This document shows, piece after piece, positions 1 through 64,000 of a stretch of DNA of 64,000 bases. Made by a program: the position numbers and the translations under genes. Each line of letters starts with the position of its first letter. Positions within the stretch are counted from its first letter, which is position 1. The notes beneath the pieces are model-generated. The model was not told the DNA's origin and ran no database searches. It saw only the letters and a list, made by a program, of their open reading frames with translations. Source of the DNA: Escherichia phage vB_EcoM_DE16; sequence record OP595145.1. One strand, written 5' to 3'.

Positions 1-8
1 GATTATAC

Positions 9-31
9 AAGGGGCGCACTAAGCGCCCTTT
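9..31 (+). terminator. Rho-independent terminator-like hairpin (GGGGCGC-ACTAA-GCGCCC + T run)
   Basis: GC-rich inverted repeat followed by TTT; near-identical copy at 574-602. Confidence 0.55.
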
Positions 32-140
32 AACGTAAAGAAATGTAAATAATGCGCTATCCCCTATTGACAGGGGATCGGCGTTATATTATATTTAACT
101 CACTGGCAGCAAACAACGAAACGAAACAAAGGATAACACT

Positions 141-560
141 ATGAACATTAAATCAAATAATCCAGCTTACTCCTTCGATAACGCTTTTTGTCACGGTAGC
201 GCCGCCAAAGGCTTCGAAATCGATGGTAAATTGGTTATTGTGAACGTTGACGGGGAAGAGGTTGCAGTATATCCGGTAAACGATGTTAAAAGCCGTCTAC
301 AGTGCCGCATGGATGTTACCGCATATCAGCTTGATCCGATCCGTGTAGTTGCCCTAGTATTAGAGGAAGAGATCAAAGCAATGCATCACAGTAATAAGTT
401 TATTGGTGACGCGCAGGATAATATGAACGTTTGCCGCCATAAAGTTAATGAAGCATTGAAAGAATACGGTTTTAAGGATCTGATGATCAAACGTGATGAA
501 AAATTCCGCTTTCGTAATGACCTGGCGAACCGGATCTACTCAATCTATGAAGCTTTATAA
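141..560 (+). CDS. hypothetical protein (139 aa)
   Basis: ATG ORF bracketed by two copies of the same terminator hairpin; no recognisable motif. Confidence 0.55.
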   Translation: MNIKSNNPAYSFDNAFCHGSAAKGFEIDGKLVIVNVDGEEVAVYPVNDVKSRLQCRMDVTAYQLDPIRVVALVLEEEIKAMHHSNKFIGDAQDNMNVCRHKVNEALKEYGFKDLMIKRDEKFRFRNDLANRIYSIYEAL

Positions 561-573
561 TCAACAACAAAAT

Positions 574-602
574 AAGGGGCGCACCAAGCGCCCTTTCTTT
601 TT
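574..602 (+). terminator. Rho-independent terminator (GGGGCGC-ACCAA-GCGCCC-TTTCTTTTT)
   Basis: stem-loop plus T tract immediately after stop of 141-560 ORF. Confidence 0.65.
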
Positions 603-1221
603 GCCCGAACAATGTTGATAGCTTTCGCCTATGAAAAACCGACACAGAACAAAACTGAATAAATCGCGGTATCGAGCTAATCAACCAGCAAACGAATAAC
701 CATACATCCCAGGGCAACAGGCTGTTAGAGGGCTATTTAGAGCGGTTAAAATCGATCAACAACCAACAACAAACCATCAAAAACACCCTTTTACCTCCTT
801 TCTAGTGCAATGATAACCATTATCATCTACCCATGATTATCTATGCAATATAAGCGCATAACTATAATGTTGATAATAGTTCGCAACAACTAACCAACAA
901 ACAACATAAAACAATAAGCAAACTAATCATAATCAAAGAAATAATAGCAAGATGATTGATAACGACAAACAATCAAACCATGATGAATACTAAGCAAAAT
1001 AACAATAACACGACAAAACAACCAACTAACGAACAATAACAAACGAAACCATTAAAATAATAACTATTAGCAAAATAGTACCTGAATGAAATCATTACAA
1101 AACGAATCATTCACAGAGTCATCATTAGCACGCTATGCCGGACACATAGCGAGCTAATAATAAGCCAACTACACCCCAACAATCATAACCATCGGTGACG
1201 GTTATTTCTTGTTATTGCGTA

Positions 1222-1240
1222 GCTTGCAATAATTGCAAGC
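1222..1240. repeat. perfect palindrome GCTTGCAAT-A-ATTGCAAGC
   Basis: 9-bp arms read directly in non-coding region. Confidence 0.8.
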
Positions 1241-1285
1241 GTAATGACGCTTACACTTATTGCGCTGGCTTATTATTAGCATTAT

Positions 1286-1344
1286 ATGTAATTACCAAGA
1301 TCATAACATTAGCGCAATAACAATAATCATTGTGGTAATTACAT
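1286..1344. repeat. 12-bp inverted repeat ATGTAATTACCA / TGGTAATTACAT separated by ~35 bp
   Basis: exact reverse complements at 1286-1297 and 1333-1344. Confidence 0.8.
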
Positions 1345-2103
1345 AAGGAAACAATTAGCATGGCAATAATTATTGGGGGCGAAATGTTACCGCCACGGGC
1401 GGGAATGTTGAGCACTAAGAAAAGAGATAAACCTTAATCATGGGGGCGTAAATATCCGAGGATTGCCAACGGCGATCCGGCAGGATGTTGAGCAAGTTCT
1501 CTTAAACGTAAATAAAATCAGAAAATTCTTGATTTATTTTGGCTTTTATGTTAATAAACGTTTAAATAATAATCATTCTCATATAAATAATAGTCTGCTT
1601 GTCATGAGCGGGATTAGTTGACAGTGTTCCGTCATATGATGAGGTTGCCAAACCATTGATAAATAAGCGTTTGTGTGATTTATAATCAAGTGGCCCACCT
1701 TGTCGCTATGTTGGCATGAGCCTTGCATAAGTCATTGAATACGAATGATAATTATTCTCATTCGCATGATATTTGGGAATTGTCGCTGCGTGGACCCGAC
1801 GGCCCGAAAATTCGCGTTAAGCACTTCTTACGTATGCGCCATGATTTTTGCCATATCATATTGATTCTATTGGATATTCTTGCCATGATTGCCATGAAAC
1901 AGGGTGTCCCGAAATAATCTCTCCCCGTAGATATTTTGGGTTACTTTTTATACAAGAGTGGGGTGTCAAAAATAATCGGTATATATAGGATAATTGATAG
2001 GAATCCCCTATGATAATTCGATTGTAATTCCCTGAGATTGATCGTATGATGTTGGTGATTGATGATTGCCATGAAAGATGGCTAACGATGAGAGGAGATT
2101 ATC

Positions 2104-2478
2104 ATGCAAGAGAGTAAAAATATTCCGTTGAGTAGTGCAACATTGCTTCGCTTCTATAAAGCATGGATTGCCAACTATCCTGCAATGAATCGCACAACGA
2201 GTGGCTTATGTGGTTGTCTGGTAGATTATGTAGATGATTTTGTTGGTGAGACAACTAGAGAAGAAGATAGAAGATGGCGGGATAGTTTGTTAGACCGTTT
2301 GAAATATGAAATGAGGAAACAATTTACATGTGCAGGGCTGGACTACAATCTTCCGTTCAATGCAGATTGCATGGATTACCTTTCAGAGTGTATAAACTTG
2401 GCGTGTCATACCAACACGTTACGTCTTCAATGGGTGAAAGATCGCATCGAAGATGTAAATAATGCTTGCATTGAATAA
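2104..2478 (+). CDS. hypothetical protein, member 1 of six-copy paralogous family (FY..W..GAP..PF..GLC...PF...R..WVKDR)
   Basis: ORF 124 aa, SD GAGAGGAG upstream; shares motif set with 6746, 9976, 10741, 13579, 14883 genes. Confidence 0.7.
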   Translation: MQESKNIPLSSATLLRFYKAWIANYPAMNRTTSGLCGCLVDYVDDFVGETTREEDRRWRDSLLDRLKYEMRKQFTCAGLDYNLPFNADCMDYLSECINLACHTNTLRLQWVKDRIEDVNNACIE

Positions 2479-2537
2479 AAATGTCTGTATAGTGGTTTGC
2501 ATACCGCGCATAACAGATAGCCAATGAGGAGATTGAA

Positions 2538-2747
2538 ATGTCAAATATGAAAACTGTATCCTTGTATTTAGCTAACACTGATCGTGTGCACACCCTTGCT
2601 AATGCAAGTCGTGTACTCGTGCAGTTCCGAAACTTCGCACCGTCCGTTGTGACAGGCAGTGAAACGTGTGTGATCGATTTCATCAATGAATATTTCCACG
2701 GGAATCCTGTTGCTCGTCACTTCGTGGAGAATATGAAAGATGCATAA
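2538..2747 (+). CDS. hypothetical protein (69 aa)
   Basis: ORF with SD TGAGGAG upstream. Confidence 0.5.
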   Translation: MSNMKTVSLYLANTDRVHTLANASRVLVQFRNFAPSVVTGSETCVIDFINEYFHGNPVARHFVENMKDA

Positions 2748-2970
2748 CATGAAACGTATGAAAATTCGTATTGAGAATGATGGTGGTTATAAAGGATTGG
2801 CACATGCAAAATTTCCACTTGTGTTGGAAGCTACAGTGGAATACAGTGGGCTTGCTCATGTGCGATTCTCGAAGATGATGGAAGTGCAGGAGTGGTTTTG
2901 GGACGAGATAGATGCACGAGAAGGGGAAGATTATGTTTTCTTTCCTCACGAATATGAAATCGTTTATTAA
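2740..2970 (+). CDS. hypothetical protein (76 aa)
   Basis: ORF co-directional, start overlaps previous stop. Confidence 0.45.
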   Translation: MHNMKRMKIRIENDGGYKGLAHAKFPLVLEATVEYSGLAHVRFSKMMEVQEWFWDEIDAREGEDYVFFPHEYEIVY

Positions 2971-2973
2971 AGG

Positions 2974-3222
2974 TTGTGTGCAATGATCACACCACAACAG
3001 AATGAAGCAGCAATGGATCTTCTTGATAGTTTGTATTTCGATAACTGGTACTCTGAATGTGAATGGATGAATATGCAAACTCTGAAAGAGAAGACAGAAG
3101 CGTTGATTACAGTAGATCAATTTCTTGCAGAGACGGAAAGAATGAATTATGATATGGCATCTCGCGCACGACGCGTTTCCATTTTCAATAAAATGTTAGC
3201 ATTATGGGGAGGTAGAAAATGA
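2974..3222 (+). CDS. hypothetical protein (82 aa)
   Basis: ORF, co-directional early block. Confidence 0.5.
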   Translation: MCAMITPQQNEAAMDLLDSLYFDNWYSECEWMNMQTLKEKTEALITVDQFLAETERMNYDMASRARRVSIFNKMLALWGGRK

Positions 3223-3680
3223 GACAATTCACTATACTGGCAGCTTATGTGCAATGTGTTCACGATTATGTTAGTGCTCATACAGGTGTGCTGGAAGTTA
3301 CCAGTAAAATTGAAGGTAATATGGGTACTGTCTGTGTGCAACATACTTTATCCAATGTGCCGTTTAAAGTGTTCACTGTTGTAGCTGCCGATTACAATCG
3401 TGTAGATGTGCGTTTCTTGGATCATAATTTTCGTAACGCACTAGATAATATCGAAGATTATCTTCCCGTGAAACCTTTGTCATTTCCACCGAGTCGTGCA
3501 AATAATGTAGTGACAAACCTTAATGAAAGGAATGTGGCTATGCACAAAAAAGTCCGTCAACTGAAAACGCTGATGGAAATGCAAGAAGAGATTGAAAAAG
3601 AATTGAAAGAAGATTTTGGTATGCTTCCAAAAGACGCTTTGAAATGGTATGATGAACTAGGAGGAGAAAGTTATGAATAA
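3219..3680 (+). CDS. hypothetical protein (153 aa)
   Basis: ORF with SD GGGAGG upstream, ATGA overlap with previous gene. Confidence 0.6.
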   Translation: MRQFTILAAYVQCVHDYVSAHTGVLEVTSKIEGNMGTVCVQHTLSNVPFKVFTVVAADYNRVDVRFLDHNFRNALDNIEDYLPVKPLSFPPSRANNVVTNLNERNVAMHKKVRQLKTLMEMQEEIEKELKEDFGMLPKDALKWYDELGGESYE

Positions 3681-3867
3681 AGGAACTACTGTATATTTAG
3701 TGACTAAGAACACCCCAGGTTGGAGCCAATGCAGCACTGTCCCTTACAAGATCTGTGCAACATTAGAACTAGCACAACGTGCAGAAGCAGAAGTGGATGC
3801 CATGCAATACAGCTATGGTGAGATCATTCCTTTTACTCTTGAACAAGAAGGAGCACATCATGTTTAA
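3673..3867 (+). CDS. hypothetical protein (64 aa)
   Basis: ORF with SD AGGAGG upstream. Confidence 0.5.
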   Translation: MNKGTTVYLVTKNTPGWSQCSTVPYKICATLELAQRAEAEVDAMQYSYGEIIPFTLEQEGAHHV

Positions 3868-4315
3868 AGTAGGGTTTACTTATAAATTCAAAAGCGTTGC
3901 TGACCAAGGAGATATGGCAACACATGACAAAGCAAATATTGCTGTTTGCCAAGCGATTGGAAACGAAGTTTTCAAAGTTATGAATACAGATGATAAGTAT
4001 GGTCATGTTCTTGAGTTTTATATCAATGGCACCCTCTATACAGCAGGTGTTACCCCAGGGTTTAATTCGTATACTTATTTGATTGATAACGAAGAATTTA
4101 AATATTTTGAAGAAGTAAAGGAGGAAACAATGGGTAAAGCAGAACCACAATGGCATGTTGTGATCGTAGGATCAGAGTGTGTAGATGTTTGTTCTAGTTT
4201 TGAAAAAGCTTCTGAAGTCGCTACAAAAGCTAAGAAGGATTATCCGTCAAAGACGGTTGAGATTTACGCTCGTGTTGCAGTAGCAAACGCCACAATCACT
4301 ATTGATAAGGAGTAA
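3860..4315 (+). CDS. hypothetical protein (151 aa)
   Basis: internal ATG at 3860 preceded by GAAGGAG; track ORF 3779 start lacks SD. Confidence 0.6.
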   Translation: MFKVGFTYKFKSVADQGDMATHDKANIAVCQAIGNEVFKVMNTDDKYGHVLEFYINGTLYTAGVTPGFNSYTYLIDNEEFKYFEEVKEETMGKAEPQWHVVIVGSECVDVCSSFEKASEVATKAKKDYPSKTVEIYARVAVANATITIDKE

Positions 4316-4320
4316 AGCCA

Positions 4321-4776
4321 ATGTTCAAAGAAGGTCATGTCTACCGTTTCCAGGATGAAGATTATATGCGACTATATTCTACCTTTGATAACAGTATTGC
4401 TGCTATCATTGGAGAGAATTTTTTCGAGGTGTTGAGCACTGATGCAAATGGTAATATCTTGTCAATTGTTGTGATAGGGAGAGACGGTATTATCACTGCT
4501 AGTGATGGGGATCGTTACATAATCAATTCTGCTCATATAGATTATTTTGTTGACGGTGGTATTCGTGGTGGTCGTGGAAAACCCCAAGAAGAACCTGTTG
4601 ATACAACAAAAGAAGAGTGGTATGTTGTAATGACTGATGATACCTGTATTTCTGGATTTGAAAGTTACGAAGAAGCTTTGAAAGAAGCAGCAGAGCATAA
4701 AATGGCTAATCCTACAGAAGAGGTTGAAGTTTATAAACGTTTGGTTGTTGCTACCATCGGCGTATCTTTTGTTTAA
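4321..4776 (+). CDS. hypothetical protein (151 aa)
   Basis: ORF with SD TAAGGAG upstream. Confidence 0.6.
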   Translation: MFKEGHVYRFQDEDYMRLYSTFDNSIAAIIGENFFEVLSTDANGNILSIVVIGRDGIITASDGDRYIINSAHIDYFVDGGIRGGRGKPQEEPVDTTKEEWYVVMTDDTCISGFESYEEALKEAAEHKMANPTEEVEVYKRLVVATIGVSFV

Positions 4777-4788
4777 AAGGGGAATGTT

Positions 4789-5226
4789 ATGTTTAAAGTT
4801 AATGCTGTTTACTGTTTCAAAAGTAAAGCTGCCTGTGAAGCTTTCTCTGTGATCTCTGATGAAAATTTCAAAATGGCAGCTTTGATTGAAGGGTCTTGTT
4901 TCCGCGTCGAAGATGTTAGTGAATCAGGGTCTGTTTGCTCATTGACTTTATTGGACAGCGGGGATATTATTGAAGCTGGACAGTATCCGTTCAGGAGTTG
5001 GGAGATATTGTTAGCTCGCGGAGAGCGTAACTTTTTTATGTGCGTGTCTGCGGGGGAAGTTGTGAAAGAAACTAAGGATGTTTCTGTTTACAATTCTGAA
5101 TTTATAAGTTATAGTGAGTATCAACATTTGGAAGGCATTGTTGGTCACTTGTTATCTCTGATTGACATTGAATGTGACTTGCCTGAATCATTGAAAGAAG
5201 AGTTGAAAGCATTAGATCTGCTGTAA
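4789..5226 (+). CDS. hypothetical protein (145 aa)
   Basis: ORF with SD AAAGGGG upstream. Confidence 0.6.
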   Translation: MFKVNAVYCFKSKAACEAFSVISDENFKMAALIEGSCFRVEDVSESGSVCSLTLLDSGDIIEAGQYPFRSWEILLARGERNFFMCVSAGEVVKETKDVSVYNSEFISYSEYQHLEGIVGHLLSLIDIECDLPESLKEELKALDLL

Positions 5227-5253
5227 TGTTTCGCACAACGAAAGGAGAATAAG

Positions 5254-5553
5254 ATGAATCTGACCGAACAGTTACGCCGTATTGCAAAAGAAGCTTCCTT
5301 CAACTTCCCTGTTGAAGAAGTGATCGAGACATGTTTTGCTGAAGCACGAGCGGGAAACTCTTCAAGAAATTTCACGCCATCTGATTTTGGTTTGGATAAT
5401 TCTCCTACTCATCCAGGGGAAATCTACAATCAGGTGAAGTGGATGGATGAAGCAGTAGCAATTCTTCGTGAGCGTGGGCTTATTGTTTATAAAGAAATGG
5501 ATCTGAACGGGGCATACGAGTGGATCACTATTGATTGGTCCGAGGTGAAATGA
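5254..5553 (+). CDS. hypothetical protein (99 aa)
   Basis: ORF with SD AAAGGAG upstream. Confidence 0.6.
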   Translation: MNLTEQLRRIAKEASFNFPVEEVIETCFAEARAGNSSRNFTPSDFGLDNSPTHPGEIYNQVKWMDEAVAILRERGLIVYKEMDLNGAYEWITIDWSEVK

Positions 5554-5786
5554 TGAAAGGTAACAAGATGAAAGTTAATCAAGTGCCGAGCGCATACACT
5601 TTGTGGCTTGCGCGAGCGTTACACCAGACGATCAAAGACCCTAAGAAGCCAATGAAGAGTGGGAAGAAGTTTATGTCTAAGGGCAAAACAACCTTTGGCT
5701 TCACTCGTATGTCTGTCAAGATGAAAAGGCTGGGGTACAAGCCAAACTACGCTCGTTACCCTTCTGAATACAACTGGTTTGACTAA
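5550..5786 (+). CDS. hypothetical basic protein (78 aa)
   Basis: ATG at 5550 overlapping previous stop (ATGA), lysine-rich product. Confidence 0.5.
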   Translation: MMKGNKMKVNQVPSAYTLWLARALHQTIKDPKKPMKSGKKFMSKGKTTFGFTRMSVKMKRLGYKPNYARYPSEYNWFD

Positions 5787-5798
5787 AAGGAAAAAGCA

Positions 5799-6272
5799 AT
5801 GGCAGGTTTGAAACTGGAGATGTTGACAAAGCAAGAATTTGTTCCCGAACACGGTGAAACTTACATTGCTTTCTTGATTAGTGATTTTTATGGGGATTTA
5901 GAGTATGTTGAACTGGAGTGTGAGTTTCACTACCAAATGATCGACGCAGAAACTGGTTATTGTCTGGGTACGTCTGCGGTGTATAATGGTGATAATGGCA
6001 TTCCTTTTCATACCCCAATGAGGTACGAAGCGAAAAACCGATTCAAACTTCTCACAGAAGAAGAAAAAGAGACATATAAATATCACGAAGAGGAGGATCA
6101 ACGCTTCTGGTGGGAGAAAACTTGGTTCCTGTCTGATCGCCGTAATCTTCAGATTCACCCAGAAGAACTGGATGAAATGTCCATCGGGATTATGAAGAAG
6201 AAAGACTTCATGTACAAGGTGAGAGAAGCTAATAAGTTCCGTGTTGCAACTAAAGAGGAGAACAAAACATGA
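5799..6272 (+). CDS. hypothetical protein (157 aa)
   Basis: ORF with SD AAAGGAAAAAG upstream. Confidence 0.6.
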   Translation: MAGLKLEMLTKQEFVPEHGETYIAFLISDFYGDLEYVELECEFHYQMIDAETGYCLGTSAVYNGDNGIPFHTPMRYEAKNRFKLLTEEEKETYKYHEEEDQRFWWEKTWFLSDRRNLQIHPEELDEMSIGIMKKKDFMYKVREANKFRVATKEENKT

Positions 6273-6553
6273 AAACATTTATTCGCGTAAAACATGATCC
6301 AAACAGCAGTTACCCATACGCGTATGTTGAACGTCATGAAGGAGACTATTACACCATAAAACGTAAAGTCCCAACTGATACAGGGTTTAACTTTGATGTT
6401 ATTGCGCTGGATGATCAAGGTGTTGATAATCTGGTGAATGCATTACTCGCATTGAAGGAAGTACGACATGAAAATCAGACTAAAGGTAAAGTGGCTTTCG
6501 ATTCTTGTGATCGTTTAGCCGAAGAGATTGCCGAATGGCGTGATACTCACTAA
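6269..6553 (+). CDS. hypothetical protein (94 aa)
   Basis: ORF, ATGA overlap with previous gene, SD AGAGGAG. Confidence 0.6.
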   Translation: MKTFIRVKHDPNSSYPYAYVERHEGDYYTIKRKVPTDTGFNFDVIALDDQGVDNLVNALLALKEVRHENQTKGKVAFDSCDRLAEEIAEWRDTH

Positions 6554-6568
6554 AACAGGAGAAAGATT

Positions 6569-6745
6569 ATGGCTACTTTTCAACAATTGAAAGATGTTTC
6601 ACGTTTAGTAAGAAAAATCCGAGAAGCAGACGCTGCTGTGCGGAATGCATTAACGCCAGCAGAGCGTGAAGATCTTGAAGAGGAGGTGAAAACAGCCGAG
6701 AATGCTTTTGCTGTGTATCTTTCAACACTGTATACAGGAGGTTAA
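6569..6745 (+). CDS. hypothetical protein (58 aa, below ORF-track cutoff)
   Basis: ATG preceded by ACAGGAGAAAG; preferred over antisense track ORF 6573-6779. Confidence 0.45.
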   Translation: MATFQQLKDVSRLVRKIREADAAVRNALTPAEREDLEEEVKTAENAFAVYLSTLYTGG

Positions 6746-7060
6746 ATGTCAGAAGAACTAAAAGAATTTTATCAGGCATATCATAACTGGCTGTTAGCTG
6801 GTGCTCCAGATAATAATCCTTTCTGGCACGATAAAGGATTATGTAGTTGCCTCTACCTTTGGACTGGTGGTTACGATGATCTAAATTATGAAATGCAAAT
6901 GCAATTTCGAGAAGCAGGGTTGTCTGAAGAATACCCGTTTGATGACGGAGACTGGTTTAAATATGATTTTGCACAAAGAAACGGGCTATTGCATTTGAAT
7001 GCTGCCCGTATAAAATGGGTAAAAGACCATGCTACACAGGAGGATGTGCAATGCCAATAG
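6746..7060 (+). CDS. hypothetical protein, member 2 of paralogous family
   Basis: ORF 104 aa sharing FY..W..GAP..PF..GLC..YPF..R.KWVKD motifs. Confidence 0.7.
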   Translation: MSEELKEFYQAYHNWLLAGAPDNNPFWHDKGLCSCLYLWTGGYDDLNYEMQMQFREAGLSEEYPFDDGDWFKYDFAQRNGLLHLNAARIKWVKDHATQEDVQCQ

Positions 7061-7251
7061 TGTTTAGTTTCTTAGTAATTGTTATGGTTGTTCTTTTCGC
7101 GGCATGGCTTTGGGATTTTGACCCAGGAGCAGCGCAGCAAAGAGCTACAGACTGGAAAGAACAGTGTATTGTGCTCAAACATGAACGAAATGCGGAGAAA
7201 TTTCTTGACCTAGAGTGTGATCGCCTTGTAAGATACAAGCAAGATAAATAA
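7051..7251 (+). CDS. small membrane protein (66 aa)
   Basis: ATG at 7051 after CAGGAGG; hydrophobic N-terminal helix IVFSFLVIVMVVLFAAWLW. Confidence 0.55.
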   Translation: MPIVFSFLVIVMVVLFAAWLWDFDPGAAQQRATDWKEQCIVLKHERNAEKFLDLECDRLVRYKQDK

Positions 7252-7265
7252 CTTTGAGGTGCAAA

Positions 7266-7454
7266 ATGGTAATTGAGATTAAACTTGAATATGCTGGGGC
7301 TGTTGCTCTGATCGCACAAATGCTTGGAGCAAAGATTGAAGAAGTGTATATCAATGCCTGGAGCGTAGAGATTGATGTTCCTATGGACAACATTGCTAAT
7401 CGCTTGCTGGTGGCAGAGTGTGAACGCACCAACATAATCTACAAAGGAGCATAA
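7266..7454 (+). CDS. hypothetical protein (62 aa)
   Basis: ATG at 7266 with SD-like TGAGGTG; track start is TTG. Confidence 0.5.
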   Translation: MVIEIKLEYAGAVALIAQMLGAKIEEVYINAWSVEIDVPMDNIANRLLVAECERTNIIYKGA

Positions 7455-7455
7455 T

Positions 7456-7677
7456 ATGAAAATTAGAGTTTGTGATGTATTGGGTTATGTTGGTTTTGAG
7501 AATGTTCAGATTCCTTTTGTTGTTGAAGCACATCTTGTTAGCGATGATATGACAACATTCTTTGTTACGATAGAAGAAATGTCCAAAGTTGAGGGATGGG
7601 AGTGGTTTGAAGAAGATGTTTGGGAAGGTTGTGATTACGTATTTTTCTCTGATGAAGTGAATGTTCTTTCGGAGTAG
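7456..7677 (+). CDS. hypothetical protein (73 aa)
   Basis: ORF with SD AAAGGAG upstream. Confidence 0.55.
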   Translation: MKIRVCDVLGYVGFENVQIPFVVEAHLVSDDMTTFFVTIEEMSKVEGWEWFEEDVWEGCDYVFFSDEVNVLSE

Positions 7678-7679
7678 GT

Positions 7680-7886
7680 ATGTCTTGTTTTACAAAAGCA
7701 GTATCCATATGTAAGAAACAGTATGAAAGTGATTACGGAATATTTAATATTCCAGCGGATCATACGGAGTATTGTTCATGTGGTGGCAGAATGAAGAAAA
7801 CAGTGATTTATGCGGATAATGAAGATGAACTTGTTCCGGTTATGGTTTGCAAAGCTTGTCATTCTGTTAAAACATTAAAAGCGTAA
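7680..7886 (+). CDS. small zinc-ribbon-like protein (68 aa)
   Basis: two Cys pairs (CSCGG ... CKAC) in product. Confidence 0.5.
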   Translation: MSCFTKAVSICKKQYESDYGIFNIPADHTEYCSCGGRMKKTVIYADNEDELVPVMVCKACHSVKTLKA

Positions 7887-7981
7887 GGAGTCGGGACACC
7901 CGACGATTGGAGCTAAAAATTTTGCGTACAACCCTTTCCGCCCAACAGGGGCGCGTCGGGTAAATAAAGAGGAGAGTTTAT

Positions 7982-8380
7982 ATGAAAAAGATCATCGTAG
8001 GTTTATTGTTACTCATTGCATCACTTGGAACAGCAAATGCGTCTCAAGTTTATGAGTGTGTGTCAGATGTGGTTGTTAAAAATCTGAAAGGTGAAGTGAT
8101 TTCTGGTCCTAAGAAAATGGCTTCTGTTGTCATTAATAAAGATAACTCCTTTATCCTTAAAAATTCAGGTGGTGCTTTGATGAGTGGCATTCTGCAATAC
8201 ACAGGAGAAAAAAGTAAAGATGGTAGTGCTATGTATGGTTCACAACAGTTTATTGGCACTACTGAAGTAGTAATGATGCGCACAGAGTATCGAGACACTT
8301 TAGCTTGGTTTGCATTTCTAAAAAATGATAAAACAATAACGAATGTTCTTACTCTAGAAGCTGATTGTACGCAACGATAA
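7982..8380 (+). CDS. secreted or periplasmic protein with signal peptide (132 aa)
   Basis: N-terminus MKKIIVGLLLLIASLGTANA resembles Sec signal peptide; SD AGAGGAG. Confidence 0.6.
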   Translation: MKKIIVGLLLLIASLGTANASQVYECVSDVVVKNLKGEVISGPKKMASVVINKDNSFILKNSGGALMSGILQYTGEKSKDGSAMYGSQQFIGTTEVVMMRTEYRDTLAWFAFLKNDKTITNVLTLEADCTQR

Positions 8381-8390
8381 GGGGGTATTT

Positions 8391-8846
8391 ATGACTAAAG
8401 TGCGACATTATGCTGTAAACTGCAACGATGTTTGGCGTTTGTGTCCTGATGATCCGACAGAAGGCACATTTGTAAGATATGAGGATTATAAAGAGTTATC
8501 GGATGCTGTGATCGCATTGTTAACTGATATCCGTTCACGTTACCCAGGACAAGATTTCACTTGCCCTCACATCAAACTTCTTGCTTGTCTGGTAGAAGGT
8601 GAGAAAGAAGTGGAAGATGGCTTCAAGCGTGTAGAGTATCAAGGTGAAACTTTAGAGGTTCCTGAATTTGTTAATTATATTGCAACAGATTCGAGTGGCG
8701 AGCGTTATGGTTACAGTCATAAACCGGAGATTCCAGATTTCGTTTATGCGTGGCGTATTCCTTATCAAGTTTTTAATGCTGCGGATTACTGGTATTTAGG
8801 AGAAGGAGATAGCCGTAATTGGCGTGACTCCTTGGCTCAGGTTTAA
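8391..8846 (+). CDS. hypothetical protein (151 aa)
   Basis: ORF with SD TAAGGGGG upstream. Confidence 0.6.
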   Translation: MTKVRHYAVNCNDVWRLCPDDPTEGTFVRYEDYKELSDAVIALLTDIRSRYPGQDFTCPHIKLLACLVEGEKEVEDGFKRVEYQGETLEVPEFVNYIATDSSGERYGYSHKPEIPDFVYAWRIPYQVFNAADYWYLGEGDSRNWRDSLAQV

Positions 8847-8850
8847 TACT

Positions 8851-9114
8851 ATGAAAGAAACATTACCAGCAGCATACCGTTTGAATGATGAACGTATTTG
8901 GGAGTGGACCGACGTTTCTTGTTTTTACCCTGAAATAGTTCAATATTGGCGAGCGAAAGGGTGTGTTGTAGTTATCAACCCTTGTGGACCAGTAGATGAA
9001 GATTGTTTGTATCTCAATGGAAAGTGGCACAGTTATTGTCGCTGGCCTTTTGAGTGGATGTGTAAAGAAGATCTCCCAGAGGGTTGGGAGTATCCGAAAG
9101 CAAATAGGAGATAA
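8851..9114 (+). CDS. hypothetical protein (87 aa)
   Basis: ATG at 8851 in frame within track ORF 8824. Confidence 0.45.
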   Translation: MKETLPAAYRLNDERIWEWTDVSCFYPEIVQYWRAKGCVVVINPCGPVDEDCLYLNGKWHSYCRWPFEWMCKEDLPEGWEYPKANRR

Positions 9115-9115
9115 T

Positions 9116-9478
9116 ATGTCTAAAGATTTTGTTGAAGTGTTTGTCAAAGACGAAGAAACTGGTTTAGGCACAGGTTTCATTTGCGAAGAAACTTTTAAGC
9201 GTGAACAAGAAAAAGCTATTCTTATGCACCGCTATGATCATGCATTAGAACAATGGAAAAATGCAGAACAAAAATGCAAAAACCTTTACGCAGAAAATAG
9301 AAAACTACAAGATCAAATGGAGTTGTTAGCTATCAGTTTACGATCTCTCATTTTGGCTGTAGAAGATGGTTTTAAAAATCCAGATGGTTTTCCTGTGAGC
9401 GATATTGAACATGATTTGTATCTTGCTCGTGGTGCTTACTTTTATGTTAAACAGAAGCCTGTAGAAGGAGAGAAATGA
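9116..9478 (+). CDS. hypothetical coiled-coil protein (120 aa)
   Basis: ATG at 9116 after AATAGGAG; track ORF 8996 start lacks SD. Confidence 0.55.
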   Translation: MSKDFVEVFVKDEETGLGTGFICEETFKREQEKAILMHRYDHALEQWKNAEQKCKNLYAENRKLQDQMELLAISLRSLILAVEDGFKNPDGFPVSDIEHDLYLARGAYFYVKQKPVEGEK

Positions 9479-9675
9479 TGGAAGAAAAACTGGAACGTAT
9501 TATCGAGTTAGCCATGTCTATTGGCTACGACGATTGTTTTCTCCAAACTATTGGAGAAACACAGGACGATTACGACTCTTGGGTGAAAGAGTTGGAAGAA
9601 CTCAAAACTTCCTTGATTGCTGACTTTGCTGAAGCAGAGGATAAAGCAGATCGTTACAACTATCTGTGTCGATAA
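9475..9675 (+). CDS. hypothetical acidic protein (66 aa)
   Basis: ORF with SD GAAGGAG, overlap with previous stop. Confidence 0.55.
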   Translation: MMEEKLERIIELAMSIGYDDCFLQTIGETQDDYDSWVKELEELKTSLIADFAEAEDKADRYNYLCR

Positions 9676-9678
9676 GCC

Positions 9679-9707
9679 TTGACATTTATTTTATGTATGG
9701 TATACAT
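9679..9707 (+). promoter_or_regulatory. sigma70-like promoter (TTGACA, ~16-17 nt, TATACA)
   Basis: perfect -35 hexamer in intergenic gap before 9738 gene. Confidence 0.5.
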
Positions 9708-9737
9708 ACATTATCAACGTGAGCAAGGTGGTGTAAT

Positions 9738-10010
9738 ATGAATAAAGATCGGTTTCTTTCTTTAGTCGCGGAAGCGCCTTTTGATGTTCTTGGGGTGAGA
9801 TTATGGAAAGACAGAAACTATGGGTTAGATGTTCAAACATATTCTCTTTGGTTGGTTGGGGAGCACAGCTTAGATGAAAGCTTGTGCATGGGTAGGGATT
9901 CTCGTTCCCTTTGTTTAAAGTTTAGAAGCTTAGAACGCGCAAACAAAGAGCAAGAAAAACTAACGAGGTGGCTAAATGAAAACAAGCGCAGGGTTGATGG
10001 AGTTTTATAA
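9738..10010 (+). CDS. hypothetical protein (90 aa)
   Basis: ORF with SD AAGGTGG upstream. Confidence 0.55.
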   Translation: MNKDRFLSLVAEAPFDVLGVRLWKDRNYGLDVQTYSLWLVGEHSLDESLCMGRDSRSLCLKFRSLERANKEQEKLTRWLNENKRRVDGVL

Positions 10011-10302
10011 AATTTATCTAGCATGGATTGATGTTGGTGCTCCTGATGGTAAACCTTTTCGGCGAGATTGCGGTTTGTGTGCCAACTTGTTCGATTATGT
10101 GCACGCAGATGGCTACAATCTCCTTATAACAACCTTGTCAGACGAAATGCACTCACAGTTTTACTACAAAGGGTTGAGTCAAGAACTCCCTTTCAATGAG
10201 AACTACGATGCATATGTCTTAGAATCAGATGCAGAGGTATGTCACCTGAACGTGGACAGGATTAATTGGGTAAGAGATCGTATTGCAGAGGAGGATGAAT
10301 AA
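9976..10302 (+). CDS. hypothetical protein, member 3 of paralogous family
   Basis: 108 aa ORF with family motifs (EFYKIYLAWIDVGAP ... GLC ... LPF ... RINWVRDR). Confidence 0.7.
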   Translation: MKTSAGLMEFYKIYLAWIDVGAPDGKPFRRDCGLCANLFDYVHADGYNLLITTLSDEMHSQFYYKGLSQELPFNENYDAYVLESDAEVCHLNVDRINWVRDRIAEEDE

Positions 10303-10529
10303 TGTCGGATTATAACTGGTATGAACTTGAGGCCGTTTGTCAGTTTTACGACTCAATAGTTCTGCGTGATCCAATCTGTCAAGAATTAAGTCGCCGTGCA
10401 AGTGCATTGGCAATTAATGTTAAAGTGCACGATTGGAACGCAGATCTGGAAAAAGAATTGGAATTCCTTTTGGAAACAACCCGTGTCTTCCATAAAGTGT
10501 TCCCTGAATGGTTTGAGATGGAGGAATAA
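10302..10529 (+). CDS. hypothetical protein (75 aa)
   Basis: ORF with SD GAGGAGG upstream. Confidence 0.55.
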   Translation: MSDYNWYELEAVCQFYDSIVLRDPICQELSRRASALAINVKVHDWNADLEKELEFLLETTRVFHKVFPEWFEMEE

Positions 10530-10531
10530 GC

Positions 10532-10744
10532 ATGTGGATTGTCCGTCTTAAGTATGATGGCAAGTTTCCGTGGGAGAAAGATGTTTGTGCCTGTGATTCA
10601 GCAGCACATGCCAAAGCAGCGGGTCAGGCAGTAGTTGACATGTATAACAACACCCCCTTTGATCCAGAAATGGCAGGTGTTACAATGAGCATGTTCACTT
10701 ACTATTCTTTTGAGGTTTACTATCACGAAGGAGAGTGGAAATGA
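10532..10744 (+). CDS. hypothetical protein (70 aa)
   Basis: ORF with SD GATGGAGG upstream. Confidence 0.55.
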   Translation: MWIVRLKYDGKFPWEKDVCACDSAAHAKAAGQAVVDMYNNTPFDPEMAGVTMSMFTYYSFEVYYHEGEWK

Positions 10745-11061
10745 GCGAAGAACTATTAACATTTTACCGCACGTATTTGGCATGGTTGGAAGCTGGTGCT
10801 CCTGAAGGTGAACCGTTCACCCGTTGCACAGGTTTGTGCACGAACCTCTATGATTTTTACGACATAGGAGAAAGCGAACGATACGAACCTGTACTGGATG
10901 AAATGCATGAGCAGTTCTACCTCAAAGGTTTGGTTATGGTGTTGCCTTTCAACAGTAATTTTGGAAAGTACACCTTAGAAGCGGAAAAAAGCCGTTGTCA
11001 TTTGAATGTGGATCGTGTGAACTGGGTAAAAGAACGTGTAGCAGAAGAAATAATTGGTTGA
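10741..11061 (+). CDS. hypothetical protein, member 4 of paralogous family
   Basis: ATG at 10741; product closely resembles 9976 gene product. Confidence 0.7.
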   Translation: MSEELLTFYRTYLAWLEAGAPEGEPFTRCTGLCTNLYDFYDIGESERYEPVLDEMHEQFYLKGLVMVLPFNSNFGKYTLEAEKSRCHLNVDRVNWVKERVAEEIIG

Positions 11062-11115
11062 CAGAAGGATCTGTCTTTGTCATAATCATCTCATCGAAAC
11101 AGAGAGGAGAAAATC

Positions 11116-11529
11116 ATGAAAAAGTTTATTTGCACCCGTTCCACTAACAGTGATATCCTTGTAGGTAAAGTTATCAAAGGAGAACTCTTCCATGCAAACG
11201 GTAAGAAATATATTCTGCTGAAAGATTCTTTCAACGGGGAATATCCGCGCTGCACTTTCTTCAATTACAATACTCCATTTGCTTTAGAAGGAGATGCTTG
11301 GGAATGGGCTGAACTCAATCCTTGTTGTGAGGAAGAAGAATCTATGTTCTTAGGTTTAAACGTTTACCGTGTAGATTACACCATGTGCGGAGCGGAACAT
11401 TCTGTTCGCGTAGAAGCCGAATCCAAACTACAAGCACCTTTCAAGGCGGGATTGACTTTGGGTCATTGTTTGGCAAACATTGAAGATGTTGTGATCCAAA
11501 GAGTTGTTTTAGAGAAAGAGGCTATTTGA
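11116..11529 (+). CDS. hypothetical protein (137 aa)
   Basis: ORF with SD AGAGGAG upstream. Confidence 0.6.
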   Translation: MKKFICTRSTNSDILVGKVIKGELFHANGKKYILLKDSFNGEYPRCTFFNYNTPFALEGDAWEWAELNPCCEEEESMFLGLNVYRVDYTMCGAEHSVRVEAESKLQAPFKAGLTLGHCLANIEDVVIQRVVLEKEAI

Positions 11530-11581
11530 CAGAAGACGGCACAATATTTAAATATAAAGATTAACCACAAAGGAGATAGAT

Positions 11582-11881
11582 ATGCAAGTTGAAGACCTGA
11601 TCAAAATTTTGAATGAAGCCAAAGAGAAAGGTGCTATCAAGGACTGGAAACGTGAAACAAGTGAAGACCTATCTCACTGTTGCCGAGAATTTTACATCGA
11701 AGGTATTGCTAACGATCATTATACTATTGAATGGTATATTAACTTAATGACTCTTAAGCACGGTTCATTTGAGGTTTGGTTTGATGACATTGATGTAAAT
11801 GGTTTTCATCCTGGCTATAAAATCGCTATGCAGCTATCTTATCGTAGAGAAGTTGTAGCACATTTGGGTTTACATAACTAA
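11582..11881 (+). CDS. hypothetical protein (99 aa)
   Basis: ORF with SD AAAGGAG upstream. Confidence 0.6.
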   Translation: MQVEDLIKILNEAKEKGAIKDWKRETSEDLSHCCREFYIEGIANDHYTIEWYINLMTLKHGSFEVWFDDIDVNGFHPGYKIAMQLSYRREVVAHLGLHN

Positions 11882-11891
11882 GGAGAAAAGA

Positions 11892-12215
11892 ATGCAAGCA
11901 GTTGTTAACGAAGCTATTATGAACTTATCCTTCTTGTTAGCTGGTTTAGGAGGTGTTCTCATAGGTTTGGCTCTTATCTGGTGTATTCGTCGATTAATCG
12001 GGTACCGACAAAAAGGTGTTTCATGTTTTGTATCTTACAATTTTACAACTGCTTACAGCAATGAGGTTGGATCTGGCAATGCTCAAGCATTTTTACCAAC
12101 ATATCCTCCTACGGTGGAAGATATTCGAAACTTGGAAGTAGAACTTATGGGACTAAGTGATAACTATACATCTCTAGTTATTCAAAATATTTTTCGACTA
12201 AAACAGGAGGCGTGA
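11892..12215 (+). CDS. membrane protein (107 aa)
   Basis: hydrophobic segment LSFLLAGLGGVLIGLALIWCI; SD TAAGGAG. Confidence 0.55.
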   Translation: MQAVVNEAIMNLSFLLAGLGGVLIGLALIWCIRRLIGYRQKGVSCFVSYNFTTAYSNEVGSGNAQAFLPTYPPTVEDIRNLEVELMGLSDNYTSLVIQNIFRLKQEA

Positions 12216-12428
12216 ATGAAGGTACATTACCCTCATCCCTTTGATCCTAAAAACAAAGCCGTAATTCTTCGTCAGTGGGAACGGGTTTGTCGTACTAAAT
12301 GTCCAATCAATAGCCCACACAATGTAGACAAGGACTATCTTGGGACATTTGTTGAATACACTTACATAGACAAAAACAAGCGTAAACAACATGTCGAGGA
12401 ATACTGCTTAAGAGTAGAATGGCTGTAA
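12216..12428 (+). CDS. hypothetical protein (70 aa)
   Basis: ORF with SD CAGGAGG upstream. Confidence 0.55.
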   Translation: MKVHYPHPFDPKNKAVILRQWERVCRTKCPINSPHNVDKDYLGTFVEYTYIDKNKRKQHVEEYCLRVEWL

Positions 12429-12440
12429 ATAATAAATACC

Positions 12441-12469
12441 TTGACAAGTGTTTATTCGTTTTGTAAAGT
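12441..12469 (+). promoter_or_regulatory. sigma70-like promoter (TTGACA, 17 nt, TAAAGT)
   Basis: intergenic, upstream of recombinase gene. Confidence 0.5.
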
Positions 12470-12498
12470 GAGAATACAGCAATGGTTTAGGAGTGGTT

Positions 12499-13170
12499 AT
12501 GAAAAAGTTTGTTGTTTACAGTCGTCTTTCTAAACAGAAAAAAGGTGAGGCACAATATGGTATGGAGAGCCAAGAGAACGATATCCGTTACTTCTTAGAC
12601 TCTGTGCCTGATGCGGAAGTTATTGGTCAATTTTCTGAATACTATTCGGGTAAGGGCGATTGGAAGCAACGTAAAGAACTGGTTAAAGCGGTTGAAATGT
12701 GTAAAGCTACCGGAGCAACTTTATTGGTAGCTAAAGTTGACCGCTTAGGTCGTAACAACGCCTCCGTAGCAACTCTTCTGGAGATGATCGATGTTAAGAT
12801 AGCCATCATGCCAGACGCAGATAAAATGGTTATACAGCTTCTATCTGTTCTGGCTGAACAAGAAGTTAGAGGTATTGCTGATCGTATTAAAAAGGGTCTT
12901 GCTGTAGCAAAAAGTAAAGGTGTTTTATTAGGTAGTGCTAATCCTAAAACTGCCGCTGCACGTAGAAAAGGAAAAATGGAATACAACTCTGTTAAAGCAG
13001 ATGCTTTTGCAGAGACATTCCGTGAACGCTTGGAGATCCTTAGAGATTTAAATACACCTTACAAAACTATTGCTGAAAAATTCAATAGTAAGAAAATAGC
13101 AACAGCACGTGGTGGTAAATGGGATGCTAAAACTGTTTCTCGTTTGTGTGCCAGACTTAACATTAAATAG
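12499..13170 (+). CDS. serine recombinase (resolvase/invertase family)
   Basis: N-terminal YSRLS catalytic-serine context, VAKVDRLGRN motif, C-terminal HTH-like tail; 223 aa. Confidence 0.7.
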   Translation: MKKFVVYSRLSKQKKGEAQYGMESQENDIRYFLDSVPDAEVIGQFSEYYSGKGDWKQRKELVKAVEMCKATGATLLVAKVDRLGRNNASVATLLEMIDVKIAIMPDADKMVIQLLSVLAEQEVRGIADRIKKGLAVAKSKGVLLGSANPKTAAARRKGKMEYNSVKADAFAETFRERLEILRDLNTPYKTIAEKFNSKKIATARGGKWDAKTVSRLCARLNIK

Positions 13171-13178
13171 GAGAGGAT

Positions 13179-13601
13179 ATGAAACAAGAAAATGAATCTG
13201 TAGATCACTTAATCATGCTGTCAGCCCTTTTTGCCGGATGGGACGTATTTTTTGAAAATTTGTTCAATTCTGCTACAGATGGTTCCGATTTTATGCGGCA
13301 GTTTAAACGACGAACTGTTGAGGACTATGCTTTCTATTCAGGTCGGATTGAAAAAGGTTACGAAGATACAAATACAACACTCACCATTAAAGTTTTAGAT
13401 GTGATGTTTAGTGTTATAGATGCTATCGACGAAAGTCTTCCGATCCTAGACAATTGTAATACGAAAGCCTATGTTTACAAAATAGCTCGTGCTTATGTGT
13501 CTGCAAACAGTTGTCTTCTTTCCACCCAGATTGCCGTGAACAATCTTGCCAACTTGTTTGATGAAGGAGAAACTTTTTATGACAATCGATTTGAAGTGTA
13601 A
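13179..13601 (+). CDS. hypothetical protein (140 aa)
   Basis: ORF with SD TAGGAGAGG upstream. Confidence 0.6.
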   Translation: MKQENESVDHLIMLSALFAGWDVFFENLFNSATDGSDFMRQFKRRTVEDYAFYSGRIEKGYEDTNTTLTIKVLDVMFSVIDAIDESLPILDNCNTKAYVYKIARAYVSANSCLLSTQIAVNNLANLFDEGETFYDNRFEV

Positions 13602-13944
13602 GAGGATTCTTTTAGATTTCTATAATAATTGGTTAGAACACCTCCGTCTCTTTCCAAGAGAAAGTGGTTACGCTGATGTTGGCTTATGCCGAGGTCTACG
13701 TATGTATATAAGTGATGAATTTCGGGCCGAGCATTCTTTAGCATATGCTGTTTATGGTATGCAATTAGCCAGTTTTGAAAACGCTGGCTTAGATACAACT
13801 TTCCCATTTAACACAGCAAAATCTTTTGAGCAAGAGTGTAAGGAAAAACGTTGCATGTTTAATGAAAAACGTGTACAGTGGGTTAAGGATCGAGTTAAAC
13901 AACTGGAACAAGAGTTGGATTTCTTCTATGATGAGGCAGAATAA
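13579..13944 (+). CDS. hypothetical protein, member 5 of paralogous family
   Basis: ATG 13579 after GAAGGAG; motifs DFYNNWLEH ... GLC ... FPF ... RVQWVKDR. Confidence 0.65.
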   Translation: MTIDLKCKRILLDFYNNWLEHLRLFPRESGYADVGLCRGLRMYISDEFRAEHSLAYAVYGMQLASFENAGLDTTFPFNTAKSFEQECKEKRCMFNEKRVQWVKDRVKQLEQELDFFYDEAE

Positions 13945-14216
13945 TGGATAGACAAACCTTAAAAACAATGGCAGATGCCACTAATTCCCCGTACTTTGAA
14001 AAAGTAAGTAAATTGGTAGCTCAAGCCGCAGAGGAAGGATATTATAACATAAACATCCACAACCCAAGTCTTATACTAGAAATGCCAAGTGATAAGAAGA
14101 TACAAGAAAGTATCTGTGAAGGTATTGTTAGTTACTGGCGCGAGCGTGGGTGTGGTGCAAACATGGCTTTAGACAGTGCAAACATTGTAAGATATATAAA
14201 TATTTCTTGGGGGTGA
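13944..14216 (+). CDS. hypothetical protein (90 aa)
   Basis: ORF, start overlaps previous stop. Confidence 0.55.
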   Translation: MDRQTLKTMADATNSPYFEKVSKLVAQAAEEGYYNINIHNPSLILEMPSDKKIQESICEGIVSYWRERGCGANMALDSANIVRYINISWG

Positions 14217-14220
14217 TTTT

Positions 14221-14505
14221 ATGATTCAATGCACTCATATCCAAATTACTTGGAGAGATGAACTTTACCATTTGGGACAATTTACTGTAGGGGAAACATA
14301 CCCTATCATTAAACATAATCCTAACATCGCAAACTTTGACAGGATGGTTCTTGTTGAGGACGATCTAGGTCAAACTTATTCTTTAGATCTAAAATATCCG
14401 TTTTCTTACGGCTACGATTGGATCGTTACTTTTGAAGACGTGGAGGAAAATAAAACAATGAACGAAAAAATTCTTGGTATTATCGTTGTGAACTGCCGCC
14501 AGTAG
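14221..14505 (+). CDS. hypothetical protein (94 aa)
   Basis: ORF with SD GGGGGTG upstream. Confidence 0.55.
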   Translation: MIQCTHIQITWRDELYHLGQFTVGETYPIIKHNPNIANFDRMVLVEDDLGQTYSLDLKYPFSYGYDWIVTFEDVEENKTMNEKILGIIVVNCRQ

Positions 14506-14531
14506 GTGAAAAGGTTATCTTTGTTCCTGAT

Positions 14532-14831
14532 TTGGAAAGATATTCTTGGGACAGTTCTTATTCTGTTCCTAAAGAAGGCACCGAAGTTGAAGTTATTGCA
14601 CATCGCACAACTTCGCATGGTAACGACGTAGCAGTTGTTTTCTGGGATGATGAAGGTGCTGCTTGTGCAGGTGGCTTTGTTGCAGGTAATTTTGAACCCC
14701 TGCCAGATCCTTTGAAGGAGGCAATTTTAGGCGTAGCTTCTTTTGGACTCTCTTACACATCTGCACAAGAGATCGTAGAAGGTATTTTAAACGGTACCGT
14801 TCCAAACGAAATTTTTAAACAGATTAAATAA
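14532..14831 (+). CDS. hypothetical protein (99 aa), start uncertain (TTG only)
   Basis: frame open from 14454 with no ATG; possible frameshift with 14221-14505. Confidence 0.35.
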   Translation: MERYSWDSSYSVPKEGTEVEVIAHRTTSHGNDVAVVFWDDEGAACAGGFVAGNFEPLPDPLKEAILGVASFGLSYTSAQEIVEGILNGTVPNEIFKQIK

Positions 14832-14836
14832 TAGTT

Positions 14837-14864
14837 GCACCCCGTTCTGCGGGGTGTTATTGTA
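14837..14864 (+). terminator. Rho-independent terminator (CACCCCG-TTCTG-CGGGGTG + T-rich)
   Basis: perfect 7-bp GC stem then TTATTGT. Confidence 0.65.
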
Positions 14865-14882
14865 TATGTAAAGGAGGCGCTA

Positions 14883-15221
14883 ATGTATTACACTGAAGAC
14901 TACATATTGTATAACTTTTTTAAAGGCTGGTTGAAATGGGCGGAACAAGCTCCTGTCGGAGATTGTGTTTTTCCTTGGGATTCTCGTCAAGGCTTGTGTC
15001 GTTGTTTGGAAGATTGGCTTATAACCACAAACTACAATTCAGAAACTAAGAAATCTACATCAAACAGATTAAAAATGTTATTTGAAGAAGATGGTTTAGA
15101 TCCAATTTATCCTTTCGGTGAGGAAAGTTTCCACAATGGTCTTTTCCTTGGCACTCAACATTATGATAAAGATCGTGTAGATTGGGTAAAAGAAAAGGTA
15201 GCACAGTATGAATGGGGTTAA
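14883..15221 (+). CDS. hypothetical protein, member 6 of paralogous family
   Basis: ATG 14883 after AAAGGAGG; motifs NFFKGWLKW ... GLC ... YPF ... RVDWVKEK. Confidence 0.65.
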   Translation: MYYTEDYILYNFFKGWLKWAEQAPVGDCVFPWDSRQGLCRCLEDWLITTNYNSETKKSTSNRLKMLFEEDGLDPIYPFGEESFHNGLFLGTQHYDKDRVDWVKEKVAQYEWG

Positions 15222-15411
15222 GAATTATCACCGCTGGTTAGAAAGCTATCTTAAGAAATGTGAACTTGGTGTTCCAGGTTATACTTACGACACGGACGAG
15301 ATTCTTGATGAAATGGAAGTTTGGTTTAAAGAGCCTCGTGAACTATTGGCAAATATTCTAATGGCTTGGGATGGTACGGCACAAAGCATCGGAGGAGGTA
15401 AAAATGAGTAA
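15208..15411 (+). CDS. hypothetical protein (67 aa)
   Basis: ORF overlapping previous gene end; no clear SD. Confidence 0.4.
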   Translation: MNGVKNYHRWLESYLKKCELGVPGYTYDTDEILDEMEVWFKEPRELLANILMAWDGTAQSIGGGKNE

Positions 15412-15555
15412 GAAATTGTTTAATATTCGTGAGAATCGTGATGGATCGTTCTCTGTAGTCAATGAGTTTAACGTTTCGGTTGGGACTTTTATTACTAAAC
15501 GTCAAGCAGAACAAGTAAGAGATACTTTAAACAAGTAAGTTTTTAAGGGGGACTT

Positions 15556-15975
15556 ATGTTAGGTAAGATCAAAGCTTTTTTCAAACGTATTGTTGAAGGA
15601 AGTCCAACAGAAGGTGCATTAGGAAGATCTCTAACAGGAGAACCACTTGCCATAATTTCTATCAGTCGGCATGGTGGATATTCCATTCGACAAACACCTT
15701 TAGGTATAGAAGGTAGTATGCTTTCTTGGACAATATCTCAAGTTGGTGATAACAGACTTGCAGCTATAGCGTTACTTCGTGGGGAGTATGACTATTGTTT
15801 ATCAGCATCTTGTAAAAAGCACCTCATAGAGCACATTAGAGACAGAGTAGAAAGAGAAGGCGGATACTTCTTCGAAACTAAGAGAAACGAACAAGGAACT
15901 CTTGACTTCACTAAGGTTTACTGGGACAATCATACTCGTCAAACTGTTGAACAACTTCTGGAGGAAAGATGTTAA
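15556..15975 (+). CDS. hypothetical protein (139 aa)
   Basis: ORF with SD TAAGGGGG upstream. Confidence 0.6.
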   Translation: MLGKIKAFFKRIVEGSPTEGALGRSLTGEPLAIISISRHGGYSIRQTPLGIEGSMLSWTISQVGDNRLAAIALLRGEYDYCLSASCKKHLIEHIRDRVEREGGYFFETKRNEQGTLDFTKVYWDNHTRQTVEQLLEERC

Positions 15976-16178
15976 AAGCTTTTGCTGTATACTCTACTGT
16001 AGGATTCTTTTATTGGATTATAGTTATTGTCGGATGTTGGTTAGGTTCTTGTGTTGTGATGGGAGAATGGTTAACATACAATGTATTTGAATGGGATGTA
16101 GTTTGTAGATCATTACTTGTTATATGGACTGCTATTGTTTGTTGGATAACTGTTAGTCTAACATTAGATCTATATTGA
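15969..16178 (+). CDS. small membrane protein (69 aa)
   Basis: two hydrophobic segments; SD CTGGAGG. Confidence 0.5.
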   Translation: MLKAFAVYSTVGFFYWIIVIVGCWLGSCVVMGEWLTYNVFEWDVVCRSLLVIWTAIVCWITVSLTLDLY

Positions 16179-16471
16179 TTAATAGATGGTAGATAGATGA
16201 TCATAGTTTATCTACCTTCACTTACGTTTCATACCTCACTATCGTGAGTAACATGAAACATTATTATATAGAAATCTACTACTCGCTATCGCTCGTAAAC
16301 ATATGTTTAGGGTACCATATTTTTTTGAAAAAGTCAATGCTGACTCACCTATCAATTATCTGTTTAAGATAAGTCTTACCTATCAATCTAACTCTTAACT
16401 AGTATTGCACCTATAGTAAGACTATTCCTATAGTTATTAACCCTCTTCTTCTGTAGAATGTAATTAGATCC

Positions 16472-16500
16472 TTGACAAACTCACAAAACTTGTGTTACAT
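16472..16500 (+). promoter_or_regulatory. sigma70-like promoter (TTGACA, 17 nt, TTACAT)
   Basis: in 360-bp intergenic gap before 16539 gene. Confidence 0.45.
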
Positions 16501-16538
16501 TGTGTCTCACAGGTGAATAATACCGAACAGGAGGAAAA

Positions 16539-16754
16539 ATGAGTTCCAATTTTCTATACAAAGCAAAAGATTCACGAGATGGAGAGAACCATTGGTGGTT
16601 GATCACAGAAGATGGTGTTATCATCCTACCGTGGGACGGAGAGACGAAAGTTCAAATATTAGAGAAAGTAAAAGGTGTTAGTTTTAATGTTAGTCATGAC
16701 ATAACAACTTTCAAAGCTTTTGCTATGAATCCTAGTCTTGTTGCTGAATGGTAA
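16539..16754 (+). CDS. hypothetical protein (71 aa)
   Basis: ORF with SD ACAGGAGG upstream. Confidence 0.55.
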   Translation: MSSNFLYKAKDSRDGENHWWLITEDGVIILPWDGETKVQILEKVKGVSFNVSHDITTFKAFAMNPSLVAEW

Positions 16755-16767
16755 TCCAGGAGAAAAT

Positions 16768-16986
16768 ATGACTAAAATGTATGCAGCCGTTGATAAGCTG
16801 GATGGGTCTGATTCTGTTTTTATTTTGAATAAAATGGGTGTCTTAGTTTATGCCCGAACTTCTCAAAACATAGAACACCAAGTGGAAGCAGCACAAATTT
16901 TAGAACAAATAACCCCTCCATACCTATACTCAAATGTTGAGCGTTTTAACGATGCACTTGGTTTGACGTTAATAGCGGAATGGTGA
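16768..16986 (+). CDS. hypothetical protein (72 aa)
   Basis: ATG 16768 after CCAGGAG. Confidence 0.55.
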   Translation: MTKMYAAVDKLDGSDSVFILNKMGVLVYARTSQNIEHQVEAAQILEQITPPYLYSNVERFNDALGLTLIAEW

Positions 16987-17177
16987 AAATGTTGGAAATT
17001 GATAATGTCGTAGCAATCACTACGTCCATACCTTGTCCTCCTATGCCTTGCCCCTATTGTGGTGGTGCAGGATATGTTATGGCGGATGTAGGTCAAATTT
17101 ACGAGTGTAACCCGTGCAAAACCACAGGCTATATCCAAATAGAATCAGAGGAGAAACACTATGAGCCAAAACGCTAA
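16980..17177 (+). CDS. small Cys-rich protein (65 aa)
   Basis: CPYCGG ... CNPCK motifs (zinc-ribbon-like). Confidence 0.5.
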   Translation: MVKMLEIDNVVAITTSIPCPPMPCPYCGGAGYVMADVGQIYECNPCKTTGYIQIESEEKHYEPKR

Positions 17178-17610
17178 AGAAAAAGAAGTAATCACGGTAA
17201 TCCGTCAGATGGAAGGTGCCGAAAACAATGCTTTTGTTACTAAGATTCTTCTTAATATCTTTGAAGATGTTATTTTAAACAATCCTGGTCATAAAGATTA
17301 TCAGTATGATGTTATGATGGGTGCTTTGCTTGAGATTAACAAAAACACTTTTGCTGAATATGAGCAACACATGCTTTTACCAGAGGAAGATCAGGATTAT
17401 TTGTTATCTGGTGCTTTAAGTGCACAAGAAAATTTCTACCACGTTCTTAATATGGCTTATGCAGATGAACTTGCTGTTTCCCTTGAAGAGCGTATTCAAA
17501 TGGTTCGTGATGTGATGAATGAACAAATCCAAGAAGTTGAAGACTTGGTAGCAGAACCTTTAGCAGAAATTCGTGCAGCTATTGAAAAACAAAAAGGAAC
17601 TCAATCATGA
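17161..17610 (+). CDS. hypothetical protein (149 aa)
   Basis: ORF with SD GAGGAG upstream. Confidence 0.6.
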   Translation: MSQNAKEKEVITVIRQMEGAENNAFVTKILLNIFEDVILNNPGHKDYQYDVMMGALLEINKNTFAEYEQHMLLPEEDQDYLLSGALSAQENFYHVLNMAYADELAVSLEERIQMVRDVMNEQIQEVEDLVAEPLAEIRAAIEKQKGTQS

Positions 17611-17774
17611 TGCAAGTAGGTGATGTGGTTTGCCTTAAAGGTGCAAACAAACAAATGACAGTAATAGAAAGTTATGGTGAATCTTGTAAAGTAACTTGGT
17701 TCGATGAAAACGGGGAATTGCAACACGCCATATTCGATCAAAAAGCTTTGAGGAAGGTTGAAGAAAAAGAATGA
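17607..17774 (+). CDS. small protein (55 aa, below ORF-track cutoff), DUF2158-like guess
   Basis: ATGATG start overlapping previous stop; product MMQVGDVVCLKGANKQMTV... Confidence 0.4.
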   Translation: MMQVGDVVCLKGANKQMTVIESYGESCKVTWFDENGELQHAIFDQKALRKVEEKE

Positions 17775-18034
17775 GCCATCCGTCAATATTTTTCTGTTTT
17801 GTAGATCTTGAAAACGAGTCTTTAATCGTTGATAGTGAGGGTTACTTCACTTATTGGGAATCCGAGCACGAAACTATAAGTGTAGTGAAAGAAATTATGC
17901 AAACCAATCCAAGCCTACCAGCACATAAGTACGGTATTGCAAAAGTGTTTGTTACTAAAACAGAGTACACAAAAGAGCGAAGCACTTTGTACCATAATAT
18001 TGAAGTGATTCACTATTTCAAAGATGTTATTTAG
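17771..18034 (+). CDS. hypothetical protein (87 aa)
   Basis: ORF, ATGA overlap with previous gene. Confidence 0.55.
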   Translation: MSHPSIFFCFVDLENESLIVDSEGYFTYWESEHETISVVKEIMQTNPSLPAHKYGIAKVFVTKTEYTKERSTLYHNIEVIHYFKDVI

Positions 18035-18042
18035 GAGGTTAT

Positions 18043-18651
18043 ATGGAAGAGAAGATTTGGGATGGTAAAGATCCTTTAGAAGTTGGACATGTAGCGCGTG
18101 TCAAAAAATCTACTACAGGTCCTGGTTTTTCTGGTTTGTATCATATACCAGAAGAAGGTCAGCACGTTACAATTTTGGCTCGTGACAAACAAAACGGAGC
18201 AACGCCTGTGTGGATTGTTCGTTGGTATGACAAAGATCTTAACATTTGCTTGTCACCTATTATGGCTCATTTGCTGGAAGCCCCTTGCTCTGAAGAAGCT
18301 CTTATTTTTGTTTCGGCTTTTCAGAAAGCCACAGGTTTAACATTAGATGTAAAAGATGTGCAAAAAGCACTTGACATTATTGAGGAAGACAACGATACTA
18401 CATCTAACGACGAACTGGTTGAAGTTACAATATTATCTTCAGCAGATATCCGAGAGATTGAGAATTGTGATTTTCCAATCACATTTAAAATGTCGCAGAA
18501 AGACGTGCAGTCATCTGGAAGTTGTTTTGGCATACCTCGTTGGTTTTTTGATTCTATCAAAAATTCTACTACAGAGGGATCAGACTATGATCAAGATGAC
18601 ATGCTTTGGTTCTTAAAAAACCGAGAGATTGTTCTCTCACCACTTAAGTAA
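18043..18651 (+). CDS. hypothetical protein (202 aa)
   Basis: ORF with SD TTAGGAGG upstream. Confidence 0.6.
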   Translation: MEEKIWDGKDPLEVGHVARVKKSTTGPGFSGLYHIPEEGQHVTILARDKQNGATPVWIVRWYDKDLNICLSPIMAHLLEAPCSEEALIFVSAFQKATGLTLDVKDVQKALDIIEEDNDTTSNDELVEVTILSSADIREIENCDFPITFKMSQKDVQSSGSCFGIPRWFFDSIKNSTTEGSDYDQDDMLWFLKNREIVLSPLK

Positions 18652-18660
18652 GGAGAAATA

Positions 18661-18762
18661 ATGGTTTCATTTATCGTAGGTGTAGTTGTAGGCTATCTTA
18701 TTAACAAATATCAAGACGTTATCACGGCAAAAGTAAAAGACATTTTAGACTCATCTAAATAA
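18661..18762 (+). CDS. small hydrophobic peptide (33 aa)
   Basis: strong SD TAAGGAG 6 nt before ATG; product MVSFIVGVVVGYLIN... Confidence 0.4.
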   Translation: MVSFIVGVVVGYLINKYQDVITAKVKDILDSSK

Positions 18763-18769
18763 TCTATCA

Positions 18770-18800
18770 AAGCTGCATCTTCAATAGGTGCAGCCTTTTA
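18770..18800 (+). terminator. terminator-like hairpin (GCTGCA ... TGCAGC + CTTTT)
   Basis: 6-bp stem with 11-nt loop followed by T run. Confidence 0.45.
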
Positions 18801-18814
18801 AAAGGAGATATGGC

Positions 18815-18988
18815 ATGACTAAACGCACTGATTTTAAATGTATGCATTGTGGGAAATCTTTTGGGGATCATCAAGCTCGCACATTCAACTGTCCACGTAA
18901 AGGTCGCGGAAATTTTAAAGGTTTTAATCCCGCACATGTTTATTCTCCAGATTACGATAAGCCAGAAGAAGAAAAATTTGTTATTTAA
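18815..18988 (+). CDS. small zinc-binding-like protein (57 aa)
   Basis: ATG after AAAGGAG; CMHCGK ... NCPRKG motifs. Confidence 0.5.
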   Translation: MTKRTDFKCMHCGKSFGDHQARTFNCPRKGRGNFKGFNPAHVYSPDYDKPEEEKFVI

Positions 18989-19000
18989 TAAGGAGGTCAT

Positions 19001-19282
19001 ATGGAACTCGTTCAAGAATTGTATAATGCTTTAGGAGCAAAAGGAAAAGATTGGCCCGAACATGCGCTTATTGCTATAAGAGACTCCGATGGTGAGATTA
19101 AGTTTTCAAGCGTAAGTAAAGAGCACATCGTAGAAACAAAACTGGGTATTTACATGCGTGGAACTTATTGCTTATTCAACACCAGAATGGTAGAAGCCCC
19201 TGTTATCGAGGATGGAACAAAAGGTTGCCCCACAATCGTAACAAAATCTGAATATGAGAAGTTTTTCTACGCTAAGGCTTGA
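19001..19282 (+). CDS. hypothetical protein (93 aa)
   Basis: ORF with SD TAAGGAGG upstream. Confidence 0.6.
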   Translation: MELVQELYNALGAKGKDWPEHALIAIRDSDGEIKFSSVSKEHIVETKLGIYMRGTYCLFNTRMVEAPVIEDGTKGCPTIVTKSEYEKFFYAKA

Positions 19283-19314
19283 CACAGAAACAATACTATA
19301 GGATAGTGATCCTA
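19279..19314 (+). promoter_or_regulatory. sigma70-like promoter (TTGACA, 17 nt, GATAGT) overlapping inverted repeat ATAGGAT-AGTG-ATCCTAT
   Basis: perfect -35; palindrome spans the -10 region (operator-like). Confidence 0.45.
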
Positions 19315-19326
19315 TCGTAGCAATAG

Positions 19327-19349
19327 AACCCGCTTCGGCGGGTTTTTTC
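19327..19349 (+). terminator. Rho-independent terminator (ACCCGC-TTCG-GCGGGT-TTTTT)
   Basis: UUCG tetraloop hairpin plus T run. Confidence 0.7.
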
Positions 19350-19373
19350 ATATCTGTAGCAATAGGAGGTCGT

Positions 19374-19604
19374 GTGTTAAATAAAATCGAAGAAGGTTGT
19401 ATGGCATTTTTGGTAGATAACCCGTTTCCCTTTATGGTTAAGGTCCATGTAGGAGAGTATTTAGGTTATGACGAATGGGATTGTAGTATCAATAGTGAAA
19501 TGCACCACTACCAACCAACAATACTTAAGACGGATCAAATGGCGCGTATTACAGTAGAGGATGAATTGATCATTGAGTTATACGAGAGAGCACTACACAA
19601 GTAA
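19374..19604 (+). CDS. hypothetical protein (76 aa, GTG start)
   Basis: GTG preceded by AATAGGAGG; last plus-strand gene before strand switch. Confidence 0.5.
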   Translation: MLNKIEEGCMAFLVDNPFPFMVKVHVGEYLGYDEWDCSINSEMHHYQPTILKTDQMARITVEDELIIELYERALHK

Positions 19605-19673
19605 GCTAGAACCCACCTAAATCGAACAGAGACGCTCTAAAATAGAAAAGGCATCCACTTGGGTGCCTTTGTT

Positions 19674-19946
19674 TTATTCTTCGTTAGATTGCGTCTCAGA
19701 CGCGTTAAATTCGGTTTCAGTACAACTTGCTAGGTAACTTATATTTTGCATCACTACAACTACAGGTGTTTGAAGTTTATCTTCTAGCCCCGCAGCCACT
19801 TGAGCCAAGGCATTATCAATATTTGATTTCCTAACGCCTGTTCCATGTCCTGTTGCCAAGTAAAGATTACCTTCCCCTTTTTGTGTAGCATTGGCAAAGT
19901 AGTAAACGTAATGTGCAAGGTAGTAATCACGGATTTCTTCAGTCAT
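19674..19946 (-). CDS. hypothetical protein (90 aa)
   Basis: ORF with SD TTAGGAGAA upstream on minus strand. Confidence 0.55.
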   Translation of the reverse strand: MTEEIRDYYLAHYVYYFANATQKGEGNLYLATGHGTGVRKSNIDNALAQVAAGLEDKLQTPVVVVMQNISYLASCTETEFNASETQSNEE

Positions 19947-19963
19947 TTTATTCTCCTAATAAG

Positions 19964-19984
19964 AAAGGGGCCGAAGCCCCTTGA
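19964..19984 (-). terminator. intercistronic hairpin GGGGCUUCGGCCCC (UUCG tetraloop)
   Basis: same hairpin recurs at 32064-32081 and 38233-38248, each just upstream of an SD. Confidence 0.55.
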
Positions 19985-19989
19985 GTGGT

Positions 19990-20805
19990 TTATTTGTTTA
20001 AGTGGTCTTCGACCATTTTAATGAAACCTTCATTGCTGAAGGCTGTTGCAGCTTTTTCTCGGTAAACAAAAACTCCACGATCTTCATAGAGAAGTGTTTC
20101 TTCGTAATTAACTCCAGGGTTAACTACAACCATTTTTGTACCCATACTAAGCGCAGGGAATAATTCCCAATTAAAATTGATAACTTGGTTTGAACATCCT
20201 ACTACTACAACCAAATCTTGCATGGTCAAAGTATCGAACAAGTGAGCCATATCTGCATACAAAGGTGCAGCCTCACCAAAAAATACAACATTAGGCTTCA
20301 CCCAGTTATAATCATCTATGTTTATACTATTGTAACCAATATCTACCAGTGTTTTGTAATCTCCAGGATGCATACGGTAAACTACTTCAGGAAGATATCC
20401 GTGTACGTGAATAACAGAATCTCTGTCTACACCTGCTCGCTCTAGTAGATCATCAACGTTTGTTGTCAAGTTTACTATTTGGTTAGGATATTCCTTAAAC
20501 CACTTTGCTATTTGAATATGTGCAGCATTAGGTTGTACATCTTTAAGCTCAACACGTCTTTTGTTATAAAATTCGTGTGTTTTGGCATACAAATCCATAC
20601 CGTTCTCGTCTACACCACCGACCACTGGAAGATCTGGAGATGTTCTAACACGATAACCTGCTTGGAAAGCTCCAATATCGCAGACCTCTTCTAAATCATA
20701 TTCTTCCCATAAAGCACGACCACTATCTGTGTCTGTTCTAAATGTTCGAATCCCACTGTCTGCACTTAAACCTGCACCGCTTACAAAAATCACTCGTCTT
20801 GGCAT
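19990..20805 (-). CDS. Sir2-family NAD-dependent deacetylase-like protein
   Basis: GAGLSADSGIRTFR (sirtuin NAD-binding motif) and downstream HVHG histidine; 271 aa. Confidence 0.65.
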   Translation of the reverse strand: MPRRVIFVSGAGLSADSGIRTFRTDTDSGRALWEEYDLEEVCDIGAFQAGYRVRTSPDLPVVGGVDENGMDLYAKTHEFYNKRRVELKDVQPNAAHIQIAKWFKEYPNQIVNLTTNVDDLLERAGVDRDSVIHVHGYLPEVVYRMHPGDYKTLVDIGYNSINIDDYNWVKPNVVFFGEAAPLYADMAHLFDTLTMQDLVVVVGCSNQVINFNWELFPALSMGTKMVVVNPGVNYEETLLYEDRGVFVYREKAATAFSNEGFIKMVEDHLNK

Positions 20806-21275
20806 TCTTCCTCCTCAAATGGATCATAAGAATTGTACTCGTAAGTATCATCTTCTGAAAATTCTACTTCGAAATAAATATCAAACTCTGCAAACAGACG
20901 TAGGATGTTAGACATGCTGTAATAATTATCGTAGGCAGATTCAGCTTCATAGTAAACATAAAGCAAATGGTTAGCCTTATCATCTTCCAAATATTTCCCG
21001 TCTGCATACGCATAGTCTGCATATGCTTTACCTGCATCTTCCACAAGAGAACGATCAAGCAGAGTAGGAAATGGTTTCTCTTTTTCTTTTAGTTTGCTCA
21101 CTAACCAATGTGCAATATCATTCCATTCTGCATCCATACCACTAAAGCAACTTGCTTCTTCTCCAAAAGAAGCTTCTCCTAAATCGCCACTAATACGAAT
21201 AACATTAGATGAATTATAGCCACACGTTTCACAATCAGAGTAACTATTATGCACATTGACATTTACTTGAAACAT
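20790..21275 (-). CDS. hypothetical acidic protein (161 aa)
   Basis: ORF in co-directional block. Confidence 0.5.
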   Translation of the reverse strand: MFQVNVNVHNSYSDCETCGYNSSNVIRISGDLGEASFGEEASCFSGMDAEWNDIAHWLVSKLKEKEKPFPTLLDRSLVEDAGKAYADYAYADGKYLEDDKANHLLYVYYEAESAYDNYYSMSNILRLFAEFDIYFEVEFSEDDTYEYNSYDPFEEEECQDE

Positions 21276-21333
21276 ATTCCCTCCTATAAAAGAAAAGCCC
21301 CCTGAAACAGGAGGCTTTGTTCAGAGGCTGGCA

Positions 21334-21987
21334 CTATACCAGACTTTGTAGGTATTTGTCAAGGGCTTCTTGATCGCCTTGACAAACATAGCAACGGAAG
21401 TCTTGAGCCGAAGGTTGTTTATTTTCATCCCAGTCCCAATAAACATTACCCTTATAACGTGAACCAGGAAACTCAAAAGAGGCTGTATGTGTAATGTATC
21501 CTGGGCCACCAGTGAAATCACAGAATGAGAATTGGGGGTATGCCGCCTTTACTGCCTCAATAAACCAAGCTTTACGATCTAAAGCTTCATTGATGCTATA
21601 CGCATGTCTCTCCATTTCTTCCCACGTTTTCCAGACACTTCTCTCATCAGGAGAAAAGACAAGCCATTCTGGAAGGTATAGAGTGTCATAGTAATCATCA
21701 TATTCGATCTCGGAGGCGCACGAAGCTGACTCCTCCAGTTTTGAGTAATCAAAAGCAGAATATACCCACCAACCATCTTCCAGTAACGCTTTGATAGGGA
21801 CGAAGCCTTTATCAGCATATTGATCGAATTGTTTGACACGGTGGCTTGTGCAGTCTTCAAACTCACATTCTAAACGATATGCACCTTTTCGACGAGCCTC
21901 AAGACCGTGTGTACTGAAAATAACAACACTTCCTTCACCATCATTACGATCTACTTGATAAGCAACCACTGGTTTTGAATTTGACAT
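21334..21987 (-). CDS. hypothetical protein (217 aa)
   Basis: ORF in co-directional block. Confidence 0.55.
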   Translation of the reverse strand: MSNSKPVVAYQVDRNDGEGSVVIFSTHGLEARRKGAYRLECEFEDCTSHRVKQFDQYADKGFVPIKALLEDGWWVYSAFDYSKLEESASCASEIEYDDYYDTLYLPEWLVFSPDERSVWKTWEEMERHAYSINEALDRKAWFIEAVKAAYPQFSFCDFTGGPGYITHTASFEFPGSRYKGNVYWDWDENKQPSAQDFRCYVCQGDQEALDKYLQSLV

Positions 21988-22670
21988 TATTTCTCCTTAT
22001 CTAGAAGATTGTTAGACAAAAACACTGCACGAGCAAAACCACGTGCGGTTAGTGATCTAAGTTGTTTTGTTTTTGCACTAGCTCCACCTAAGCTTTTCCA
22101 ACCCCAGAAGCAGCCTATATGATCTACTGGTTTCTTCACTGGTTGAACAAAACCATTGCCGTGCCAAATACAAGTTTTCTTTGTATACCCATCACGGGTA
22201 GGCATTTTAGGATGAAAGCTTCCTTCCTCTTCAAACAAATACCCACCATACTCATAAGGATCAAAGTAAAAATCGGGTTTACGCCATAAGGTTGAAAGTT
22301 TACCTACTGGGTTCTCAATCATCCAAGGAACATTATATTTGTTACCCAAAGCTTCCACTACACGAATATTAGCTAAAGCTTCATCCAATTCCTCTGTGCT
22401 GCGTTCGTGTTTGCTACCACTACCTGCTAACATAGTGCAAGGTGGAAATCCAAAAATAATATCGGGTTTAGGTATCCCATGATCTTCAGGGTTGAATGTA
22501 GAATCTATCCAGGCATTCACATAGGTTATGTTTGGGTGCTCCATCCTAACCTCGTATTTACCGTGATCCCCTTCATCAGCGTTTACACAAAAACACTTGT
22601 GACCTGCTTCGGCATAACGTAACACCATGATCCCAGATCCGTCAAACATAGACAAAACTGTTTTACTCAT
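21987..22670 (-). CDS. putative DNA cytosine-C5 methyltransferase-like protein
   Basis: motifs MFDGSG (motif I-like), GFPPCT (motif IV PC), ENPVG (motif VI ENV-like); start set at internal Met. Confidence 0.5.
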   Translation of the reverse strand: MSKTVLSMFDGSGIMVLRYAEAGHKCFCVNADEGDHGKYEVRMEHPNITYVNAWIDSTFNPEDHGIPKPDIIFGFPPCTMLAGSGSKHERSTEELDEALANIRVVEALGNKYNVPWMIENPVGKLSTLWRKPDFYFDPYEYGGYLFEEEGSFHPKMPTRDGYTKKTCIWHGNGFVQPVKKPVDHIGCFWGWKSLGGASAKTKQLRSLTARGFARAVFLSNNLLDKEK

Positions 22671-23076
22671 TACCCCTCCATTCAAGACAAGCCATAACTT
22701 TACGCCAATCACTTTCTGTAAGAAAAATCTCGTTTGCTTTCTTCCACAAATCTAAATCGTGAAGGGTTGGAATACGATATGTTAGTTCACAGAATCTATG
22801 CTCTTCTTCTGTAATATAACCAAAATGCAGAGCCACATCGTGAAACCAACACCAACCATGCATCTCTCGAACAACATGGTCATGTTGAGACATTATTTTA
22901 TGCCGTAAACCTAACCAACAAGGAACAGATACTTTAGTAGTCTTTAATCTGTGATCAACAGTATTAGAGTATTCAATAATAGCTGTCAGTTTCAATCGTG
23001 CTTTTTCTAAATCCTCATGGGTCACTTTGAAATAACTTTCTGAAAGATATCCACACATATTAATAACCTCCTTCAA
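22663..23076 (-). CDS. hypothetical protein (137 aa)
   Basis: ORF; weak R-x6-H pattern only. Confidence 0.5.
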   Translation of the reverse strand: MKEVINMCGYLSESYFKVTHEDLEKARLKLTAIIEYSNTVDHRLKTTKVSVPCWLGLRHKIMSQHDHVVREMHGWCWFHDVALHFGYITEEEHRFCELTYRIPTLHDLDLWKKANEIFLTESDWRKVMACLEWRGNE

Positions 23077-24001
23077 AAGGCTTAACTACATGTTGATTAG
23101 CTTTAAAACGTTCAACATAGTCGTTTTCGCCCATGTTTTCATATAGCTTAGTAACAACATAAAAGTTTTCCCAAGCATATTCCCTAAACCAACCACTAGT
23201 GATGGATGTGCAGACTTTAGATAAAGCCATTATAAAACTTTGCTTAGGGGTTGGACCTCCGATCTCTTCACCGAAAGGAATTTGTGAACGTTCCAAAGCC
23301 AAAACACACGCTTCTTCATAAACACCTAACAGGCGCACATGTTTTGGTTGAGCAAAAAACTTTTCTTTGCTGGTCATAACTTCACTTCCATCTTTCATAT
23401 AAGATTTATATGCTGGAGCATCCATTACCGCGATTGCTTCATGGATAGAATCATGATCATAAACATACGGAACCTCATCACCTTTAAAGAAGTCTTTACT
23501 TTTTACGTTTAAGTTCGGATGAGAGTAAGTGTATGTTTCTTTCTCACGCAACTCATAAATACTCTTAAGATTTTCTGGGATCTTTGCGCCCAGTGACCGC
23601 ATGAAATGAATATCTTTCATAGTTTTAAAGAAGTGAGGACTATCCTTTTTAAAACGATGACTCATTTTAAGAAGGTAGAGCACATCTAAAGGAGCAACAA
23701 CATGTCCAGCGTAAGTTCGACGAACATCATCAGAATCTTCACAATAACTAATCAAAGCTTCTGTGCTATCTCCTTGAGAAGCAATATCGTATTCCAAATG
23801 TGCACCAGCTATCATTTTGACGTGACCTTTGTTCCCTTTACGTTCTACAAGTTCAACAAACTCGTCTTGAGAGAACATTTTTGATAATTCTTCCCACTCT
23901 TGTTCTGTACACAGGTAATCTAAATCTACACAAGGGCGATACAAGTCTTTTCCCATGTCCATAGCATGAATTTGTAATGCACGGCTACCAATTAACACCA
24001 T
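23060..24001 (-). CDS. nucleotidyltransferase-fold protein (313 aa)
   Basis: N-terminal LIGSRA ... VDLDYL resembles minimal NTase GS ... DxD signature. Confidence 0.45.
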   Translation of the reverse strand: MVLIGSRALQIHAMDMGKDLYRPCVDLDYLCTEQEWEELSKMFSQDEFVELVERKGNKGHVKMIAGAHLEYDIASQGDSTEALISYCEDSDDVRRTYAGHVVAPLDVLYLLKMSHRFKKDSPHFFKTMKDIHFMRSLGAKIPENLKSIYELREKETYTYSHPNLNVKSKDFFKGDEVPYVYDHDSIHEAIAVMDAPAYKSYMKDGSEVMTSKEKFFAQPKHVRLLGVYEEACVLALERSQIPFGEEIGGPTPKQSFIMALSKVCTSITSGWFREYAWENFYVVTKLYENMGENDYVERFKANQHVVKPFEGGY

Positions 24002-24061
24002 AATATTTCTCCTCTATTGGTTGATAGGTTAAGTTTATCAAGCTTCCAGATTCCTGTCAAT

Positions 24062-24090
24062 AAAAAACCCGCCGAAGCGGGTTATTATTT
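24062..24090 (-). terminator. Rho-independent terminator (AACCCGC-UUCG-GCGGGUU + U run on minus strand)
   Basis: GC stem, tetraloop, flanking A/T runs. Confidence 0.65.
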
Positions 24091-24091
24091 A

Positions 24092-24364
24092 CTAACACAT
24101 TGAGGAAGAAGAGATCCAAACACCTCTTGTGGTTAAACCATTTTCATCCAACTCTACACCGTAATCTTCACAAATGAAATCAATATAGTGATCTGCGGCT
24201 GGCGTTCCTGTAGGGTAATAAGTTTCTCCGTTACCGTAGTCACCTATCCAAGCTTGTTCCTGAAACTGTTCACAAAGTTCTTCAATTTCCTTACGAAACT
24301 TTCTTTGTGCTTGTTCCATCTCTTTAACTTTCTTTTTTATCAGCAGTTCGCCTTCAGACTCCAC
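24092..24364 (-). CDS. small acidic protein ending VWISSSSMC (C-terminal motif family member)
   Basis: 90 aa ORF; C-terminal W-x-SSS-x-C shared with two neighbours. Confidence 0.55.
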   Translation of the reverse strand: MESEGELLIKKKVKEMEQAQRKFRKEIEELCEQFQEQAWIGDYGNGETYYPTGTPAADHYIDFICEDYGVELDENGLTTRGVWISSSSMC

Positions 24365-24373
24365 AATCTCTCC

Positions 24374-24592
24374 TTAACAGCTACTACTGTGCCAAACGCC
24401 TTGAGAATTAACGACGAAACCATCATCACCTTCACCATAACAAGAAGAGGATTGCCAATCTTCAAAACAGATTGCGTCATCTTCTAAACTAAGACCAAAA
24501 CCAGCATCTTCAGCTTCTTTTGTAAGTTCGTCCACTAAAGCCATAATAGCTTGGGCTTTTTCAGTTAATTCTTCAACATTACGATAACTCAT
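24374..24592 (-). CDS. small acidic protein ending VWHSSSC (family member)
   Basis: start set at internal Met overlapping upstream stop. Confidence 0.5.
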   Translation of the reverse strand: MSYRNVEELTEKAQAIMALVDELTKEAEDAGFGLSLEDDAICFEDWQSSSCYGEGDDGFVVNSQGVWHSSSC

Positions 24593-24867
24593 TAGTATTT
24601 CTCCTCTGGTTGGAAAACTGAACGACAAGCCCACATACTAGCTTCTTTTAAATGTTTAATAGCACAACGGATTTGGTCAATACGTTCGTATGCAATATCT
24701 AATTCTTTTTCTGTGCCGTCAAAAGACCCATGATATGCTTCACAATACTCTTCCTCTAAGGCTTTGAAGATTAAACCTAAACGCTCTTCTGCATCTTTAA
24801 TAGCGTTAACCTTGCCAATCTTATCGTCAGTATGCGCCTTATAACCTTTGATATCTTCGATTCCCAT
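24592..24867 (-). CDS. hypothetical protein (91 aa)
   Basis: ATG at 24867 preceded by AGGAGG on minus strand. Confidence 0.55.
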   Translation of the reverse strand: MGIEDIKGYKAHTDDKIGKVNAIKDAEERLGLIFKALEEEYCEAYHGSFDGTEKELDIAYERIDQIRCAIKHLKEASMWACRSVFQPEEKY

Positions 24868-24878
24868 TTTACCTCCTA

Positions 24879-25076
24879 TTAACAACTTAAAGAAGATGGA
24901 TGCCAATTTGTTCCAGTATTCTCATTTTCGTCTTCTGGATCATAATAACCACCCATCCCATATTCAGGGGAGAAACGGAAACCTTTACCAGTCTCATCTG
25001 CTAACTGCTCTGCTTCCGCTAAAGCCTCATAAGCTGCTTTTACGGCTTCTTCTACTGTTTTAAACTTGGTCGTCAT
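24879..25076 (-). CDS. small acidic protein ending NWHPSSLSC (family member)
   Basis: 65 aa ORF, third copy of C-terminal motif. Confidence 0.5.
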   Translation of the reverse strand: MTTKFKTVEEAVKAAYEALAEAEQLADETGKGFRFSPEYGMGGYYDPEDENENTGTNWHPSSLSC

Positions 25077-25350
25077 AAAATTTCTCCTCTCCTAAAGACA
25101 TGTTGACATGAAATGCACGATATGTAAATTCGTTGTCCGTTGTGTTTGAATAAAACTCAAATTGAACAACACCATCTTGAGAAGACAGATACATGCCAAT
25201 TTGAACTGTTCCTTCTGGTACCAGGTAAGCATACTCTGGACGTAGTGTTACATTGTAAAAATAAAGTTCCCCAACACCCATTTCATCCCAAGCTTCCCAA
25301 GCGGTAACGAAATTACTTTCAAAACTTGTTACTGATCCGAACTCTGCCAT
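25060..25350 (-). CDS. hypothetical protein (96 aa)
   Basis: ORF in co-directional block. Confidence 0.5.
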   Translation of the reverse strand: MAEFGSVTSFESNFVTAWEAWDEMGVGELYFYNVTLRPEYAYLVPEGTVQIGMYLSSQDGVVQFEFYSNTTDNEFTYRAFHVNMSLGEEKFYDDQV

Positions 25351-25841
25351 AAAACCTCCTCAATCTTGTAGTTTGACTCCATCTCCAACACATTTCCACG
25401 AACGTCTCTCCGAAGAAAGGCATAAGCTTTATTAGGTATTGTAGACTCATATTTAACCATATCTGGCACAGCAAAAGATACTACTACTCCTGCTGGGCTT
25501 CTGTCAAGAGCCTTATTAATATTTCTAAGGATATCGTTAGCCAAGATTTCTGCCAATTCTCCAAGAACAGTTTCGGTTATATCTTTATATCCCATTAAGT
25601 ATTTGTTGATATCTTTCATCTCTGTATTGTTCAGAGTATAGTCCAAAGGATAGAAATTCAAAGCGGAGTCACTTTTATGTGTCCACATGAAATGCACCCG
25701 ATCCGAGCAGAATCGTAACCCTCTGTGAAGAATATCTTCTACAACAGGGAGAATTTCTTTTGTCACATCATTAACCATGTTGTAATCTAAGATTTCTGCC
25801 AAGTTTGTTCTTTGTTCACCACGTTTACGTTTAGGAATCAC
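25329..25841 (-). CDS. hypothetical protein (170 aa)
   Basis: ORF in co-directional block. Confidence 0.55.
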   Translation of the reverse strand: MIPKRKRGEQRTNLAEILDYNMVNDVTKEILPVVEDILHRGLRFCSDRVHFMWTHKSDSALNFYPLDYTLNNTEMKDINKYLMGYKDITETVLGELAEILANDILRNINKALDRSPAGVVVSFAVPDMVKYESTIPNKAYAFLRRDVRGNVLEMESNYKIEEVLWQSSDQ

Positions 25842-26412
25842 TTGTTATTGCCCTCATTACCAAAGGTCGTAGAAAATCGTAAATCTCTTGTTTTGTTTTC
25901 CCACGAATGTTTAAACAAGGAACATTATTGGCTTTAGCTATCTTCCAAGCTGTAGCTGTTCCACCTTTTGCATCTCCATGTTTATCAGTATTAGCACAAG
26001 CCAACAAGAAACATGATGGAGCAGGATTCTCCAAATCTCTACCTAACACTTGATGCACATTACGTTGGTGCAATTTTCTAGCACCCTGCTTAAGCTTTTC
26101 ATAGGCTGGGTGAACATCTTTGATCCATTGCACAGAGATAGCATAGTTCATTGTGTCTGGTTTTGCAAGAACAATAACATCCCCTGGAATCTGATTACCT
26201 TTGAAATTTTCCCAAGGAACATAAATCTCCTTGTTAGTAGGATTTTCAGACTCTTGGACACCTGTTTCAAAAGCAGAATCACTACCTTCTGCCTTCCCAG
26301 ACCTTAATTTAAACCCAAGGTTTGAAAGCCATTTCCCTATGCCTACCATCAAAGCCCACTCTTCTTCGGATATGTCTCTACTTCCAACTCCCGTATAGAA
26401 CAGTTCTGCCAT
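25831..26412 (-). CDS. Rossmann-like DprA/SLOG-superfamily-like protein
   Basis: GVGSR ... SGKAEGSDSAF pattern reminiscent of DprA/Smf SGxAxGxD core; ATG 26412 after GAGGTGA. Confidence 0.4.
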   Translation of the reverse strand: MAELFYTGVGSRDISEEEWALMVGIGKWLSNLGFKLRSGKAEGSDSAFETGVQESENPTNKEIYVPWENFKGNQIPGDVIVLAKPDTMNYAISVQWIKDVHPAYEKLKQGARKLHQRNVHQVLGRDLENPAPSCFLLACANTDKHGDAKGGTATAWKIAKANNVPCLNIRGKTKQEIYDFLRPLVMRAITSDS

Positions 26413-26419
26413 AATCACC

Positions 26420-26728
26420 TCAACAAGTAATTTCAAAAGGTGTATAGGGTTCCGTATTTCTCATGATCCAAGGACTGCTAGGATTGCTCGGATCATAAGG
26501 ACCAAAAGGTTTTATGGTCGGTTGTGTTTCTTTCTTCTGAATCTCTTCAAAAATACGACGAAGTTCAGAATATTCTTGATCCACCATAAGATTCGGTGCA
26601 TCTGATTCTACAGCTTGCAGGTTATCTTCCTTAAGAACAATCTCACGAACAAGATTAACATCTTCTGTTTCTAAGATAACTTCTTTACGGATATTACCTA
26701 CACTTTGAATAATTGTAATCTTATACAT
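26420..26728 (-). CDS. hypothetical protein (102 aa)
   Basis: ORF in co-directional block. Confidence 0.5.
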   Translation of the reverse strand: MYKITIIQSVGNIRKEVILETEDVNLVREIVLKEDNLQAVESDAPNLMVDQEYSELRRIFEEIQKKETQPTIKPFGPYDPSNPSSPWIMRNTEPYTPFEITC

Positions 26729-27471
26729 TAATCCTCCTCAAGAGTTGAATAAAATTGAAGACCACCGTCCATATCGAAATAAGCAAATGTTAAGTTATTA
26801 TTGAACACAGATCCAGTATCCATATAAACACGATTCGCATTGATAATAGGTGTTTTTACATAAGAGTGTCCATGAAACACATAATCCACACCCATCACAA
26901 CAGGAAGTTTCATTCCCTCTTTAGCACAGTCTACCATATCTCTGTCCCACATAAGTGCTTCAGCAAAACGGTTTTCCTGTGTTTTTGTCATCTTCGAAAT
27001 GTATTCTGGAATATCTGTTACAGGGAGATATTCCAAAGAAGATGGATACCCACCATGAATAAACGCAAGTTTCATGCCTCTGTAGTTAACAATGAGAACA
27101 ACAGGTAAATCTTCTGTCATCATTGCTAAGGCTGTAGCTCCTTCTTCACCACATTCTTCAAAGACCGTATATCCTCCATTTTGATACCAACACTCGTAGT
27201 AGCTACGATCTCCTTCCAGCATACCTTTAATCATCATGTCTTCATGATTGCCACGAATAGCGTAGCGATTGTGTTTACGAGTAAATTCTAAAACACAACG
27301 AAAGTTTTGCTTTCCACGGTCAGTAAGATCTCCTAGAGATACAACCACATCTGTATCTCGGATACCTAACTTTGCCTTTCCTTTTTCATACAAATTATAA
27401 CAACCGTGTAGATCTCCAATTATAAAAAGATCTTGATCGCTTTTAACAGTAATTTCTCTGTGTATGATCAC
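26728..27471 (-). CDS. Ser/Thr protein phosphatase (calcineurin-like metallophosphoesterase)
   Basis: GDLHG, GDLTDRG and GNHE metal-binding motifs in order. Confidence 0.8.
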   Translation of the reverse strand: MIIHREITVKSDQDLFIIGDLHGCYNLYEKGKAKLGIRDTDVVVSLGDLTDRGKQNFRCVLEFTRKHNRYAIRGNHEDMMIKGMLEGDRSYYECWYQNGGYTVFEECGEEGATALAMMTEDLPVVLIVNYRGMKLAFIHGGYPSSLEYLPVTDIPEYISKMTKTQENRFAEALMWDRDMVDCAKEGMKLPVVMGVDYVFHGHSYVKTPIINANRVYMDTGSVFNNNLTFAYFDMDGGLQFYSTLEED

Positions 27472-27797
27472 TTATCCTCCTCAAAATCTAAGAAAATAAA
27501 AATATTCACCTTTCCTTCAATCTCTTGTTCTAAAACAAGATCGGCAAATTCTGCATAAGCTTTCTCTTCAACTTTTTCAATATGTTCTGCGGCATCTTTA
27601 AAAGGCGTATCCCCATCCACCTTTACTAATAAGAAAAGAGATCGCATTTCGACGTTTTTACTGTTACGAGGAAGGAAATCTACAGCTTCAACAATTCTCC
27701 AACCCAAATAGCCAGGGGTTTTATGAATCTCCCCTAAATACTTTTCTAAGATTTTACGACCCTCGTCGATAAGGGCTTGTTCTGTAGTAATTTCCAT
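27468..27797 (-). CDS. hypothetical protein (109 aa)
   Basis: ORF, ATGA overlap with downstream gene. Confidence 0.5.
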   Translation of the reverse strand: MEITTEQALIDEGRKILEKYLGEIHKTPGYLGWRIVEAVDFLPRNSKNVEMRSLFLLVKVDGDTPFKDAAEHIEKVEEKAYAEFADLVLEQEIEGKVNIFIFLDFEEDK

Positions 27798-27807
27798 TCC
27801 TTCCTCC

Positions 27808-28380
27808 TCAAATTATTAACGAAACCGCATGACTAAATCTTGGTTCAGATATAACCTCTGCTACAGTCACATATGTATCGTGCAGCCAAAAAGATTCTAC
27901 TCTACAAACACAAATACCGTTGATAATGAAATCTACACAGGATTTATTATTTTCGCACACCTGTTGACTATAAACAACCCCTAAAGAGTCATAAAGTGAT
28001 CTCACTGTTGCTACCATTTCATCTGTTTCGTCTTCGTGTGAAACAAAGAAGACGAATACAGACAAGTTATTAGCGAAAGTATTGCTATTCTCTACTTCAA
28101 CCGACTTACAAGGTAAAAAGGAGTAATATTTACCGCTAGGTATCAATTTCGCCTCAACCTGGTTAAGTATGCTTTGAGATGGTTTTGTTACATAAAAAAG
28201 ATTTTCTGTTGGGTTTTCAACATTACTCCTTACTATGCAACGAGTGGGGTTCGAAGGATCAAAAACATGATCGAAATCGACACACACAGGTAAGTTAACA
28301 ACTTTAAACTTTTTGCTAAGAATGCTTACTGCTGTAAAAATCAAACCAGCATTTATTTTGCCAGTGAAAGTTGAACGCAT
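27808..28380 (-). CDS. hypothetical protein (190 aa)
   Basis: ATG 28380 preceded by GAGGAG. Confidence 0.55.
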   Translation of the reverse strand: MRSTFTGKINAGLIFTAVSILSKKFKVVNLPVCVDFDHVFDPSNPTRCIVRSNVENPTENLFYVTKPSQSILNQVEAKLIPSGKYYSFLPCKSVEVENSNTFANNLSVFVFFVSHEDETDEMVATVRSLYDSLGVVYSQQVCENNKSCVDFIINGICVCRVESFWLHDTYVTVAEVISEPRFSHAVSLII

Positions 28381-28394
28381 AACTACTCCTCGGA

Positions 28395-28589
28395 TCATTC
28401 TACCAAAGAGAATTCCGCCTCTTCCAGGTAGATTACAGACCTTGTTGCATGATATTTAACGCTCCAGAAATTACCTTCGCGCCGTAAAAGTATCTCATTC
28501 ACATCAAGATTGCTTAGAAAAACCATATAACTTAAAGCTTGTTGACGCGTTGAGAATTGTTTCTCTAAAAGTTCTTCTCCGCTCTGCAT
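28395..28589 (-). CDS. hypothetical protein (64 aa)
   Basis: ORF in co-directional block. Confidence 0.45.
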   Translation of the reverse strand: MQSGEELLEKQFSTRQQALSYMVFLSNLDVNEILLRREGNFWSVKYHATRSVIYLEEAEFSLVE

Positions 28590-28634
28590 AATCCCTCCTT
28601 AAAATACTCCCTCCGAAAAGGGAGTATAAGTATA

Positions 28635-28838
28635 TCACGTAGTTGTTATGTTGTCTTCTTGGATATTAGAATCCACTTCTGCAAACATATCTTCTGCACT
28701 GTAATTATTTCCAGTCCAGCGTGATAAAAGGATAGCACCAATCTCTTTTGCATGAGATTCGGACTCCGCATAAACGTTAGTCCCAGTGTCACCTTTTTTC
28801 TTTTCATGTGCATAAATGCAGTAATAATTGTAAGCCAT
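28635..28838 (-). CDS. hypothetical protein (67 aa)
   Basis: ORF in co-directional block. Confidence 0.45.
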   Translation of the reverse strand: MAYNYYCIYAHEKKKGDTGTNVYAESESHAKEIGAILLSRWTGNNYSAEDMFAEVDSNIQEDNITTT

Positions 28839-29074
28839 TAATCTTCCCAGTCATTGCCCTCGGTAGAGTGAACTAAAGCTCGCACGATACCACCGTAATC
28901 TACTGCCTGATTTGCAGCATGTTCGGCATAAACTTCAATGGCTTTTTTGAAGAAAAGAGCAGTAGCTGCTTCAATATTATCCATTTCGCCATCTACGTCA
29001 GTAGAAAGTGAAAGGTTGAGGCTTTCATCTACTTCATCAAAATCAATAGCCACTGTCATAATTAGTTTACCCAT
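28838..29074 (-). CDS. hypothetical protein (78 aa)
   Basis: ORF in co-directional block. Confidence 0.45.
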   Translation of the reverse strand: MGKLIMTVAIDFDEVDESLNLSLSTDVDGEMDNIEAATALFFKKAIEVYAEHAANQAVDYGGIVRALVHSTEGNDWED

Positions 29075-29086
29075 AGTTCACACTCC

Positions 29087-29596
29087 TTAAACAAAATAAA
29101 ATGGTTGAGAGAGGCCCAAACGATTCTTTGGGTCGTATACATACCAAGCGTATGCTGTCTTATCTGTTCCACCTGCAACAAACGAAGGCCGTTCTGAAAG
29201 GACTATAAGGTTTGTTGGTGGATTCTTTTGATGGAACTCTCGTCGTTTCTTTGACTCCAAGAAGCCCAACCGAAGAAGATAAATACAAACATCCGCCTCT
29301 TTTAAGCTCTTTTCCAAGAACTCCATTGCTAACTTGAATGGAGGATTTGTGATTATAATGTCGGGACGATTTTCCCATTCATGACTAAAATAATCTTTAC
29401 CTTCTTCAAGTTCACAATATTCTGAACCTTCAGGAAAATGGCGATAAATCGCTTCAGCTTCACCTCTACAAGGTTCTGCAAAAACCCAACCTTCTTCCTT
29501 TAGATTTTTGAAATCTATAACACTAAACAAACTATTGATTGCTTTTTGCGGTGTCGGATAATAATCGCTCGTTGGGCGATCATAATCTAATGCCAT
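29087..29596 (-). CDS. putative N6-adenine methyltransferase (NPPF motif)
   Basis: IIITNPPF matches motif IV (D/N-P-P-F/Y) of amino-methyltransferases; 169 aa. Confidence 0.5.
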   Translation of the reverse strand: MALDYDRPTSDYYPTPQKAINSLFSVIDFKNLKEEGWVFAEPCRGEAEAIYRHFPEGSEYCELEEGKDYFSHEWENRPDIIITNPPFKLAMEFLEKSLKEADVCIYLLRLGFLESKKRREFHQKNPPTNLIVLSERPSFVAGGTDKTAYAWYVYDPKNRLGLSQPFYFV

Positions 29597-30014
29597 CTAA
29601 AATCTCCTCTTTTGTAATATTATCCAACTCTTTAAAGGATGAAATCTCATTTAATAGTCCTATTTGATCAGCCTCTAGAGGATAAGTGTTTTTATCTGTT
29701 TTTCTAGACAGAATATCTTCAACAAACTTATCAATAGCCAAAGAAGAATCATAAAATTTTAAAAGTTGGTAATCCATAGGAGATATTTTGTCATCTCTTA
29801 GAAATATTTCTAACATGTTTTCAGGAGTATCGTGGTTTAGTTTATGTTCACCAAAAATATTAACTTCGTAAACATCTTTGCCAAACCAACGTTTTTTCTT
29901 TTCAACAGTATAGGTTTTTGCCACCAGACCATCTAAACAGTTTCTTGCCCTCTTACATGTTTGACGGTAAGAGTGGATAGCGCCTTCAACAAACTTAGCA
30001 GGAACTTGTAACAT
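29580..30014 (-). CDS. hypothetical protein (144 aa)
   Basis: ORF in co-directional block. Confidence 0.5.
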   Translation of the reverse strand: MLQVPAKFVEGAIHSYRQTCKRARNCLDGLVAKTYTVEKKKRWFGKDVYEVNIFGEHKLNHDTPENMLEIFLRDDKISPMDYQLLKFYDSSLAIDKFVEDILSRKTDKNTYPLEADQIGLLNEISSFKELDNITKEEILDGIRL

Positions 30015-30038
30015 TATTAATCTCCTATGTTTAAGAAA

Positions 30039-30054
30039 TGCCCCCGAAGGGGCA
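30039..30054 (-). terminator. GC-rich tetraloop hairpin (UGCCCC-UUCG-GGGGCA on minus strand)
   Basis: perfect 6-bp stem between two minus-strand genes. Confidence 0.5.
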
Positions 30055-30059
30055 GTTTG

Positions 30060-30752
30060 TTAAATAGCGGTTCCTTCGAAATCCGCCACATTTACGAGAT
30101 TAATATTTTCAGATTTAGAAGTCAAGTTGTTTTCTGCAACAGATTTTTCTTCAGTATCCGCCTCGTTACCTGCCACGTTACGAGGTTCTTCTTCACCGTA
30201 GGGATTACCGAATTTCAAAAGATTGATTAATTCTTCTTTGGAGAAGTTTTCTAAATCATCGTCTGTTAATTCAATAATCTCGTCTTGTTCTTCAATAAAT
30301 GTTTCACCACCAGAAAAAGCATCTCGCTTTTTAGCTACTTCCATAGCCTGTTCTGGTGTTGCCCCTGCATCAAGAGCAGCTAAAGCAAAGTCTGACCCGC
30401 TTCCTACCGCATAATATTCTTCATCAATCGGATATGCACGTGTTGGGTTGTTACCTTCGTGCAGGAAAATACGTCCGTCTGGATGAACAACAAGTGCAAT
30501 AAACTCTTCATCTTCTTTATCTGGATCAGAGTGAATCATCAAACCAGGGACAGCATCACGTGCTGCTTCGCACTGTAGATTTTGTTCAAACCATTGAAAG
30601 AAAGAAAGCACGGAGGTCAGACGACCAGCACCACCTACAAGGTAATCTCCAATTTTTCGGACCTTTTTGAAATTAATAGAATCTACACGTCCACCAAAAG
30701 TTACCTTACCGTCACTCAAAATCTTATTTTTGGTTGCAATAATTGTCGTCAC
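30060..30752 (-). CDS. HslV-like Ntn-hydrolase peptidase (proteasome beta-type) with acidic C-terminal extension
   Basis: N-terminus MTTIIATKN (Thr right after Met), KKVRK, VGGAGRLTSVLSFFQWFEQNL and AVGSGSDFALAA align with HslV landmarks. Confidence 0.6.
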   Translation of the reverse strand: MTTIIATKNKILSDGKVTFGGRVDSINFKKVRKIGDYLVGGAGRLTSVLSFFQWFEQNLQCEAARDAVPGLMIHSDPDKEDEEFIALVVHPDGRIFLHEGNNPTRAYPIDEEYYAVGSGSDFALAALDAGATPEQAMEVAKKRDAFSGGETFIEEQDEIIELTDDDLENFSKEELINLLKFGNPYGEEEPRNVAGNEADTEEKSVAENNLTSKSENINLVNVADFEGTAI

Positions 30753-31255
30753 TATTCTTCCTCCTCTGTTAATGTTTTAAGAACCGCTTTCCCGCCATTC
30801 ACATATTTGCAGATGTATTCTATCGCACGTAGTGTCTCTTTGTCAACAAAAATTTGATCGGACGTTGCGAGCGGGTTATTAAGAAGATCACTGCAATCAC
30901 GAACAAGCAGTGCTTTCTTATTAAACAAATTACTTAAGAACAGTAACTTCGCCTCTTCTTCTGTTATGTGCAGAAGGCTAGGATCGGAGCCAGCTATTCC
31001 TATTATACAATCAAACAAGCTTTCTTTACTATCAGAAAGTTCTTGAAAATGGTTTAAAAGCCAATCTTCTCCTAGACACCAACATTTAAACATTTCCAGT
31101 TTATCTCGGAGGGTCATATTCTCTAAAGTAAGAGCAATCTCTTTTTCAATATGGTTTACACAAATTTGACGAAATTCGTTAGGTTTTACGAGTCCCGTTT
31201 GATAGCACTCATCTATACCGCTTCTTCCGATAGCTATTGTTGCTACACCCATCAA
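30752..31255 (-). CDS. hypothetical protein (167 aa)
   Basis: ORF in co-directional block. Confidence 0.5.
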   Translation of the reverse strand: MMGVATIAIGRSGIDECYQTGLVKPNEFRQICVNHIEKEIALTLENMTLRDKLEMFKCWCLGEDWLLNHFQELSDSKESLFDCIIGIAGSDPSLLHITEEEAKLLFLSNLFNKKALLVRDCSDLLNNPLATSDQIFVDKETLRAIEYICKYVNGGKAVLKTLTEEEE

Positions 31256-31287
31256 TCCTCCTTATAAATGGCTTCCCTGCCATGTTA

Positions 31288-32046
31288 TTAAATAAACACT
31301 TCAGTAATCAGTTTAGACAAACGTCCACGTTTATTATCGTCCGTTGTCAGTTCAACGTATCCAATAAAATCTACAATTGGCTCACGAACACCTTCTTCAT
31401 TTTCTGGATACAAAAGTTCCAAAATTTGATGCAGACCATTGCTACGTTTTTTAATTGCATATGTCTGGCGAACATCGCCTAATACAATAACATGCGTATT
31501 AATACCTGCACGTTCAATAAGAAGTTTAAGTGTTTCTGTTGACATAAGTTGTGCTTCGTCAATAATGACGATTGTATTATCCAGGGTAGCCCCCAACAAA
31601 TAGTTAGGAATATTCAATTCGATCTTACCTGATCCAATATCGTTTTCCAATTTGTTGGCTGTCATGAATTGCTGGAAAATACGTTTTGTAGATTCATAGT
31701 GTGCTGCTAGTTTATCTGTTTTATCCCCAGACAAGAAACCAATCTGGTCATCTCCGACTTCAGTAGGGTTCTTAATAAAAAGTAGTTTACGGAAGTCTCC
31801 TGAACGAAGCATCTGCAAAGCTTTCCATAAAGCAACAGAGGTTTTACCAGTCCCTGCCGGAGCATTTACAACAGTCAGATCATTCCAAATCATGCTTTGA
31901 ACAATCTTATTTTGGTCCCCTTCAGGCATAAATTCATCTAAACGGTAATCGTCATTACCTACCGCTTTTGCTGCATAACGGCTTTCAATCTTTGCTGAAT
32001 TAGCCAGTTTCTGCCGTTGTGTTTTAGCTGCGGTTTTATTTCCCAT
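31288..32046 (-). CDS. phoH: PhoH-like ATPase
   Basis: Walker A NAPAGTGKTS and PhoH-like downstream conservation; ATG 32046 after AAAGGAG. Confidence 0.8.
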   Translation of the reverse strand: MGNKTAAKTQRQKLANSAKIESRYAAKAVGNDDYRLDEFMPEGDQNKIVQSMIWNDLTVVNAPAGTGKTSVALWKALQMLRSGDFRKLLFIKNPTEVGDDQIGFLSGDKTDKLAAHYESTKRIFQQFMTANKLENDIGSGKIELNIPNYLLGATLDNTIVIIDEAQLMSTETLKLLIERAGINTHVIVLGDVRQTYAIKKRSNGLHQILELLYPENEEGVREPIVDFIGYVELTTDDNKRGRLSKLITEVFI

Positions 32047-32063
32047 AGTAGCACTCCTTTTAG

Positions 32064-32081
32064 AAGGGGCCGAAGCCCCTT
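32064..32081 (-). terminator. intercistronic hairpin GGGGCUUCGGCCCC
   Basis: between lysozyme stop and phoH SD; identical core to 19964 and 38233 copies. Confidence 0.55.
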
Positions 32082-32083
32082 TA

Positions 32084-32584
32084 TTAGTTGTAAGCATCTA
32101 AAGTTCCAGAAGTCAGAACTTTAATTACTCGTTCAGCACGGTTTGGCGTCTGGCTATACCATCGGCTTTTACGCATGTTTTTACCTGCTTGAGTATAATA
32201 TGCATTGCTGATTAAAGTCAAGCTATTTTGAAACCCTTCAGCACCTTTTAACCCCAACTGGAAAACCATGTTGATTATTCCCAGTTTACGAGTATCACTA
32301 ACCTTATCATAGATTGGTGATAAGATAGTACTGTTTTTTATGTCTCTCTTCACTTTTGCAACATCGTCAGCAAAGATTTGACGGGCTTCTTTTTCTGTGA
32401 TAACTCCATTAGTCTTACGACCAAGAAGATTATCTAAGATTTGAATAGCCTTTGCTTTATCTTTTATTTTAGTCAGAAGGTGTCCTATGCCGACTGTCCA
32501 ATAACCAAGATGGTCTTGATAAACAGTAAGCTTCAGTCCTTCATCGACTCGTAGCATATCAAACTCATCTACTACTTTAGCCAT
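32084..32584 (-). CDS. T4-type lysozyme (glycoside hydrolase family 24 endolysin)
   Basis: MLRVDEGLKLTVYQDHLGYWTVGIGHL and RWYSQTPNRAERV mirror T4 lysozyme landmark segments. Confidence 0.85.
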   Translation of the reverse strand: MAKVVDEFDMLRVDEGLKLTVYQDHLGYWTVGIGHLLTKIKDKAKAIQILDNLLGRKTNGVITEKEARQIFADDVAKVKRDIKNSTILSPIYDKVSDTRKLGIINMVFQLGLKGAEGFQNSLTLISNAYYTQAGKNMRKSRWYSQTPNRAERVIKVLTSGTLDAYN

Positions 32585-32746
32585 TTACTTCCTATTCGTC
32601 GTCTCCTACTCCGTGATCCAACTCGTTAAACAACAGATGTTCTGGAGAAGTTTCACGTTTTGGTTTCGTTTTCTTTATGTTGGACTTCAGCTCATTTGCC
32701 AAAGCACGAGAAAAGATCTTACGTTTCTGTTTACTTTTCATAATTG

Positions 32747-33007
32747 TTACTCCGCAATTTGAGCCATGAGATCACGCAGTTCGGTAAAACCGCCTACGTA
32801 TGTTACCTCCCCGTTCACTTCAGACAGAATTTGTGGAAATGTGCGTGGAGGAACTCCGGTAAGATCAACAACTGTTTTAGTCATTGATTCTAAATCATAG
32901 TCTTGGTCAAGACTTAAATATTCAAACTGTTTATTGCGCATAGTCAATAGTTGTTTTGACATTTCACAAAATTGACAGTTAGGTTTACCAAAAATTACAA
33001 ATTCCAT
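32747..33007 (-). CDS. glutaredoxin-like protein (CxxC redoxin)
   Basis: 86 aa, FGKPNCQFC active-site motif. Confidence 0.7.
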   Translation of the reverse strand: MEFVIFGKPNCQFCEMSKQLLTMRNKQFEYLSLDQDYDLESMTKTVVDLTGVPPRTFPQILSEVNGEVTYVGGFTELRDLMAQIAE

Positions 33008-33849
33008 TACCTCTCCTTATTAAGTAATACTGCTAAAGACTGTTCAATACCTTTATTTAAATCTGATTTTGTAAGATAGTGACTGGTTACTAGTTGTGAC
33101 TTCACCGGACGTGCTGCTGGAGCATTATAGGTTGAAGCTGATACCGCCGATATCTTAACAGGTTCTGGCATCTGTGTCAAGATCTTTTCCGCAAACTCCG
33201 CCCAAGAAATAAGATGGCTTCCTGCAAAATGGTAAGTCTTAACAGACCTTGACCAACCTGTTTTTAATACTTCAAAAATAGCTTCTGCTAAATCTGGAGC
33301 ATATGTTGGACAAGATAACTGATCAGCAACAATAATAAAATCACGTTGTCCATCATTATAGCGAGACAACATGGTTTTTAGAAAGTTATTTCCAAATTCG
33401 CTATATACCGAGGCTGTTCGAATAATATATGCATTTGGGTTAACTCCTCGCACCATTTTTTCACCAAGTTCTTTCGTATACCCATAATTGTTTATTGGGT
33501 TAGGTGTAGTATCTTCAAAAATAGGATGAGAATAATTAAAAATATAGTCTGTGGAAATATGCACAAAATCAATTTTAAGTTTGCTGCACACTGCCGCAAT
33601 ATTTGCAGGGCCATAAGCATTAACAGCCAAAGCAGTAGCAAAATCTTGTTCGGCTTTATCTACAGCCGTATAAGCGGCGCAATTAATAACACCATCTACA
33701 TAATCTTCAACAATAGCGTTTCGCACAGCTTCAAAATTTGTAATATCTACACGTTCTTTAGGATAAATTAAAGATACATTTGCAGGAGCAACTTTACGTA
33801 AAGCTTGTCCCAGTTGTCCATTACCACCCAATACCAGATATGTTAGCAT
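33007..33849 (-). CDS. rmlD: dTDP-4-dehydrorhamnose reductase
   Basis: N-terminal LVLGGNGQLG Rossmann motif, length 280 aa, position in rmlBACD cluster. Confidence 0.75.
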   Translation of the reverse strand: MLTYLVLGGNGQLGQALRKVAPANVSLIYPKERVDITNFEAVRNAIVEDYVDGVINCAAYTAVDKAEQDFATALAVNAYGPANIAAVCSKLKIDFVHISTDYIFNYSHPIFEDTTPNPINNYGYTKELGEKMVRGVNPNAYIIRTASVYSEFGNNFLKTMLSRYNDGQRDFIIVADQLSCPTYAPDLAEAIFEVLKTGWSRSVKTYHFAGSHLISWAEFAEKILTQMPEPVKISAVSASTYNAPAARPVKSQLVTSHYLTKSDLNKGIEQSLAVLLNKER

Positions 33850-34409
33850 ACACCCTCGCTACGTAACTGTTGAAAAGATTTAGCCATTGCATCTTTTGTT
33901 GATAGGATAGGTTTAAAACCTTCATCAAAAATCATATCGAAGCCCCAATCGATCCCTATATCAGGATCATCCCAACGTAAACTTTGTTCACTAGAAGGGT
34001 CGTATGGAGTTGTGCATTTGTATTCAAAGATAGCATCCATACTCAAAACTATAAAACCATGTGCCAAACCAGGTGGAAGCCAAAACTGCGTATGGTGTCG
34101 TGCACGAAGAACAACACCGTCCCAAGCACCGTAAGTAGGACTATCTTTACGTAAGTCTACAGCGAAATCCAATACTTCACCACTTACACAACGAACAAGC
34201 TTACCTTGCGGATTATTTGTTTGAAAGTGCATTCCTCGCAAAACACCGAAGTTTGATTTAGACATGTTATCTTGAACGAAAGTTTGTCTACCAATAATAT
34301 CTTCGTATTTTTGTTCATTATATGTTTCTAAAAAGAAACCACGGTCATCTTTATAAACGTCTGGTTTGATAATTACCGCACCTTCAATTTTTGTTTTTTC
34401 TACTTTCAT
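33843..34409 (-). CDS. rmlC: dTDP-4-dehydrorhamnose 3,5-epimerase
   Basis: cupin-type RmlC region [12 protein letters not shown]; start at ATG 34409 overlapping rmlA stop (ATGA). Confidence 0.75.
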
Positions 34410-35284
34410 TTTCCCTCCGCTAATTTGAGTAGGTATTGCCCGTACTCTGTTTTCTTCAGTGAGTTTCCATGATAGACCAAAGTCTCTAAAGAAATCCACC
34501 CTTTTTTGAAAGCAATTTCTTCCAGGCACGCAATCTTCAATCCTTGACAGTTCTCAATAGTCTGCACGAATTGACCAGCTTCCATCAGACTGGCGTGTGT
34601 TCCTGTATCAAGCCAAGTAAATCCTCGTCCGAGAACTTCTACTTGTAACTTCCTGTCTTCGAGGTAGCTGCGATTGATATCGGTGATCTCCAGTTCTCCA
34701 CGCGCGGAAGGGGTTACTTCTAATGCACGTTGAATAACAGAGTTATCATAGAAATACAAACCTGTGACAGCATAATCTGATTTAGGATTTTCAGGTTTCT
34801 CTTCAATAGAAATAACTTGACGATTACTCCCAAATTCAACCACACCGAATCGTTCAGGATCTTTCACCAAACACCCGAAGATACAAGCTCCGCCCCAAAC
34901 ATCTACCATCTCACTAGCGTTAATCAGTAGTTTACCAAAGCTTTGTCCGAAGAATAGGTTGTCACCTAAAATAAGAGCAACAGAGTCTTCTCCGATAAAA
35001 TCTTTACCGATGATGAAAGCGTCCGCAAGACCTCGTGGCTCGGATTGGATTGCGTAAGTGAGTTTTATCCCAAACATAGACCCATCTCCAAGAAGATGCT
35101 CAAAGTCTTCCTGATCGCCTGGTGTGGTGATGATTAAGATATCCTTAATGTCAGCCAACATCAATACCGATAAAGGGTAGTAGATCATGGGTTTGTCATA
35201 CACAGGGAGCAATTGCTTGCTCACACTGCGTGTTACCGGATGAAGGCGGGTTCCACTTCCTCCCGCCAAAATAATACCTTTCAT
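34406..35284 (-). CDS. rmlA: glucose-1-phosphate thymidylyltransferase
   Basis: [11 protein letters not shown] ... [17 protein letters not shown] signature. Confidence 0.85.
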
Positions 35285-35292
35285 AACCCTCC

Positions 35293-36285
35293 TTAAATCT
35301 TCTCACTCCACCATTGAGGGTTGTTTAAGTACCATTCAATCGTTGAGTAGAGATCTTGTTCAAATGTAGAGTTTGCACTCCAACCCAGTTCAGACTCTAT
35401 TTTAGAAGGATTGATTTCATAACGCAAGTCATGTCCTTTACGATCTTCAACAAAAGTTATCAAGTTGGAAGAAGGGTAGGTTCCTGCTTCTGGATGTACA
35501 GCATCCATGTAGTCACAAACCATATAGATGATCTCCATATTGGTTTTGGGATTACGTGTTCCAACATTATACGTTTGACCTGGTTCTCCACCTGTTGCCA
35601 CTTGAAGAATAGCTCGCGCATGATCCTCAACAAAAAGCCAGTCTCGCACCTGATCGCCTTTACCATACACCGGAATCTCTTTATTCGTCAAGATACTTGT
35701 GATGATTTTTGGGATCAGCTTTTCTGGATGTTGATAAGGTCCAAAGTTATTGGAGCAGTTGGTTATCACAACAGGTAAACCGTAGGTACGGTACCAAGCT
35801 TTCACAAGATGGTCAGATGCTGCCTTAGACGCACTGTACGGGCTTGAAGGAGCATAAGCTGTCTCTTCGGTAAAGGGAACGCCAGAGTCTGCCATATCGC
35901 CGTACACTTCGTCTGTGGAGACGTGTACGAACATCTTCAGTTTATTTTTTGGGAGGAGCCTTGCAGCTTCCAATAAATTGTATGTGCCAATAATATTGGA
36001 GTCGATGAAAACTCGTGGATTCTTGATAGAATTATCCACATGACTCTCTGCCGCTAAGTGAATGATGAAATCGGGATTGCACTCTACTACTAAACTTTTG
36101 ACCTGGGTTTCGTTTGCCAAATCTGTTATGCTTAGTTTAACGTGAGTGATATCGCCTACATTCTCAATATCTGCTGCATAGCCCATCTTATCAACGACAA
36201 AAACTTCGTTATTGGGATCTTGACAAAGAGAGCGCACCACGGCACTCCCAATAAAACCAAGACCACCTGTTACCAGATAGCGCAT
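35293..36285 (-). CDS. rmlB: dTDP-glucose 4,6-dehydratase
   Basis: [10 protein letters not shown] Rossmann motif and YSASK catalytic Y-x3-K. Confidence 0.85.
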
Positions 36286-36294
36286 CAGTTCTCC

Positions 36295-36621
36295 TTACCA
36301 GACGTTTTGTGATACTAACGTTTCAGTTTCAATATGGTACTTCTCGTAGAGTTCGAAATAAATCTCATTAGCTTTTTTATCCAAACTTGTGAGGTCTATT
36401 GCCCGTGCGCTGCATCCTGACGCAAGTTCAATACCAAAGACACAATCTTCAGGATCTGCATCATACCACGGGGAGACACTCACTAACCCAATACCTTCGT
36501 AAAGAAACCAGTTGAAATCCCCATCGAATTGATCCTCAATCTGCGGATCGCCTTTAAACACTTCTTCCCATTTCTTATATGGTGCGCCTTGCACCATCTT
36601 CCATTCGATATCAATCCCCAT
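36295..36621 (-). CDS. hypothetical protein (108 aa)
   Basis: ORF in co-directional block. Confidence 0.5.
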   Translation of the reverse strand: MGIDIEWKMVQGAPYKKWEEVFKGDPQIEDQFDGDFNWFLYEGIGLVSVSPWYDADPEDCVFGIELASGCSARAIDLTSLDKKANEIYFELYEKYHIETETLVSQNVW

Positions 36622-36916
36622 TTTTCATCTCCTCCTCTTCTTGAGCAGCTTTAATAATTGCTTCATAAATATCGTAAGCAATGCCTCCACAACATCTAGC
36701 TTCGAAAGCTATTGCTTCTGCAATGTGATCTGTTAATTCTCGTGGAATGCGGACATACTCTTTTTCACTCTCCATCTTCTACCTCCAACCCTTCTTTTTC
36801 AAAGACTACTACTCGTCCCTCACCATGACAATTCAGGCAAGGAAATGTTACCATAATTTCCACTTCCATCTGTCCCGTCCCACCACACACAGGACAAAAA
36901 ATAAGTTTTTCAGCCA

Positions 36917-37126
36917 CTATTCCTCCTTAATTATTTCAAATTTGGCAACACCATTTACAATAATATGACCACAAGACATAACTCCTAGCCAAGGATCGCC
37001 GTTTTTCTTCAGGCGTTTACCGAATACATCACAAAAACCATTCTTCATTTCAGAGGCTTCATAAGAAGCCCCTTTATCAAAAACGTCTTTGAATGTGTCG
37101 ATTATACCAACACATTTCAAAATCAT
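36917..37126 (-). CDS. hypothetical protein (69 aa)
   Basis: ORF immediately downstream of nrdB. Confidence 0.45.
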   Translation of the reverse strand: MILKCVGIIDTFKDVFDKGASYEASEMKNGFCDVFGKRLKKNGDPWLGVMSCGHIIVNGVAKFEIIKEE

Positions 37127-38211
37127 TAGAAGTCAAGCTCCTCATCATCAGAGAGATCTTTGTTAGCTGAATTCAATTTGTAATTAGTTAACTGAATCTC
37201 TTGGGCTGCTGACTGAATCAAATCAGGATTCAACCATTTTTCCATCCAAGCTAAAGGGCTATGTTTAGGTGCTTTAAACTTGGCTTTCATTTTCAATCGA
37301 CGATAAATAGGAGCAGCATTGAAATAAACCCACTGTTTAGACAATTCGGCGTTAAGACCTACAATAAAACGACCTTCACTAAACAGGTAGTCACACCATT
37401 GTTCCTCTTGTTCAACAACAGTGTCGAGGATCAAAGTCAACTCTTCAATATTGTCTTCGTAAATTTTACGCCAAATTGGGTCATGCATCAATGCATCAAT
37501 TACAGCATAATCCATTTTAACATGCAGGATTTCATCTAGCATAATTTTCTGGATCAGTTTACAAGCCCCAACAAACAGTTGTTGTTCTGCCATAGCAAAA
37601 GTAGCAGAGAAGGAAGATATAAACTGAATACCTTCTAATCCAATCAGGGCTACCATCCCTTTAAGAATCAGCAGTCGAAGTTCATCGTTAGCTTCAATCA
37701 ATCCTAGAGCATACTTATGACCAGCTTCTTCCAATTGACCCATGATATCAGCAATGATACCCATACGATTGAAAATTTTATCATTAATCATAATCTGATT
37801 GATGACTTCGATTGGATCTGGAGTACATTGACGGATTATTTCAGAATACGTTAACGCATGGAGAACTTCCATTTCACTCTGCTTCATCATCATAGCACAG
37901 GCTTCATTGTTACTCAAGAATGGAGAGAACAAAGTGATGATTGATTTTGCAAGAGAATCATTTTCCCATTGGAACGATAAGTTTTTAATCATAACATCAT
38001 AGTTGTTTTTAGAACAAGCTACGAAATCTTTACGTGTCTGATCCAGATTGACTTCATTCTCATCCCAATCTTGTGCTTTTTGAAGTTTGTAGAGTTTGTG
38101 CATCTCTGGATAAGTTACGTTAACAGAATCAAAGATCCCTAACTGTTCCCCTAAAAATACTGGATATTTTCCTGTTTTGTAAACTTCATTGTGTAAATTA
38201 ATTGCTGCCAT
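37126..38211 (-). CDS. nrdB: ribonucleotide reductase class I beta subunit
   Basis: 361 aa, acidic C-terminal tail DDEELDF, adjacent to nrdA; SD GAGGAG. Confidence 0.8.
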   Translation of the reverse strand: MAAINLHNEVYKTGKYPVFLGEQLGIFDSVNVTYPEMHKLYKLQKAQDWDENEVNLDQTRKDFVACSKNNYDVMIKNLSFQWENDSLAKSIITLFSPFLSNNEACAMMMKQSEMEVLHALTYSEIIRQCTPDPIEVINQIMINDKIFNRMGIIADIMGQLEEAGHKYALGLIEANDELRLLILKGMVALIGLEGIQFISSFSATFAMAEQQLFVGACKLIQKIMLDEILHVKMDYAVIDALMHDPIWRKIYEDNIEELTLILDTVVEQEEQWCDYLFSEGRFIVGLNAELSKQWVYFNAAPIYRRLKMKAKFKAPKHSPLAWMEKWLNPDLIQSAAQEIQLTNYKLNSANKDLSDDEELDF

Positions 38212-38232
38212 TTAAAATTCTCCTCAATAAAA

Positions 38233-38248
38233 GGGGGCCGAAGCCCCT
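38233..38248 (-). terminator. intercistronic hairpin GGGGCUUCGGCCCCC
   Basis: between nrdA stop and nrdB SD. Confidence 0.55.
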
Positions 38249-38279
38249 TTACGTTTACCCTTCTTCACCTGTTCTCCTA

Positions 38280-40523
38280 CTACATTTTACAGGCACTGCA
38301 CCCTTCGTCTTCAGAATCTTCTTGTGCTAAAGAGTCTGCTGATTTTGTTCTACTATTAAGGTAATACAATGATTTGCCACCCAGTCTAGCAAAATTCAGA
38401 ATAAACTGCATCTCAGCTTTCACGGATAAACGTCCACCTACCAATTTAGAATAATCTAGCCAAGAATCACAAGAAATTCCTTGGTCAGTAAACTTGGTAA
38501 AGATACCGTACATTTCTGCAAGGTCTTTAGCCGGAGTATCCCAGGCAGACTGGTAGAACATTTTCAGTTTTTCGTAGTCTGGAACAATAAATAATACACT
38601 ACCTTTCTGACTCTGTTTATACATAATAGTATCACGAACAGGATACAGAGAGTTAGTAGTATTGCTTACCAAACTGCTGGACTCATTAGGTGCAATAGCA
38701 GCCAAGACACTGTTACGGATACCACCTTGTTCAATGATTTCAGCACGTAAGCCTTCCCAGTCCATTTTAAGATCAAAATTACCGATACTATCTACTGTTT
38801 TAGCATAAGTGTCAATTGGTAGCCAACCTTGAGGCCATTTGGTCTTATCGATCCATTCCGCATTACCTTTTTCCTTAGCCAGACGCAGAGAGGCTTTTGC
38901 CAACCAAAAGTAATGACGTTCTGCAAGTTCATGCATTAATTTTTTAGCATAAGCATCTGAATAATTTACAAAATTACTTGCCAAGTAATGCGCTAAGTTT
39001 GTAATACCTACACCAATAGATCTACGTGCTTTAGCAGTTATTTCGTTATGTTTAAATGGATAATCCATTGTTTCAATAACGTTGTCAATTGTCAATACAG
39101 TGTAGTATGCAACATCCTCATATTCTTCAGGTAATACACGACCAGCAACAATAGAAGATAAGAAGCATAAAGCCAATTCTTGATCTTCTGTATTCTCACC
39201 AGTAAAGAGATCCGGCATACTGTGGAAAGCTTTAGTTGGCAAGAAGATCTCTTGACACAGGTTTGATTGATACACCGTATCCAGGAAAGGTGTATGGTTG
39301 TTAACGTTGTCAGCAAAGAACATGTAAATACGTCCTGTTTCTGCACGTTGAACAATAATCTCTGTCAGAAGATCACGAGCCTTAACAAATTTTTTCTTAA
39401 TGCGTCGTCTACTTACTTTGTCATAAACTGCATCAAACTCTTCTTCACTTTTATATAAAGCTTCATAAAGTTCAGGAGCATCATCACAACTAACTAACAT
39501 CCAGTCTTCGTTTTTTGCTGCTCGACGCAAGAACGAACGGTTAACAACAATAGAATAATCTAGTTTATCCACTCGTTTATCTATAGGTGTTGTTGGATTC
39601 TTCAGTCGAATCAGATCGTCGAAGTCTGGTTCAAGTATGGTAAAGGTAACTGTAGCACTACCTCCACGGCTTGCTTGCTTTGAAGCTCCAACACTATCTT
39701 CCATCCATTTCAGATACGGAAGAAGACCACCGTGAATAATACGATTATTCTTAACACCTTGACCTGTGGCACGAGTTTGAAGATTAACACCAATACCTGC
39801 GTTATTCAACGTATACTCATGAGCTAAGTAATTAGCAATGGCTAAAGACTCTGCCGTATCGTCTGCACGGAATAAACAACAAGACGCACTTCCTTTGATT
39901 GGAGTTCGTAGAGTTGTCAGATATGGCGATGGCAGATTAATCTTAAGATCGCTGACATAAGTATAAAGTTTTTTAATATCTTCTATACGGCGTTCTTTTG
40001 GTTGGATCTCCATAACCTTCATTGCGATACCAATGAAAAGGAACTGTGGAGACTCATGCACCACATCGTTTACTGCATCTCGAATAAGATATTTATCCAC
40101 CATTTGACGTAAAACAGAATAACCATAAGTTAGATTTTTATTATGCTTTACAATCTTACCGATTTCTTTGATCTCTTCATCAGTATAATCCATTTTAGCC
40201 CAATGACCACGTTCTACCATATCATGATAAAAGGTATTCAGTGAAGGGATACTGTGGTATCCCCCATGAGCCTGTTTGTAAATCATACCCAGAAGAAGTC
40301 TTCCTGCCATATCACTGTAAGCTTGTGTTTTCTTGTCAATACACGCTGCAATCATTGCTTTATGCAGATCACGTGTAGACACACCGTCATAACACCGCTT
40401 CACAGCTTCTAATTCAATTTCAGACCAGTTTAGTTTACCTGCTGCAAATTCAGACCACTTGCGAAGTTTTTCTGGGTTAAACTCCTCTGTCTTACCATTA
40501 GATTTAGTTACAAAACGAATCAA
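38280..40523 (-). CDS. nrdA: ribonucleotide reductase class I alpha subunit
   Basis: 747 aa, N-terminal ATP-cone-like region, C-terminal CSAC redox pair. Confidence 0.85.
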   Translation of the reverse strand: MIRFVTKSNGKTEEFNPEKLRKWSEFAAGKLNWSEIELEAVKRCYDGVSTRDLHKAMIAACIDKKTQAYSDMAGRLLLGMIYKQAHGGYHSIPSLNTFYHDMVERGHWAKMDYTDEEIKEIGKIVKHNKNLTYGYSVLRQMVDKYLIRDAVNDVVHESPQFLFIGIAMKVMEIQPKERRIEDIKKLYTYVSDLKINLPSPYLTTLRTPIKGSASCCLFRADDTAESLAIANYLAHEYTLNNAGIGVNLQTRATGQGVKNNRIIHGGLLPYLKWMEDSVGASKQASRGGSATVTFTILEPDFDDLIRLKNPTTPIDKRVDKLDYSIVVNRSFLRRAAKNEDWMLVSCDDAPELYEALYKSEEEFDAVYDKVSRRRIKKKFVKARDLLTEIIVQRAETGRIYMFFADNVNNHTPFLDTVYQSNLCQEIFLPTKAFHSMPDLFTGENTEDQELALCFLSSIVAGRVLPEEYEDVAYYTVLTIDNVIETMDYPFKHNEITAKARRSIGVGITNLAHYLASNFVNYSDAYAKKLMHELAERHYFWLAKASLRLAKEKGNAEWIDKTKWPQGWLPIDTYAKTVDSIGNFDLKMDWEGLRAEIIEQGGIRNSVLAAIAPNESSSLVSNTTNSLYPVRDTIMYKQSQKGSVLFIVPDYEKLKMFYQSAWDTPAKDLAEMYGIFTKFTDQGISCDSWLDYSKLVGGRLSVKAEMQFILNFARLGGKSLYYLNSRTKSADSLAQEDSEDEGCSACKM

Positions 40524-40539
40524 CTTCTCCTCCCTATTA

Positions 40540-40794
40540 TTAATGCATATTCAAAACATCTACATCATAACCGAACTTCATTTCATTAAAAAGTCCATTA
40601 GCATATAGAAAACCTTCAAAATGAGTTATGTCATCAAACCCTTTTGCTTTTGCTCGACGATCTGCTTCTTGTCTTTTAGGAGATAAACGTTTTGAAGTGT
40701 CTAGAATTACAGTTACATTACAACCAATAGTTTCATCAAAATAGACTTCGATTTCACAGCCTTCATATTTATTATCAGTCATTGTCCCTCTCAT
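40540..40794 (-). CDS. hypothetical protein (84 aa)
   Basis: ORF in co-directional block. Confidence 0.5.
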   Translation of the reverse strand: MRGTMTDNKYEGCEIEVYFDETIGCNVTVILDTSKRLSPKRQEADRRAKAKGFDDITHFEGFLYANGLFNEMKFGYDVDVLNMH

Positions 40795-41234
40795 TGATTA
40801 GTATCATCTGCTTTCGCAGGATCATAAGAGTTACCGAAATCATCCATCTTAATATGTGACGCACCCCAACCTGTAAATTCTTCATCACCAAAATGAAAAA
40901 TATCATTTTCTTGATAGATTCGTTTAAAACCACAATTAGGTGAAACAGGGAAAGTGAAAAGCGTTGTATTTGCAAACACTACTCGCTTATCGTTATTGCT
41001 TCGGATATTCACATTACGCTCAACAGAATAGTGTGAATCTTCAGCCATACCCAGCATTACAAGCGACGCTCTAATAACAGCATTTTGTTTCTCGTGTGGG
41101 ATATTGCCATTGTGTTTATTTGATTCTAGTTTCCAGATAGGGGTAGACATTACAGTAGACATGCTTACGGTAGCCCAAGTTGTAGTATTTACTAATGACA
41201 TATTTTCTCCTTCGTTTTGAATGGGAGGACTCAC
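40791..41234 (-). CDS. hypothetical protein (147 aa)
   Basis: ORF in co-directional block. Confidence 0.5.
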   Translation of the reverse strand: MSPPIQNEGENMSLVNTTTWATVSMSTVMSTPIWKLESNKHNGNIPHEKQNAVIRASLVMLGMAEDSHYSVERNVNIRSNNDKRVVFANTTLFTFPVSPNCGFKRIYQENDIFHFGDEEFTGWGASHIKMDDFGNSYDPAKADDTNQ

Positions 41235-41299
41235 CTCCTCCCAGTATTGTGCTATATTATACTAAAACTAATACTAAAGTCAATAACTATTTAAACAGA

Positions 41300-42298
41300 T
41301 CACCATTTAGTATGATTTGTTAAAAGTTGACGATGTTGAATCCAACCTTTGAAATTGCCAGACCAAAACTTACCATTACGATCTACATGGGTAATACCTG
41401 GTTCCCAAGAGTTAAAATCCCAAGGAGCATTGATAAACAAATCTTCAAAACAGTTCTCTCCGTATTGTTCGCATGTTTCTTGCATTGGGGTGGCTTGATG
41501 TTCAAACGGAGAAGCATGAACCTTGCGCCCAGTTAGCAAACGACCATAAATATCTAAAGCTTTATCTTTAGTTGCATTCAAACGACGATAGCTAACCTGT
41601 GCACAACACGAAGCTGAAATAGCTTTAGCTTCTTCCAAAGTAAGCACAACAACTTCTCCAGATTCATCTTGAACATAGTATCCACCAAAAACAAAATGAT
41701 CGTCACCTTCTGTGCCAATATTATCATAGAAATGGTCTACATAAGGTGTGTGCCATTGCCCTGGTTTAAGCACTTCTGGTGTAGATTCTTCATACTCTTT
41801 GTGCATCTCTTTAGCCAAAGCTTCGATAGTAGGATCGGCTTCTTTGTCATCACGTAGCCACCAGAAATTTTCATATTCTGTTGCTGTCAGAACTGTTTTA
41901 ATTCGTTGGAAAGGTTCCAGAAGACGGTTTGCAACTTGTTTGTGGTACCCTGCCAAAGAGAATTCTTCTGCAAAACGTGCTGCACTAAGCGCGGCAAGAT
42001 CCCACCACTCTTGAGCAGTATAACCTGCATCAATAAGAGCGTCATGATCAACACCTTTATCCTGCATACCAGGTTGGTTAGCCCCAAAACGATAAGGACG
42101 AGCAGGCTGATTTCGCACCATTTCGATCAGTGTTTTAACAGGTATAGCACGGCTAGAAGCAGCGTTACGACTGAATAGGCGGTGAGTCATCAGTTCTGAA
42201 TGAATAATACGTGGATATTCAAGTTCGAAAGTTACAATCTCTTTTCCGTCTTCAGTGATGGAATGCGCAATAATACTAGCCGAAATCTGTTTTGTCAT
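41300..42298 (-). CDS. thyX: flavin-dependent thymidylate synthase ThyX-like
   Basis: THRLFSRNAASSRA fits the ThyX RHR-x7-S signature region; 332 aa (longer than typical). Confidence 0.65.
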   Translation of the reverse strand: MTKQISASIIAHSITEDGKEIVTFELEYPRIIHSELMTHRLFSRNAASSRAIPVKTLIEMVRNQPARPYRFGANQPGMQDKGVDHDALIDAGYTAQEWWDLAALSAARFAEEFSLAGYHKQVANRLLEPFQRIKTVLTATEYENFWWLRDDKEADPTIEALAKEMHKEYEESTPEVLKPGQWHTPYVDHFYDNIGTEGDDHFVFGGYYVQDESGEVVVLTLEEAKAISASCCAQVSYRRLNATKDKALDIYGRLLTGRKVHASPFEHQATPMQETCEQYGENCFEDLFINAPWDFNSWEPGITHVDRNGKFWSGNFKGWIQHRQLLTNHTKW

Positions 42299-42307
42299 TT
42301 TTTCTCC

Positions 42308-42916
42308 TTAGTTTTTAAAATTGTTCAAAGTGTTAAAAACATCCAAACATGTTAGCCACTGATCTTCTAAACCTGTGATCACAACATTTGGTTTTTTCTT
42401 TAGTTCTTCTAGATGGTTATCTTTATAAGGCGTATTAAAATATATTTTAACCACTTCATCTGGAAAATATAGTAGGTTATCAGCCCTGTCATCTATTGCT
42501 ATATCACAAGGCAATAAATATTTTTCTTTCGTAGCAAAAAAGCCGTTACCAGATCCTTTGCTAAAATCAATCGTATCTAATGTTCTTAAAACATGCTTAT
42601 GTTTAGAACTTAAGTGACCACCTTTTGTCACACTTGCGATCAAAAGATTGCTACCTTTCCTTGAAACATACTTTAAGAAATCTGGCATACCTGGAACAAA
42701 ACCCATTGTATCATAGAGATGAGGATTATCCAGAAATCCGTAAGGATCTATATTGAACTCCTCCCTGAAACCAGGAAAGTAGTTGGTAAGATCATAGTCT
42801 GCATTTTTTGTGAATGTGTCTATCTTAACACCAAGTCCACTAATCTTATTCAACCATTCTAACCAAGCAACATCTAATGGAGCCACAACTAAATCCCAAT
42901 CACATACTATCTGCAT
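42308..42916 (-). CDS. HAD-like hydrolase, possible 5-prime(3-prime)-deoxyribonucleotidase
   Basis: N-terminal VCDWDLVV resembles HAD DxD motif I. Confidence 0.35.
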   Translation of the reverse strand: MQIVCDWDLVVAPLDVAWLEWLNKISGLGVKIDTFTKNADYDLTNYFPGFREEFNIDPYGFLDNPHLYDTMGFVPGMPDFLKYVSRKGSNLLIASVTKGGHLSSKHKHVLRTLDTIDFSKGSGNGFFATKEKYLLPCDIAIDDRADNLLYFPDEVVKIYFNTPYKDNHLEELKKKPNVVITGLEDQWLTCLDVFNTLNNFKN

Positions 42917-42952
42917 AAAACCTCCTCTCTCTTTTAGTATAGTTATCTTATA

Positions 42953-43528
42953 CTAACTTTCAATTTCCTGCAATAGGATTTTGACTATTTGTTTGCGGCG
43001 TTTTGCTACTGTGCTTTCAGGTTCTATTTTACGCTTCTTCAACCAAGCTTTATCTTTCTTAGCTCTACACAAAGCTATCGCTTCTTTTTCAGCTTTTGCT
43101 TCTTCAAAAGATATGCCTTGCTTGTCTGCATAAGCAAGAATAGAGTTGCACAATTTACAAACCATGCGCAAATCTTCTTCTTTCACATAGATTAAACGGA
43201 AAACAAAAAGAGGAATATCATCAAAACATTGAAGTTGTTTTGCTGCGTGAATATGATCCACTTGGAAGTCTTTCATTCCTCCTCTATGTCCACATATTTC
43301 GCACTCACAATTCCAAACTTGTTTTGGTTTTCCAGTTTTCTTATCTATCATTACATTGCCGTCTTTATCTACACGATCAACTTTAAAACGCCTTGCATTG
43401 ATAACCTTAATTTTATTAGGGTGTCTCATCCATGCTTTTCTAAAGCATCCCCTAAGATAAGTATAAAATTCAGCTTGTGTTTTCCAGGGTGTTCCTTCAC
43501 CCCACATTATTTTTGGTTCACCTGCCAA
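42953..43528 (-). CDS. HNH endonuclease-like protein
   Basis: CECEIC ... DHIH ... CKLCN arrangement. Confidence 0.45.
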   Translation of the reverse strand: MAGEPKIMWGEGTPWKTQAEFYTYLRGCFRKAWMRHPNKIKVINARRFKVDRVDKDGNVMIDKKTGKPKQVWNCECEICGHRGGMKDFQVDHIHAAKQLQCFDDIPLFVFRLIYVKEEDLRMVCKLCNSILAYADKQGISFEEAKAEKEAIALCRAKKDKAWLKKRKIEPESTVAKRRKQIVKILLQEIES

Positions 43529-43695
43529 TATTGCTCACCTTTTTAGCTGTATATTCCCCTGGTGGGATATTATGTTTAAAAAACAAAAGGCGGTCTAACC
43601 CCGCCTTGCACATTGTTTCTGGAATAGTCAAAGTTAGTAAAAGTTTATCACCTTTTCGGTTGAATATTTTATAAACTTCTCCTGCTCCATATTGT

Positions 43696-44097
43696 TTAGT
43701 ATTGCTCGCCACTAATACGTTCCTTAAGTTGTTTAATAGCTTCGATTGCATCTACATAAGAAGAGTTATACATGTGTTTCAGTGCCACTCGTATTAAAGG
43801 ATCTTTTGTGAAGAAATCAATAAGAAGCATAGCTTGATCATGTTTAGCTGCATTTGTCATAGATGGATAATTTTCACGAACCATATACGTGTTATTTTGC
43901 ATAAGGGTTCTTTCTAGTTCAATACAATGGATAGCTTTATCTAGGTTAATCTGACGTTCACCTTTAATACGTGTTGCGTATTTTGCCAATTTGCAAAAAC
44001 AAGGTGTGCCACCAACCAAATAAGCTAGTTCAATAGGTTGCATTGCCATTTTTGTGTAGTGATCACCGTCAACCTGATTATCAAAAGCATTAGACAT
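43696..44097 (-). CDS. hypothetical protein (133 aa)
   Basis: ORF in co-directional block. Confidence 0.5.
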   Translation of the reverse strand: MSNAFDNQVDGDHYTKMAMQPIELAYLVGGTPCFCKLAKYATRIKGERQINLDKAIHCIELERTLMQNNTYMVRENYPSMTNAAKHDQAMLLIDFFTKDPLIRVALKHMYNSSYVDAIEAIKQLKERISGEQY

Positions 44098-44353
44098 AAT
44101 TTTCCTCCTGAATTCCTACTGCACCTTCTTCTGGGTAGTCTGCATAATAAGCTACCCTACCTTGATAGATAATATCACCATCGTCATTGTAGATCGCTGT
44201 ATCTTCTTGAATTGTTATTTCAACATCAAGCAAATCTGGGTCTTTCTCGATAGTATAGTTCAAACCTAACATTTCAAACAGTTCGAAAATTTCGTTACCT
44301 GTTAATGTAATGCTCATATTTCCTCCTTTTATTGTGGTTAGCAGAGTATACAC
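44090..44353 (-). CDS. hypothetical protein (87 aa)
   Basis: ORF in co-directional block. Confidence 0.5.
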   Translation of the reverse strand: MYTLLTTIKGGNMSITLTGNEIFELFEMLGLNYTIEKDPDLLDVEITIQEDTAIYNDDGDIIYQGRVAYYADYPEEGAVGIQEENYV

Positions 44354-44403
44354 TAATATAAAATTTTTGTCAATAAAAAAGGGAGCAATAAGCTCCCTGA
44401 TTA

Positions 44404-45363
44404 TTAGATTCCAATGATAGTTGCTGCTCGTTTATCCTTGGATCTGGTGTTTGCTCTACTACGTGACAAACCTCCGCAAGATTCACAACGAATAATATCG
44501 AAAGAACTTACCGCAGTGTGGTATTGTTTACCAGTAACAACGTGAACGTGATCACTGCCACAACGAGAACAACGGACCTTCTCATCTGGGTAATAAGCGG
44601 ATAAGTTAGGATGCTGTGGAATCCACGGAAGGATTTTCATATACAAATCACGGAGTGAAACAACATCGCCATCATTGTAAATCTGCATACGTTCAAAAGC
44701 ATCACGATCACCTTCACAACATGCTTTCCATAAAGGGAACCCCTCGTTATCCAGTTTTTCACTTTCTGTTTCGAAATATGCTCCCATTTCTTTAAGGGAG
44801 TTGGAAGGAAGTGCAAATTGTTTCTTAGCTGCCTTCAATGTATCAACAACTACATAATTAGAAGGAGGAGCCATATCGTGATATGCAAATCGTTGGTTAA
44901 TGTATGCACGGTCAAACTTATACCCGTTGTGTGCCACAACTACATCTGCCTCATTCAGAAGGTTCCAAAGATCTTGGCAAAGCTCCCAATCATCTGTATG
45001 ATCAATATCAAAAAGAGGATAAGAAGACAAATTCTTACCTTCCACTTCACCAGTATACAGATCAGCAGAAGAATAAGATAACAAATAACCTCTGCGAATT
45101 ACCTGGTCTGGAGAAATGAAGGCTTTGAATCGACGGAAAGTATATGCAATCTCTGGTGCAGTTTCAACATCAATAATTTTAATAACTGGTTGTTTCTTTT
45201 TAACTGATTCTTGTTTACTTCCACTGAAACGTGCAAGGAAATCATTCACTGTGCTTTTTCTTGTTGGGCTACCTAAAACAATTGCTGCAATATTGCGAGA
45301 AGACATACCCTCTGCACTCATACTAAGGATATCTGCTTTCTGCTCTTCTGTTAATCTGCTCAC
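44404..45363 (-). CDS. DnaQ-like DEDD 3-prime-5-prime exonuclease with N-terminal HTH-like region and C-terminal Cys cluster
   Basis: IDVETA (Exo I), VAHNGYKFD (Exo II), YNDGDV (Exo III); CSRCG ... CESCG. Confidence 0.65.
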   Translation of the reverse strand: MSRLTEEQKADILSMSAEGMSSRNIAAIVLGSPTRKSTVNDFLARFSGSKQESVKKKQPVIKIIDVETAPEIAYTFRRFKAFISPDQVIRRGYLLSYSSADLYTGEVEGKNLSSYPLFDIDHTDDWELCQDLWNLLNEADVVVAHNGYKFDRAYINQRFAYHDMAPPSNYVVVDTLKAAKKQFALPSNSLKEMGAYFETESEKLDNEGFPLWKACCEGDRDAFERMQIYNDGDVVSLRDLYMKILPWIPQHPNLSAYYPDEKVRCSRCGSDHVHVVTGKQYHTAVSSFDIIRCESCGGLSRSRANTRSKDKRAATIIGI

Positions 45364-46049
45364 TCTGCCTCCTGTTGTGAGATGTATGACTGAAGCATAC
45401 TCTCAAATGTTGTATCGTCATTATCCCAGCGTTTCATGTATACCAACTGGAAAATTGTTTCTATCCATTCATCTGTTGTCATATGGACTTCTTCTCCATC
45501 CCAAGAAGTAAAATTAACACCATCTGGGAACCACGAGTAGTAAGTATCTTTAACTGTTTGGAAAAGCTCTGCTTGAGTTTTACAAGCTGAAAGAAGATTA
45601 AAACAAGTAATATCTCCAAACTTAATATCAAAATCTTGATAGGGTCGGATACTATCTGTTTTATCTCCCATTAGCATCTGATATGCTAACCAGTAACTGC
45701 CCCAACCTTTAACTTCTTTCTTTTTACCTTTATCTACGATCCATATATCGCCAATAGATTCATCAATAAGAATTATATCTGGATTTTTAAAGACTCCATC
45801 TTCTTTGTAGAAATTAAAAAGAATACTAGGAGTATGTAAACTATCTTTATCTATAGATACCACGATATAAGAAAATTTACCCGTCCTTTTATAATCTTTA
45901 TAACCTTGGAAACCATATTTCTCTAACTCATCATCAGCTTCTATTACAGTAACAACATCACCATTGTGGAACTCCACAAGATAATCTTTGGTTTCTGAAA
46001 GCTGAAGTGGTTTGATATCTAATCGTTCAGATTTATATTCTACAGGCAT
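45360..46049 (-). CDS. P-loop NTPase; annotated portion begins at first ATG but coding-like frame continues ~440 nt upstream without a start codon
   Basis: Walker A GVIGVGKT lies upstream of the first ATG; Walker B-like DIILIDES inside ORF. Confidence 0.45.
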   Translation of the reverse strand: MPVEYKSERLDIKPLQLSETKDYLVEFHNGDVVTVIEADDELEKYGFQGYKDYKRTGKFSYIVVSIDKDSLHTPSILFNFYKEDGVFKNPDIILIDESIGDIWIVDKGKKKEVKGWGSYWLAYQMLMGDKTDSIRPYQDFDIKFGDITCFNLLSACKTQAELFQTVKDTYYSWFPDGVNFTSWDGEEVHMTTDEWIETIFQLVYMKRWDNDDTTFESMLQSYISQQEAE

Positions 46050-46490
46050 TTTGAAGGCGTGTCTGAAAGTTTTTCCTACGCCAATAACTCCGCAATATTT
46101 TTCTAAACGTAGATGTTTTAGAATACCTAAGACTTTTGTTTTAGCTGCTTGGAAGGTGTGTCCGATATCTTCTGGCGGGTATTGCTTATCAATGATTTCG
46201 AACTCTTCCTTTGTGAAGGGACGTTTGTTTTTGGAGGCTCTTTCTGCATTTGTATCTCCTAGCCAACCTCCAATTTTAGTCTTGCTTTTACCCCAAAACT
46301 CTGTCTTATTTTTAAATTCCTTTTGAGCACCTGAAGGGATGTGCTTCGCAATGATTGTTCTTTTCTCTAATGCAGACGCTGCTTGGAAAGCAATCTGATC
46401 ATAATCAATTGCAGCTATTGTTTCTTCGTTGACATATAAATGAAGATCTTCAGGTTTAATTAAAATATAACCGCTAATATTTCCCCCTAA

Positions 46491-46700
46491 TTATTCATCG
46501 TCATCCTCTGTTGAGAATGTTTTAGTATACGGACATTGACGACTTTTCGGGATTGCTATAACTTCATCTTGGTTAGCGTTAGAATAGTAGCAATATTTTG
46601 TGTTGCCATTAACTTCAGAATCAGACAAGATTAAAGTAATTTGACCTGCTGCTACTGTGAAACTAAAAGCTAAAAGAACGACTGTCAGAATCTTTTTCAT
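46491..46700 (-). CDS. small secreted protein with signal peptide (69 aa)
   Basis: MKKILTVVLLAFSFTVAAGQ N-terminus; its TAA is in frame with the downstream P-loop frame. Confidence 0.5.
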   Translation of the reverse strand: MKKILTVVLLAFSFTVAAGQITLILSDSEVNGNTKYCYYSNANQDEVIAIPKSRQCPYTKTFSTEDDDE

Positions 46701-46772
46701 AACGCCTCCTAAAAAGCCTACCTCATTAAGTAGGTAGGCATAATATCATAACTAATCCCGCAAGTCAAGAAC

Positions 46773-47651
46773 TTATTTAAGGATTGTTGCTTTGGTTAAA
46801 TCTTCCATCAGACCTCGAATCTCATTGAAGCACAGAAGGACTGAAGCTTCAATACTACCTTCTTCGTCTGCAAAATATTTCGGAAAACGTAGTTTAGAAA
46901 GTTTAAACTCTTTATCCACTACAAAATCTACAACACCGTCATATTCAAGACCGATTGCAACCACATCTTTACCATCTTCTTTTAGTTCGACAGCTTTAGA
47001 CTCGTATAGGGATTCTTTACTCCAAACAACAACGCCCTCGCTATCCTCCATTTTGATATAATTTCCGAGAGTAATACGATCTGCTTCGTGATTCTCCAGC
47101 AATTCACCAAAACCTTTTACAATAGCTTCTTCGTGCACACTAAAACCTACCGAAGGGAAAGTCCCCAGAACGGAACGGAGGAAAGAAGTAATCTCTTCTG
47201 CAACCTTTTTACTTCCATTAAGAACATAAAGAAGATTCGTAGTTTTATCCAAGACAACATAGTTAAAGAAATCTTCAGGTTCTGTTTCAGGCAATAGTGC
47301 AAATTCAATATCTTCCTTCATTGCTTTGACTACTTCTTTATCGACATAAAACTCTTTACCTTCGCTCTCCATATCCTGACGCATTTCTTCTAGACGTTCA
47401 TTCAGAATGCGTTTAACTTTCTTTTTATCTACCTTCTTCACAGATTGACCTACATTAAGCAGTTCAAGATCTGAAAACTCTTTTACAAATTTAGAATCAT
47501 CTTCGAAACGAACAAGACCGATAGTATGTGACTGGGAGCCTTCTGCTGTTACAAATTCCAGAGGAATATCTGTAATGCTGTTAAGGGATGCTACAGAAGC
47601 ATTGTCACCAACAACCATAGGCAGAGCGGATTTAAAAGATTTTACAAACAT
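46773..47651 (-). CDS. hypothetical acidic protein (292 aa)
   Basis: ORF in co-directional block. Confidence 0.55.
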   Translation of the reverse strand: MFVKSFKSALPMVVGDNASVASLNSITDIPLEFVTAEGSQSHTIGLVRFEDDSKFVKEFSDLELLNVGQSVKKVDKKKVKRILNERLEEMRQDMESEGKEFYVDKEVVKAMKEDIEFALLPETEPEDFFNYVVLDKTTNLLYVLNGSKKVAEEITSFLRSVLGTFPSVGFSVHEEAIVKGFGELLENHEADRITLGNYIKMEDSEGVVVWSKESLYESKAVELKEDGKDVVAIGLEYDGVVDFVVDKEFKLSKLRFPKYFADEEGSIEASVLLCFNEIRGLMEDLTKATILK

Positions 47652-47707
47652 GTTTCCTCCTATTTAATACATCTCACATTACCGCCCGTAAAGGGCGGCT
47701 TACTACA

Positions 47708-48433
47708 TTACTTATTAATAATACCTGCAATATTAGGTTTGACAAAGGTCGATGGTTTCATGATCTTACCTTTATCATCAAAGAACACATACACTTTCTG
47801 TTTTTCATTATAAACAGCATGAACACCAGTGTATGCCCCTTCTGGACGATTGGCATTTCGTTCTTCAATTGCAGCGCATTCTTGTGCAATGGCTGAATCG
47901 ATATCTGAAGTTTTCCAAGTTTTCAGCAACTGTTGTTTAGTTGGATACTTGGAATCATTACTTTTCAATACCTCTTTAATAACTTTCTTTTCTGGATATT
48001 TTGAACGGATTAGAGTGTCACGAGACATACGCATAATACCCGCAGCCATTAGCGCCATTTGAACTGGCTCTGTAAATGTTTGTTCCAAAGCATCGAAATC
48101 GGTATACACAGTTGGAGTAAAAACATCGCCTACAGCATAGTCCAAGAAATTCATCGTATGTTCTTCACCAAAGAACATGTAAGTCAGATAACTGGATACT
48201 ACAAAAATATCCGCTGCTGCATCCAAGAGTTCTACATGATCGTTTACTTTCGCGGCTGTTTCATACTCTTTAAGCTCTTCACGAACGAACCCGATTTGAG
48301 ACATAAATAGCTCTTGAGTGAATTCAGGTTGTTCACCACCTCGTGCTTTGGCATTCCAATCAATCACGTGCTTCGCGGCATTTTTGAAAAATTCAGTATC
48401 GAACTTAATATCTTTAAAAAAATTCTCGATCAT
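47708..48433 (-). CDS. MazG-like nucleotide pyrophosphohydrolase domain protein
   Basis: EELKEYE ... ELLDAAADIF resembles MazG/HisE E-x2-E ... E-x3-D metal-binding helix pair. Confidence 0.4.
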   Translation of the reverse strand: MIENFFKDIKFDTEFFKNAAKHVIDWNAKARGGEQPEFTQELFMSQIGFVREELKEYETAAKVNDHVELLDAAADIFVVSSYLTYMFFGEEHTMNFLDYAVGDVFTPTVYTDFDALEQTFTEPVQMALMAAGIMRMSRDTLIRSKYPEKKVIKEVLKSNDSKYPTKQQLLKTWKTSDIDSAIAQECAAIEERNANRPEGAYTGVHAVYNEKQKVYVFFDDKGKIMKPSTFVKPNIAGIINK

Positions 48434-48442
48434 TATAACTCC

Positions 48443-48625
48443 TTATTTAAAATAGCTTTCTAGAAAGTTGCTAATATTTACTACAGTCTCACCCATGTAA
48501 ATTCCTGCGAAACCGAAAACAAGCATACGTGGAATATTGAAATACCATTTATCCGCCGGAAAAGATGCCAGAATTACAATAGCAATTGCTATCAACATCA
48601 TAAGAATTGTTGCTAAAATTATCAT
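48443..48625 (-). CDS. small membrane protein (60 aa)
   Basis: ATG 48625 after TGGAGG; MIILATILMMLIAIAIVILA hydrophobic helix. Confidence 0.45.
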   Translation of the reverse strand: MIILATILMMLIAIAIVILASFPADKWYFNIPRMLVFGFAGIYMGETVVNISNFLESYFK

Positions 48626-48816
48626 AAAAATGCCTCCAGGTATTTTGCACAATGATATGCTAAGAAACAAGAAACTACCGCATACCCAACTCCAGACATA
48701 CATGAATCAATCGCAACACATACGGTTCTTTTCTTTGAATTCTTAGGAAAGCTTTCCGAAGCATTCATACAATAAAAAGAAAGCACACTGAAAACGATTA
48801 AAATGGCTAAGAACAT
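48622..48816 (-). CDS. small membrane protein (64 aa)
   Basis: ATG 48816 preceded by AAGGAGGA; hydrophobic N-terminus. Confidence 0.5.
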   Translation of the reverse strand: MFLAILIVFSVLSFYCMNASESFPKNSKKRTVCVAIDSCMSGVGYAVVSCFLAYHCAKYLEAFL

Positions 48817-48825
48817 TTTTCCTCC

Positions 48826-49953
48826 TTATTCTGCTGGTTCCCAAGTGCCTGGGATCATTTCTCGAATACGAACACCAACAGGTTTTGTTGGAATACCTTC
48901 ATCTGAAAATTCTTCATACTCTATTTCAACGAACTGATTAATCAAGGTAGAAGCATTCTCTGCTTTACGATAATTGATAGTCTCATGAGCATCTTTACGC
49001 ATTAAGAATTCAACTACTTTACCATTTTCCATCTCACCTGTCAACACTCCATCGCCATTTTTATCACTTTTTGAATTTATTACTTTAACTTCAAGCGTAT
49101 GACGAGGCTTACGTTTAATAACATCATAAGAACGTTTATCAAATTCGTAAACTCCGTGAGCATTACGATATACTACACCTTCAGCTTTCTCAAGTAAAGC
49201 TTTTTCATAGAAAGCATCAAACTGTTCTTGGTTTTCGATATACTCTGTATGAACTACACAAATAAGCTCATCAAGACCATAATCCTCCACTACTGCCTTA
49301 AGAGCAGTAAGAACATCAACACGTTTTTCAAACGGTAGATCTGGAACTGGAATATCGTATACGTAATAATTCAGCAAAGGTGTATTTGCATTATGCTTCT
49401 TCCAGGCACTGTTAATTTGTTGCAGACTAAGGACACCTAACCCAGCAAACACTTCACCATCAAGAGGATGACCAACAACTTCACTAATAAAGTTTGGAAT
49501 ACCTTTCCAATGAGGTGGCAGGTTATACACTTCCCCAGCTTTTGATAAGCACTCCCCTTTCATGTTAATCATAGAACGTAACCCGTTCAGTTTGTATTGT
49601 GCATAACCAGGGAACACAACCCTTTCAGGATAATCTTTATAATCCTGGCATTTCATTGGTGTGGAAGGAACATGGTTTTCAGCTTCTTCTTTTGTTTTAT
49701 AATAGCCATTCTTTAACTGTTTTGTCCATTTGGCAAAAGCTTCAAGTTCAGCTTGTTCTTCCGGTGTTGTTTCATTGGAACGACCAATGTTTTTTGCTTC
49801 TGCTGTATAAGATTTTTCTGTGATTTTTCCACCTACCCTTCCATGAGCTACAGTAACAACTGCACCATCTGTATACACTGTCCACTGTTTAAGTTTTCCT
49901 TTTGAATCTTTACCATACAGCGTTTGATTTGTTTGTTGCATTAGTCCTCCCAT
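48826..49953 (-). CDS. ATP-dependent DNA ligase (nucleotidyltransferase superfamily)
   Basis: motif I KLNGLR, motif III LDGEVF, motif IV EGVVYR, motif V VIKRK in canonical order; 375 aa. Confidence 0.65.
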   Translation of the reverse strand: MGGLMQQTNQTLYGKDSKGKLKQWTVYTDGAVVTVAHGRVGGKITEKSYTAEAKNIGRSNETTPEEQAELEAFAKWTKQLKNGYYKTKEEAENHVPSTPMKCQDYKDYPERVVFPGYAQYKLNGLRSMINMKGECLSKAGEVYNLPPHWKGIPNFISEVVGHPLDGEVFAGLGVLSLQQINSAWKKHNANTPLLNYYVYDIPVPDLPFEKRVDVLTALKAVVEDYGLDELICVVHTEYIENQEQFDAFYEKALLEKAEGVVYRNAHGVYEFDKRSYDVIKRKPRHTLEVKVINSKSDKNGDGVLTGEMENGKVVEFLMRKDAHETINYRKAENASTLINQFVEIEYEEFSDEGIPTKPVGVRIREMIPGTWEPAE

Positions 49954-50162
49954 TTAAAAACTGAAATTTTCAATCTGTTACACACTTCATCCAAATCTGC
50001 GTCGAGTAACGTTGTAGATGTTGCCAACATATAATCAATGCTTGTGAAACCTTGCCCTTTGGCATAGTCAAGCATATCTTCATACATATCTTCAAGATCA
50101 CCGTCATCAAAAGTAGCTAGAAAATCCTCGTCCCCACTACGAACATAAAATGCAGTACTCAT
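49941..50162 (-). CDS. hypothetical acidic protein (73 aa)
   Basis: ORF in co-directional block. Confidence 0.45.
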   Translation of the reverse strand: MSTAFYVRSGDEDFLATFDDGDLEDMYEDMLDYAKGQGFTSIDYMLATSTTLLDADLDEVCNRLKISVFKWED

Positions 50163-50350
50163 TCTTCTTCATCCCAAGATTCAAAAGCACAACAATCATC
50201 GGTTTCTATAATACCAACACGTCCGCAGGTATTGCAAGTGATTTTATCCCCGTAGAATAAATAATTTTTATCACCCTCTGTGTTTACAGTTATGTCATTA
50301 CTACCACAAGGGCAAGTCAGCCAACCAACAACAACGATATCTTTTTTCAT
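50159..50350 (-). CDS. small Cys-rich protein (63 aa)
   Basis: CPCG ... CNTCG pairs. Confidence 0.45.
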   Translation of the reverse strand: MKKDIVVVGWLTCPCGSNDITVNTEGDKNYLFYGDKITCNTCGRVGIIETDDCCAFESWDEEE

Positions 50351-50359
50351 AATCCCTCC

Positions 50360-50686
50360 TTAAGCGTTCAGTTCGTTGTTGAGTTCGTAAATCTCTTCTT
50401 GAAGAGCATCAATCTCTTCCTCCAAACGGGAGATCTCTTCTTTTAGATATACCATTTCGGATTCTTTCTCTTCTAATTCATTTTCAAATTTTACTTTATT
50501 AGCCTCATTTTCATAATGCAGTTCAGCGTAATCATCACGCATTTGTTCAATAAGATGAATCAGAGACAAGATATAATTATCTCCCGTTTCATCACGCCAC
50601 TCTTCACCGTGACGGAGAACGGTAATTCGTCCAGTATCTTCATCTAAAATTGTCTCATATTTACGATCATCTGTATAAATCTGCAT
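50360..50686 (-). CDS. hypothetical coiled-coil protein (108 aa)
   Basis: ORF in co-directional block. Confidence 0.5.
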   Translation of the reverse strand: MQIYTDDRKYETILDEDTGRITVLRHGEEWRDETGDNYILSLIHLIEQMRDDYAELHYENEANKVKFENELEEKESEMVYLKEEISRLEEEIDALQEEIYELNNELNA

Positions 50687-50695
50687 TATTTCTCC

Positions 50696-51100
50696 TTATT
50701 GAAGTTTAAGTGAACCACGAAGACGTTTCTCTTGCTGATCACGGATATATTGTGGAACCTCGTGAATTGAATCATTACCGTGCCTATTTTCAACAACTAA
50801 AGAGATAACTTGATAACCAAACTCTTCAGCAAGAGCTAGATAAGGTTTAAGTTCTTTCTCTGTGGTTGAAGTATTAGAAACAATAATCTTGTTAAGATTA
50901 GATGCCATAGCATCACGAACAATACCCTGACACCATGCGTGTGCTTTACCTACATTTTCTGGCTTCCAGTCGTAAACACCACTTTCTGTGTAATGATATT
51001 GATCTGCCTCACAGATAGGCCAATAACCTTCAGAAATAATTTCTGCTACCGTAGATTTACCAGCACCTGAAACGCCACGTAAAATGATAAGTTGTTTCAT
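50696..51100 (-). CDS. polynucleotide kinase-like P-loop kinase
   Basis: Walker A GVSGAGKST; KIIVSNTSTTEKELKPYLALAEEFGYQV resembles T4 Pnk kinase domain segment. Confidence 0.55.
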   Translation of the reverse strand: MKQLIILRGVSGAGKSTVAEIISEGYWPICEADQYHYTESGVYDWKPENVGKAHAWCQGIVRDAMASNLNKIIVSNTSTTEKELKPYLALAEEFGYQVISLVVENRHGNDSIHEVPQYIRDQQEKRLRGSLKLQ

Positions 51101-52033
51101 TTATCCTCCAAAGAAGTTTTCGATTTTTTCACGTCGCTCTTGCTGATTTAAAGCAGCCCATTGAGTCTTCGTAAAATTATTTCGAATCCATTCTAACAAA
51201 GCGTAATATTCTTCGTCAACAATTTGTTTGGCATTTTTCGGATTATCCCAAATCAGATCCCACTTTTTATCTCCACCGCGCATAAGAAACTTCTTAGTAA
51301 GATAGTGTGGTGATTTAATTTTTAAAAGTAAGTTGAACGGATAGTTTGTTTCACGAACTACAAACCCTTCGTGTTTACAATGTTTAGACATTTCAACAAC
51401 ATCTGAAAACTTAACCATTGGATGAACTTCAGGACGCTTAAATTTGGTGACAGAAGCAATTCCATCAAGAGCACCTTCAGGTAACATAAAACTTGTCCCA
51501 TCAGGTTTTTGAATTCTGGCACCAATTAAGTATGCACCTGGTTCTTCTTCGACAATATGCGGATCAGAAGGATCACAGATTTCAAAAAGGAAAGTTGCTT
51601 TTGCGCTCTCTGTCCATTTGATGAAATGTTCTATGTCATCACACTCTGAAACAATATGATTCTTTGCAATACTTGCAAAATCTGATTCAAGGCTTCCTGT
51701 TGTCGATACAATAAGTTGACCTTTATATACACCTACAGAGGCCATAAAACCATTTACTTTACGAACCACATCTACAAGTTCATCCGCTGGTAGATCTGTG
51801 CCATTCTCAAAACGATTAAAAATCTTAGTGAAAGGCCAAATAACAACATTGTCATCACCATCAACAACGATTCCGCGACATTCTAGAAGACGAGAATCAA
51901 TGTTCCATAGGTTATCCCAGAAAACTTTGTTCTTATACTTAAGAACAGATAGACCAGAATACTCTCCTTCTTTATATGTTTTCTTATGAACTAAACCTTT
52001 TTCAACCAAATCGTCGCAATTAAATTTAGTCAC
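51101..52033 (-). CDS. RNA ligase-like nucleotidyltransferase
   Basis: motif I KVNGF, motif III FLFEIC, motif IV EGFVVR, motif V LLKIKS; flanked by kinase and phosphoesterase. Confidence 0.5.
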   Translation of the reverse strand: MTKFNCDDLVEKGLVHKKTYKEGEYSGLSVLKYKNKVFWDNLWNIDSRLLECRGIVVDGDDNVVIWPFTKIFNRFENGTDLPADELVDVVRKVNGFMASVGVYKGQLIVSTTGSLESDFASIAKNHIVSECDDIEHFIKWTESAKATFLFEICDPSDPHIVEEEPGAYLIGARIQKPDGTSFMLPEGALDGIASVTKFKRPEVHPMVKFSDVVEMSKHCKHEGFVVRETNYPFNLLLKIKSPHYLTKKFLMRGGDKKWDLIWDNPKNAKQIVDEEYYALLEWIRNNFTKTQWAALNQQERREKIENFFGG

Positions 52034-52034
52034 A

Positions 52035-52586
52035 TTACTCTCCTTTGATTATTTTGTGATGGTCTACAGTTACGATATCTCGTTTACTCATCATAGAAAT
52101 TATCTCATCAAAATGCAAGATTTTTCCGTGTGCATCCCAACCCACATCTAACATTTTACCATAAGCTTCATCAGGGAAAGATCCGTGGGAATGCCCGTGT
52201 AGCATGATTGATCCACGACCTTGTTTATTCCAGGAGGCAATAGGGTAATGGCTTAAGACGAAGAACAGCTTCTGGTATTTCACTTCGTCATAATACACCA
52301 CTTCGCCATACTCTGCAAGCACTTCTCGGTGCTTGCTGTAATCATGGTTCCCAACAAGATAAGTGATATCCCCTTGCAGACGGGAAGCAATCTTACGGGT
52401 ATCTTCTTCAGTCCCGAAACAGAAGTCGCCCAAATGCCACATCTTAACACCAGGAGTAGTAGCGCATTTATTCCATGCTTCGATCAGTGCTTCTGTCATG
52501 TGGTCCATATCTTCCCACGGTCGATATTCAGGAGCAAACTCTCGTATACGTTTGTGCATAAAATGCAAATCACTTGTAATAAACAT
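52035..52586 (-). CDS. calcineurin-like metallophosphoesterase
   Basis: SDLHF, GDFCFG, GNHD, HGHSH motifs. Confidence 0.65.
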   Translation of the reverse strand: MFITSDLHFMHKRIREFAPEYRPWEDMDHMTEALIEAWNKCATTPGVKMWHLGDFCFGTEEDTRKIASRLQGDITYLVGNHDYSKHREVLAEYGEVVYYDEVKYQKLFFVLSHYPIASWNKQGRGSIMLHGHSHGSFPDEAYGKMLDVGWDAHGKILHFDEIISMMSKRDIVTVDHHKIIKGE

Positions 52587-52942
52587 TAGTATAATCCCTC
52601 GCTAAATAGGTCACGATCATGACCATTACGTTCGTAGTCAATCTGGTCTGCGTGTTTTGCAATAATGTATGCATCTTCACGACTCCACCAATTGTAGTAT
52701 TGATCAATAAAACCTTGATTGTTTGGAAGACAATGCACTTTATCAAGCACACCTGCTTCTTTCAATACATTCAATTGTGCTGATAATATAGGATTTGCAT
52801 GTCGAACACAAGGAATAATTAACTCTTCACCATTATTCAAAATATATTTATTCGCAGCACAGACGATAACACGTTGCACATAATGACCCTCACCAATCCA
52901 GGTAAGAGGTTGGTAACAAATGTTCTGATCAATACTACTCAT
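52586..52942 (-). CDS. hypothetical protein (118 aa)
   Basis: ORF in co-directional block. Confidence 0.5.
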   Translation of the reverse strand: MSSIDQNICYQPLTWIGEGHYVQRVIVCAANKYILNNGEELIIPCVRHANPILSAQLNVLKEAGVLDKVHCLPNNQGFIDQYYNWWSREDAYIIAKHADQIDYERNGHDRDLFSEGLY

Positions 52943-52953
52943 TAAGTTTCTCC

Positions 52954-53310
52954 TTAATAGTGAACACGAATCATTTTAATACCATAACGCAGCATGGATT
53001 CTTTTGCAAGCATGAATTTATCCCCAGCGGCGGGATTAGAAGTATGCACGAAAATGGTAGGTGAACCAAAGCAAGGTTTACCAAACGCCAGAAGTTCTTC
53101 CAAACGCAAGAAAACATCATACCCGTCTTGATCAGAATCTTCACCCAAATCGTTGTCAAAATGCCACTCGTCTACAAAACGATAACCCTTCTGCACCTCA
53201 TTCATGTAACGAGAGGCAAGAAGTTCCTGTGAGGTTTTAAACCAGATTGCATCTGGACAACCATAATCTTTTGGATCACGTAAATCATCAAGCCAAATAA
53301 TAGTACCCAT
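52954..53310 (-). CDS. hypothetical protein (118 aa)
   Basis: ORF in co-directional block. Confidence 0.5.
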   Translation of the reverse strand: MGTIIWLDDLRDPKDYGCPDAIWFKTSQELLASRYMNEVQKGYRFVDEWHFDNDLGEDSDQDGYDVFLRLEELLAFGKPCFGSPTIFVHTSNPAAGDKFMLAKESMLRYGIKMIRVHY

Positions 53311-53320
53311 ATAACCTCCT

Positions 53321-53791
53321 CTAAGCTGGCATTATTAAAAAAGAACTCTCCACTTCAAAATGCCAATCATCCACAAGCCCTGATTCCCAATCCTTCTCTT
53401 CATGGAAAGAGCAAATCCAACGGTACATACCTGGCGGTGTATTCTCAACATCTTCTGGCAACCCGTAATCCAAAGCTGTCAAACCGTTCTCTGTAAAACT
53501 AGGATGGAGATTAGGAGCTTTCAATACAGAAACCATGCCTCCAACATCTACAGCCACAATCCACTCTGTCATGTATGGGCTGTCATATTGAGGCTCATCA
53601 GAACCTACCTCAACAGCCTCTGTGCGTAAGATGATAATAGCCTGCTCTGTGATTGGGGCTTTGACAATATAACCTTGGTCCTCAAAAAGATCGATAACCT
53701 CGAACTCATCGCCGTTTTCGACACCATAACTCTTATTCAAAGAGATAAACTTCGGGTTATCATCGTAAGCTTTAGTTACTTTAATTTTCAT
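53321..53791 (-). CDS. hypothetical protein (156 aa)
   Basis: ORF in co-directional block. Confidence 0.5.
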   Translation of the reverse strand: MKIKVTKAYDDNPKFISLNKSYGVENGDEFEVIDLFEDQGYIVKAPITEQAIIILRTEAVEVGSDEPQYDSPYMTEWIVAVDVGGMVSVLKAPNLHPSFTENGLTALDYGLPEDVENTPPGMYRWICSFHEEKDWESGLVDDWHFEVESSFLIMPA

Positions 53792-54012
53792 TTTTCCTCC
53801 TTCACTTTAACCTCAAATTCTACAGGCTTACCCTCAATGTAAAAACACTGATACTCTGCCTTATCATCCTCGTCACGAGGCCAAGTTACCAAGGAGTTAT
53901 AGCAATCTTCTGGTGCTTTGAAGATGTTTTTAGTCTCCACAGTAACATTCCCATTAAGTGTTGCCAATACCACCCAACCAGCTACAGGGATCATAGTGTC
54001 TCCACTTTCCAC
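53788..54012 (-). CDS. hypothetical protein (74 aa)
   Basis: ORF, ATGA-type overlap. Confidence 0.45.
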   Translation of the reverse strand: MESGDTMIPVAGWVVLATLNGNVTVETKNIFKAPEDCYNSLVTWPRDEDDKAEYQCFYIEGKPVEFEVKVKEEK

Positions 54013-54173
54013 GTTTTACCATTATCAACCAAGGTCTTTGCTACAGCATACTCCTTCCCATTAACAAGGAAATAATAAACGATAAAAGATTTCCCGATTG
54101 TTACTGTCTTAGTAACCTCTACACGTTTAACGCCTTGCATGTATTTTGCCTTACCGGAATAGAGTAAAATCAT
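53991..54173 (-). CDS. hypothetical protein (60 aa)
   Basis: ORF in co-directional block. Confidence 0.4.
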   Translation of the reverse strand: MILLYSGKAKYMQGVKRVEVTKTVTIGKSFIVYYFLVNGKEYAVAKTLVDNGKTWKVETL

Positions 54174-54451
54174 TTTGCATTCCTCTTGTTGTTGATAACA
54201 TCCATAGCAGTATATGGTTTATTAGTGCCATGATACTCCAGAATCATTGGAGAGCCTTCTTGCACTACTTCAAAGATACCATAAACAGAACTTTCAGCAA
54301 ATACCATTTGCTTCGTGCCTTCATCGTTTACAACGAGAGAAAACTTCTTGCCTGTCCCGTTGAGGATCTCGTATTTCTTGCCAGCAGTGAATAATCCAGA
54401 GTACCACTCATTATCTGTTGCTTTTACACACTTCAGGAAAGTCTTGATCAT
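54170..54451 (-). CDS. hypothetical protein (93 aa)
   Basis: ORF in co-directional block. Confidence 0.5.
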   Translation of the reverse strand: MIKTFLKCVKATDNEWYSGLFTAGKKYEILNGTGKKFSLVVNDEGTKQMVFAESSVYGIFEVVQEGSPMILEYHGTNKPYTAMDVINNKRNAK

Positions 54452-54801
54452 TTCTTTTTGCTCCTCTTTTTAGATTTCTCATACAAACCTAACACAGCCG
54501 CTTCTTTTGCACAAGTAGGAACTGAAGTCATTCCTCTTCTTTTTGCTTCTGGAAGATTGAGTGTCCACCATCCGAACCAATAAATTTGGTCTGCCGTGAG
54601 TGGTTCAGCCATTGGATCTGCCTCCTGCTCCTCAAGACGTTGCAACGCTTCTTCAATCTTCTCGATTGGTGTGTCAAAGACGAATGCCTCCGTATCAAAT
54701 TTATCTTTCTTAGGAACTGATTTGGCTACTTTGAGAACCTCGTTTTTCGGTTTCTTAGTAACGTTCTTTGGCTTTGATAACTTCTTCTGTGTTTTCGCCA
54801 C
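54448..54801 (-). CDS. lysine-rich basic protein (117 aa), possible nucleic-acid binding
   Basis: K-rich N and C termini. Confidence 0.45.
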   Translation of the reverse strand: MAKTQKKLSKPKNVTKKPKNEVLKVAKSVPKKDKFDTEAFVFDTPIEKIEEALQRLEEQEADPMAEPLTADQIYWFGWWTLNLPEAKRRGMTSVPTCAKEAAVLGLYEKSKKRSKKK

Positions 54802-54994
54802 TTACTACCTCCATACGATCTAAAAAGTCATTCACAAATCTCCAGTAACGTTGACCTGTTCTAAGATCTTCATAGATAACCACAGGATCAAACACTTTAG
54901 ATATTCCGGCAGGTTTTGGAAATTCCACTACTGTATATAAACCACCTTTTGCTACACAAGAATAGGTTACGCCTGTAATTGGATAGTTGCTCAT
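54755..54994 (-). CDS. hypothetical protein (79 aa)
   Basis: ORF in co-directional block. Confidence 0.45.
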   Translation of the reverse strand: MSNYPITGVTYSCVAKGGLYTVVEFPKPAGISKVFDPVVIYEDLRTGQRYWRFVNDFLDRMEVVSGENTEEVIKAKERY

Positions 54995-55185
54995 TTCTTT
55001 ACGTACTCCATGATTGGGGTATGGTCGCCAGTAAGCGTAACACGGCTGTAGGACACATCTTGTGTCTTCAGTGTATCAATCCACTCTAAGAAGTGTTCTT
55101 TCGCTTCTGTGTAGTTCTGTGTGCCTTTAACAACGTGTATACCATCTAGAGTTACACGGAATACCATTTGAATAACGTCTTTCAT
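54991..55185 (-). CDS. hypothetical protein (64 aa)
   Basis: ORF in co-directional block. Confidence 0.45.
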   Translation of the reverse strand: MKDVIQMVFRVTLDGIHVVKGTQNYTEAKEHFLEWIDTLKTQDVSYSRVTLTGDHTPIMEYVKK

Positions 55186-55281
55186 TTCTTACCTCCTTTG
55201 TTGTCAAAATAACTTACCAGAACATCGTGAACCACACACATGGCAAAAATCAGAACAATTGTTGTCAGGACTGGATTCTCA

Positions 55282-55605
55282 CTAATTAGTGCTATCATCT
55301 TTAACCACCTCCAATTGCCTTTCGAGTTTGACTTTGTTTGAGAACTGATAATGACACAACTTACATTGCATGTCAACAATCTGATCGTGATTTAACCCTA
55401 CAATTTTAACTTCCTTTGCACCATCCCACTCCAAATACTCAAAGCCATCCAAATGATTACTCTTGTCCAACAGGAATGCTATCTGCTGCCATTCAATCTG
55501 AATGTCATTTAAATGATATGCTGCACAGAAGATATCCTCATAGTAAAAGACGATCATTGTCATTGCTTCGTCCAGCACAACTACCTCTTGTCTTGTAAAT
55601 CTCAT
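55282..55605 (-). CDS. hypothetical protein (107 aa), first gene of minus-strand block
   Basis: ORF adjacent to divergent intergenic region. Confidence 0.5.
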   Translation of the reverse strand: MRFTRQEVVVLDEAMTMIVFYYEDIFCAAYHLNDIQIEWQQIAFLLDKSNHLDGFEYLEWDGAKEVKIVGLNHDQIVDMQCKLCHYQFSNKVKLERQLEVVKDDSTN

Positions 55606-55866
55606 TCTAGCCTCCTAAACGCGTCTCTGACGCACTTTTTATATATAAGATGATAAATCACCTTACCTAGTAAGTGAACTTGCTCTACGAGCCTCTTATG
55701 AAGCTTATGTTATAGGCTATACTATTGCTACCTGTTTAAGCAAGGTTTTTGCACACAGAAAATAATTTTTAATAAAACTCTTGACTTTTGTGTTCGAAGT
55801 ATGCTACCCTAGAAATCTATTAACGAGCGCAGCGAGTTAAGGTTTTAGGTTGTTGATGTAGTATTC

Positions 55867-56058
55867 TGTACTAAAGTACTGTACTCCGTACTAGATTAAT
55901 AATTATTAAATATTAATAATAAATAATTATTAGATCTAACAAACAGGTACAGTGTATCAGAACTGGTACGTACAGATCAACTTCTATCAATTAAAAAATA
56001 AAATAATAAATTATTATAAATAATACTTGATCTATAGATCAGTATGAAGTACAGTACG
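55867..56058. repeat. GTAC-repeat clusters flanking AT-rich palindromic core; inverted copies GTACTGTACT (55877-55886) / AGTACAGTAC (56046-56055)
   Basis: read directly; four GTACT within 25 bp, AT-only tract 55893-55930. Confidence 0.7.
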
Positions 56059-56087
56059 GAACATCTTAACAAGAATGGAGGTGTGCA

Positions 56088-56273
56088 ATGATTAGTGAGA
56101 ATCCGTGCAAATGGCATCATGTGCCTATTAAAGATTGTATGTCTTGTAATCCACGTTCTATTTATAACATTGCATCTTATGACGATGACAATGTGTTAGA
56201 CGATGATGAAGGCTGGGAGGATTTAGATTGGACTGGTTATGAAACCAAAAAGGATAAAATTATTCCTAGTTGA
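56088..56273 (+). CDS. hypothetical acidic protein (61 aa)
   Basis: ATG after GGAGGTG; first plus-strand gene after divergent region. Confidence 0.5.
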   Translation: MISENPCKWHHVPIKDCMSCNPRSIYNIASYDDDNVLDDDEGWEDLDWTGYETKKDKIIPS

Positions 56274-56310
56274 CTTAAGATATCCTTCGTGCTAAACTAG
56301 AAGTGAGGAG

Positions 56311-56562
56311 ATGCCGATCACTCCCCATTTGGGGTTCGAAGGATATATGCAAAATAGTTTTTATTTTAGGTGCCGTGCTTGTAATAGGCATTTGACAAAC
56401 CACTCCAGACGTGATAAAAATGGAGTCATCAAGGAATCAGACCTCTGTTCTATTTGCACAGGTTTGGCTTTTGATGATAGTCCCGAAAGGGTTTATCAGC
56501 ATCAATGTATAACAGACGTTCTCGTGTCAAACTTGGTAGAGGACGAACAACTAACAGATTAG
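56311..56562 (+). CDS. small Cys-rich protein (83 aa)
   Basis: CRACN ... CSICTG motifs. Confidence 0.5.
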   Translation: MPITPHLGFEGYMQNSFYFRCRACNRHLTNHSRRDKNGVIKESDLCSICTGLAFDDSPERVYQHQCITDVLVSNLVEDEQLTD

Positions 56563-56570
56563 GAGGAACA

Positions 56571-56819
56571 ATGTCTCTATTAGAAAAACACGTGTTTGAA
56601 GATGGTAACGGCAATGCAGTTTTTCTTTTCCATCCAGAAAAATACACATCTGAAAACAATGGTACAACTTCTATTGTAATCACTAAAGATGTTAAAGTTA
56701 TTGATTTCTTGGCTCTAATGCGAGAGATGGATCTTGAAATTAATACTTTTAACGCAGAAGCTTTGGTTGTTGCTCTTCTGGAAAAGAAAGATAGTGAAGA
56801 AGTAGCAGAATATGCTTAA
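56571..56819 (+). CDS. hypothetical protein (82 aa)
   Basis: ATG 56571 preceded by TTAGGAGG. Confidence 0.55.
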   Translation: MSLLEKHVFEDGNGNAVFLFHPEKYTSENNGTTSIVITKDVKVIDFLALMREMDLEINTFNAEALVVALLEKKDSEEVAEYA

Positions 56820-56825
56820 ATAACT

Positions 56826-56855
56826 ATTGACAAACGTATCCTTCATATGTTAGGA
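56826..56855 (+). promoter_or_regulatory. promoter AACTATTGACA-N18-TAGGAT with overlapping inverted repeat GTATCCT ... AGGATAC
   Basis: perfect -35; upstream motif recurs at 57415 and 58570. Confidence 0.5.
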
Positions 56856-57065
56856 TACGTTCATCAAGTGTGGTAAGAGGGTCGTTGACTTTTGTTAAGA
56901 TGGGCTTGCACTGCGGTAGTGTTAGAGACTACTTCTTCAGAGGTTAGCTACCAAAGAGGAAAAGGAATAGTCTCGGCTCAAGAACTTTTACGCTGAAAGT
57001 TGGGCTTGGTCTTAGAGAATGTAGCGGTTCTCTACAATCGTCAGCGTCTCTGTTACCACATTTAT

Positions 57066-57140
57066 GGCCCTGTAGCTCAATGGGAGAGCTGTCGGCTCAT
57101 AACCGATAGGTAGCTGGATCGAAACCAGCCAGGGCCACCA
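57066..57140 (+). tRNA. tRNA-Met/Ile2 (anticodon CAT)
   Basis: full cloverleaf: acceptor GGCCCTG/CAGGGCC, loop CTCATAA, encoded CCA; resembles lysidine-type Ile tRNA. Confidence 0.8.
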
Positions 57141-57142
57141 AC

Positions 57143-57217
57143 GTCTTTATGGTGTAATGGATAGCACAGGAGTCTTCTAAACTCTTAGTCAAGGTTCGAT
57201 TCCTTGTAAAGACACCA
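57143..57217 (+). tRNA. tRNA-Arg (anticodon TCT)
   Basis: acceptor GTCTTTA/TAAAGAC, anticodon loop CTTCTAA, T-loop TTCGATT, CCA. Confidence 0.8.
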
Positions 57218-57414
57218 GAATATTTTAACATGAATTAGCTCAAGTGATTTGAACCCCACTACTGATCATGGTGGCAGAGAATGAGGCAAGTATGTCAGAC
57301 ATTATAAACAAAGGCCACGGTTATATTAGAAGACATAGACGCTCGAAGAGCACCGTTCGTGGAGAACGGGGGTTGGTGGAGTCACCATTCATGGTAAAAT
57401 GTTTTAAAAAACTA

Positions 57415-57444
57415 TTGACAACAAACATTATTTTATGTTAGATT
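57415..57444 (+). promoter_or_regulatory. promoter AACTATTGACA-N18-TAGATT
   Basis: same conserved -35 context as 56826 and 58570. Confidence 0.45.
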
Positions 57445-57452
57445 ATAAGTAT

Positions 57453-57543
57453 GGAAGGGCAAATCGACGTGGCGACGAAAACGGTCTTGAAAACCGCCGA
57501 GCTTGAAAGAGCCTTGGGAGTTCGACTCTCCCTCCTTCCGCCA
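57453..57543 (+). tRNA. tRNA-Ser (anticodon TGA), type II
   Basis: acceptor GGAAGGG/TCCTTCC, loop CTTGAAA, long variable arm, T-loop TTCGACT, CCA. Confidence 0.7.
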
Positions 57544-57548
57544 GATTA

Positions 57549-57634
57549 GGTAGATTGGTGAAATGGTAGCCACAACAGTTTGCTAAACTGTAGTCGGAAA
57601 CGGCGTGTAGGTTCGAGTCCTACATCTACCGCCA
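57549..57634 (+). tRNA. tRNA-Ser (anticodon GCT), type II
   Basis: acceptor GGTAGAT/ATCTACC, loop TTGCTAA, long variable arm, CCA. Confidence 0.75.
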
Positions 57635-57764
57635 AGTTCTTTTTAATATAGCTTACTTTAATAGAGTAAACTTTCGGCAGATGGCCTCCACCATCTTACC
57701 GATACTTCATAGTTAGTGGTGCGAACACTGGCTATTTTAAAAAGAATTTAAATACTAGCATTTA

Positions 57765-57852
57765 GGTGAGTTAATTCCGTAGGGGTAGCGGGGCAGACTG
57801 TAAATCTGTTATCATTGCGATTCGGGTGGTTCGACTCCATCACTCACCACCA
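57765..57852 (+). tRNA. tRNA-Tyr (anticodon GTA), type II
   Basis: acceptor GGTGAGT/ACTCACC, anticodon arm GCAGA-CTGTAAA-TCTGT, CCA. Confidence 0.75.
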
Positions 57853-57858
57853 AATTAA

Positions 57859-57944
57859 GATGAGTTGGCTGAATGGTTTAAGCGGCGGACTGTTAATCCG
57901 TGTTCGAAAGAACGATATAGGTTCAAATCCTATACTCATCGCCA
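57859..57944 (+). tRNA. tRNA-Asn-like (anticodon GTT) with atypical 15-nt variable arm
   Basis: anticodon arm GCGGA-CTGTTAA-TCCGT matches Asn tRNAs, but GTTC-GAAA-GAAC hairpin inserted in variable region. Confidence 0.5.
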
Positions 57945-57951
57945 GAATTAT

Positions 57952-58028
57952 GGACTTGTAGAGTTAAGGTAAACCCCCAGTCGCCAAGAGGCTTCTGGAA
58001 TTGCAGGTATCGAATCCTGCCGAGTCCC
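57952..58028 (+). other. degenerate tRNA-like element
   Basis: 7-bp acceptor pairing and T-arm GCAGG ... CCTGC with 8-nt loop, but no canonical anticodon arm. Confidence 0.3.
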
Positions 58029-58034
58029 AGCTTT

Positions 58035-58109
58035 GCTCCTATAGTATAATGGCTATTACAACGGTTTTGTAATCCGTGGATCTCTGTTCGATTCAGAGTG
58101 GGAGCACCA
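58035..58109 (+). tRNA. tRNA-Thr (anticodon TGT)
   Basis: acceptor GCTCCTA/TGGGAGC, loop TTTGTAA, T-arm CTCTG-TTCGATT-CAGAG, CCA. Confidence 0.75.
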
Positions 58110-58569
58110 ACATAACAGGTAAGAACATTTAGGCTACTGAGAAATCATCCGAGGCAATCAGACCTATCTTCTGTTAAGTGTTCTTATCGTTGTGAAGAAA
58201 GCAAACTTATTGAATGTAAGCGGACGAAAGACATTCACTAACCTGTAGTAAGGTCGAGCCAAAGCGCGGTAATGAGTTCCGAGGTTAGTATTCACAACAC
58301 AACATTAAGAGCACTGTGATTGATCGTCGTATCCTGTGCACAAGGTCTGCTCGAAAGACAGTGTTCTTAGTATTGTGTTGATCACAAAAAGAGTTACCTG
58401 AAACTTGACCGGAGTAGGGTTGGATGGGGCAAAAGAAGAAGCGGCTCTCCCATCGACAGCAACGAAGAATAATATTTGACTTTGGTTTTGTATTATTTTA
58501 AGTTAGCTTACCGAACGTAGGGCTAGTCACCCAATGGGATACTCGTCACTGTCCCACTCAATAAAACTA

Positions 58570-58599
58570 TTGACAACCAATAGTAAAATGTAGTATAGT
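58570..58599 (+). promoter_or_regulatory. promoter AACTATTGACA-N18-TATAGT
   Basis: perfect -35 and 5/6 -10, just upstream of tRNA-Gly. Confidence 0.55.
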
Positions 58600-58610
58600 A
58601 AAGATGTAGG

Positions 58611-58684
58611 GCGTTCTTGGTGTAGCGGTAGCATTCCGTCCTTCCAAGTCGGCGGCACGAGTTCGATCCTCGTAGAACGCTCCA
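58611..58684 (+). tRNA. tRNA-Gly (anticodon TCC)
   Basis: acceptor GCGTTCT/AGAACGC, loop CTTCCAA, T-arm ACGAG-TTCGATC-CTCGT, CCA. Confidence 0.7.
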
Positions 58685-58782
58685 AATTATTTAATAAAGG
58701 GTTGCCAGAAAACTTTCTCTTTTACTCATGGTTTTCTCCTTCTCTCACACCTCTTCTGGTTGCCCTTCATTAAATGATTTAT

Positions 58783-58858
58783 TGGTTTGTAGTGTAGTCA
58801 GGTAGCACACGACACTTTGACTGTCGTAGGTTTGGTTCAAATCCAGACAGACCAGCCA
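58783..58858 (+). tRNA. tRNA-Gln (anticodon TTG)
   Basis: U1-A72 acceptor TGGTTTG/CAGACCA, anticodon arm CGACA-CTTTGAC-TGTCG, discriminator G, CCA. Confidence 0.8.
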
Positions 58859-58863
58859 TATAA

Positions 58864-58940
58864 CGGAATTTAGCTCAGTTTGGTAGAGTGTACGCTTTGG
58901 GAGCGTATTGTCGCAGGTTCGAATCCTGCAATTCCGACCA
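58864..58940 (+). tRNA. tRNA-Pro (anticodon TGG)
   Basis: acceptor CGGAATT/AATTCCG, anticodon arm TACGC-TTTGGGA-GCGTA, CCA. Confidence 0.8.
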
Positions 58941-58946
58941 ATTAAA

Positions 58947-59020
58947 TGTTTCGTAGTTCAATGGTAGAACCCACGACTGATAATCGTGAGACACAAGTTC
59001 GATTCTTGTCGAAACAACCA
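58947..59020 (+). tRNA. tRNA-Ile (anticodon GAT)
   Basis: acceptor TGTTTCG/CGAAACA, D-stem GTTC/GAAC, anticodon arm CACGA-CTGATAA-TCGTG, CCA. Confidence 0.75.
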
Positions 59021-59022
59021 GT

Positions 59023-59092
59023 TTCCCGTTAGACTTACAGGATAAGAGTTCCACAGCTTATTGTGATGCTGGTTCGAATCCAGCACGGGATA
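59023..59092 (+). other. degenerate tRNA-like element
   Basis: canonical T-arm GCTGG-TTCGAAT-CCAGC and acceptor pairing but no canonical anticodon arm; too short for full cloverleaf. Confidence 0.3.
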
Positions 59093-59098
59093 CCTAAT

Positions 59099-59177
59099 AG
59101 CGGGATAGAGGAGTCTGGTCGTCCTCGCCAGTTTCATATGCTGGAGATCATTGGTTCAAATCCAATTCCCGCCTCCA
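59099..59177 (+). tRNA. tRNA-Met (anticodon CAT), 1-72 mismatch
   Basis: D-stem GAGG/CCTC, anticodon arm CCAGT-TTCATAT-GCTGG, T-arm ATTGG-TTCAAAT-CCAAT, CCA; A1 opposite C72. Confidence 0.65.
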
Positions 59178-59292
59178 AATATCGCTTGCCAGCGGTATCT
59201 TTGAAGACCTTGCCTGGTTCCTTCTAAGATGGAGGGGTGCGACTCCTTAACGCACAATTATAATAAAGCATTTCAAATTAACAGTATTTATT

Positions 59293-59316
59293 AGCCTCCT
59301 TATTGGAGGCTTTTTG
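59293..59316 (+). terminator. Rho-independent terminator (AGCCTCC-TTAT-GGAGGCT-TTTTT)
   Basis: perfect 7-bp stem plus T run after tRNA array. Confidence 0.75.
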
Positions 59317-59334
59317 CTATCTATTGAATAAAAC

Positions 59335-59363
59335 TTGACTTATTATTTTTTATATGTTAAGAT
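59335..59363 (+). promoter_or_regulatory. sigma70-like promoter (TTGACT, 17 nt, TAAGAT)
   Basis: upstream of 59385 gene. Confidence 0.45.
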
Positions 59364-59384
59364 AAAGTTTAGGAGGATTTTATT

Positions 59385-59681
59385 ATGCCTAAACTAAAAC
59401 GTGGTCGTGGAAGACCAACAGCCGAAATGCAACAGATTTACGCAATGGATGCGGCGCAAGCAAGTGTAAAAGAATTATTTGCAGAGCATTATTTAGAAGC
59501 TATGCGGTATATTGTTGAACTTGTTAATGATAAGGATGCAGCAAAACCTCTCCGCTTCCAAGCAGCTAAAGCTATTAAAGAGCAAGTAGAAGAATGGTTA
59601 GAAGAACATTATGAAGCTATGGAAGAAGAAACCCCTGCCGTGCAGAATACAGATGACGTTCCTAAAAAGATCGTAATCTAA
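59385..59681 (+). CDS. hypothetical protein with N-terminal RGRGRP basic motif (98 aa); possible DNA-binding
   Basis: strong SD AGGAGG; KRGRGRPT AT-hook-like segment. Confidence 0.55.
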   Translation: MPKLKRGRGRPTAEMQQIYAMDAAQASVKELFAEHYLEAMRYIVELVNDKDAAKPLRFQAAKAIKEQVEEWLEEHYEAMEEETPAVQNTDDVPKKIVI

Positions 59682-59728
59682 TCCCTCTCCTCTCTTGGGG
59701 CTTTGCCCCTCCTCCTTGTTATTTTTAA

Positions 59729-59760
59729 CACCCCTCTCCGAAAGGTTAGGGGCTTTTTTA
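59729..59760 (+). terminator. terminator-like hairpin (CCCCT ... AGGGG + TTTTTT)
   Basis: GC stem followed by T6. Confidence 0.5.
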
Positions 59761-59821
59761 TTTTTAATGCTTGCAATTGTATATCATTTTATGATAAGAT
59801 CAGATATGAGGAGGATAAAAT

Positions 59822-59992
59822 ATGCGCAATTTTGTAGTTAAAAATGATTTTAACCGTTCTTCTTATCATAAAGATAAAAAGAATGATTACACACGGGCTT
59901 GGAACTTGGAGGAAGAACTTTATGATGACAGAGAAGACGTGGGAAGAGATCCTAGCGGAGGCTCAACCGATGGAAGTGAAGAAGATAGTTAA
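59822..59992 (+). CDS. small acidic protein (56 aa, below ORF-track cutoff)
   Basis: ATG preceded by GAGGAGG at ideal spacing. Confidence 0.45.
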   Translation: MRNFVVKNDFNRSSYHKDKKNDYTRAWNLEEELYDDREDVGRDPSGGSTDGSEEDS

Positions 59993-60059
59993 CAACGCCC
60001 CTTCTCTTCCTAAAATAAAATTTTATGAGGAAGTAGAAGATAATGAATCTAAAGACTAA
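59922..60059 (+). CDS. small protein (45 aa), alternative-frame ORF
   Basis: ATGATG after GGAGGAAG; overlaps the 59822 ORF in another frame. Confidence 0.3.
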   Translation: MMTEKTWEEILAEAQPMEVKKIVNNAPSLPKIKFYEEVEDNESKD

Positions 60060-60435
60060 AACTGTATTAGGTTTTGTTTTAATTGTCGTTCTTATTCTTG
60101 CTGGAATGTTTGCTTATAACAAGATATATGAGTCTGGCTACAAAGATGGTGTTGCCTATCAAACGCAATTGTATCAAGCAGCCCAAGCAAAAGCAAAACA
60201 AGATTTTGATGTTCTTCAAAAAAGAGCAGATGAAGAAAGAGCATTATTAAATACTCAAATAAACAACTTGTCTAAAAACAATGCACAATTAAAAGCAGAT
60301 TTAGAGAAGAAGAAACAAACGATCAATGAGGATACAACGAATTATGCAAAAACTAATTCTGGTAGTATGTCTTGCTTTGCCCCTAATGATGACGGGTTGT
60401 TCATCATCAACAAAAGTTTCCCCAGTTCTTATTGA
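60043..60435 (+). CDS. i-spanin-like protein (N-terminal TM helix plus coiled-coil)
   Basis: VLGFVLIVVLILAGMFAY helix then Q/K/A-rich coiled-coil; overlapped by lipoprotein ORF. Confidence 0.55.
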   Translation: MNLKTKTVLGFVLIVVLILAGMFAYNKIYESGYKDGVAYQTQLYQAAQAKAKQDFDVLQKRADEERALLNTQINNLSKNNAQLKADLEKKKQTINEDTTNYAKTNSGSMSCFAPNDDGLFIINKSFPSSY

Positions 60436-60670
60436 TGAGTGTAAGGCTGTAGCCATAGAAAAGGTTAAAGGTCCAGATTCGGATTTGATGGATAAAGTAT
60501 CGACACCTGTGCCATACACTAAAAATCAAATTGCAAAAGGGGTTAGTAGATCTGAAGTTGTTAACAACCAAACTCAAAACAACGCTCTTTGGGAGCAAGA
60601 TAGACGAAAGGTTTTAGGTTTACAAACATATATTAAAACACTGCAAGAAAAAGGTATTATTGCTGAATAA
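60344..60670 (+). CDS. o-spanin-like outer-membrane lipoprotein
   Basis: MQKLILVVCLALPLMMTGC lipobox-type signal; begins inside i-spanin ORF in another frame. Confidence 0.55.
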   Translation: MQKLILVVCLALPLMMTGCSSSTKVSPVLIDECKAVAIEKVKGPDSDLMDKVSTPVPYTKNQIAKGVSRSEVVNNQTQNNALWEQDRRKVLGLQTYIKTLQEKGIIAE

Positions 60671-60679
60671 GGAGGGAAT

Positions 60680-62755
60680 GTGGCAAAGAAAAAGGCAGCA
60701 GGTAGTTTAGCTGGAGTAGATATTGAAGTAAAGGCTCAACCAGGTAAACAGACTCTTGCAATGGATTTAATGCCAGAAGTTATGATTTATGGTGGTGCCG
60801 CTGGATGTGTTTCTGCTGAAACGGAATATCTTACAAAAGATGGTTGGAGACAGATTAGTGAATATTCGGGAGAGGATATTTACCAATACAACCCTAAGAA
60901 TAAGCGTTTAGAATTGGTAACACCTTATTTTGTAGAATACGATTTAAATGGAGATAACCTATACAGAATAACAAATGGTGTAGGATTGTTCCAAGAACTT
61001 AGTATGGAACACCGTTTTGTATTCTATAAGAAAAAGAAATCAAAGAAACATTTCGAGATTCTTGTAGGAGATCTTATTGCATTACAGCAAATAGGAAAAC
61101 CACTGCAAGGTTATGTAGAAAATCCATTCGGTAAACGTGTTCCTTTTAACATACCTGGTAAAAAGAGCACTTACTTAAAAATACACGAGGTTATTTCAAC
61201 AGATGATAAGAAATATTGTTTTGAGACTCCAAGCAGTTATATTGTCTTTAGACGTGGCGATCACTGCTTCGTTACTGGGAATAGCGGCAAGTCTCGTCTG
61301 CTATTGCTGAAAGCTTTAAAATACGCCTACAAAGACCCTTTGTTTGGTGGAATACTTTTCCGTAAGAACACCACTGCTCACCGTAAACCAGGTGGTCTGT
61401 TTACAGAAGCAAAACGTTTGTATCTTCCTTTACAACCTCACGTAAAAGAAAGTACAATGGATATCATTTTTGAAGCCACTGGTGGCGGAACCCTCAAATT
61501 TGACCATTTGGAAAACGATAACGTAACCGCAGAAACAAACCATCAGGGTACACAGTATTCAATGGTAGGTTTTGACGAGTTAACCCACTTCACACAGTAT
61601 GAAATGCTCTATCTTCTGGGACGTATGCGTTCAGAGTCAGAAACAAGTTTCATGTTGTGCACATGTAACCCTGACGCAGATAGTTGGGTTTTGAATTGGG
61701 TGTTACCTTATCTTGATGAGGGTGGTTATCCTAGAGAAGATATGTGTGGTAAACAAAAATATTTCATCATTGTTAACGATGAACCTGTTTTTGCTGACAC
61801 ACCTGAAGAACTGAAAGAAAAATATCCAGAAAACTGTTTCATGGAAAACCCTAATACAGGGGAGACAGTTGTTATTGAACCACAAACTTTCGTATTTATT
61901 GGTGGGACAATATTTGATAACCCAGAACTCATTAGGCTTAACCCTAATTACTTAGCACAGCTTAAATCACAAACAGCGATCAAAAGAGCACAGCTTCTGG
62001 ACGGTTGTTGGTTTGCACGTATCCAGAAAGAATCTTTCTTTCAACGTGAATGGTTACATAAAATATCTTATAAAGATGTTCCTAACAATCTTAAACTAAT
62101 GCGAGCATGGGATAAAGCTGTTTCAGTTCCTACAGAAACTTATCGTTATCCAGACTATACAACATCTGTCAAAATGGGTAAAGACCAAGATGGTAATATC
62201 TACATCTTTGGCGACTATGATTATGATGCTGTGGATGAGAAAAGTAAAATTTTCGGAAGGTTTCGAAGACTACCTGGGGAAAGGGATAACCTGATTCTAA
62301 ATCAATGTAAGATTGATGGACCAGAAGTTACAGTAGTTCTTCCTAAAGACCCATCTGGTGCTGGGACAATAGAATATACAGAATCTGCAAAGAAACTTAT
62401 TCTAGAGGGTTTTGTTGTTAAACCAGATGCTATGCCAGGCAACAAGAAAAAGCTTCAGCGTTTTATGCCTTTTAGTAGTGCGTGTCAAAACGGTTTTGTT
62501 TATATTGTTGAAGATTCTTTCCCTAATGTGGAAACTCTAACCCACTTTTATAAAGAATTGGAATCTTTCAATGGTGAAAGATCTACAGCCACTATTAAAG
62601 ATGACATTCCCGATGCTGCTGCTTCTTGTTTTAATACTCTGTCAAAAGAGAATACTTTCAAGGCAGTAGCTATCCCTACAACAACAAATGCTCCTACAGG
62701 ATACAGTAGAATGAACAGTGGATTCCACCAACCGTATAGTGTCCGTAAAAGATAA
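60680..62755 (+). CDS. terminase large subunit, interrupted by in-frame mini-intein
   Basis: after intein removal Walker A GAAGSGKS; Walker B-like VGFDEL; 691 aa precursor next to portal-like gene. Confidence 0.7.
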   Translation: MAKKKAAGSLAGVDIEVKAQPGKQTLAMDLMPEVMIYGGAAGCVSAETEYLTKDGWRQISEYSGEDIYQYNPKNKRLELVTPYFVEYDLNGDNLYRITNGVGLFQELSMEHRFVFYKKKKSKKHFEILVGDLIALQQIGKPLQGYVENPFGKRVPFNIPGKKSTYLKIHEVISTDDKKYCFETPSSYIVFRRGDHCFVTGNSGKSRLLLLKALKYAYKDPLFGGILFRKNTTAHRKPGGLFTEAKRLYLPLQPHVKESTMDIIFEATGGGTLKFDHLENDNVTAETNHQGTQYSMVGFDELTHFTQYEMLYLLGRMRSESETSFMLCTCNPDADSWVLNWVLPYLDEGGYPREDMCGKQKYFIIVNDEPVFADTPEELKEKYPENCFMENPNTGETVVIEPQTFVFIGGTIFDNPELIRLNPNYLAQLKSQTAIKRAQLLDGCWFARIQKESFFQREWLHKISYKDVPNNLKLMRAWDKAVSVPTETYRYPDYTTSVKMGKDQDGNIYIFGDYDYDAVDEKSKIFGRFRRLPGERDNLILNQCKIDGPEVTVVLPKDPSGAGTIEYTESAKKLILEGFVVKPDAMPGNKKKLQRFMPFSSACQNGFVYIVEDSFPNVETLTHFYKELESFNGERSTATIKDDIPDAAASCFNTLSKENTFKAVAIPTTTNAPTGYSRMNSGFHQPYSVRKR
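60806..61282 (+). mobile_element. mini-intein (159 aa) inserted in terminase P-loop
   Basis: starts with Cys (CVSAETEYLTKDG), block-B-like SMEH ... VGDLIAL, ends with Asn followed by Ser (SGKS). Confidence 0.7.
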
Positions 62756-62758
62756 TTG

Positions 62759-62787
62759 TTGACAAAAGTCACTTTAAAGTGTATTAT
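62759..62787 (+). promoter_or_regulatory. sigma70-like promoter (TTGACA, 17 nt, TATTAT)
   Basis: perfect -35 and 5/6 -10 between terminase stop and next gene. Confidence 0.55.
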
Positions 62788-62855
62788 AACTAGATAGGTG
62801 AGGTTGTATATAATACAGCCTTGCCTTAACGATTTTATACCTGACTGGAGGAACA

Positions 62856-64000
62856 AGTGTCAACAGGAAAAAGAACGTACACTAAAAAGTCAGAATACTG
62901 GGACAAAGGTGCTGCAAATAAAGCTGCTCTCTCTCCAACAAAAGAAGCAGAGAAAGAGAAAACGTTACTCCTGTCACCTGAAATAGGAACGATCGGATTA
63001 AACTCAATCAAAGCATTTACGAATTTCATGCAACCCTATGAGACTCGTTTCCCAGAATGTATTCGAACTTTTAAAGAGATGGGTGAAGACCCTGATGTAG
63101 CTACTGCTCTTGATGCTACGTATATCTTTGTAGATAGAGCATTCTTTGATTTTAAGATAAAATACAATGTAAGCTCGGCAAAGTCAAGAAAAGCTGCTAA
63201 GTTTATTGATTATATGTTACGTAATATGCAAGCCCCTCTACGTCAATATGTTAGATCACTTTTGACATATAAGCAATACGGGTTTGCATTTGCAGAAAAA
63301 GTTTATGAGTTGGATGAAGATCCTAAGAGTCCTTACTTTGGGTATTGGCGATTAACTAAGCTGGCTTTTAGGCCACAAGATACTCTTCACATGGCTCAAC
63401 CTTTTACATATTCGGCAGACGGACGTTCTATCTTGTCTGTTAACCAGAATATCACCAATACAATGTTAGCACCAGGTAATACGACTTTAGAAACTGGTAT
63501 TAAAGAAATTCCTTTTAGTAAAGTTTTATTTGTCGGTAGCAACATTACAGAGAATAACCCACTAGGAGTTAGTCCGCTTTTAGCTGTATATCGTAGCTGG
63601 CGTGAAAAATCTCTTATTCAGGAATTTGAGGTTATTGGGGTATCTAAAGATTTAGGTGGTATGCCAGTTCTTAAGGTTCCAAGTGACATTCTAAACAGGG
63701 CATCTTTAGATCCTGCTGGGGATGAAGCACAATCTCTTCGAGTTCTCCAAGCCAACATCGCTAACCTTCACTCTGGTGAGCAAGCCTACATGGTATTGCC
63801 TTCAGACGTTTATGAAGGTACAGTGATGCGTCAATACGATCTTGTATTCCAAGGTGTTGATGGCACGGGTAAACAGTTTGACACTCAAGCACTAATCAAA
63901 CAACGTAAACTGGATATTTATAACCGCTTTGGTGCGGGTGTGTTGATTATGGGTGATGGTGATGCAGGAAGTTTTGCGCTTTCTGACAACAAACAAACAC
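62856..64000 (+). CDS. probable portal protein (5-prime partial, runs off window end)
   Basis: GTG after GGAGG; open frame to window end; position right after terminase. Confidence 0.45.

Follow-up and report, generated by a model that had tools for sequence, protein, structure and literature searches.

The window analysed here, a stretch of 64,000 nucleotides from Escherichia phage vB_EcoM_DE16 (OP595145.1), is from a Phapecoctavirus (phAPEC8/ESCO5-like) genome. The locus under study lies on its minus strand and has the following features, in the direction of transcription:

46716-46768, minus strand: promoter-like TTGACT-17-TATTAT with TG, then a GC-rich hairpin and a T-run (consensus scan only)
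46491-46700, minus strand: 69-aa ORF (phrog_4641) whose N-terminus resembles a signal peptide; listed in public records as a hypothetical protein of its own
46482-46488, minus strand: Shine-Dalgarno (SD) sequence AGGGGGA, read directly; its GGGGG core ends 4 nt before ATT
46476-46478, minus strand: proposed initiation codon ATT (AUU in mRNA), from alignment to the start codons of relatives and from the ESCO13 CDS
45360-46478, minus strand: predicted full-length FEN-family (T7 gene 6-like) 5'-3' exonuclease gene, 372 codons plus TGA, from profile, homologue and structure matches
46398-46406, minus strand: codons of Asp25-Tyr26-Asp27 (IDYD), the first active-site carboxylates judging by conservation, where predicted strand 16-25 ends
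46068-46091, minus strand: GVIGVGKT, a literal GxxxxGK[ST] match, in the strand-loop of a FEN motif (Taq 'VVFDAKAPSFRH')
46047-46049, minus strand: first canonical start ATG, Met144 of the full protein; no SD ahead of it; the start in most database annotations
44404-45363, minus strand: downstream DEDD-type 'DNA polymerase exonuclease subunit' gene (PF13482)

On the translated minus strand of the window, the frame that ends at TGA 45362-45360 comprises 376 sense codons back to the preceding stop. The first ATG, GTG or TTG in this frame is ATG 46049-46047 at codon 148; the 147 codons ahead of it agree with the estimate of about 146 start-free codons in an earlier note on this sequence. The frame is opened by TAA 46493-46491, which is also the stop of the 69-aa ORF (46700-46491) in the same frame. 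The earlier note had correctly recognised a single in-frame TAA after this ORF but placed it one codon off, at 46488-46490, where the minus strand has TTA (Leu) and only the plus strand has TAA. Across the window's long ORFs, 5.4% of codons are in-frame ATG, GTG or TTG. At this frequency, 146 consecutive codons without any of them have a probability of about 3e-4; the start-free stretch is therefore beyond chance. These triplets account for 9 of the 229 codons in the remainder of the gene. Antisense shadows aside, this is the sole long start-free frame in the 64-kb window.

The ATT at 46478-46476 lies 12 nt past the stop of the 69-aa ORF, and the exonuclease frame opens four codons before it. 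At the other end of the gene, the GTG start of the downstream gene overlaps the exonuclease TGA (GTGA). No terminator was found between the 69-aa ORF and the exonuclease. Judging by its sequence, the promoter-like site just upstream of the small ORF is a possible start of a transcription unit carrying both.

The frame matches the 'exonuclease' family phrog_107 over residues 13-370 (E=1e-55), and its first 146 aa alone also match this family (E=5e-7). There are 84 homologues, mostly of 340-380 aa and with the N-terminal part included; those of 340-380 aa cover 90-99% of the protein. PF02739 is present on distant homologues; the window protein itself has no Pfam match at E<=0.01, and a single-protein PDB sequence search gave no match. 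The AlphaFold2 model of all 372 residues has a mean pLDDT of 95.5. In Foldseek, the 13 best matches are all FEN-type nucleases (probability 0.93-1.00, E 4e-5 to 4e-3), headed by ExoIX, the T5 D15 FEN and M. smegmatis Pol1 (Pol I 5' nuclease). Alignment with hhalign against T7 gp6 gives 95% probability. The profile comparison with the Taq 5' nuclease gives E=0.08, and the alignment holds motif by motif.

Twelve residues are invariant in 36 homologues and align to Taq motifs: D25, R139, Y148, K149, E180, D182, D183, D210, K211, D212, D272 and D275. D27 is conserved in at least 90% of the same 36. The motifs IDxD, FRH..YK..R, IEADD, S-DKD and GDxxD are shared with T7 gene 6, T5 D15, ExoIX and the Pol I 5' nuclease domain. 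These motifs and the modelled fold place the protein among the FEN-family 5'-3' exonucleases, with T7 gene 6, T5 D15 and E. coli ExoIX as relatives. It differs from T5 FEN and ExoIX in being about 100 aa longer, with a TM-score of about 0.4 on query length. In this exonuclease subfamily the Asp of Taq 'VVFD', which distant relatives also have, is replaced by Gly; since this acidic residue is missing, full catalytic competence is uncertain. The FEN-family members compared (PF02739, phrog_107) are not known to use other than ordinary start codons.

The string GVIGVGKT, which the earlier note had read as a Walker A motif within the start-free stretch, is indeed encoded there, at 46091-46068. The site is the family's "VFD...FRH...YK..R" segment: in the Taq 5' nuclease profile alignment, GVLGGG-KTFRH..YKsnR is paired with VVFDAKaPSFRH..YKAGR. 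Homologues have GAIGKGET, GVLGGSGN or LVFDGEDN at this position, and the K/T variants are GET, GPT, SGN and EDN. The literal Walker A string occurs in the window protein only.

The part of the gene upstream of ATG 46049 evolves as protein-coding sequence. Over codons 2-143, pN/pS is 0.2-0.4: pN is 0.16-0.34, and pS is saturated at 0.64-0.85. These values stand in for dN/dS because synonymous sites are saturated for most pairs. This N-terminal part is under purifying selection. The first 143 codons are coding and form part of the nuclease fold, and there is no canonical start codon able to yield the conserved protein. The codons of Asp25-Tyr26-Asp27 fall inside the part of the gene that is without annotation in most records.

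A comparison with orthologs, which had been proposed as a check, was run. In all 29 distinct CDS of the Stephanstirmvirinae-like clade, the codon aligned with the window's ATT is ATT, ATC or ATA (AUH); it is ATG, GTG or TTG in none. In all 29, this codon follows GGAGG or GGGGG by 4-5 nt. At this aligned position the rV5-like sister clade has ATG, GTG or TTG, with the same SD spacing; the start region is GGGGGAATA-TTG in the rV5-like L034 and GGGGGAAAT-ATT in the window. The codons between the stop and ATT are kept as SD and are unconserved as amino acids; protein-level conservation with synonymous changes sets in right after ATT. In four relatives (L008, L095, L096 and L099) an in-frame TAA stands directly 5' of ATC; because it abuts the ATC, an earlier in-frame start is impossible in these genomes. 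The SD-plus-AUH arrangement is thus conserved throughout the Stephanstirmvirinae-like clade and orthologous to the canonical starts of the sister clade.

Parsimony requires at least five changes among T, C and A at the third position of the AUH codon and none to G. The absence of changes to G among the five inferred, with P of about 0.13 under equal rates, is no more than suggestive. Over the first 143 codons, the AUH clade has fewer internal start-type codons than the rV5-like clade; since phylogeny and base composition confound the comparison, this is at most a hint of selection against such codons.

From sequence comparison and structural modelling, it is very likely that 46478-45360 (minus strand) is a single gene for a 372-aa FEN-family exonuclease, started at ATT 46478-46476. 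The AUU would be read by initiator tRNA, with the strong SD GGGGG 4 nt upstream positioning the codon. A non-canonical ATT/ATC start was one of four options offered in the earlier note; the option stands, but the site is different. The note had tied it to an ATT/ATC near an SD-like sequence. An internal ATC/ATT near 46210, behind 'AAGGAAGAG', is not the start: this string encodes the conserved ..TKEEFEII.. segment, and by the alignment and the AlphaFold2 model, initiation there would leave out the N-terminal strand and the Asp residues that are conserved. The ATT supported here lies behind GGGGGA at 46487-46482.

A scan of the 64 kb found no second gene with an SD and AUH start. The window has two tRNA(CAU) genes and one tRNA-Ile(GAU) gene. 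A phage-encoded special initiator tRNA was considered and set aside; inspected by eye, neither tRNA(CAU) has the initiator anticodon-stem G:C triplet. Rfam gave no meaningful matches in the region 44000-48000.

Initiation at this AUU could also depend on the upstream gene. As a refinement of the ATT start, the codon may be used mainly by termination-reinitiation of ribosomes that finish the 69-aa ORF; exonuclease synthesis would then be slaved to translation of this ORF and not to independent 30S binding. The 69-aa ORF has a strong start of its own (AGGAGG-N4-ATG). In every clade member, 8-18 nt separate its stop from the AUH codon; the stop often falls within the SD itself (TAGGAGG), and some members have an extra in-frame stop adjoining the AUH codon. 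Reinitiation accounts for about half of the initiation at the infC junction, and de novo initiation for the rest (PMC3592434). Against this, a strong SD is conserved at a fixed 4-5 nt, as de novo initiation requires. The rV5-like clade shares the stop-SD layout with canonical starts, so the layout is not AUH-specific. Reinitiation is likewise lowered by IF3 overexpression (PMC2268962). A predominant role for reinitiation is a rather unlikely refinement on this evidence.

The model found in most of the Phapecoctavirus records inspected is a 229-aa protein from ATG 46049, which leaves the upstream 143 codons as an untranslated remnant. This ATG is the first canonical start; however, it has no SD, and relatives do not keep the Met as a start. 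Protein-level conservation of the upstream part extends to relatives of 30% identity, with the low pN/pS given above. According to the alignment and the AlphaFold2 model, a product from ATG 46049 would be without strands 16-25 and 127-137, two central strands of the fold, and without Asp25/Asp27, the first active-site aspartates, and invariant Arg139. ATG 46049 is probably not used as a start, and the 229-aa model as a whole is very improbable.

Recoding had been another of the options: readthrough of TAA 46493-46491 would fuse the exonuclease to the signal-peptide ORF. Both window ORFs are in one frame with a single TAA between them, and a database protein of 444 aa (P0005) resembles such a fusion. 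However, the P0005 contig has TAG at the junction, and one gene caller switched genetic code; because it took this TAG as sense, the fusion is a gene-calling artefact. The frame relation also differs among relatives: L004, L005/L084 and L086 have the upstream ORF in a different frame, and two in-frame stops intervene in L008, L009, L016, L095, L096 and L099. In addition, a Sec signal peptide on a replication nuclease would be functionally senseless. Readthrough is even less probable than the 229-aa model.

The remaining options, a miscalled base or a new mutation that removed a normal start in one genome, have nothing in their favour besides the oddity itself. The region is at least 95% identical in 64 of 64 matching phage records, and across the 60 listed records identity over the gene's first 149 nt is at least 98.7%. 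ATT, ATC or ATA is retained even in divergent relatives whose synonymous sites are saturated. The suspected nonsense codon is where a distinct conserved gene, phrog_4641, normally ends. An artefact or recent lesion is barely conceivable. The same is true of a P-loop NTPase with Walker A GVIGVGKT: the string fits GxxxxGK[ST] literally, but its K and T vary in homologues, no P-loop structure or family is among the significant Foldseek, Pfam or PDB matches, and the fold and motifs are those of a FEN 5'-3' exonuclease.

The ATT start is already in one public record, since the ESCO13 CDS begins there: ESCO13 gp105 (YP_009786567.1; KX552041 / NC_047770) is the same gene with the same ATT start and an RBS feature. 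Among the 60 Phapecoctavirus records listed, ESCO13 (GenBank and its RefSeq copy) is the sole one with an annotated ATT start. The other 58 have no exonuclease CDS over the first part of the gene; six of these are unannotated. Every annotated record opened besides ESCO13 has the 229-aa stump, or one of 183 aa in WPEC1. The ATT start is absent from ESCO5, a sister record by the authors of ESCO13, and is unmentioned in the ESCO13 genome announcement (PMC5374246). In the two Justusliebigvirus records inspected (arall and W22), the first 28 codons are missing. Gap-filling callers add spurious ORFs of 30-40 aa. A literature search on the start of this gene, on phage ATT/AUU starts and on Stephanstirmvirinae start codons found nothing specific, and no paper describing the clade-wide AUH conservation was found.

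Initiation at AUU, AUC and AUA has been placed at 1-2% (0.02-3%) of AUG (bioRxiv 10.1101/063800); in another study, AUU was 6-8 fold below AUG/GUG, and the level from an infC-type stop-SD-AUU junction was about double that of a single-cistron AUU (PMC3592434). Non-AUG starts respond to nutrient state and ppGpp (PMC5499595). Because AUU, AUC and AUA initiate at a few percent, or about 1/6-1/8, of AUG and are subject to IF3 proofreading, the weak AUU would keep synthesis of a potentially harmful nuclease low.

Confirmed AUU-class starts are very rare; in E. coli they are limited to infC and pcnB (bioRxiv 10.1101/063800). The infC gene, encoding IF3, resembles the phage locus in having a stop, a short SD spacer and AUU, with UAA GGU AUU as the modelled junction; IF3 discriminates initiation at AUU (PMC3592434). 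Since its product rejects AUU, infC is autoregulatory; the phage nuclease differs in having no feedback of this type and would only passively read IF3 activity. The AUU start of pcnB (poly(A) polymerase I) is attributed to Binns & Masters 2002, as cited in PMC3592434 and bioRxiv 10.1101/063800. This gene is the closest functional analogy for keeping AUU in a nuclease gene. It belongs to the host and is an isolated case from one species, whereas the phage codon varies between AUU, AUC and AUA across a subfamily; unlike pcnB, the phage start is also accompanied by a strong SD, with an upstream stop next to it.

By analogy with pcnB and infC, nuclease synthesis may be tied to the state of the translation apparatus and to ribosomes arriving from the upstream ORF. 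A regulatory purpose of the AUU start is plausible, at slightly less than an even chance. A more specific proposal is that the AUH start is selectively maintained as a control device, through which IF3 proofreading, nutritional/ppGpp state and ribosomes from the secreted-peptide ORF would gate the nuclease; this is conceivable but doubtful. Observations to which this proposal points are the interchange of ATT, ATC and ATA, the fact that ATG is never seen, and the saturated synonymous sites. RNA folding around the ATT is unremarkable, with a minimum free energy no better than shuffled sequence (z=0.05), so there is no structural switch to back a regulatory reading. The exchange of AUU, AUC and AUA within the clade, with canonical starts in the sister clade, hints that the dosage of the exonuclease is under selection.

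The corrected gene model supplies the right protein for studies of structure, function and defence/anti-defence in these therapeutic-candidate phages. The interchange of AUU, AUC and AUA at a site where the sister clade has ATG, GTG or TTG offers a clean natural experiment with weak starts. If the AUH codon is indeed a control device, the phage locus would parallel the infC/pcnB logic and provide a natural setting for comparing all three AUH initiators within one conserved context.

In 64 phage records the region is matched at 95-99.8% identity, and almost all of these are Phapecoctavirus (phAPEC8/ESCO5-like, subfamily Stephanstirmvirinae); Escherichia phage EF1-1 is the top match. The exonuclease gene sits in a block of minus-strand replication and recombination genes, in this order:

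Minus strand, MazG-like pyrophosphohydrolase gene
Minus strand, RdgC-like protein gene (PF04381)
46700-46491, minus strand, 69-aa ORF with a signal-peptide-like N-terminus, stop TAA 46493-46491
45360-46478, minus strand, exonuclease gene of 372 codons, stop TGA 45362-45360
Minus strand, DEDD-type 'DNA polymerase exonuclease subunit' gene (PF13482)

The GTG start of the DEDD gene overlaps the exonuclease stop (GTGA, 45360-45363, minus strand), a classical overlap of the coupling type. The stretch 46716-46768 (minus strand), which separates the rdgC-like gene from the 69-aa ORF, resembles a pair of promoter and terminator: a sigma70-like promoter (TTGACT-17-TATTAT with TG) immediately precedes a GC-rich hairpin (GCCTACCT..AGGTAGGC) with a T-run, after which come the SD and ATG of the small ORF. 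No terminator-like site is found between the 69-aa ORF and the exonuclease gene.

The exonuclease frame is open for 376 sense codons. The long stretch without ATG, GTG or TTG that the earlier note described is real: 147 codons precede the first of these, ATG 46049-46047. By the window's own codon usage, the three codons together make up 5.4% in frame, which gives P ~3e-4 for 146 codons lacking any of them; no second genuine long frame of this kind exists within the 64-kb window. The in-frame TAA said to open the frame at 46488-46490 exists as the stop of the 69-aa ORF, one codon away at 46493-46491; the minus strand has TTA at 46488-46490.

A match to PHROG 107 ('exonuclease') spans residues 13-370 of the full frame (E=1e-55); the unannotated N-terminal 146 aa alone match it at E=5e-7. 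A database search returned 84 homologues, most of 340-380 aa with 90-99% query coverage; Pfam PF02739 (5'-3' exonuclease N-terminal domain) is present on the distant ones. In the alignments Asp25 and Arg139 are invariant and Asp27 nearly so, all in the N-terminal part; E180-x-D182-D183, D210-K-D212 and D272..D275 are also invariant. Aligned with the Taq polymerase 5' nuclease, the family profile holds motif for motif (GVLGGG-KTFRH..YKsnR with VVFDAKaPSFRH..YKAGR, IEADD with YEADD, SiDKD with TADKD, GDktDN with GDESDN), and hhalign gives T7 gene 6 exonuclease 95% probability. The AlphaFold2 model spans all 372 residues (mean pLDDT 95.5); its top 13 Foldseek PDB matches are all FEN-type nucleases, namely M. 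smegmatis Pol1, E. coli ExoIX and the flap endonuclease D15 of T5.

The string GVIGVGKT (46091-46068), previously read as the Walker A motif of a P-loop NTPase, is present; it belongs to a strand-loop in the core of the FEN fold, and relatives show substitutions of its Lys and Thr (GAIGKGET, GVLGGSGN, LVFDGEDN). Given the family and fold evidence the resemblance is therefore a coincidence, and the NTPase label is wrong. At 46068-46091 (minus strand) phAPEC8-like and rV5-like proteins carry Gly in place of the Asp that belongs to the FEN 'VFD' segment (Taq D67 position), an Asp that more distant relatives retain (alignments A1/A2); the nearly invariant second Asp of the N-terminal IDxD might stand in for it.

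A product starting at Met144 would lack the first aspartates as well as strands 16-25 and 127-137; because of this, the 229-aa database model cannot be the functional enzyme. Judged from substitutions among clade members, purifying selection acts on the first 143 codons at the protein level (pN 0.16-0.34 vs pS 0.64-0.85, which is saturated).

The region around the N-terminus was lined up across relatives' DNA from viral and metagenome contigs, named phage records and one Logan contig. The window reads TAA TTA GGG GGA AAT ATT AGC GGT TAT. Protein conservation (I/M-S-G-Y/F-I-..-P-E-D-L), synonymous changes included, sets in with the codon that follows ATT. The codons between stop and ATT vary as amino acids (LGGN, IGGN, EDN, EDV, TVGGK, KGGS, or none); their nucleotides always contain GGAGG or GGGGG, which ends 4-5 nt before the ATT-equivalent codon.

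The ortholog comparison proposed in the earlier note finds ATT, ATC or ATA (AUH) at the aligned codon in 29 of 29 distinct coding sequences (52-100% identity) of a clade comprising Phapecoctavirus, Justusliebigvirus, Citrobacter phage Tr1, a Klebsiella phage and uncultured relatives. Parsimony on a neighbour-joining tree requires five or more third-position changes between T, C and A and none to G. In four relatives (L008, L095, L096, L099) an in-frame TAA lies immediately 5' of ATC, so no earlier start in the frame is possible; in another (L014) the first canonical start comes only at about codon 196. The rV5-like (Vequintavirinae-type) sister clade, at ~40% identity, has ATG, GTG or TTG at the aligned codon with the same spacing, e.g. 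GGGGGAATA-TTG in L034 vs GGGGGAAAT-ATT in the window; ATG is used in more distant relatives. Bracketed in this way, suitably spaced from the SD and orthologous to genuine start codons, ATT 46478-46476 can be assigned as the initiation codon with high confidence from comparative sequence evidence.

In the first 143 codons, which occupy 46050-46475 in the window, in-frame ATG, GTG and TTG number 0-7 in the AUH clade (mean ~2.6) and 4-10 in rV5-like phages (mean ~7.9). Selection against competing internal starts may explain this scarcity, in a comparison confounded by phylogeny and base composition. In BI-EHEC (L089, OL505078) the SD homopolymer is G7 rather than G5, and in WPEC1 (L090, PV659873; a 161-kb record) the frame ends after 325 codons and a tail gene follows; both probably reflect oddities of sequencing or assembly.

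A non-canonical start had been suggested earlier as one option, at an internal ATC/ATT behind 'AAGGAAGAG'. The option stands and the site does not: it falls within the conserved ..PFTKEEFEII.. and would delete Asp25 and Asp27. Recoding or readthrough would fuse the 69-aa ORF to the exonuclease, as apparently in a 444-aa database protein (P0005; L087 1501-2835, Logan contig SRR30397360_28145). The source contig has TAG at the junction; the gene caller therefore used a code reading TAG as sense, a choice that probably stems from the missing canonical start. L004, the Justusliebigvirus group and Tr1 have the small ORF in a different frame, and several other relatives have two stops in frame between the genes; readthrough and fusion are rejected. 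A recent nonsense mutation is dismissed, the TAA being the regular end of a separate conserved gene (PHROG 4641). Sequencing error is dismissed as well: identity over the region is at least 95% in each of the 64 matching phage records, and the gene's first 149 nt are at least 98.7% identical in all 60 records listed.

The start combines a strong SD, a 4-nt spacer and AUU, with the 69-aa ORF stop 12 nt away; that ORF's own start is strong (AGGAGG-N4-ATG). RNA folding around the exonuclease start is unremarkable. AUU, AUC and AUA are near-cognate start codons decoded by initiator tRNA; E. coli reporters place them at 1-2% of the AUG level, with a range of 0.02-3% (bioRxiv 10.1101/063800). Measured in another context, AUU is 6-8 fold below AUG/GUG (PMC3592434). 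An infC-type junction (stop, SD, AUU) gives about 2-fold the expression of a single-cistron AUU, with roughly equal shares from reinitiation and from de novo initiation (PMC3592434). IF3 discriminates against non-AUG starts, and nutrient limitation and ppGpp affect such starts particularly (PMC5499595; PMC2268962).

The AUU start may keep the nuclease level low, with synthesis that would follow the translational state and be coupled to the 69-aa ORF. E. coli pcnB offers the closest analogy, and infC one for the layout. Frequent GTG or TTG in the sister clade and the absence of third-position G in the AUH clade both fit selection against strong initiation, a statistically weak case (P ~0.13, five changes).

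Two tRNA(CAU) genes, 57066-57140 and 59099-59177 (plus strand), lie within a 10-tRNA cluster; by eye, both lack the three G:C pairs typical of initiator anticodon stems. The second (79 nt, anticodon at position 37) has an A1xC72 mismatch by eye.

Among the 60 Phapecoctavirus records listed, the first 149 nt of the gene lie within an exonuclease CDS only in ESCO13 (KX552041 / NC_047770, YP_009786567.1; GenBank and RefSeq copies), which is annotated with the same ATT start and an RBS; its genome announcement does not comment on the start. In the other records listed this stretch is blank or carries spurious small ORFs (WPEC1 and ETEC-TG, the two inspected); in BI-EHEC the spurious ORF is further downstream. 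In arall and W22, the two Justusliebigvirus records inspected, the annotated start is a GTG that lies 28 codons into the gene. Three small ORFs run across the gene's unannotated part:

46012-46326, plus strand, small ORF
46127-46249, minus strand, small ORF of 40 aa, out of frame
46259-46351, minus strand, small ORF of 30 aa, out of frame

The latter two match 123-nt and 93-nt 'hypothetical protein' CDSs in BI-EHEC, WPEC1 and ETEC-TG. They fall within a conserved coding frame and are almost certainly spurious.

A literature search found no paper on the AUH start of this gene. Natural AUU-class starts are already known, and the exonuclease gene is a well-supported further case; what is unusual is its clade-wide conservation together with the interchange of all three AUH codons.

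Follow-up and report, generated by a model that had tools for sequence, protein, structure and literature searches.

Three neighbouring minus-strand genes occupy positions 50696..52586 of the window, the whole 64,000-nucleotide stretch of DNA analysed here, which comes from an E. coli phage and is of the Phapecoctavirus (phAPEC8-like) genome type. An earlier note, made from the sequence alone, had read these genes as a Pnkp-like RNA-repair cassette of a phosphoesterase, a ligase and a kinase, and the ends of the three open reading frames match exactly (Table 1). The three genes of that cassette stand, but the extent of the module does not, as a cREC gene just upstream had been overlooked. Genes clustered with the cassette include those of a DNA ligase, RdgC, exonucleases, NT5C and ThyX.

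Table 1. Coordinates of the cassette genes and of associated features in the window
Feature	Position	Strand	Size	Remarks
cREC protein	52954..53310	-	118 aa	Pfam PF20274
ORF118 (phrog_839)	52586..52942	-	118 aa	between the cREC and phosphoesterase genes
Metallophosphoesterase, aq_1665 (PDB 1xm7) subfamily	52035..52586	-	183 aa	
Rnl1/Trl1-clade ATP-dependent RNA ligase	51101..52033	-	310 aa	GTG start; Pfam PF09511
Pnk-like P-loop kinase	50696..51100	-	134 aa	Pfam AAA_33, PHROG 505
ATP-dependent DNA ligase	48826..49953			1.1 kb downstream of cassette
MazG-like protein	47708..48433			2.3 kb downstream of cassette
SIR2-family protein	19990..20805	-		Pfam SIR2, 1.9e-22
Phage tRNA array	57066..59177	+	10-12 genes	ARAGORN, Rfam

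The junctions between the cassette genes are a 1-base overlap, a 1-base gap and a gap of 0 bases, each with a strong Shine-Dalgarno sequence, and a search of 48891-57200 found no minus-strand terminator-like site. A lack of co-transcription had been named in advance as evidence against the cassette; the junctions are too tight for separate promoters or terminators, and we infer that the genes are co-transcribed. A promoter-like match at 51219..51190, within the 3' end of the ligase gene, could give the kinase gene its own transcription start, such matches occurring barely above the frequency in shuffled sequence.

Enzyme families and active sites

The ligase motifs quoted in the earlier note, KVNGF, FLFEIC, EGFVVR and LLKIKS, are found at residues 92, 148, 222 and 236, and the profile search that had been named beforehand as a check assigned the protein to Pfam RNA_lig_T4_1 (E = 3.4e-15; 56.9 bits, cut-off 28.3; aligned over the full profile, positions 1-227), with no other match in the Pfam search. 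Residue conservation was assessed in alignments of 27 ligase, 34 kinase and 34 phosphoesterase homologues, reaching down to ~36-50% identity. In the ligase, K92 (motif I), N94, G95, E151 (motif III), E222-G223 (motif IV) and K238/K240 (motif V) are invariant, and motifs I, III, IV and V align to K99, E159, E227 and K240/K242 of T4 Rnl1, a member of the same Pfam family. The ligase family profile matched T4 Rnl1 (2c5u) with E = 6.4e-11, whereas no Trl1 chain was matched at E <= 1. When the AlphaFold model (pLDDT 90.4) was searched with Foldseek, Trl1 ligase domains and T4 Rnl1 were the top matches (E = 6e-13 to 4e-11, TM ~0.62), compared with E-values of only ~1e-2, and in no case below 4e-3, for DNA ligases, and the alignments to fungal Trl1 (360-372 columns) take in the C-terminal helical domain. 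A Pnkp-type ligase domain was indicated by neither Pfam nor Foldseek. The form of motif I in the phage ligase is KxNG, which is the form in Trl1, whereas T4 Rnl1 has KxDG. The profile and model searches thus support placement of the protein in the Rnl1/Trl1 clade, where it is the predicted sealing enzyme of the cassette. It belongs to a subfamily of its own, with proteins of 300-320 aa and 1753 relatives in the database, and is shorter than T4 Rnl1 (374 aa). Orthology to T4 RnlA (NCBIfam equivalog TIGR02308) was rejected at 23 bits against a cut-off of 242.25. The doubt that the enzyme might seal DNA nicks only is answered by the separate ATP-dependent DNA ligase encoded downstream, so that the sealing of DNA nicks is covered elsewhere. 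The PHROG and GenBank label of the protein, 'tail fiber protein attachment catalyst', is inherited from T4 gp63.

The P-loop of the kinase, GVSGAGKST, begins at residue 9, and the pattern G9-x-x-G12-x-G14-K15-S16-T17 is conserved among the 34 homologues. The protein matched Pfam AAA_33 (E = 2.7e-10) and PHROG 505 'polynucleotide kinase' (7.9e-8), and the resemblance to the T4 Pnk kinase domain that had been proposed was borne out, the nearest solved relatives of the family profile being the polynucleotide kinases Pnkp1 (4xrp, 1.9e-7), T4 Pnk (1ly1, 7e-5, residues 1-146) and CthPnk (4gp7, 6.5e-4). The phage kinase aligns over the whole T4 kinase domain, with conservation of the P-loop and of the catalytic aspartate, the invariant D33 (A-D-x-[YF]-H) corresponding to D35 of T4 Pnk (R-D-D-Y-R). 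In CthPnk, the counterpart of this general-base aspartate is D38. The position of the essential R38 of T4 Pnk is occupied by the nearly invariant His36; of the lid arginines, R122 aligns to the invariant R106 and the position aligned to R126 has no arginine. The invariant R8, H107 and H113 could, from the alignment, act as stand-ins for the absent arginines. As to the concern that the protein is a dNMP kinase, the PHROG dNMP kinase match (1.2e-4) is confined to the P-loop. The kinase is unusually small, and a small kinase of this kind has been named merely 'a nucleotide kinase' (Iyer et al. 2022). Its predicted role is that of a 5'-OH polynucleotide kinase in healing of the 5' end.

In the phosphoesterase, the motifs SDLHF, GDFCFG, GNHD and HGHSH were confirmed at residues 5, 53, 79 and 130, and D6, H8, G53-D54, G79-N80-H81, H113, G131-H132 and H134, which make up all six metallophosphoesterase motifs, are invariant among the 34 homologues. 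As a single sequence the protein matched Pfam Metallophos_2 below the cut-off (E = 1.2e-4, 22.6 bits against 27); its homologues have matches to PF12850/PF00149, their profile matched the metallophosphoesterase 1xm7 with E = 7e-23, and the protein matched PHROG 547 'phosphoesterase' with 1.2e-55. The enzyme is therefore of the calcineurin type, as the earlier note had it, but the label Pnkp-like does not hold for its subfamily, which is that of aq_1665 (best match 1xm7) and not the Pnkp/lambda-phosphatase subfamily. The aq_1665/1xm7 subfamily is uncharacterised. The match to NCBIfam PdeM, a ligase-associated DNA-damage endonuclease, reached E = 0.003 and 17 bits against a cut-off of 150. The predicted role of the phosphoesterase is healing of the 3' end, as a 2',3'-cyclic phosphodiesterase and/or a 3'-/2'-phosphatase. 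For the metallophosphoesterase domain of CthPnkp, healing by 2',3'-cyclic phosphodiesterase and 3'-phosphatase activities is established (PMC2190708).

The cREC protein matched Pfam cREC_REC (E = 3.4e-13; 50.5 bits, cut-off 27), and its Rec-like catalytic residues D8-D9, D52/D54, S91 and K98/K103 are invariant in seven homologues. It has RNA-repair genes as neighbours and no histidine-kinase partner, and in rV5-like loci its homologue is encoded between the ligase and the kinase. It is probably the fourth member of the module, with a predicted role in opening RNA 2',3'-cyclic phosphates or in processing ADP-ribose cyclic phosphate; the function of cREC has been proposed computationally (Iyer et al. 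2022). ORF118 is probably a lineage-specific passenger outside the core. The SIR2 protein, encoded 30 kb from the cassette in the window, is 55% identical to the sirtuin of one rV5-like locus (L005); in rV5-like phages, the homologous gene directly follows that of the kinase. The SIR2 protein is a possible distant partner of the cassette, and sirtuins of such neighbourhoods have been proposed to remove a 2'-phosphate (Iyer et al. 2022).

Gene linkage and a natural fusion

Linkage was sampled in 80 viral loci that encode a homologue of the ligase at 36-88% identity, with neighbours taken within 6 kb. In 63 of the 80, the trio is grouped on a single strand, with a median span of 2.2 kb, and at least five gene orders occur among these loci, for example mpe-lig-kin, kin-lig-mpe, lig-kin-mpe and lig-cREC-kin (mpe, phosphoesterase; lig, ligase; kin, kinase). 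The cassette trio is widespread, and its members are neighbours in most viral contigs of this diverse sample. The phosphoesterase homologue is the most constant partner sampled (71/80), a kinase homologue is near the ligase in 67/80 and a sirtuin was found in just 10/80. In the controls, 77 phage loci, the phosphoesterase did not occur at all and the kinase occurred once, which for the phosphoesterase corresponds to a Fisher p of 7e-35, calculated over loci that are not independent of one another.

A domain fusion is found in Leptolyngbya sp. PCC 7375 and relatives (Leptolyngbyaceae), in which a chromosomal gene located 1.6 kb from that of RtcB encodes a 712-aa AAA_33-Metallophos-RNA_lig_T4_1 protein. 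Its C-terminal ligase domain is 33% identical to the phage ligase over the full length, including the C-terminal helical region (hhalign E = 1.7e-41), and its kinase domain has a weak but significant similarity to the phage kinase (E = 9e-7). The phosphoesterase domain belongs to a different subfamily; the hhalign probability between this Pnkp-type Metallophos domain and the phage phosphoesterase is 5.8%. The fusion supplies the same three types of activity as the phage trio, but joined in one chain with the domain order of Pnkp instead of on separate proteins. Linkage of the trio in permuted orders and the natural fusion together indicate that the three genes are functionally tied. The proposal that the three activities of RNA end healing and sealing are encoded here as separate proteins has accordingly come through the profile and structure tests, with which trio linkage and the fusion concur.

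It has also to be considered that the genes are unrelated neighbours, brought together only by the packing of accessory genes, for instance a kinase acting on nucleotides or metabolites, a phosphatase of proteins or nucleotides and a gp63-like tail-fibre attachment factor. The tail-fibre labels derived from T4 gp63, the absence of some substrate-binding arginines of Pnk from the kinase and the lack of a characterised member in the phosphoesterase subfamily are compatible with such an arrangement, as is the close relative L083, in which the cREC, ORF118 and phosphoesterase genes are kept and an unrelated 112-aa ORF replaces the ligase and kinase genes, so that these two were lost on their own and the module is dispensable. 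However, chance packing does not account for linkage that is maintained in five or more gene orders and with ligases of as little as 36% identity, for the joining of the same three activity types in a natural fusion, for the conservation of all catalytic residues or for the position of the cassette outside any structural-gene module, and we regard it as very unlikely.

Processing of DNA ends is likewise a very unlikely reading. The kinase and phosphoesterase would here clean 5'-OH and 3'-phosphate DNA termini and feed the nearby DNA ligase when DNA is replicated, recombined or repaired after restriction damage, as might be suggested by the clustering of the cassette with DNA ligase, RdgC, exonuclease, NT5C and ThyX genes, by a DNA ligase homologue within 6 kb in 27 of 82 loci scanned (two near-identical phage records included), by the faint PdeM match of the phosphoesterase and by the fact that T4 Pnk acts on DNA too. 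Yet most trio loci have no DNA ligase, the PdeM score falls well short of the cut-off, and it would be left unexplained why the cassette has at its centre a further ligase, one from the RNA-specific Rnl1/Trl1 clade, why the fusion adjoins RtcB and why cREC is associated.

A connection with tRNA had been suggested by '12 phage tRNAs nearby'. This number is roughly right: ARAGORN detects 10 genes, and Rfam 11 above threshold together with one sub-threshold tRNA-like match. Between the upstream end of the module and the start of the array lie 3.7 kb, and the two are transcribed divergently. Of the 80 ligase loci, 16 have tRNA genes at a distance of up to 6 kb from the ligase, compared with three of the 77 controls (p = 0.0026), which lends weak support to a link between the cassette and tRNA genes, and the tRNAs of the array are candidate substrates for repair.

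Relation to known RNA-repair systems

The T4 enzymes Pnkp (PseT) and Rnl1 (gp63) repair tRNA and thereby counter the anticodon nuclease PrrC; they are likewise phage-encoded and carry out the same steps of 5' phosphorylation, 3'-end healing and ATP-dependent sealing. The T4 Pnkp and Rnl1 genes are not adjacent, whereas the cassette genes form one compact unit. T4 also differs in that its kinase is fused to a phosphatase of the HAD/DxDxT type (PMC3592404), whereas in the cassette the phosphatase is a separate binuclear metallophosphoesterase, to which the cREC protein is added. Bacterial Pnkp/Hen1 of Clostridium thermocellum has the same combination of kinase, metallophosphoesterase and ligase, and among solved structures it is the kinase domain of Pnkp1 that the phage kinase family matches best; in the Pnkp1-Rnl-Hen1 system of Capnocytophaga gingivalis, the ligase is on a separate polypeptide (PMC4411300). 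Identification of the cassette as a CthPnkp-type trifunctional enzyme was rejected on the grounds of three separate ORFs, an Rnl1-type ligase and another phosphoesterase subfamily. A Hen1-like 2'-O-methyltransferase partner was likewise rejected, as none of the flanking ORFs scanned in 41300-55605 has a methyltransferase Pfam match.

Another close relation is the 'type 2' sirtuin-linked RNA-repair neighbourhood, exemplified by the prototypes Escherichia phage V5 and Proteus phage Mydo (Iyer, Burroughs, Anantharaman, Aravind, Viruses 2022), which shares the T4-like tRNA ligase, cREC, the small kinase, the calcineurin-like phosphoesterase and MazG nearby. Homologues in rV5-like loci (L005-L009, L016) are 58-80% (ligase), 64-75% (kinase) and 58-63% (cREC) identical. 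The gene order is cREC-ORF118-mpe-lig-kin in the window compared with mpe-x-x-lig-cREC-kin-SIR2 in the rV5-like loci, and the phosphoesterase, described as 'occasional' in type 2 (Iyer et al. 2022), was present in 71 of the 80 loci sampled here. All components of a sirtuin-centred type 2 neighbourhood are present in the window, but with the SIR2 gene so distant the defining linkage is absent and this classification was not retained.

Trl1 of fungi and plants combines ligase, kinase and cyclic phosphodiesterase domains; it is the best structural match of the ligase model, and its order of ligase then kinase is also that of the cassette. In Trl1 a 2H cyclic phosphodiesterase is used, a 2'-phosphate is needed and Tpt1 then follows, in place of which the cassette has the metallophosphoesterase and cREC. 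In a pathway of the Trl1 kind, the cyclic phosphate would be opened by cREC or the phosphoesterase, the kinase would phosphorylate the 5' end, and the ligase would need or tolerate a 2'-phosphate, kept at the sealed junction until the sirtuin strips it with NAD+, as Tpt1/KptA does; cREC, the phosphoesterase and MazG would clear the ADP-ribose cyclic-phosphate by-product. The top structural matches to fungal Trl1 ligase domains, covering the C-terminal helical domain, and the KxNG motif fit this scheme, and so do the SIR2 gene directly after the kinase gene in rV5-like relatives and the related SIR2 and MazG-like proteins of the window. The same scheme has been proposed for the V5/Mydo neighbourhood (Iyer et al. 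2022), and a stand-alone 2'-phosphate-dependent ligase has a precedent in MciRNL, the Mucorales RNA ligase encoded apart from healing enzymes (PMC10946426). Nevertheless, the sirtuin is remote in the window and rare beside the ligase, in contrast to the phosphoesterase; the ligase profile recovers T4 Rnl1 but none of the Trl1 chains at E <= 1; with a full phosphomonoesterase encoded in the cassette, a 2'-phosphate intermediate would not be needed; and ADP-ribosyl transfer to an RNA 2'-phosphate is not known of any sirtuin. We therefore consider this pathway unlikely. It is equally doubtful that the cassette and the unlinked sirtuin form a bacterial-virus counterpart of eukaryotic Trl1/Tpt1, in which cREC opens the cyclic phosphate and the aq_1665-type phosphoesterase and MazG clear the by-product; such a counterpart would provide first functions for cREC, for aq_1665-type metallophosphoesterases and for the sirtuin clade, with an activity that is new for sirtuins.

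Proposed function

The reading that we favour, and hold to be likely, is that the cassette is a phage RNA heal-and-seal module similar to T4 Pnkp and Rnl1, in which every activity resides on a separate protein. The small size of the kinase and its departures from the T4 Pnk arginines, the uncharacterised phosphoesterase subfamily, the possible separate start of the kinase gene and the dispensability seen in L083 speak against it. Ribonucleases of host defence or toxin systems (such as anticodon nucleases and other metal-independent RNases) would cut tRNAs or other essential RNAs, leaving ends with a 2',3'-cyclic phosphate and a 5'-OH. The Pnk-like kinase would phosphorylate the 5'-OH, the cyclic phosphate would be opened and taken off by cREC and/or the metallophosphoesterase, which leaves a 3'-OH, and the Rnl1-type ligase, adenylylated on Lys92, would transfer AMP to the 5'-phosphate and seal the break. 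One leftward transcript, in the early or nucleic-acid-metabolism region of the genome, would supply all of the cassette proteins. We infer that the substrate is RNA, and specifically tRNA, that cREC and the phosphoesterase divide the labour at the 3' end and that the module serves counter-defence; literature searches found no enzymatic or genetic data on members of the three cassette families. The prediction is not new: the genes are already annotated in public records, also for related phages, and comparative genomics has led to it for cREC-ligase-kinase neighbourhoods of rV5-like phages (Iyer et al. 2022).

If the heal-and-seal reading is correct, a function would be gained for aq_1665-type metallophosphoesterases and for a minimal 134-aa polynucleotide kinase, and the result would bear on the predicted cyclic-phosphodiesterase activity of cREC. 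A known principle would be extended, not a new one established. Effectors that cleave tRNA or other RNAs, including PrrC, RloC, PARIS AriB, retron-associated nucleases, Cas13 and the accessory nucleases of type III CRISPR systems, are a major arm of antiphage defence, and to our knowledge T4 Pnkp/Rnl1 is essentially the sole phage RNA-repair counter-measure that has been studied experimentally. Proof of RNA repair by the cassette would help to predict the defence systems that these phages can escape. Among the carriers of the cassette are myophages of E. coli, Klebsiella and Shigella that are relevant to therapy.

Gene organization of the cassette

The window is a Phapecoctavirus genome (phAPEC8-like, Stephanstirmvirinae), in which the 3.1 kb around the cassette shares 99.1% identity with Shigella phage SF1-1 and finds matches in 121 phage records, with 80% or more of its length covered in 56. 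The three minus-strand reading frames described in the earlier note lie exactly where it had placed them, and all of the motifs that it quoted were found at the expected positions. The ORF118 stop and the phosphoesterase ATG overlap by one base, the phosphoesterase stop is separated from the ligase GTG by a single base, the ligase stop is directly followed by the kinase ATG, and a good Shine–Dalgarno sequence precedes every start of the cassette. Given these tight junctions and the absence of any terminator-like site on the minus strand of 48891–57200 in the promoter and terminator scan, co-transcription of the cassette genes is likely.

Features in and around the cassette
Feature	Coordinates	Strand	Length	Remark
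cREC	52954..53310	-	118 aa
ORF118	52586..52942	-	118 aa
Phosphoesterase	52586..52035	-	183 aa
Ligase	52033..51101	-	310 aa	GTG start
Kinase	51100..50696	-	134 aa
ORF108	50360..50686		108 aa	coiled-coil; 'hol-like chemotaxis' in other records
ATP-dependent DNA ligase	48826..49953			1.1 kb downstream of cassette
MazG-like PRA-PH pyrophosphatase	47708..48433	-
RdgC	46773..47651	-
RNase_H-superfamily exonuclease	44404..45363	-
NT5C-type 5'-nucleotidase	42308..42916	-
ThyX	41300..42298	-
SIR2-family protein	19990..20805	-		Pfam 1.9e-22; neighbouring ORFs without Pfam matches
tRNA array	57066..59177			divergent from cassette
tRNA-like element, Rfam only	57453..57539	+
tRNA-like element, Rfam only	57765..57849	+

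The promoter scan gave no usable promoter assignment, with 41 promoter-like sites against 33 expected. One sigma-70-like match at 51190..51219 on the minus strand (TTGACG, an 18-base spacer and TAGAAT, with an extended TG) falls within the ligase gene at its 3' end and precedes the kinase start by about 90 bases; it may be due to chance, since shuffled sequence contains nearly as many such matches. Downstream of the cassette and on the same strand, the stretch 41300..48433 carries genes of nucleotide and DNA metabolism; Iyer et al. (2022) include MazG among the genes of the rV5-type repair neighbourhood (PMC9503650).

Relationships of the ligase, kinase and phosphoesterase

The ligase matches the Pfam family RNA_lig_T4_1 over the whole profile (E = 3.4e-15; 56.9 bits, cut-off 28.3) and belongs to a large subfamily of 300–320-aa proteins with 1753 relatives in the database. 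Its score falls far under the T4 RnlA equivalog threshold, and it was therefore rejected as a T4 RnlA orthologue. The residues K92, N94 and G95 (motif I), E151 (motif III), E222 and G223 (motif IV), and K238 and K240 (motif V) are invariant in 27 homologues down to 49% identity. Family profiles were needed to obtain PDB matches for the ligase and the kinase, as single-sequence PDB searches were nearly uninformative, giving E = 0.08 for the ligase and the P-loop only for the kinase. With the family profile, T4 Rnl1 was the sole PDB match of the ligase (6.4e-11). The AlphaFold model of the ligase is confident (pLDDT 90.4) and is closest to the fungal Trl1 ligase domains and T4 Rnl1 (E = 6e-13 to 4e-11), followed by the archaeal Rnl3, Rnl2 and Rnl5 enzymes, with DNA ligases appearing only at E ~1e-2. 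The concern in the earlier note that this enzyme might seal DNA only is eased by the bona fide ATP-dependent DNA ligase encoded separately, so that the phage would not need the cassette ligase for DNA sealing; DNA-end processing as the role of the cassette is regarded as very unlikely.

The kinase belongs to a minimal P-loop family of 131–141 aa with 331 relatives and matches the Pfam family AAA_33 at 2.7e-10. The best PDB match of its family profile is Pnkp1 of the Pnkp1–Rnl–Hen1 complex (1.9e-7), together with T4 Pnk (7e-5, in an alignment that spans kinase-domain residues 1–146) and CthPnk (6.5e-4); judged by these profile comparisons, the best solved relatives of the family are RNA-repair polynucleotide kinases. 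D33 is invariant and takes the place of the T4 general base D35 in the alignment, but the position of T4 R38 is occupied by a nearly invariant His36, and an aligned arginine is found for just one of the two lid arginines (R106). The kinase is therefore classed as Pnk-like in its predicted mode of action, with a membership that is incomplete at the substrate-binding residues.

In the phosphoesterase, six binuclear metallophosphoesterase motifs are all invariant across 34 homologues. The nearest solved structure is that of the uncharacterised Aquifex protein aq_1665 (1xm7; 7e-23), and neither lambda-phosphatase nor a Pnkp-type enzyme was matched when the family profile was searched against the PDB, so orthology to the Pnkp phosphatase domain is not supported. 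In CthPnkp, it is established that RNA 2',3'-cyclic phosphate ends are healed by the metallophosphoesterase domain (PMC2190708), and by this precedent the same healing chemistry is plausible for the phage phosphoesterase.

Conserved linkage and extent of the module

Of 80 IMG/VR loci with a ligase homologue (36–88% identity), 71 have a phosphoesterase homologue and 67 a kinase homologue within 6 kb of it; 63 carry the whole trio on a single strand, where it spans a median of 2.2 kb. Phosphoesterase–ligase–kinase is the arrangement in 26 loci, as well as in three with cREC in front and six with cREC inside; kinase–ligase–phosphoesterase occurs in 20 and ligase–kinase–phosphoesterase in six, and further orders are also present. 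In contrast, 77 control phage loci, each built around an ORF118 homologue from outside Phapecoctavirus, contain no phosphoesterase and a single kinase (Fisher p = 7e-35 for the phosphoesterase, among loci that are phylogenetically related). That the three genes serve unrelated functions is considered very unlikely. The trio is also present on contigs of Cardiobacteriaceae and Pasteurellaceae.

A chromosomal gene of Leptolyngbya sp. PCC 7375 (locus L180, JH993797.1, 3768..5906), located 1.6 kb upstream of an RtcB gene, encodes a 712-aa AAA_33–Metallophos–RNA_lig_T4_1 protein. This fusion has the same domain architecture as Pnkp, but its ligase domain is of the Rnl1 type. The phage ligase is homologous over its full length to the C-terminal domain of the fusion (E = 1.7e-41), the kinases are weakly related (9e-7) and the phosphoesterases belong to different subfamilies. 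The ligase match recurs in about 25 other Leptolyngbyaceae loci (L167–L199), the fusion itself having been read in L180. Its domain composition is independent evidence that the three types of activity work jointly on RNA ends.

The module is larger than the three genes first reported, as the cREC gene adds to it (PF20274, E = 3.4e-13, with conserved Rec-like acidic residues). cREC has been predicted to process cyclic phosphates carried by RNA ends or by ADP-ribose derivatives, and its operonic linkage with RNA ligases has been reported (PMC7824862; PMC9503650). Gene neighbourhoods give strong evidence that cREC is part of the module, because its gene lies between those of the ligase and the kinase in rV5-like loci. 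ORF118, whose gene separates those of cREC and the phosphoesterase, is found widely in phages and is uncharacterised in fold and function; it is treated as a passenger because it shows no linkage with repair genes elsewhere.

Public product names were checked in Escherichia phage vB_EcoM_ESCO25 (locus L001, OM386656.1), and three appear to be mis-transfers: 'putative RNA ligase and tail attachment protein' for the cREC gene (9660..10016), in which the profile search finds the cREC domain, 'anti-restriction nuclease' for ORF118 (9292..9648), which has no known domain by profile search, and 'DNA polymerase I' for ORF108 (7061..7387), whose profile matches are only coiled-coil or 'hol-like'.

Predicted pathway and substrate

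The best-supported reading, which we consider probable, is that separate proteins perform a T4-like heal-and-seal pathway: the kinase would phosphorylate the 5'-OH end, cREC and/or the phosphoesterase would turn the 2',3'-cyclic phosphate into a 3'-OH, and the Rnl1-type ligase would seal the break. The main rival, put forward by Iyer et al. (2022), is a Trl1-like pathway that leaves a 2'-phosphate at the junction, to be removed by a sirtuin. Trl1 is indeed the best match of the ligase model, and the window encodes a SIR2 protein that shares 55% identity with the sirtuin encoded immediately after the kinase in rV5-like phages; however, this gene does not adjoin the cassette but lies 30 kb away, and a sirtuin occurs in only ten of the 80 ligase loci, which leaves this pathway rather unlikely.

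The 12 tRNAs that the earlier note placed nearby are reached with Rfam when one sub-threshold match is included, whereas ARAGORN finds ten. The two elements reported by Rfam and absent from the ARAGORN output are a tRNA above the gathering score (39 bits) and a long-arm tRNA-like element that matches the tRNA-Sec model at 37.4 bits, below the gathering score of 47. Of the 80 ligase loci, 16 have tRNA genes within 6 kb of the ligase, compared with three of the 77 controls (p = 0.0026), a modest enrichment that is compatible with tRNA as the substrate without proving it. Rfam also gives a weak RyhB-like match at 59264..59318, which scores 29 bits where the gathering score is 55 and is probably due to chance.

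GenBank records already carry the labels 'putative RNA ligase', 'metallophosphatase/phosphoesterase' and 'ATPase / putative polynucleotide kinase'; a T4-like tRNA ligase, cREC, a kinase, MazG and an occasional calcineurin-like phosphoesterase have been described computationally in rV5- and Mydo-like phages (PMC9503650); and split repair systems are known from Pnkp1–Rnl–Hen1 and the Mucorales stand-alone ligase. The cassette therefore falls in an already predicted kind. No experimental study of RNA ligases, kinases or RNA repair of the phAPEC8 or rV5 type, or of the cassette itself, turned up in literature searches. What is added here is that the phosphoesterase accompanies the ligase more constantly than any other partner, rather than occasionally, and is of the aq_1665 type, that the trio is widespread with permuted gene order, that a cyanobacterial fusion unites the three activity types, and that the ligase and kinase are missing from a natural variant.

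This variant, a close relative represented by a 153-kb Phapecoctavirus-like contig (L083, IMGVR_UViG_3300014004_000001), keeps cREC, ORF118 and the phosphoesterase and has, in place of the ligase and kinase, one 112-aa ORF (5914..6252) with a zinc-protease-like HExxH motif (HEAIH), followed by ORF108 and the DNA ligase in their usual order. The ligase–kinase site behaves like an exchangeable accessory-gene slot.

Follow-up and report, generated by a model that had tools for sequence, protein, structure and literature searches.

A predicted bidirectional transcription control region in the divergent intergenic gap of a phAPEC8-type Escherichia phage

The gap of about 480 bp between two divergent start codons, at 55605 on the minus strand and at 56088 on the plus strand, is probably the main bidirectional transcription control region of this phage, comprising four host sigma-70 promoters whose firing we infer from their sequences. 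It is an element of an ordinary kind with one lineage-specific addition. The proposal is built on the sequence features observed in the gap, on their uniqueness in the genome and on their conservation or absence across lineages. The four predicted promoters would form two back-to-back pairs, P_L1/P_R1 and P_L2/P_R2, so that each outward operon would have two tandem promoters, while the inner promoters, P_R1 and P_L2, would point at each other. The leftward operon served in this way would be about 36 kb long and carry DNA-metabolism and other non-structural genes; the rightward block would begin with small genes and tRNAs, followed by later genes.

The window (the whole 64,000-nt stretch of DNA analysed) comes from a Phapecoctavirus, a phAPEC8-type phage of E. 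coli that is about 99% identical to ESCO13 and AV125. As in the original prediction, the gap parts the 5′ ends of a minus-strand and a plus-strand gene block, and all of the sequence features listed in that prediction are found in the window, some of them at slightly shifted coordinates. The features considered here are as follows.

55605, minus strand: ATG of the first leftward gene, with its Shine-Dalgarno sequence AGGAGGC at 55610-55616
55621-55633, minus strand: 5′-UTR stem-loop of the first leftward gene, GCGUC-AGA-GACGC as mRNA, ending 4 nt before its Shine-Dalgarno sequence
55650-55678, minus strand: predicted promoter P_L1, with -35 TTCACT (55678-55673), 17-nt spacer and -10 TATCAT (55655-55650); PWM score 10.5, the site being picked up by a consensus scan as well
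55690-55780, no strand: variable spacer (indels in phAPEC8 and EP57) that has a 19-nt A/T run (55759-55777) at its right end, just upstream of P_R1
55781-55810, plus strand: predicted promoter P_R1 with an extended -10, comprising TTGACT (55781-55786), N15, TGC (55802-55804) and TACCCT (55805-55810); PWM score 12.2
55820-55840, plus strand: stem-loop TTAAC / GAGCGCAGCGA / GTTAA, spanning roughly +3 to +23 of the RNA predicted from P_R1
55837-55851, no strand: short variable-number tandem repeat TTAAGGTTT, two copies here and three in anhysbys and UP17
55853-55885, plus strand: diverged direct copy of the P_R2 core, TTGATG-18-TACTGT as against TTGATC-17-TACAGT, below the promoter threshold
55861-55892, no strand: GTACT array, four copies here and five in most relatives, with spacings of 7, 8, 5 and 7 nt
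55895-55932, no strand: A/T tract 1, 38 nt of A/T only, with no -35 hexamer on either flank
55932-55947, minus strand: conserved block AGATCTAACAAACAGG, where the P_L2 transcript would begin
55951-55980, minus strand: predicted promoter P_L2, with -35 TTGATC (55980-55975), 18-nt spacer and -10 TACACT (55956-55951); PWM score 11.5
55989-56025, no strand: A/T tract 2, a 37-nt A/T-only stretch flanked exactly by the -35 hexamers of P_L2 (left) and P_R2 (right), which stand back to back
56027-56055, plus strand: predicted promoter P_R2, with TTGATC (56027-56032), 17-nt spacer and -10 TACAGT (56050-56055); PWM score 10.5
56078-56090, plus strand: Shine-Dalgarno sequence GGAGGTG and ATG (56088) of the first rightward gene, 61 aa, without assigned function

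Predicted promoters and their conservation

Exactly four sites at the locus, scoring 10.5-12.2, lie above the window's 99.9th percentile for a hand-written promoter PWM whose threshold about 130 window positions reach by construction. All four have -35 and -10 hexamers akin to TTGACA and TATAAT, 16-18 nt apart, as expected of sigma-70 promoters, and the predicted transcription starts fall at approximately 55643 (minus strand), 55817 (plus), 55944 (minus) and 56062 (plus). Many more promoters in the window combine TTGACA with a TGn extended -10 and are oriented with their genes, which indicates that the phage relies on host sigma-70.

The locus was compared across five lineages, our own and four diverged members of the Stephanstirmvirinae (phiWec, Justusliebigvirus PHB05, Klebsiella phi1_175008 and Citrobacter Tr1), with the complete 149-kb genome of the relative 536P1 used for whole-genome counts. 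The degree of divergence can be judged from the adjacent 107-aa protein, which is 33-58% identical in phiWec179-type phages, Justusliebigvirus and Tr1, and 93.5% identical in phiWec188/190. The small flanking proteins matched only families of unknown function in searches of PHROGs and Pfam. A scan of IMG/VR and metagenomes with a conserved 21-mer added two phiWec-type and two phAPEC8-type loci and no new lineages. The Seunavirus homologue of the 61-aa gene was of no use for comparison, as its site is not a divergent junction. In about 70 GenBank records the gap is free of annotation save for repeat_region entries in three (nepoznato, anhysbys and tuntematon), which we set aside as merely 55-nt low-complexity calls covering the A/T tracts, and a literature search found no paper describing promoters, origin, transcription or replication of Stephanstirmvirinae.

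All four other lineages keep P_R1, P_L2 and P_R2 in this order; the relatives have, in turn, a promoter to the left, one to the right with a CGAGCGMAGCGAG motif after it, a second to the left, an A/T run and a second to the right. The half of the original prediction that proposed a divergent promoter/operator region is supported, with four predicted sigma-70-type promoters whose order and spacing are kept in relatives. In P_R1, TTGAC, TG and TACCCTA are invariant and the 17-18-nt spacing is kept in 5/5 lineages, in a block that is 59-84% identical in DNA sequence. A leftward promoter likewise stands directly to the left of the A/T run in every lineage, the counterparts of P_L2 being TTGATC-18-TACTAT, TTGTTA-17-TAGTAT, TTGATT-17-TATAGT and TTGTAA-17-TAGTAT, and the AGATCTAACAAACAGG block has counterparts in PHB05 and Tr1 (GATCTAACAGAC) and in phiWec (GATCTTAAAGAC). 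For P_R2 the relatives have TTGACT-17/18-TAGAGT, TTGACC-17-TACACT and TTGACC-17-TAGTAT, with scores of 12.9-13.8; the spacer of P_R2 in the window holds the palindrome GATCTATAGATC (56029-56040). P_L1 is clear in two other lineages, as TTGACA-17-TATCAT in Klebsiella phi1_175008 and TTGACT-17-TACCAT in Citrobacter Tr1, falls below the cutoff in phiWec190 and has a weak, shifted match (8.1) in PHB05. In the phiWec lineage the interval between P_L1 and P_R1 holds a 70-aa minus-strand CDS, which the phiWec179 and phiWec190 records annotate.

In all five lineages the predicted P_R1 faces P_L2, with predicted starts about 127 bp apart in this phage and roughly 100-150 bp apart in the relatives. Face-to-face promoters form the switches of the temperate coliphages 186 (pR/pL) and P2 (Pe/Pc). 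As in those switches, the overlapping transcripts of P_R1 and P_L2 could interfere with one another. Unlike 186 and P2, this phage gives no sign of lysogeny, and both of its transcripts would enter long operons that have a second promoter. To our knowledge no repressor has been described for the face-to-face promoters of this locus.

Stem-loops and A/T tracts

Two palindromic elements lie where they would be transcribed near the 5′ ends of mRNAs. The GCGTC palindrome predicted at 55621-55633 is present (GCGTCTCTGACGC); close to where the leftward mRNA begins, it would fold into a hairpin whose stem, in the RNA fold, has 5-6 bp. This stem is kept with other bases in PHB05 (TAGCTC/GAGCTA) and in Tr1 (GCTC/GAGC), changes that are compensatory. 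On the plus strand, GCGTCTCTGACGC followed by ACTTTTTATA fits the pattern of an intrinsic terminator, but this reading is antisense to the leftward gene, with no transcription unit upstream of it, and on the sense strand no T-run follows the hairpin. A second copy with one change had also been predicted, at 19692-19704; the copy is real (GCGTCTCAGACGC), but it lies at 19691-19703 and is absent from 536P1. The other element would form at the 5′ end of the P_R1 transcript, with the motif CGAGCG(C/A)AGCGAG (55824-55836) as its loop. This core is invariant across the subfamily and occurs once per genome, while the outer stem varies by lineage (UUAAC/GUUAA, UUUGCC/GGUAAG and CCCCC/GGGGG). The loop is likely to serve in protein recognition or RNA stabilisation.

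The A/T tract of the original prediction is present, although at 55895-55932 rather than 55893-55930, and is internally palindromic as described, with two abutting 18-nt arms that are 89% complementary. It is, however, specific to the phAPEC8-type lineage, the relatives carrying a single A/T run. The run conserved across the subfamily is tract 2, which had not been mentioned, and its placement between the -35 hexamers of P_L2 and P_R2 is the same in 5/5 lineages. Tracts 1 and 2 are the longest A/T-only runs both in the window, where the next longest is 19 nt, and in the 149-kb 536P1 genome, where the next longest is 31 nt; under an independent-base model about 0.001 runs of at least 37 nt are expected per genome. 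The counterpart of tract 2 in Justusliebigvirus alia, at 47 nt, is the longest A/T run in 50 kb, and the only other genomic A/T run of at least 25 nt is found directly upstream of a TTGACA-17-TAGACT promoter.

Tract 2 is most likely an UP element common to P_L2 and P_R2, a role suggested by its position and composition. In five lineages it occupies the place of an UP element (about -40 to -60) with respect to both promoters and has the composition of one; filling the 46 bp between the two -35 hexamers, it would act as a double UP element on which the alpha subunits of polymerase could dock. Well-known sigma-70 promoters with UP elements, such as E. coli rrnB P1 and phage early promoters, resemble the locus in having hexamers 17-18 nt apart, an extended TGn -10, as in P_R1, and an A/T tract at approximately -40 to -60, as for P_L2 and P_R2. 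The locus differs from them in that one 37-nt tract would serve two back-to-back predicted promoters, and most other strong promoters of the phage lack such tracts. Tract 1 sits in the zone where the predicted P_R1 and P_L2 transcripts overlap, and the PWM scan called no promoter beside it. Since the four predicted promoters of the locus are not the strongest in the window, yet its A/T tracts are unique, promoter function alone does not account for the unusual A/T runs.

Replication, packaging and RNA-based alternatives

Could the locus be an origin of replication, as the original prediction also proposed? The easily melted DNA and the skew minimum that it implied are both there; DnaA and IHF sites above chance level are not. 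Of all 40-bp duplex windows in the 149-kb genome, the two with the lowest stability are at the locus, the lowest of all in tract 1, and so are the least stable windows of 200 bp and of 300 bp; by nearest-neighbour calculation they lie 4.6-5 standard deviations from the mean. It is also unique genome-wide in its A/T runs and in its density of GTAC. Tract 2, kept between divergent promoters across the subfamily, could be an unwinding element. A transcription-activated origin of this kind would be compatible with working promoters: divergent transcription from P_L2 and P_R2 would generate negative supercoiling at tract 2, or an R-loop from P_R1 would form in tract 1, and an initiator protein would bind the GTACT or GATCT repeats. 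The motif AGATCT is modestly enriched in some lineages (three in about 0.4 kb, compared with 0.4 per kb genome-wide). Against this, supercoiling at tract 1 should be positive and not negative, as the predicted promoters on its two sides converge, and the GTACT repeats are lineage-specific, irregularly spaced and lack helical phasing, sister lineages without them keeping the remaining architecture. DnaA boxes with at most one mismatch number at most one per locus in any lineage, compared with 0.8 expected, IHF sites are absent from the locus in every lineage, and no initiator gene adjoins it. The check suggested for an origin, cumulative GC skew across the full genome, gives a minimum at the locus, one that it has in common with a second strand-switch junction; with this second minimum and two maxima all placed at gene-strand switches, the skew follows the direction of transcription and does not discriminate. 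These data lend an origin no positive support, and we consider it unlikely. A packaging (pac/cos) or genome-terminus site, which might be suspected from the unique, repeat-rich character of the locus and from the break of the nieznany assembly within it, is extremely improbable. The record for Schickermooser carries an exact 329-bp direct repeat at its two ends (328 bp as reported by Korf et al. 2019, PMC6563267) that maps to 1491-1819 of the window, and the packaging reading is rejected because this terminal repeat is about 54 kb away from the locus; the nieznany break is located within the A/T tracts, suggesting a fault of assembly. Attention to the P_R1 stem-loop leads to another proposal, that P_R1 makes a short regulatory or attenuated RNA, or that a boxB-like hairpin recruits an antitermination or processivity factor for the rightward transcript. 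An invariant loop on a stem that varies between genera, placed a few nucleotides beyond the predicted start and followed by a U-rich stretch in 5/5 lineages, and single-copy in each genome, would suit such a role. However, the stems are short (5-6 bp), folding z-scores are weak (0 to -2.5), five lineages are too few for covariation statistics and no terminator-like site was called at the stem-loop. Rfam (release 15) gave no match at E-values up to 1 in 55400-57100, and just a spurious miRNA match in bacterial contigs sharing the 21-mer. We regard an RNA element of this kind as decidedly unlikely.

Known systems offer partial parallels for these alternatives. In T4 oriF and oriG and in the T7 primary origin, a promoter is accompanied by a downstream A/T-rich unwinding element, the T4 origins having MotA-dependent promoters and the T7 origin promoters for T7 RNA polymerase. 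The phage locus shares this promoter-then-A/T-rich layout, the conserved and strong predicted P_R1 reading into the least stable duplex of the genome. Unlike P_R1, the promoters of T4 and T7 are phage-specific, and tract 1 of our phage is missing in sister lineages. Dam-sensitive, GATC-rich origins include E. coli oriC, with 13-mers starting GATCT, and P1 oriR. The locus likewise has GATCT motifs beside an A/T tract, and the block GATCTGCTCTATA in phiWec and Tr1 resembles the middle 13-mer of oriC. It differs from them in having DnaA boxes no more frequent than chance and an ordinary density of GATC: its four sites within about 110 bp are unremarkable in a window where six places reach four per 200 bp, and single sites are lost in phAPEC8, UP17 and Schickermooser. 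The boxB of the lambda nut site is a hairpin with a GNRA-like pentaloop; there too the loop is conserved while the stem varies, and an early promoter lies a short way upstream. The loop at P_R1, in contrast, is 11 nt long, unrelated to the pentaloop and present in one copy per genome, and a boxA partner was not found in the relatives, nor has an N-like protein been recognised.

The GTACT array and genome-wide avoidance of GTAC

The lineage-specific addition to the predicted control region consists of the GTACT array and A/T tract 1. Four GTACT copies in 25 bp had been reported and are confirmed, starting at 55868, 55876, 55881 and 55888; most relatives have a fifth at 55861, where the window has GTATT. 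The array includes a perfect palindrome, AGTACTGTACT (55875-55885), and the pair of inverted copies noted about 160 bp apart corresponds to GTACTGTACT at 55876-55885 and AGTACAGTAC at 56048-56057, with 162 nt between them, the second overlapping the -10 of P_R2. The pattern AGTACnGTAC has no further occurrence in the window or in the complete relative genome. GTAC is the most depleted of the 256 tetranucleotides in the genome, at about 0.3 of expectation (65 observed in the window vs 224 expected), and at the locus 9-10 copies fall within 190 bp. For nine in 190 bp the Poisson probability is 2e-13, or 1.5e-8 when corrected for all start positions, and the locus is the sole place in the whole genome with at least four GTAC per 200 bp. 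The depletion belongs to the phAPEC8-type lineage, with observed/expected ratios of 0.26-0.31, vs 0.77-0.88 in the sister lineages, and so does the array, which is absent from phiWec, PHB05, Klebsiella phi1 and Tr1.

What has driven GTAC out of these genomes? A methyltransferase of the phage was rejected as the cause, as far as this can be tested, since neither of its two enzymes is confined to the depleted lineage: Justusliebigvirus and the Klebsiella phage have the N6-type one (29087-29596), and the C5-type one (21987-22712) is found in six records of 90-95% identity, presumed to be phiWec, and in many unrelated phages. Miscalls in BI-EHEC give a hint that GTAC may be modified. Loss by deamination is unsupported, GTAT and ATAC standing at 1.08 and 1.01 of expectation.

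Comparison of the lineages indicates that the array and tract 1 are a lineage-specific insertion, apparently derived in part from a duplicated P_R2 core, and that the insertion would lie where transcription from P_R1 and P_L2 converges. A rival proposal is that the two elements are functionless, left behind when the P_R2 region was locally duplicated and rearranged, and tolerated because the DNA is non-coding. In local alignments tested against shuffles, the sequence to the left of the array is a direct-orientation match to the P_R2 core (z = 4.5, p about 0.0025), the AGTACGGAGTACAGTAC segment matches the P_R2 region in inverted orientation as well (z = 3.6), and four sister lineages manage without the array. 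Within the lineage, GTAC sites are conserved no better than background and are lost at about the background rate, by a change to GTATT in the window, to GCAC in phAPEC8 and to GTAT in anhysbys, and by a 13-nt deletion in dw-ec. What weighs against a neutral leftover is that GTAC is the most avoided tetranucleotide in precisely the lineage that bears the array; with avoidance so strong, a neutral cluster of ten copies should erode or be selected against. The array nevertheless persists in more than 60 independent isolates, in each of nine aligned Illumina-era genomes and in two metagenome contigs. Furthermore, several GTACs of the central block stand where the relatives have non-GTAC bases, which implies repeated gains rather than one duplication. 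A functionless leftover is, in our judgement, an unlikely account.

The reading we prefer is that the insertion offers multiple binding sites to a protein, of the phage or of its host, that would recognise GTAC. Because one AGTACnGTAC copy overlaps the P_R2 -10, such a protein could tune both the collision between P_R1 and P_L2 and the output of P_R2. The spacings within the array are out of phase with the DNA helix, and the two AGTACnGTAC palindromes, 173 bp apart, are separated by about 16.5 helical turns, which is poor for DNA looping. The PWM scan found no promoter above threshold inside the array. A bolder interpretation, which we think very unlikely, makes GTAC a dedicated signal of the lineage: an activity that reads GTAC would have purged the word from the rest of the genome, and the phage would gather ten copies at one site, within its zone of convergent early promoters, as a switch that senses modification or cleavage, or as a replication start. 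The GTAC reader might then be a nuclease, a modification enzyme or a regulator, supplied by the phage or by its usual hosts. If this were true, the phage would have one addressable locus in a genome nearly blind to GTAC-reading activity.

Phapecoctaviruses are often isolated with a view to phage therapy and biocontrol. The comparison yields a testable map of a control region for them, with four predicted promoters, a common UP tract and two 5′ stem-loops, and this map is useful for engineering, in the choice of insertion sites, the reuse of early promoters and the design of reporters. That a genome which elsewhere avoids GTAC should carry a lineage-specific GTAC array poses a small and clearly bounded puzzle. 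If the array proves functional, it would illustrate how genome-wide selection on a short word and a local regulatory array can be connected.

The divergent junction and its predicted promoters

A megablast search with 55000-57000 matched 70 phage records, 62 of them at full length and 95-99.4% identity, all phAPEC8-like myoviruses (Phapecoctavirus, Stephanstirmvirinae, ~150 kb), with AV125, ESCO13 and 536P1 among them. Among these records no gene, promoter or origin is annotated within the gap, the intergenic region at 55606-56087. Its annotation in the ESCO13 record consists of ribosome-binding sites, three records have 55-nt low-complexity 'repeat_region' features covering the A/T tracts, and four WPEC records and ETEC-TG carry 'hypothetical protein' CDS calls that overlap the gap. 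No description of the feature was found in the searchable literature. Some entries in the hit lists bear the names of Campylobacter, Acinetobacter, Pseudomonas, Klebsiella and 'Dompiswa' phages. Over the locus, Campylobacter B15, Klebsiella ZCKP1 and Dompiswa TSP7_1 share 99% identity with the E. coli phages, which suggests mislabelled hosts or contaminating phages.

The original prediction of a divergent promoter region is supported, and can be refined to a conserved hub of four predicted promoters. The scan used a rough position-weight matrix; with the window's 99.9th percentile as cutoff, exactly four sites in the locus exceed it.

Genes bordering the gap and predicted promoters within it (L leftward, R rightward)
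ATG 55605, minus: 107-aa gene, left border of the gap
55678-55650, minus: P_L1, TTCACT-17-TATCAT
55781-55810, plus: P_R1, TTGACT-N15-TGC-TACCCT
55980-55951, minus: P_L2, TTGATC-18-TACACT
56027-56055, plus: P_R2, TTGATC-17-TACAGT
ATG 56088, plus: 61-aa gene, right border of the gap
57066 onward: ten tRNA genes, after the 61-aa gene

Homologues of the 107-aa gene head the same kind of junction in several lineages, with protein identities of 93.5% (phiWec188/190), 58% (phiWec179 type), 42-44% (Justusliebigvirus PHB05 and alia), 49% (Klebsiella phage phi1_175008) and 33% (Citrobacter phage Tr1). Alignment of five intergenic regions shows short blocks far better conserved than this protein, among them ATACTAACAGATCTGCTCTATA, which comprises the P_L2 spacer and -10, and AGATCTAACAGAC, the first transcribed bases of the predicted P_L2. 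Four other lineages, scanned blind, gave the same ordered promoter set. First comes a leftward promoter beside the 107-aa gene, which in phiWec190 scores under the cutoff and in PHB05 gives a weak, shifted match; it is followed by a rightward TTGAC(A/T)...TGn-TACCCT promoter with CGAGCG(C/A)AGCGAG ~45 nt on, then by a leftward promoter directly left of a single long A/T run and a rightward promoter directly right of it. The architecture would thus be two back-to-back promoter pairs with their inner members face to face, and at the level of sequence and conservation these sites are good candidates for the promoter class. Across the window the matrix calls many more promoters of the TTGACA plus TGn type, reading in the direction of their genes; the phage clearly relies on the host polymerase. 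In phiWec190/179 an extra 70-aa minus-strand gene lies between P_L1 and P_R1 (2073-2285 of the locus segments); the matching interval here, ~55690-55780, is a variable non-coding stretch of ~90 nt in which phAPEC8 and EP57 have indels.

Promoters also stand face to face in coliphages 186 (pR/pL) and P2 (Pe/Pc), and the inner pair P_R1/P_L2 resembles these, although no lysogeny functions are seen in the present phage and both predicted transcripts run into long operons. We regard the locus as ordinary in kind, since intergenic control regions that combine sigma-70 promoters with UP-like tracts are well known.

Two stem-loops may lie in the leaders. The predicted palindrome GCGTCTCTGACGC (55621-55633) is present, ~10 nt from the predicted P_L1 mRNA 5' end and 4 nt upstream of the Shine-Dalgarno sequence. 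A hairpin is kept at this GCGTC site with other stem bases in PHB05 (TAGCTC/GAGCTA) and Tr1 (GCTC/GAGC), a pattern that fits a 5'-UTR stem-loop with a putative role in mRNA stabilisation or translational control. Its predicted recurrence with one base changed is found at 19691-19703, a GCGTC...GACGC hairpin between convergent gene blocks that adjoins a bidirectional terminator (19647-19677), in the 3' end region of the leftward operon whose 5' UTR has the first copy. We give this copy little weight because it is absent from 536P1, the complete 149-kb relative used for genome-wide statistics.

The invariant CGAGCG(C/A)AGCGAG, one copy per genome, starts 13-16 nt past the P_R1 -10. It can form a hairpin loop whose stem differs between genera, resembling lambda boxB in outline only; the hairpin is suggestive only, since folding z-scores are weak. 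It may act as an operator (~+7 to +19) or, in the transcript, as a loop bound by a protein. Rfam gave no match at the locus, which is thus no member of an Rfam family. The exact 21-mer TTAACGAGCGCAGCGAGTTAA (55820-55840) is shared with nine non-phage metagenome contigs, where it caps a longer hairpin that matches no Rfam family and has an extended stem differing from copy to copy. The contig copies precede unrelated genes (lspA, ggt, nifH-like) or are tandemly repeated. Chance, or a hairpin element repeated in bacteria, may account for these occurrences. At 55837-55851 the short tandem repeat TTAAGGTTT has two copies here and three in the near-identical phages anhysbys and UP17.

A/T tracts, duplex stability and the origin question

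The predicted A/T-only palindromic tract is present (tract 1, 55895-55932), and another one, likewise A/T-only and 37 nt long (tract 2, 55989-56025), had been missed. The two are the genome's longest; an independent-base model expects ~0.001 runs of at least 37 nt. In every lineage tract 2 occupies the space that separates the P_L2 and P_R2 -35 hexamers, so that both promoters have it at ~-40 to -60. At 37 nt here and 23-47 nt in relatives, it is about as long as two UP elements, and we read it as a putative shared UP element. Lying between divergent promoters it would collect negative supercoils, and a second role in unwinding is possible. In 536P1, ~400 bp past the window's right end (segment 5062-5130), a 31-nt A/T-only tract stands directly upstream of a TTGACA-17-TAGACT promoter; it is the genome's only other A/T run of at least 25 nt and an internal precedent for a tract-plus-promoter arrangement.

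Does the locus also serve as a replication origin? Cumulative GC skew, offered originally as a check, does have a minimum here in complete 536P1, but there are a second minimum and two maxima elsewhere. All four turning points coincide with gene-strand switches, implying that the skew follows transcription direction and says nothing specific on replication. The locus is the genome's least stable duplex DNA: the weakest windows of 200 bp and of 300 bp lie here, as do the two weakest of 40 bp, which stand ~5 standard deviations off the mean. DnaA boxes and IHF sites are no more frequent than chance predicts, both here and in all relatives; the unwinding element of an origin is thus found but the host initiator sites are not. 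In the T4 origins oriF and oriG and the T7 primary origin a promoter is followed by an A/T tract, and the locus recalls these in layout alone, as read from sequence. We consider an origin here a minority possibility.

The terminal repeat of phage Schickermooser is reported to be 328 bp (Korf et al. 2019, PMC6563267). Its record has an exact 329-bp direct repeat at both ends, which maps to 1491-1819 at 96% identity, so that this phage type has its physical genome ends inside the window, ~54 kb from the locus. A packaging or terminus role for the locus is therefore ruled out. The 'complete genome' of nieznany (NC_052659.1, positions 1-441) starts and ends within the locus A/T tracts, probably an assembly break at low-complexity DNA and not a true end.

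GTAC depletion and the lineage-specific GTACT array

GTAC is rare in this phage, with 65 sites against 224 expected in the window and 137 against 528 in 536P1, and is the most under-represented of the 256 tetranucleotides (observed/expected 0.31, second-order Markov). CCGG (0.25), GGCC (0.32) and CTAG (0.33) also have low ratios in these sequences. Within 190-200 bp of the locus there are nonetheless 9-10 GTAC (Poisson P = 2e-13 for the window, 5e-15 for the genome); nowhere else in the genome do 200 bp hold at least four. GATC clustering at the locus is unremarkable. A secondary cluster of five GTAC at 35786-35925, inside a sugar-nucleotide epimerase gene and within a stretch of higher G+C (0.42), may be recently acquired DNA in which the purge is still incomplete.

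The depletion is specific to the phAPEC8-type lineage: observed/expected is 0.26 in the window, compared with 0.88 in phiWec190 (34 kb), 0.77 in Justusliebigvirus alia (50 kb) and 0.89 in pooled small loci. The strongest GTAC avoider is thus the lineage with the GTAC cluster. A different palindrome is almost absolutely avoided in phiWec190, which has zero CTAG in 34 kb against 54-128 expected. The window encodes two small methyltransferase genes:

21987-22712, minus: C5-cytosine-like methyltransferase (motifs FDGSG, PPC, ENP)
29087-29596, minus: N6-adenine-like methyltransferase (motif NPPF)

Both also occur outside the depleted lineage, which speaks against them as the cause of the depletion; loss by deamination is argued against by GTAT and ATAC, which show no excess. 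Within the lineage GTAC sites are conserved no better than background. The BI-EHEC record (OL505078.1) differs from all others at nearly every locus GTAC, and over 48 kb (against window 9044-57801) 28 of its 48 GTAC sites read ATAC or GTAT, with 3-12% changed for 11 control tetranucleotides. This assembly was made from Oxford Nanopore reads only, with Guppy 4 and Medaka (PMC8686590). The pattern resembles systematic basecalling errors at a modified motif; as a lead and not a result, it hints at modification of GTAC in the DNA that was sequenced. The dw-ec record, whose reads may not be nanopore, does not have the pattern, so that the host, and not the phage, may be the source of the modification.

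The four predicted GTACT copies are present at 55868-55892, and most relatives have a fifth, previously missed, at 55861. The inverted copies are likewise confirmed, GTACTGTACT at 55876-55885 facing AGTACAGTAC at 56048-56057; AGTACTGTACT, not remarked before, is a perfect 11-bp palindrome. Neither the array (55861-55892) nor tract 1 exists in phiWec, PHB05, the Klebsiella phage or Tr1. Both are present in nine of nine aligned Illumina-era phAPEC8-type genomes and two metagenome contigs, and over 60 other records have 94-99% matches to the gap. Both elements lie within the predicted overlap of P_R1 (start ~55817) and P_L2 (start ~55944). The left flank, 55853-55885, matches the P_R2 core significantly as a diverged copy in direct orientation (TTGATG-18-TACTGT versus TTGATC-17-TACAGT; z = 4.5), and for the AGTACGGAGTACAGTAC segment there is an inverted match as well (z = 3.6), implying that part of the insertion came from duplication of the P_R2 region. 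Such a duplication accounts for the long, imperfect palindrome, which folds as a single strand with z = -3.1. In the central block, GTACs at 55947, 55966 and 55970 replace non-GTAC bases of the relatives.

What, then, might the array do? The matrix scan finds no promoter above threshold in it or beside tract 1. Our preferred reading, a tentative one, is a protein-binding array that would modulate the convergent promoters and also P_R2, the latter because AGTACAGTAC overlaps the P_R2 -10. An origin-related role for the array and tract 1 is rather unlikely. That they have no function is similarly improbable: the duplicated promoter core could be a neutral remnant, but a purely neutral one is difficult to reconcile with a GTAC cluster in the very lineage that avoids GTAC most strongly. 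The locus has one unusual element, its GTAC array, which is lineage-specific and stands in a GTAC-purged genome.
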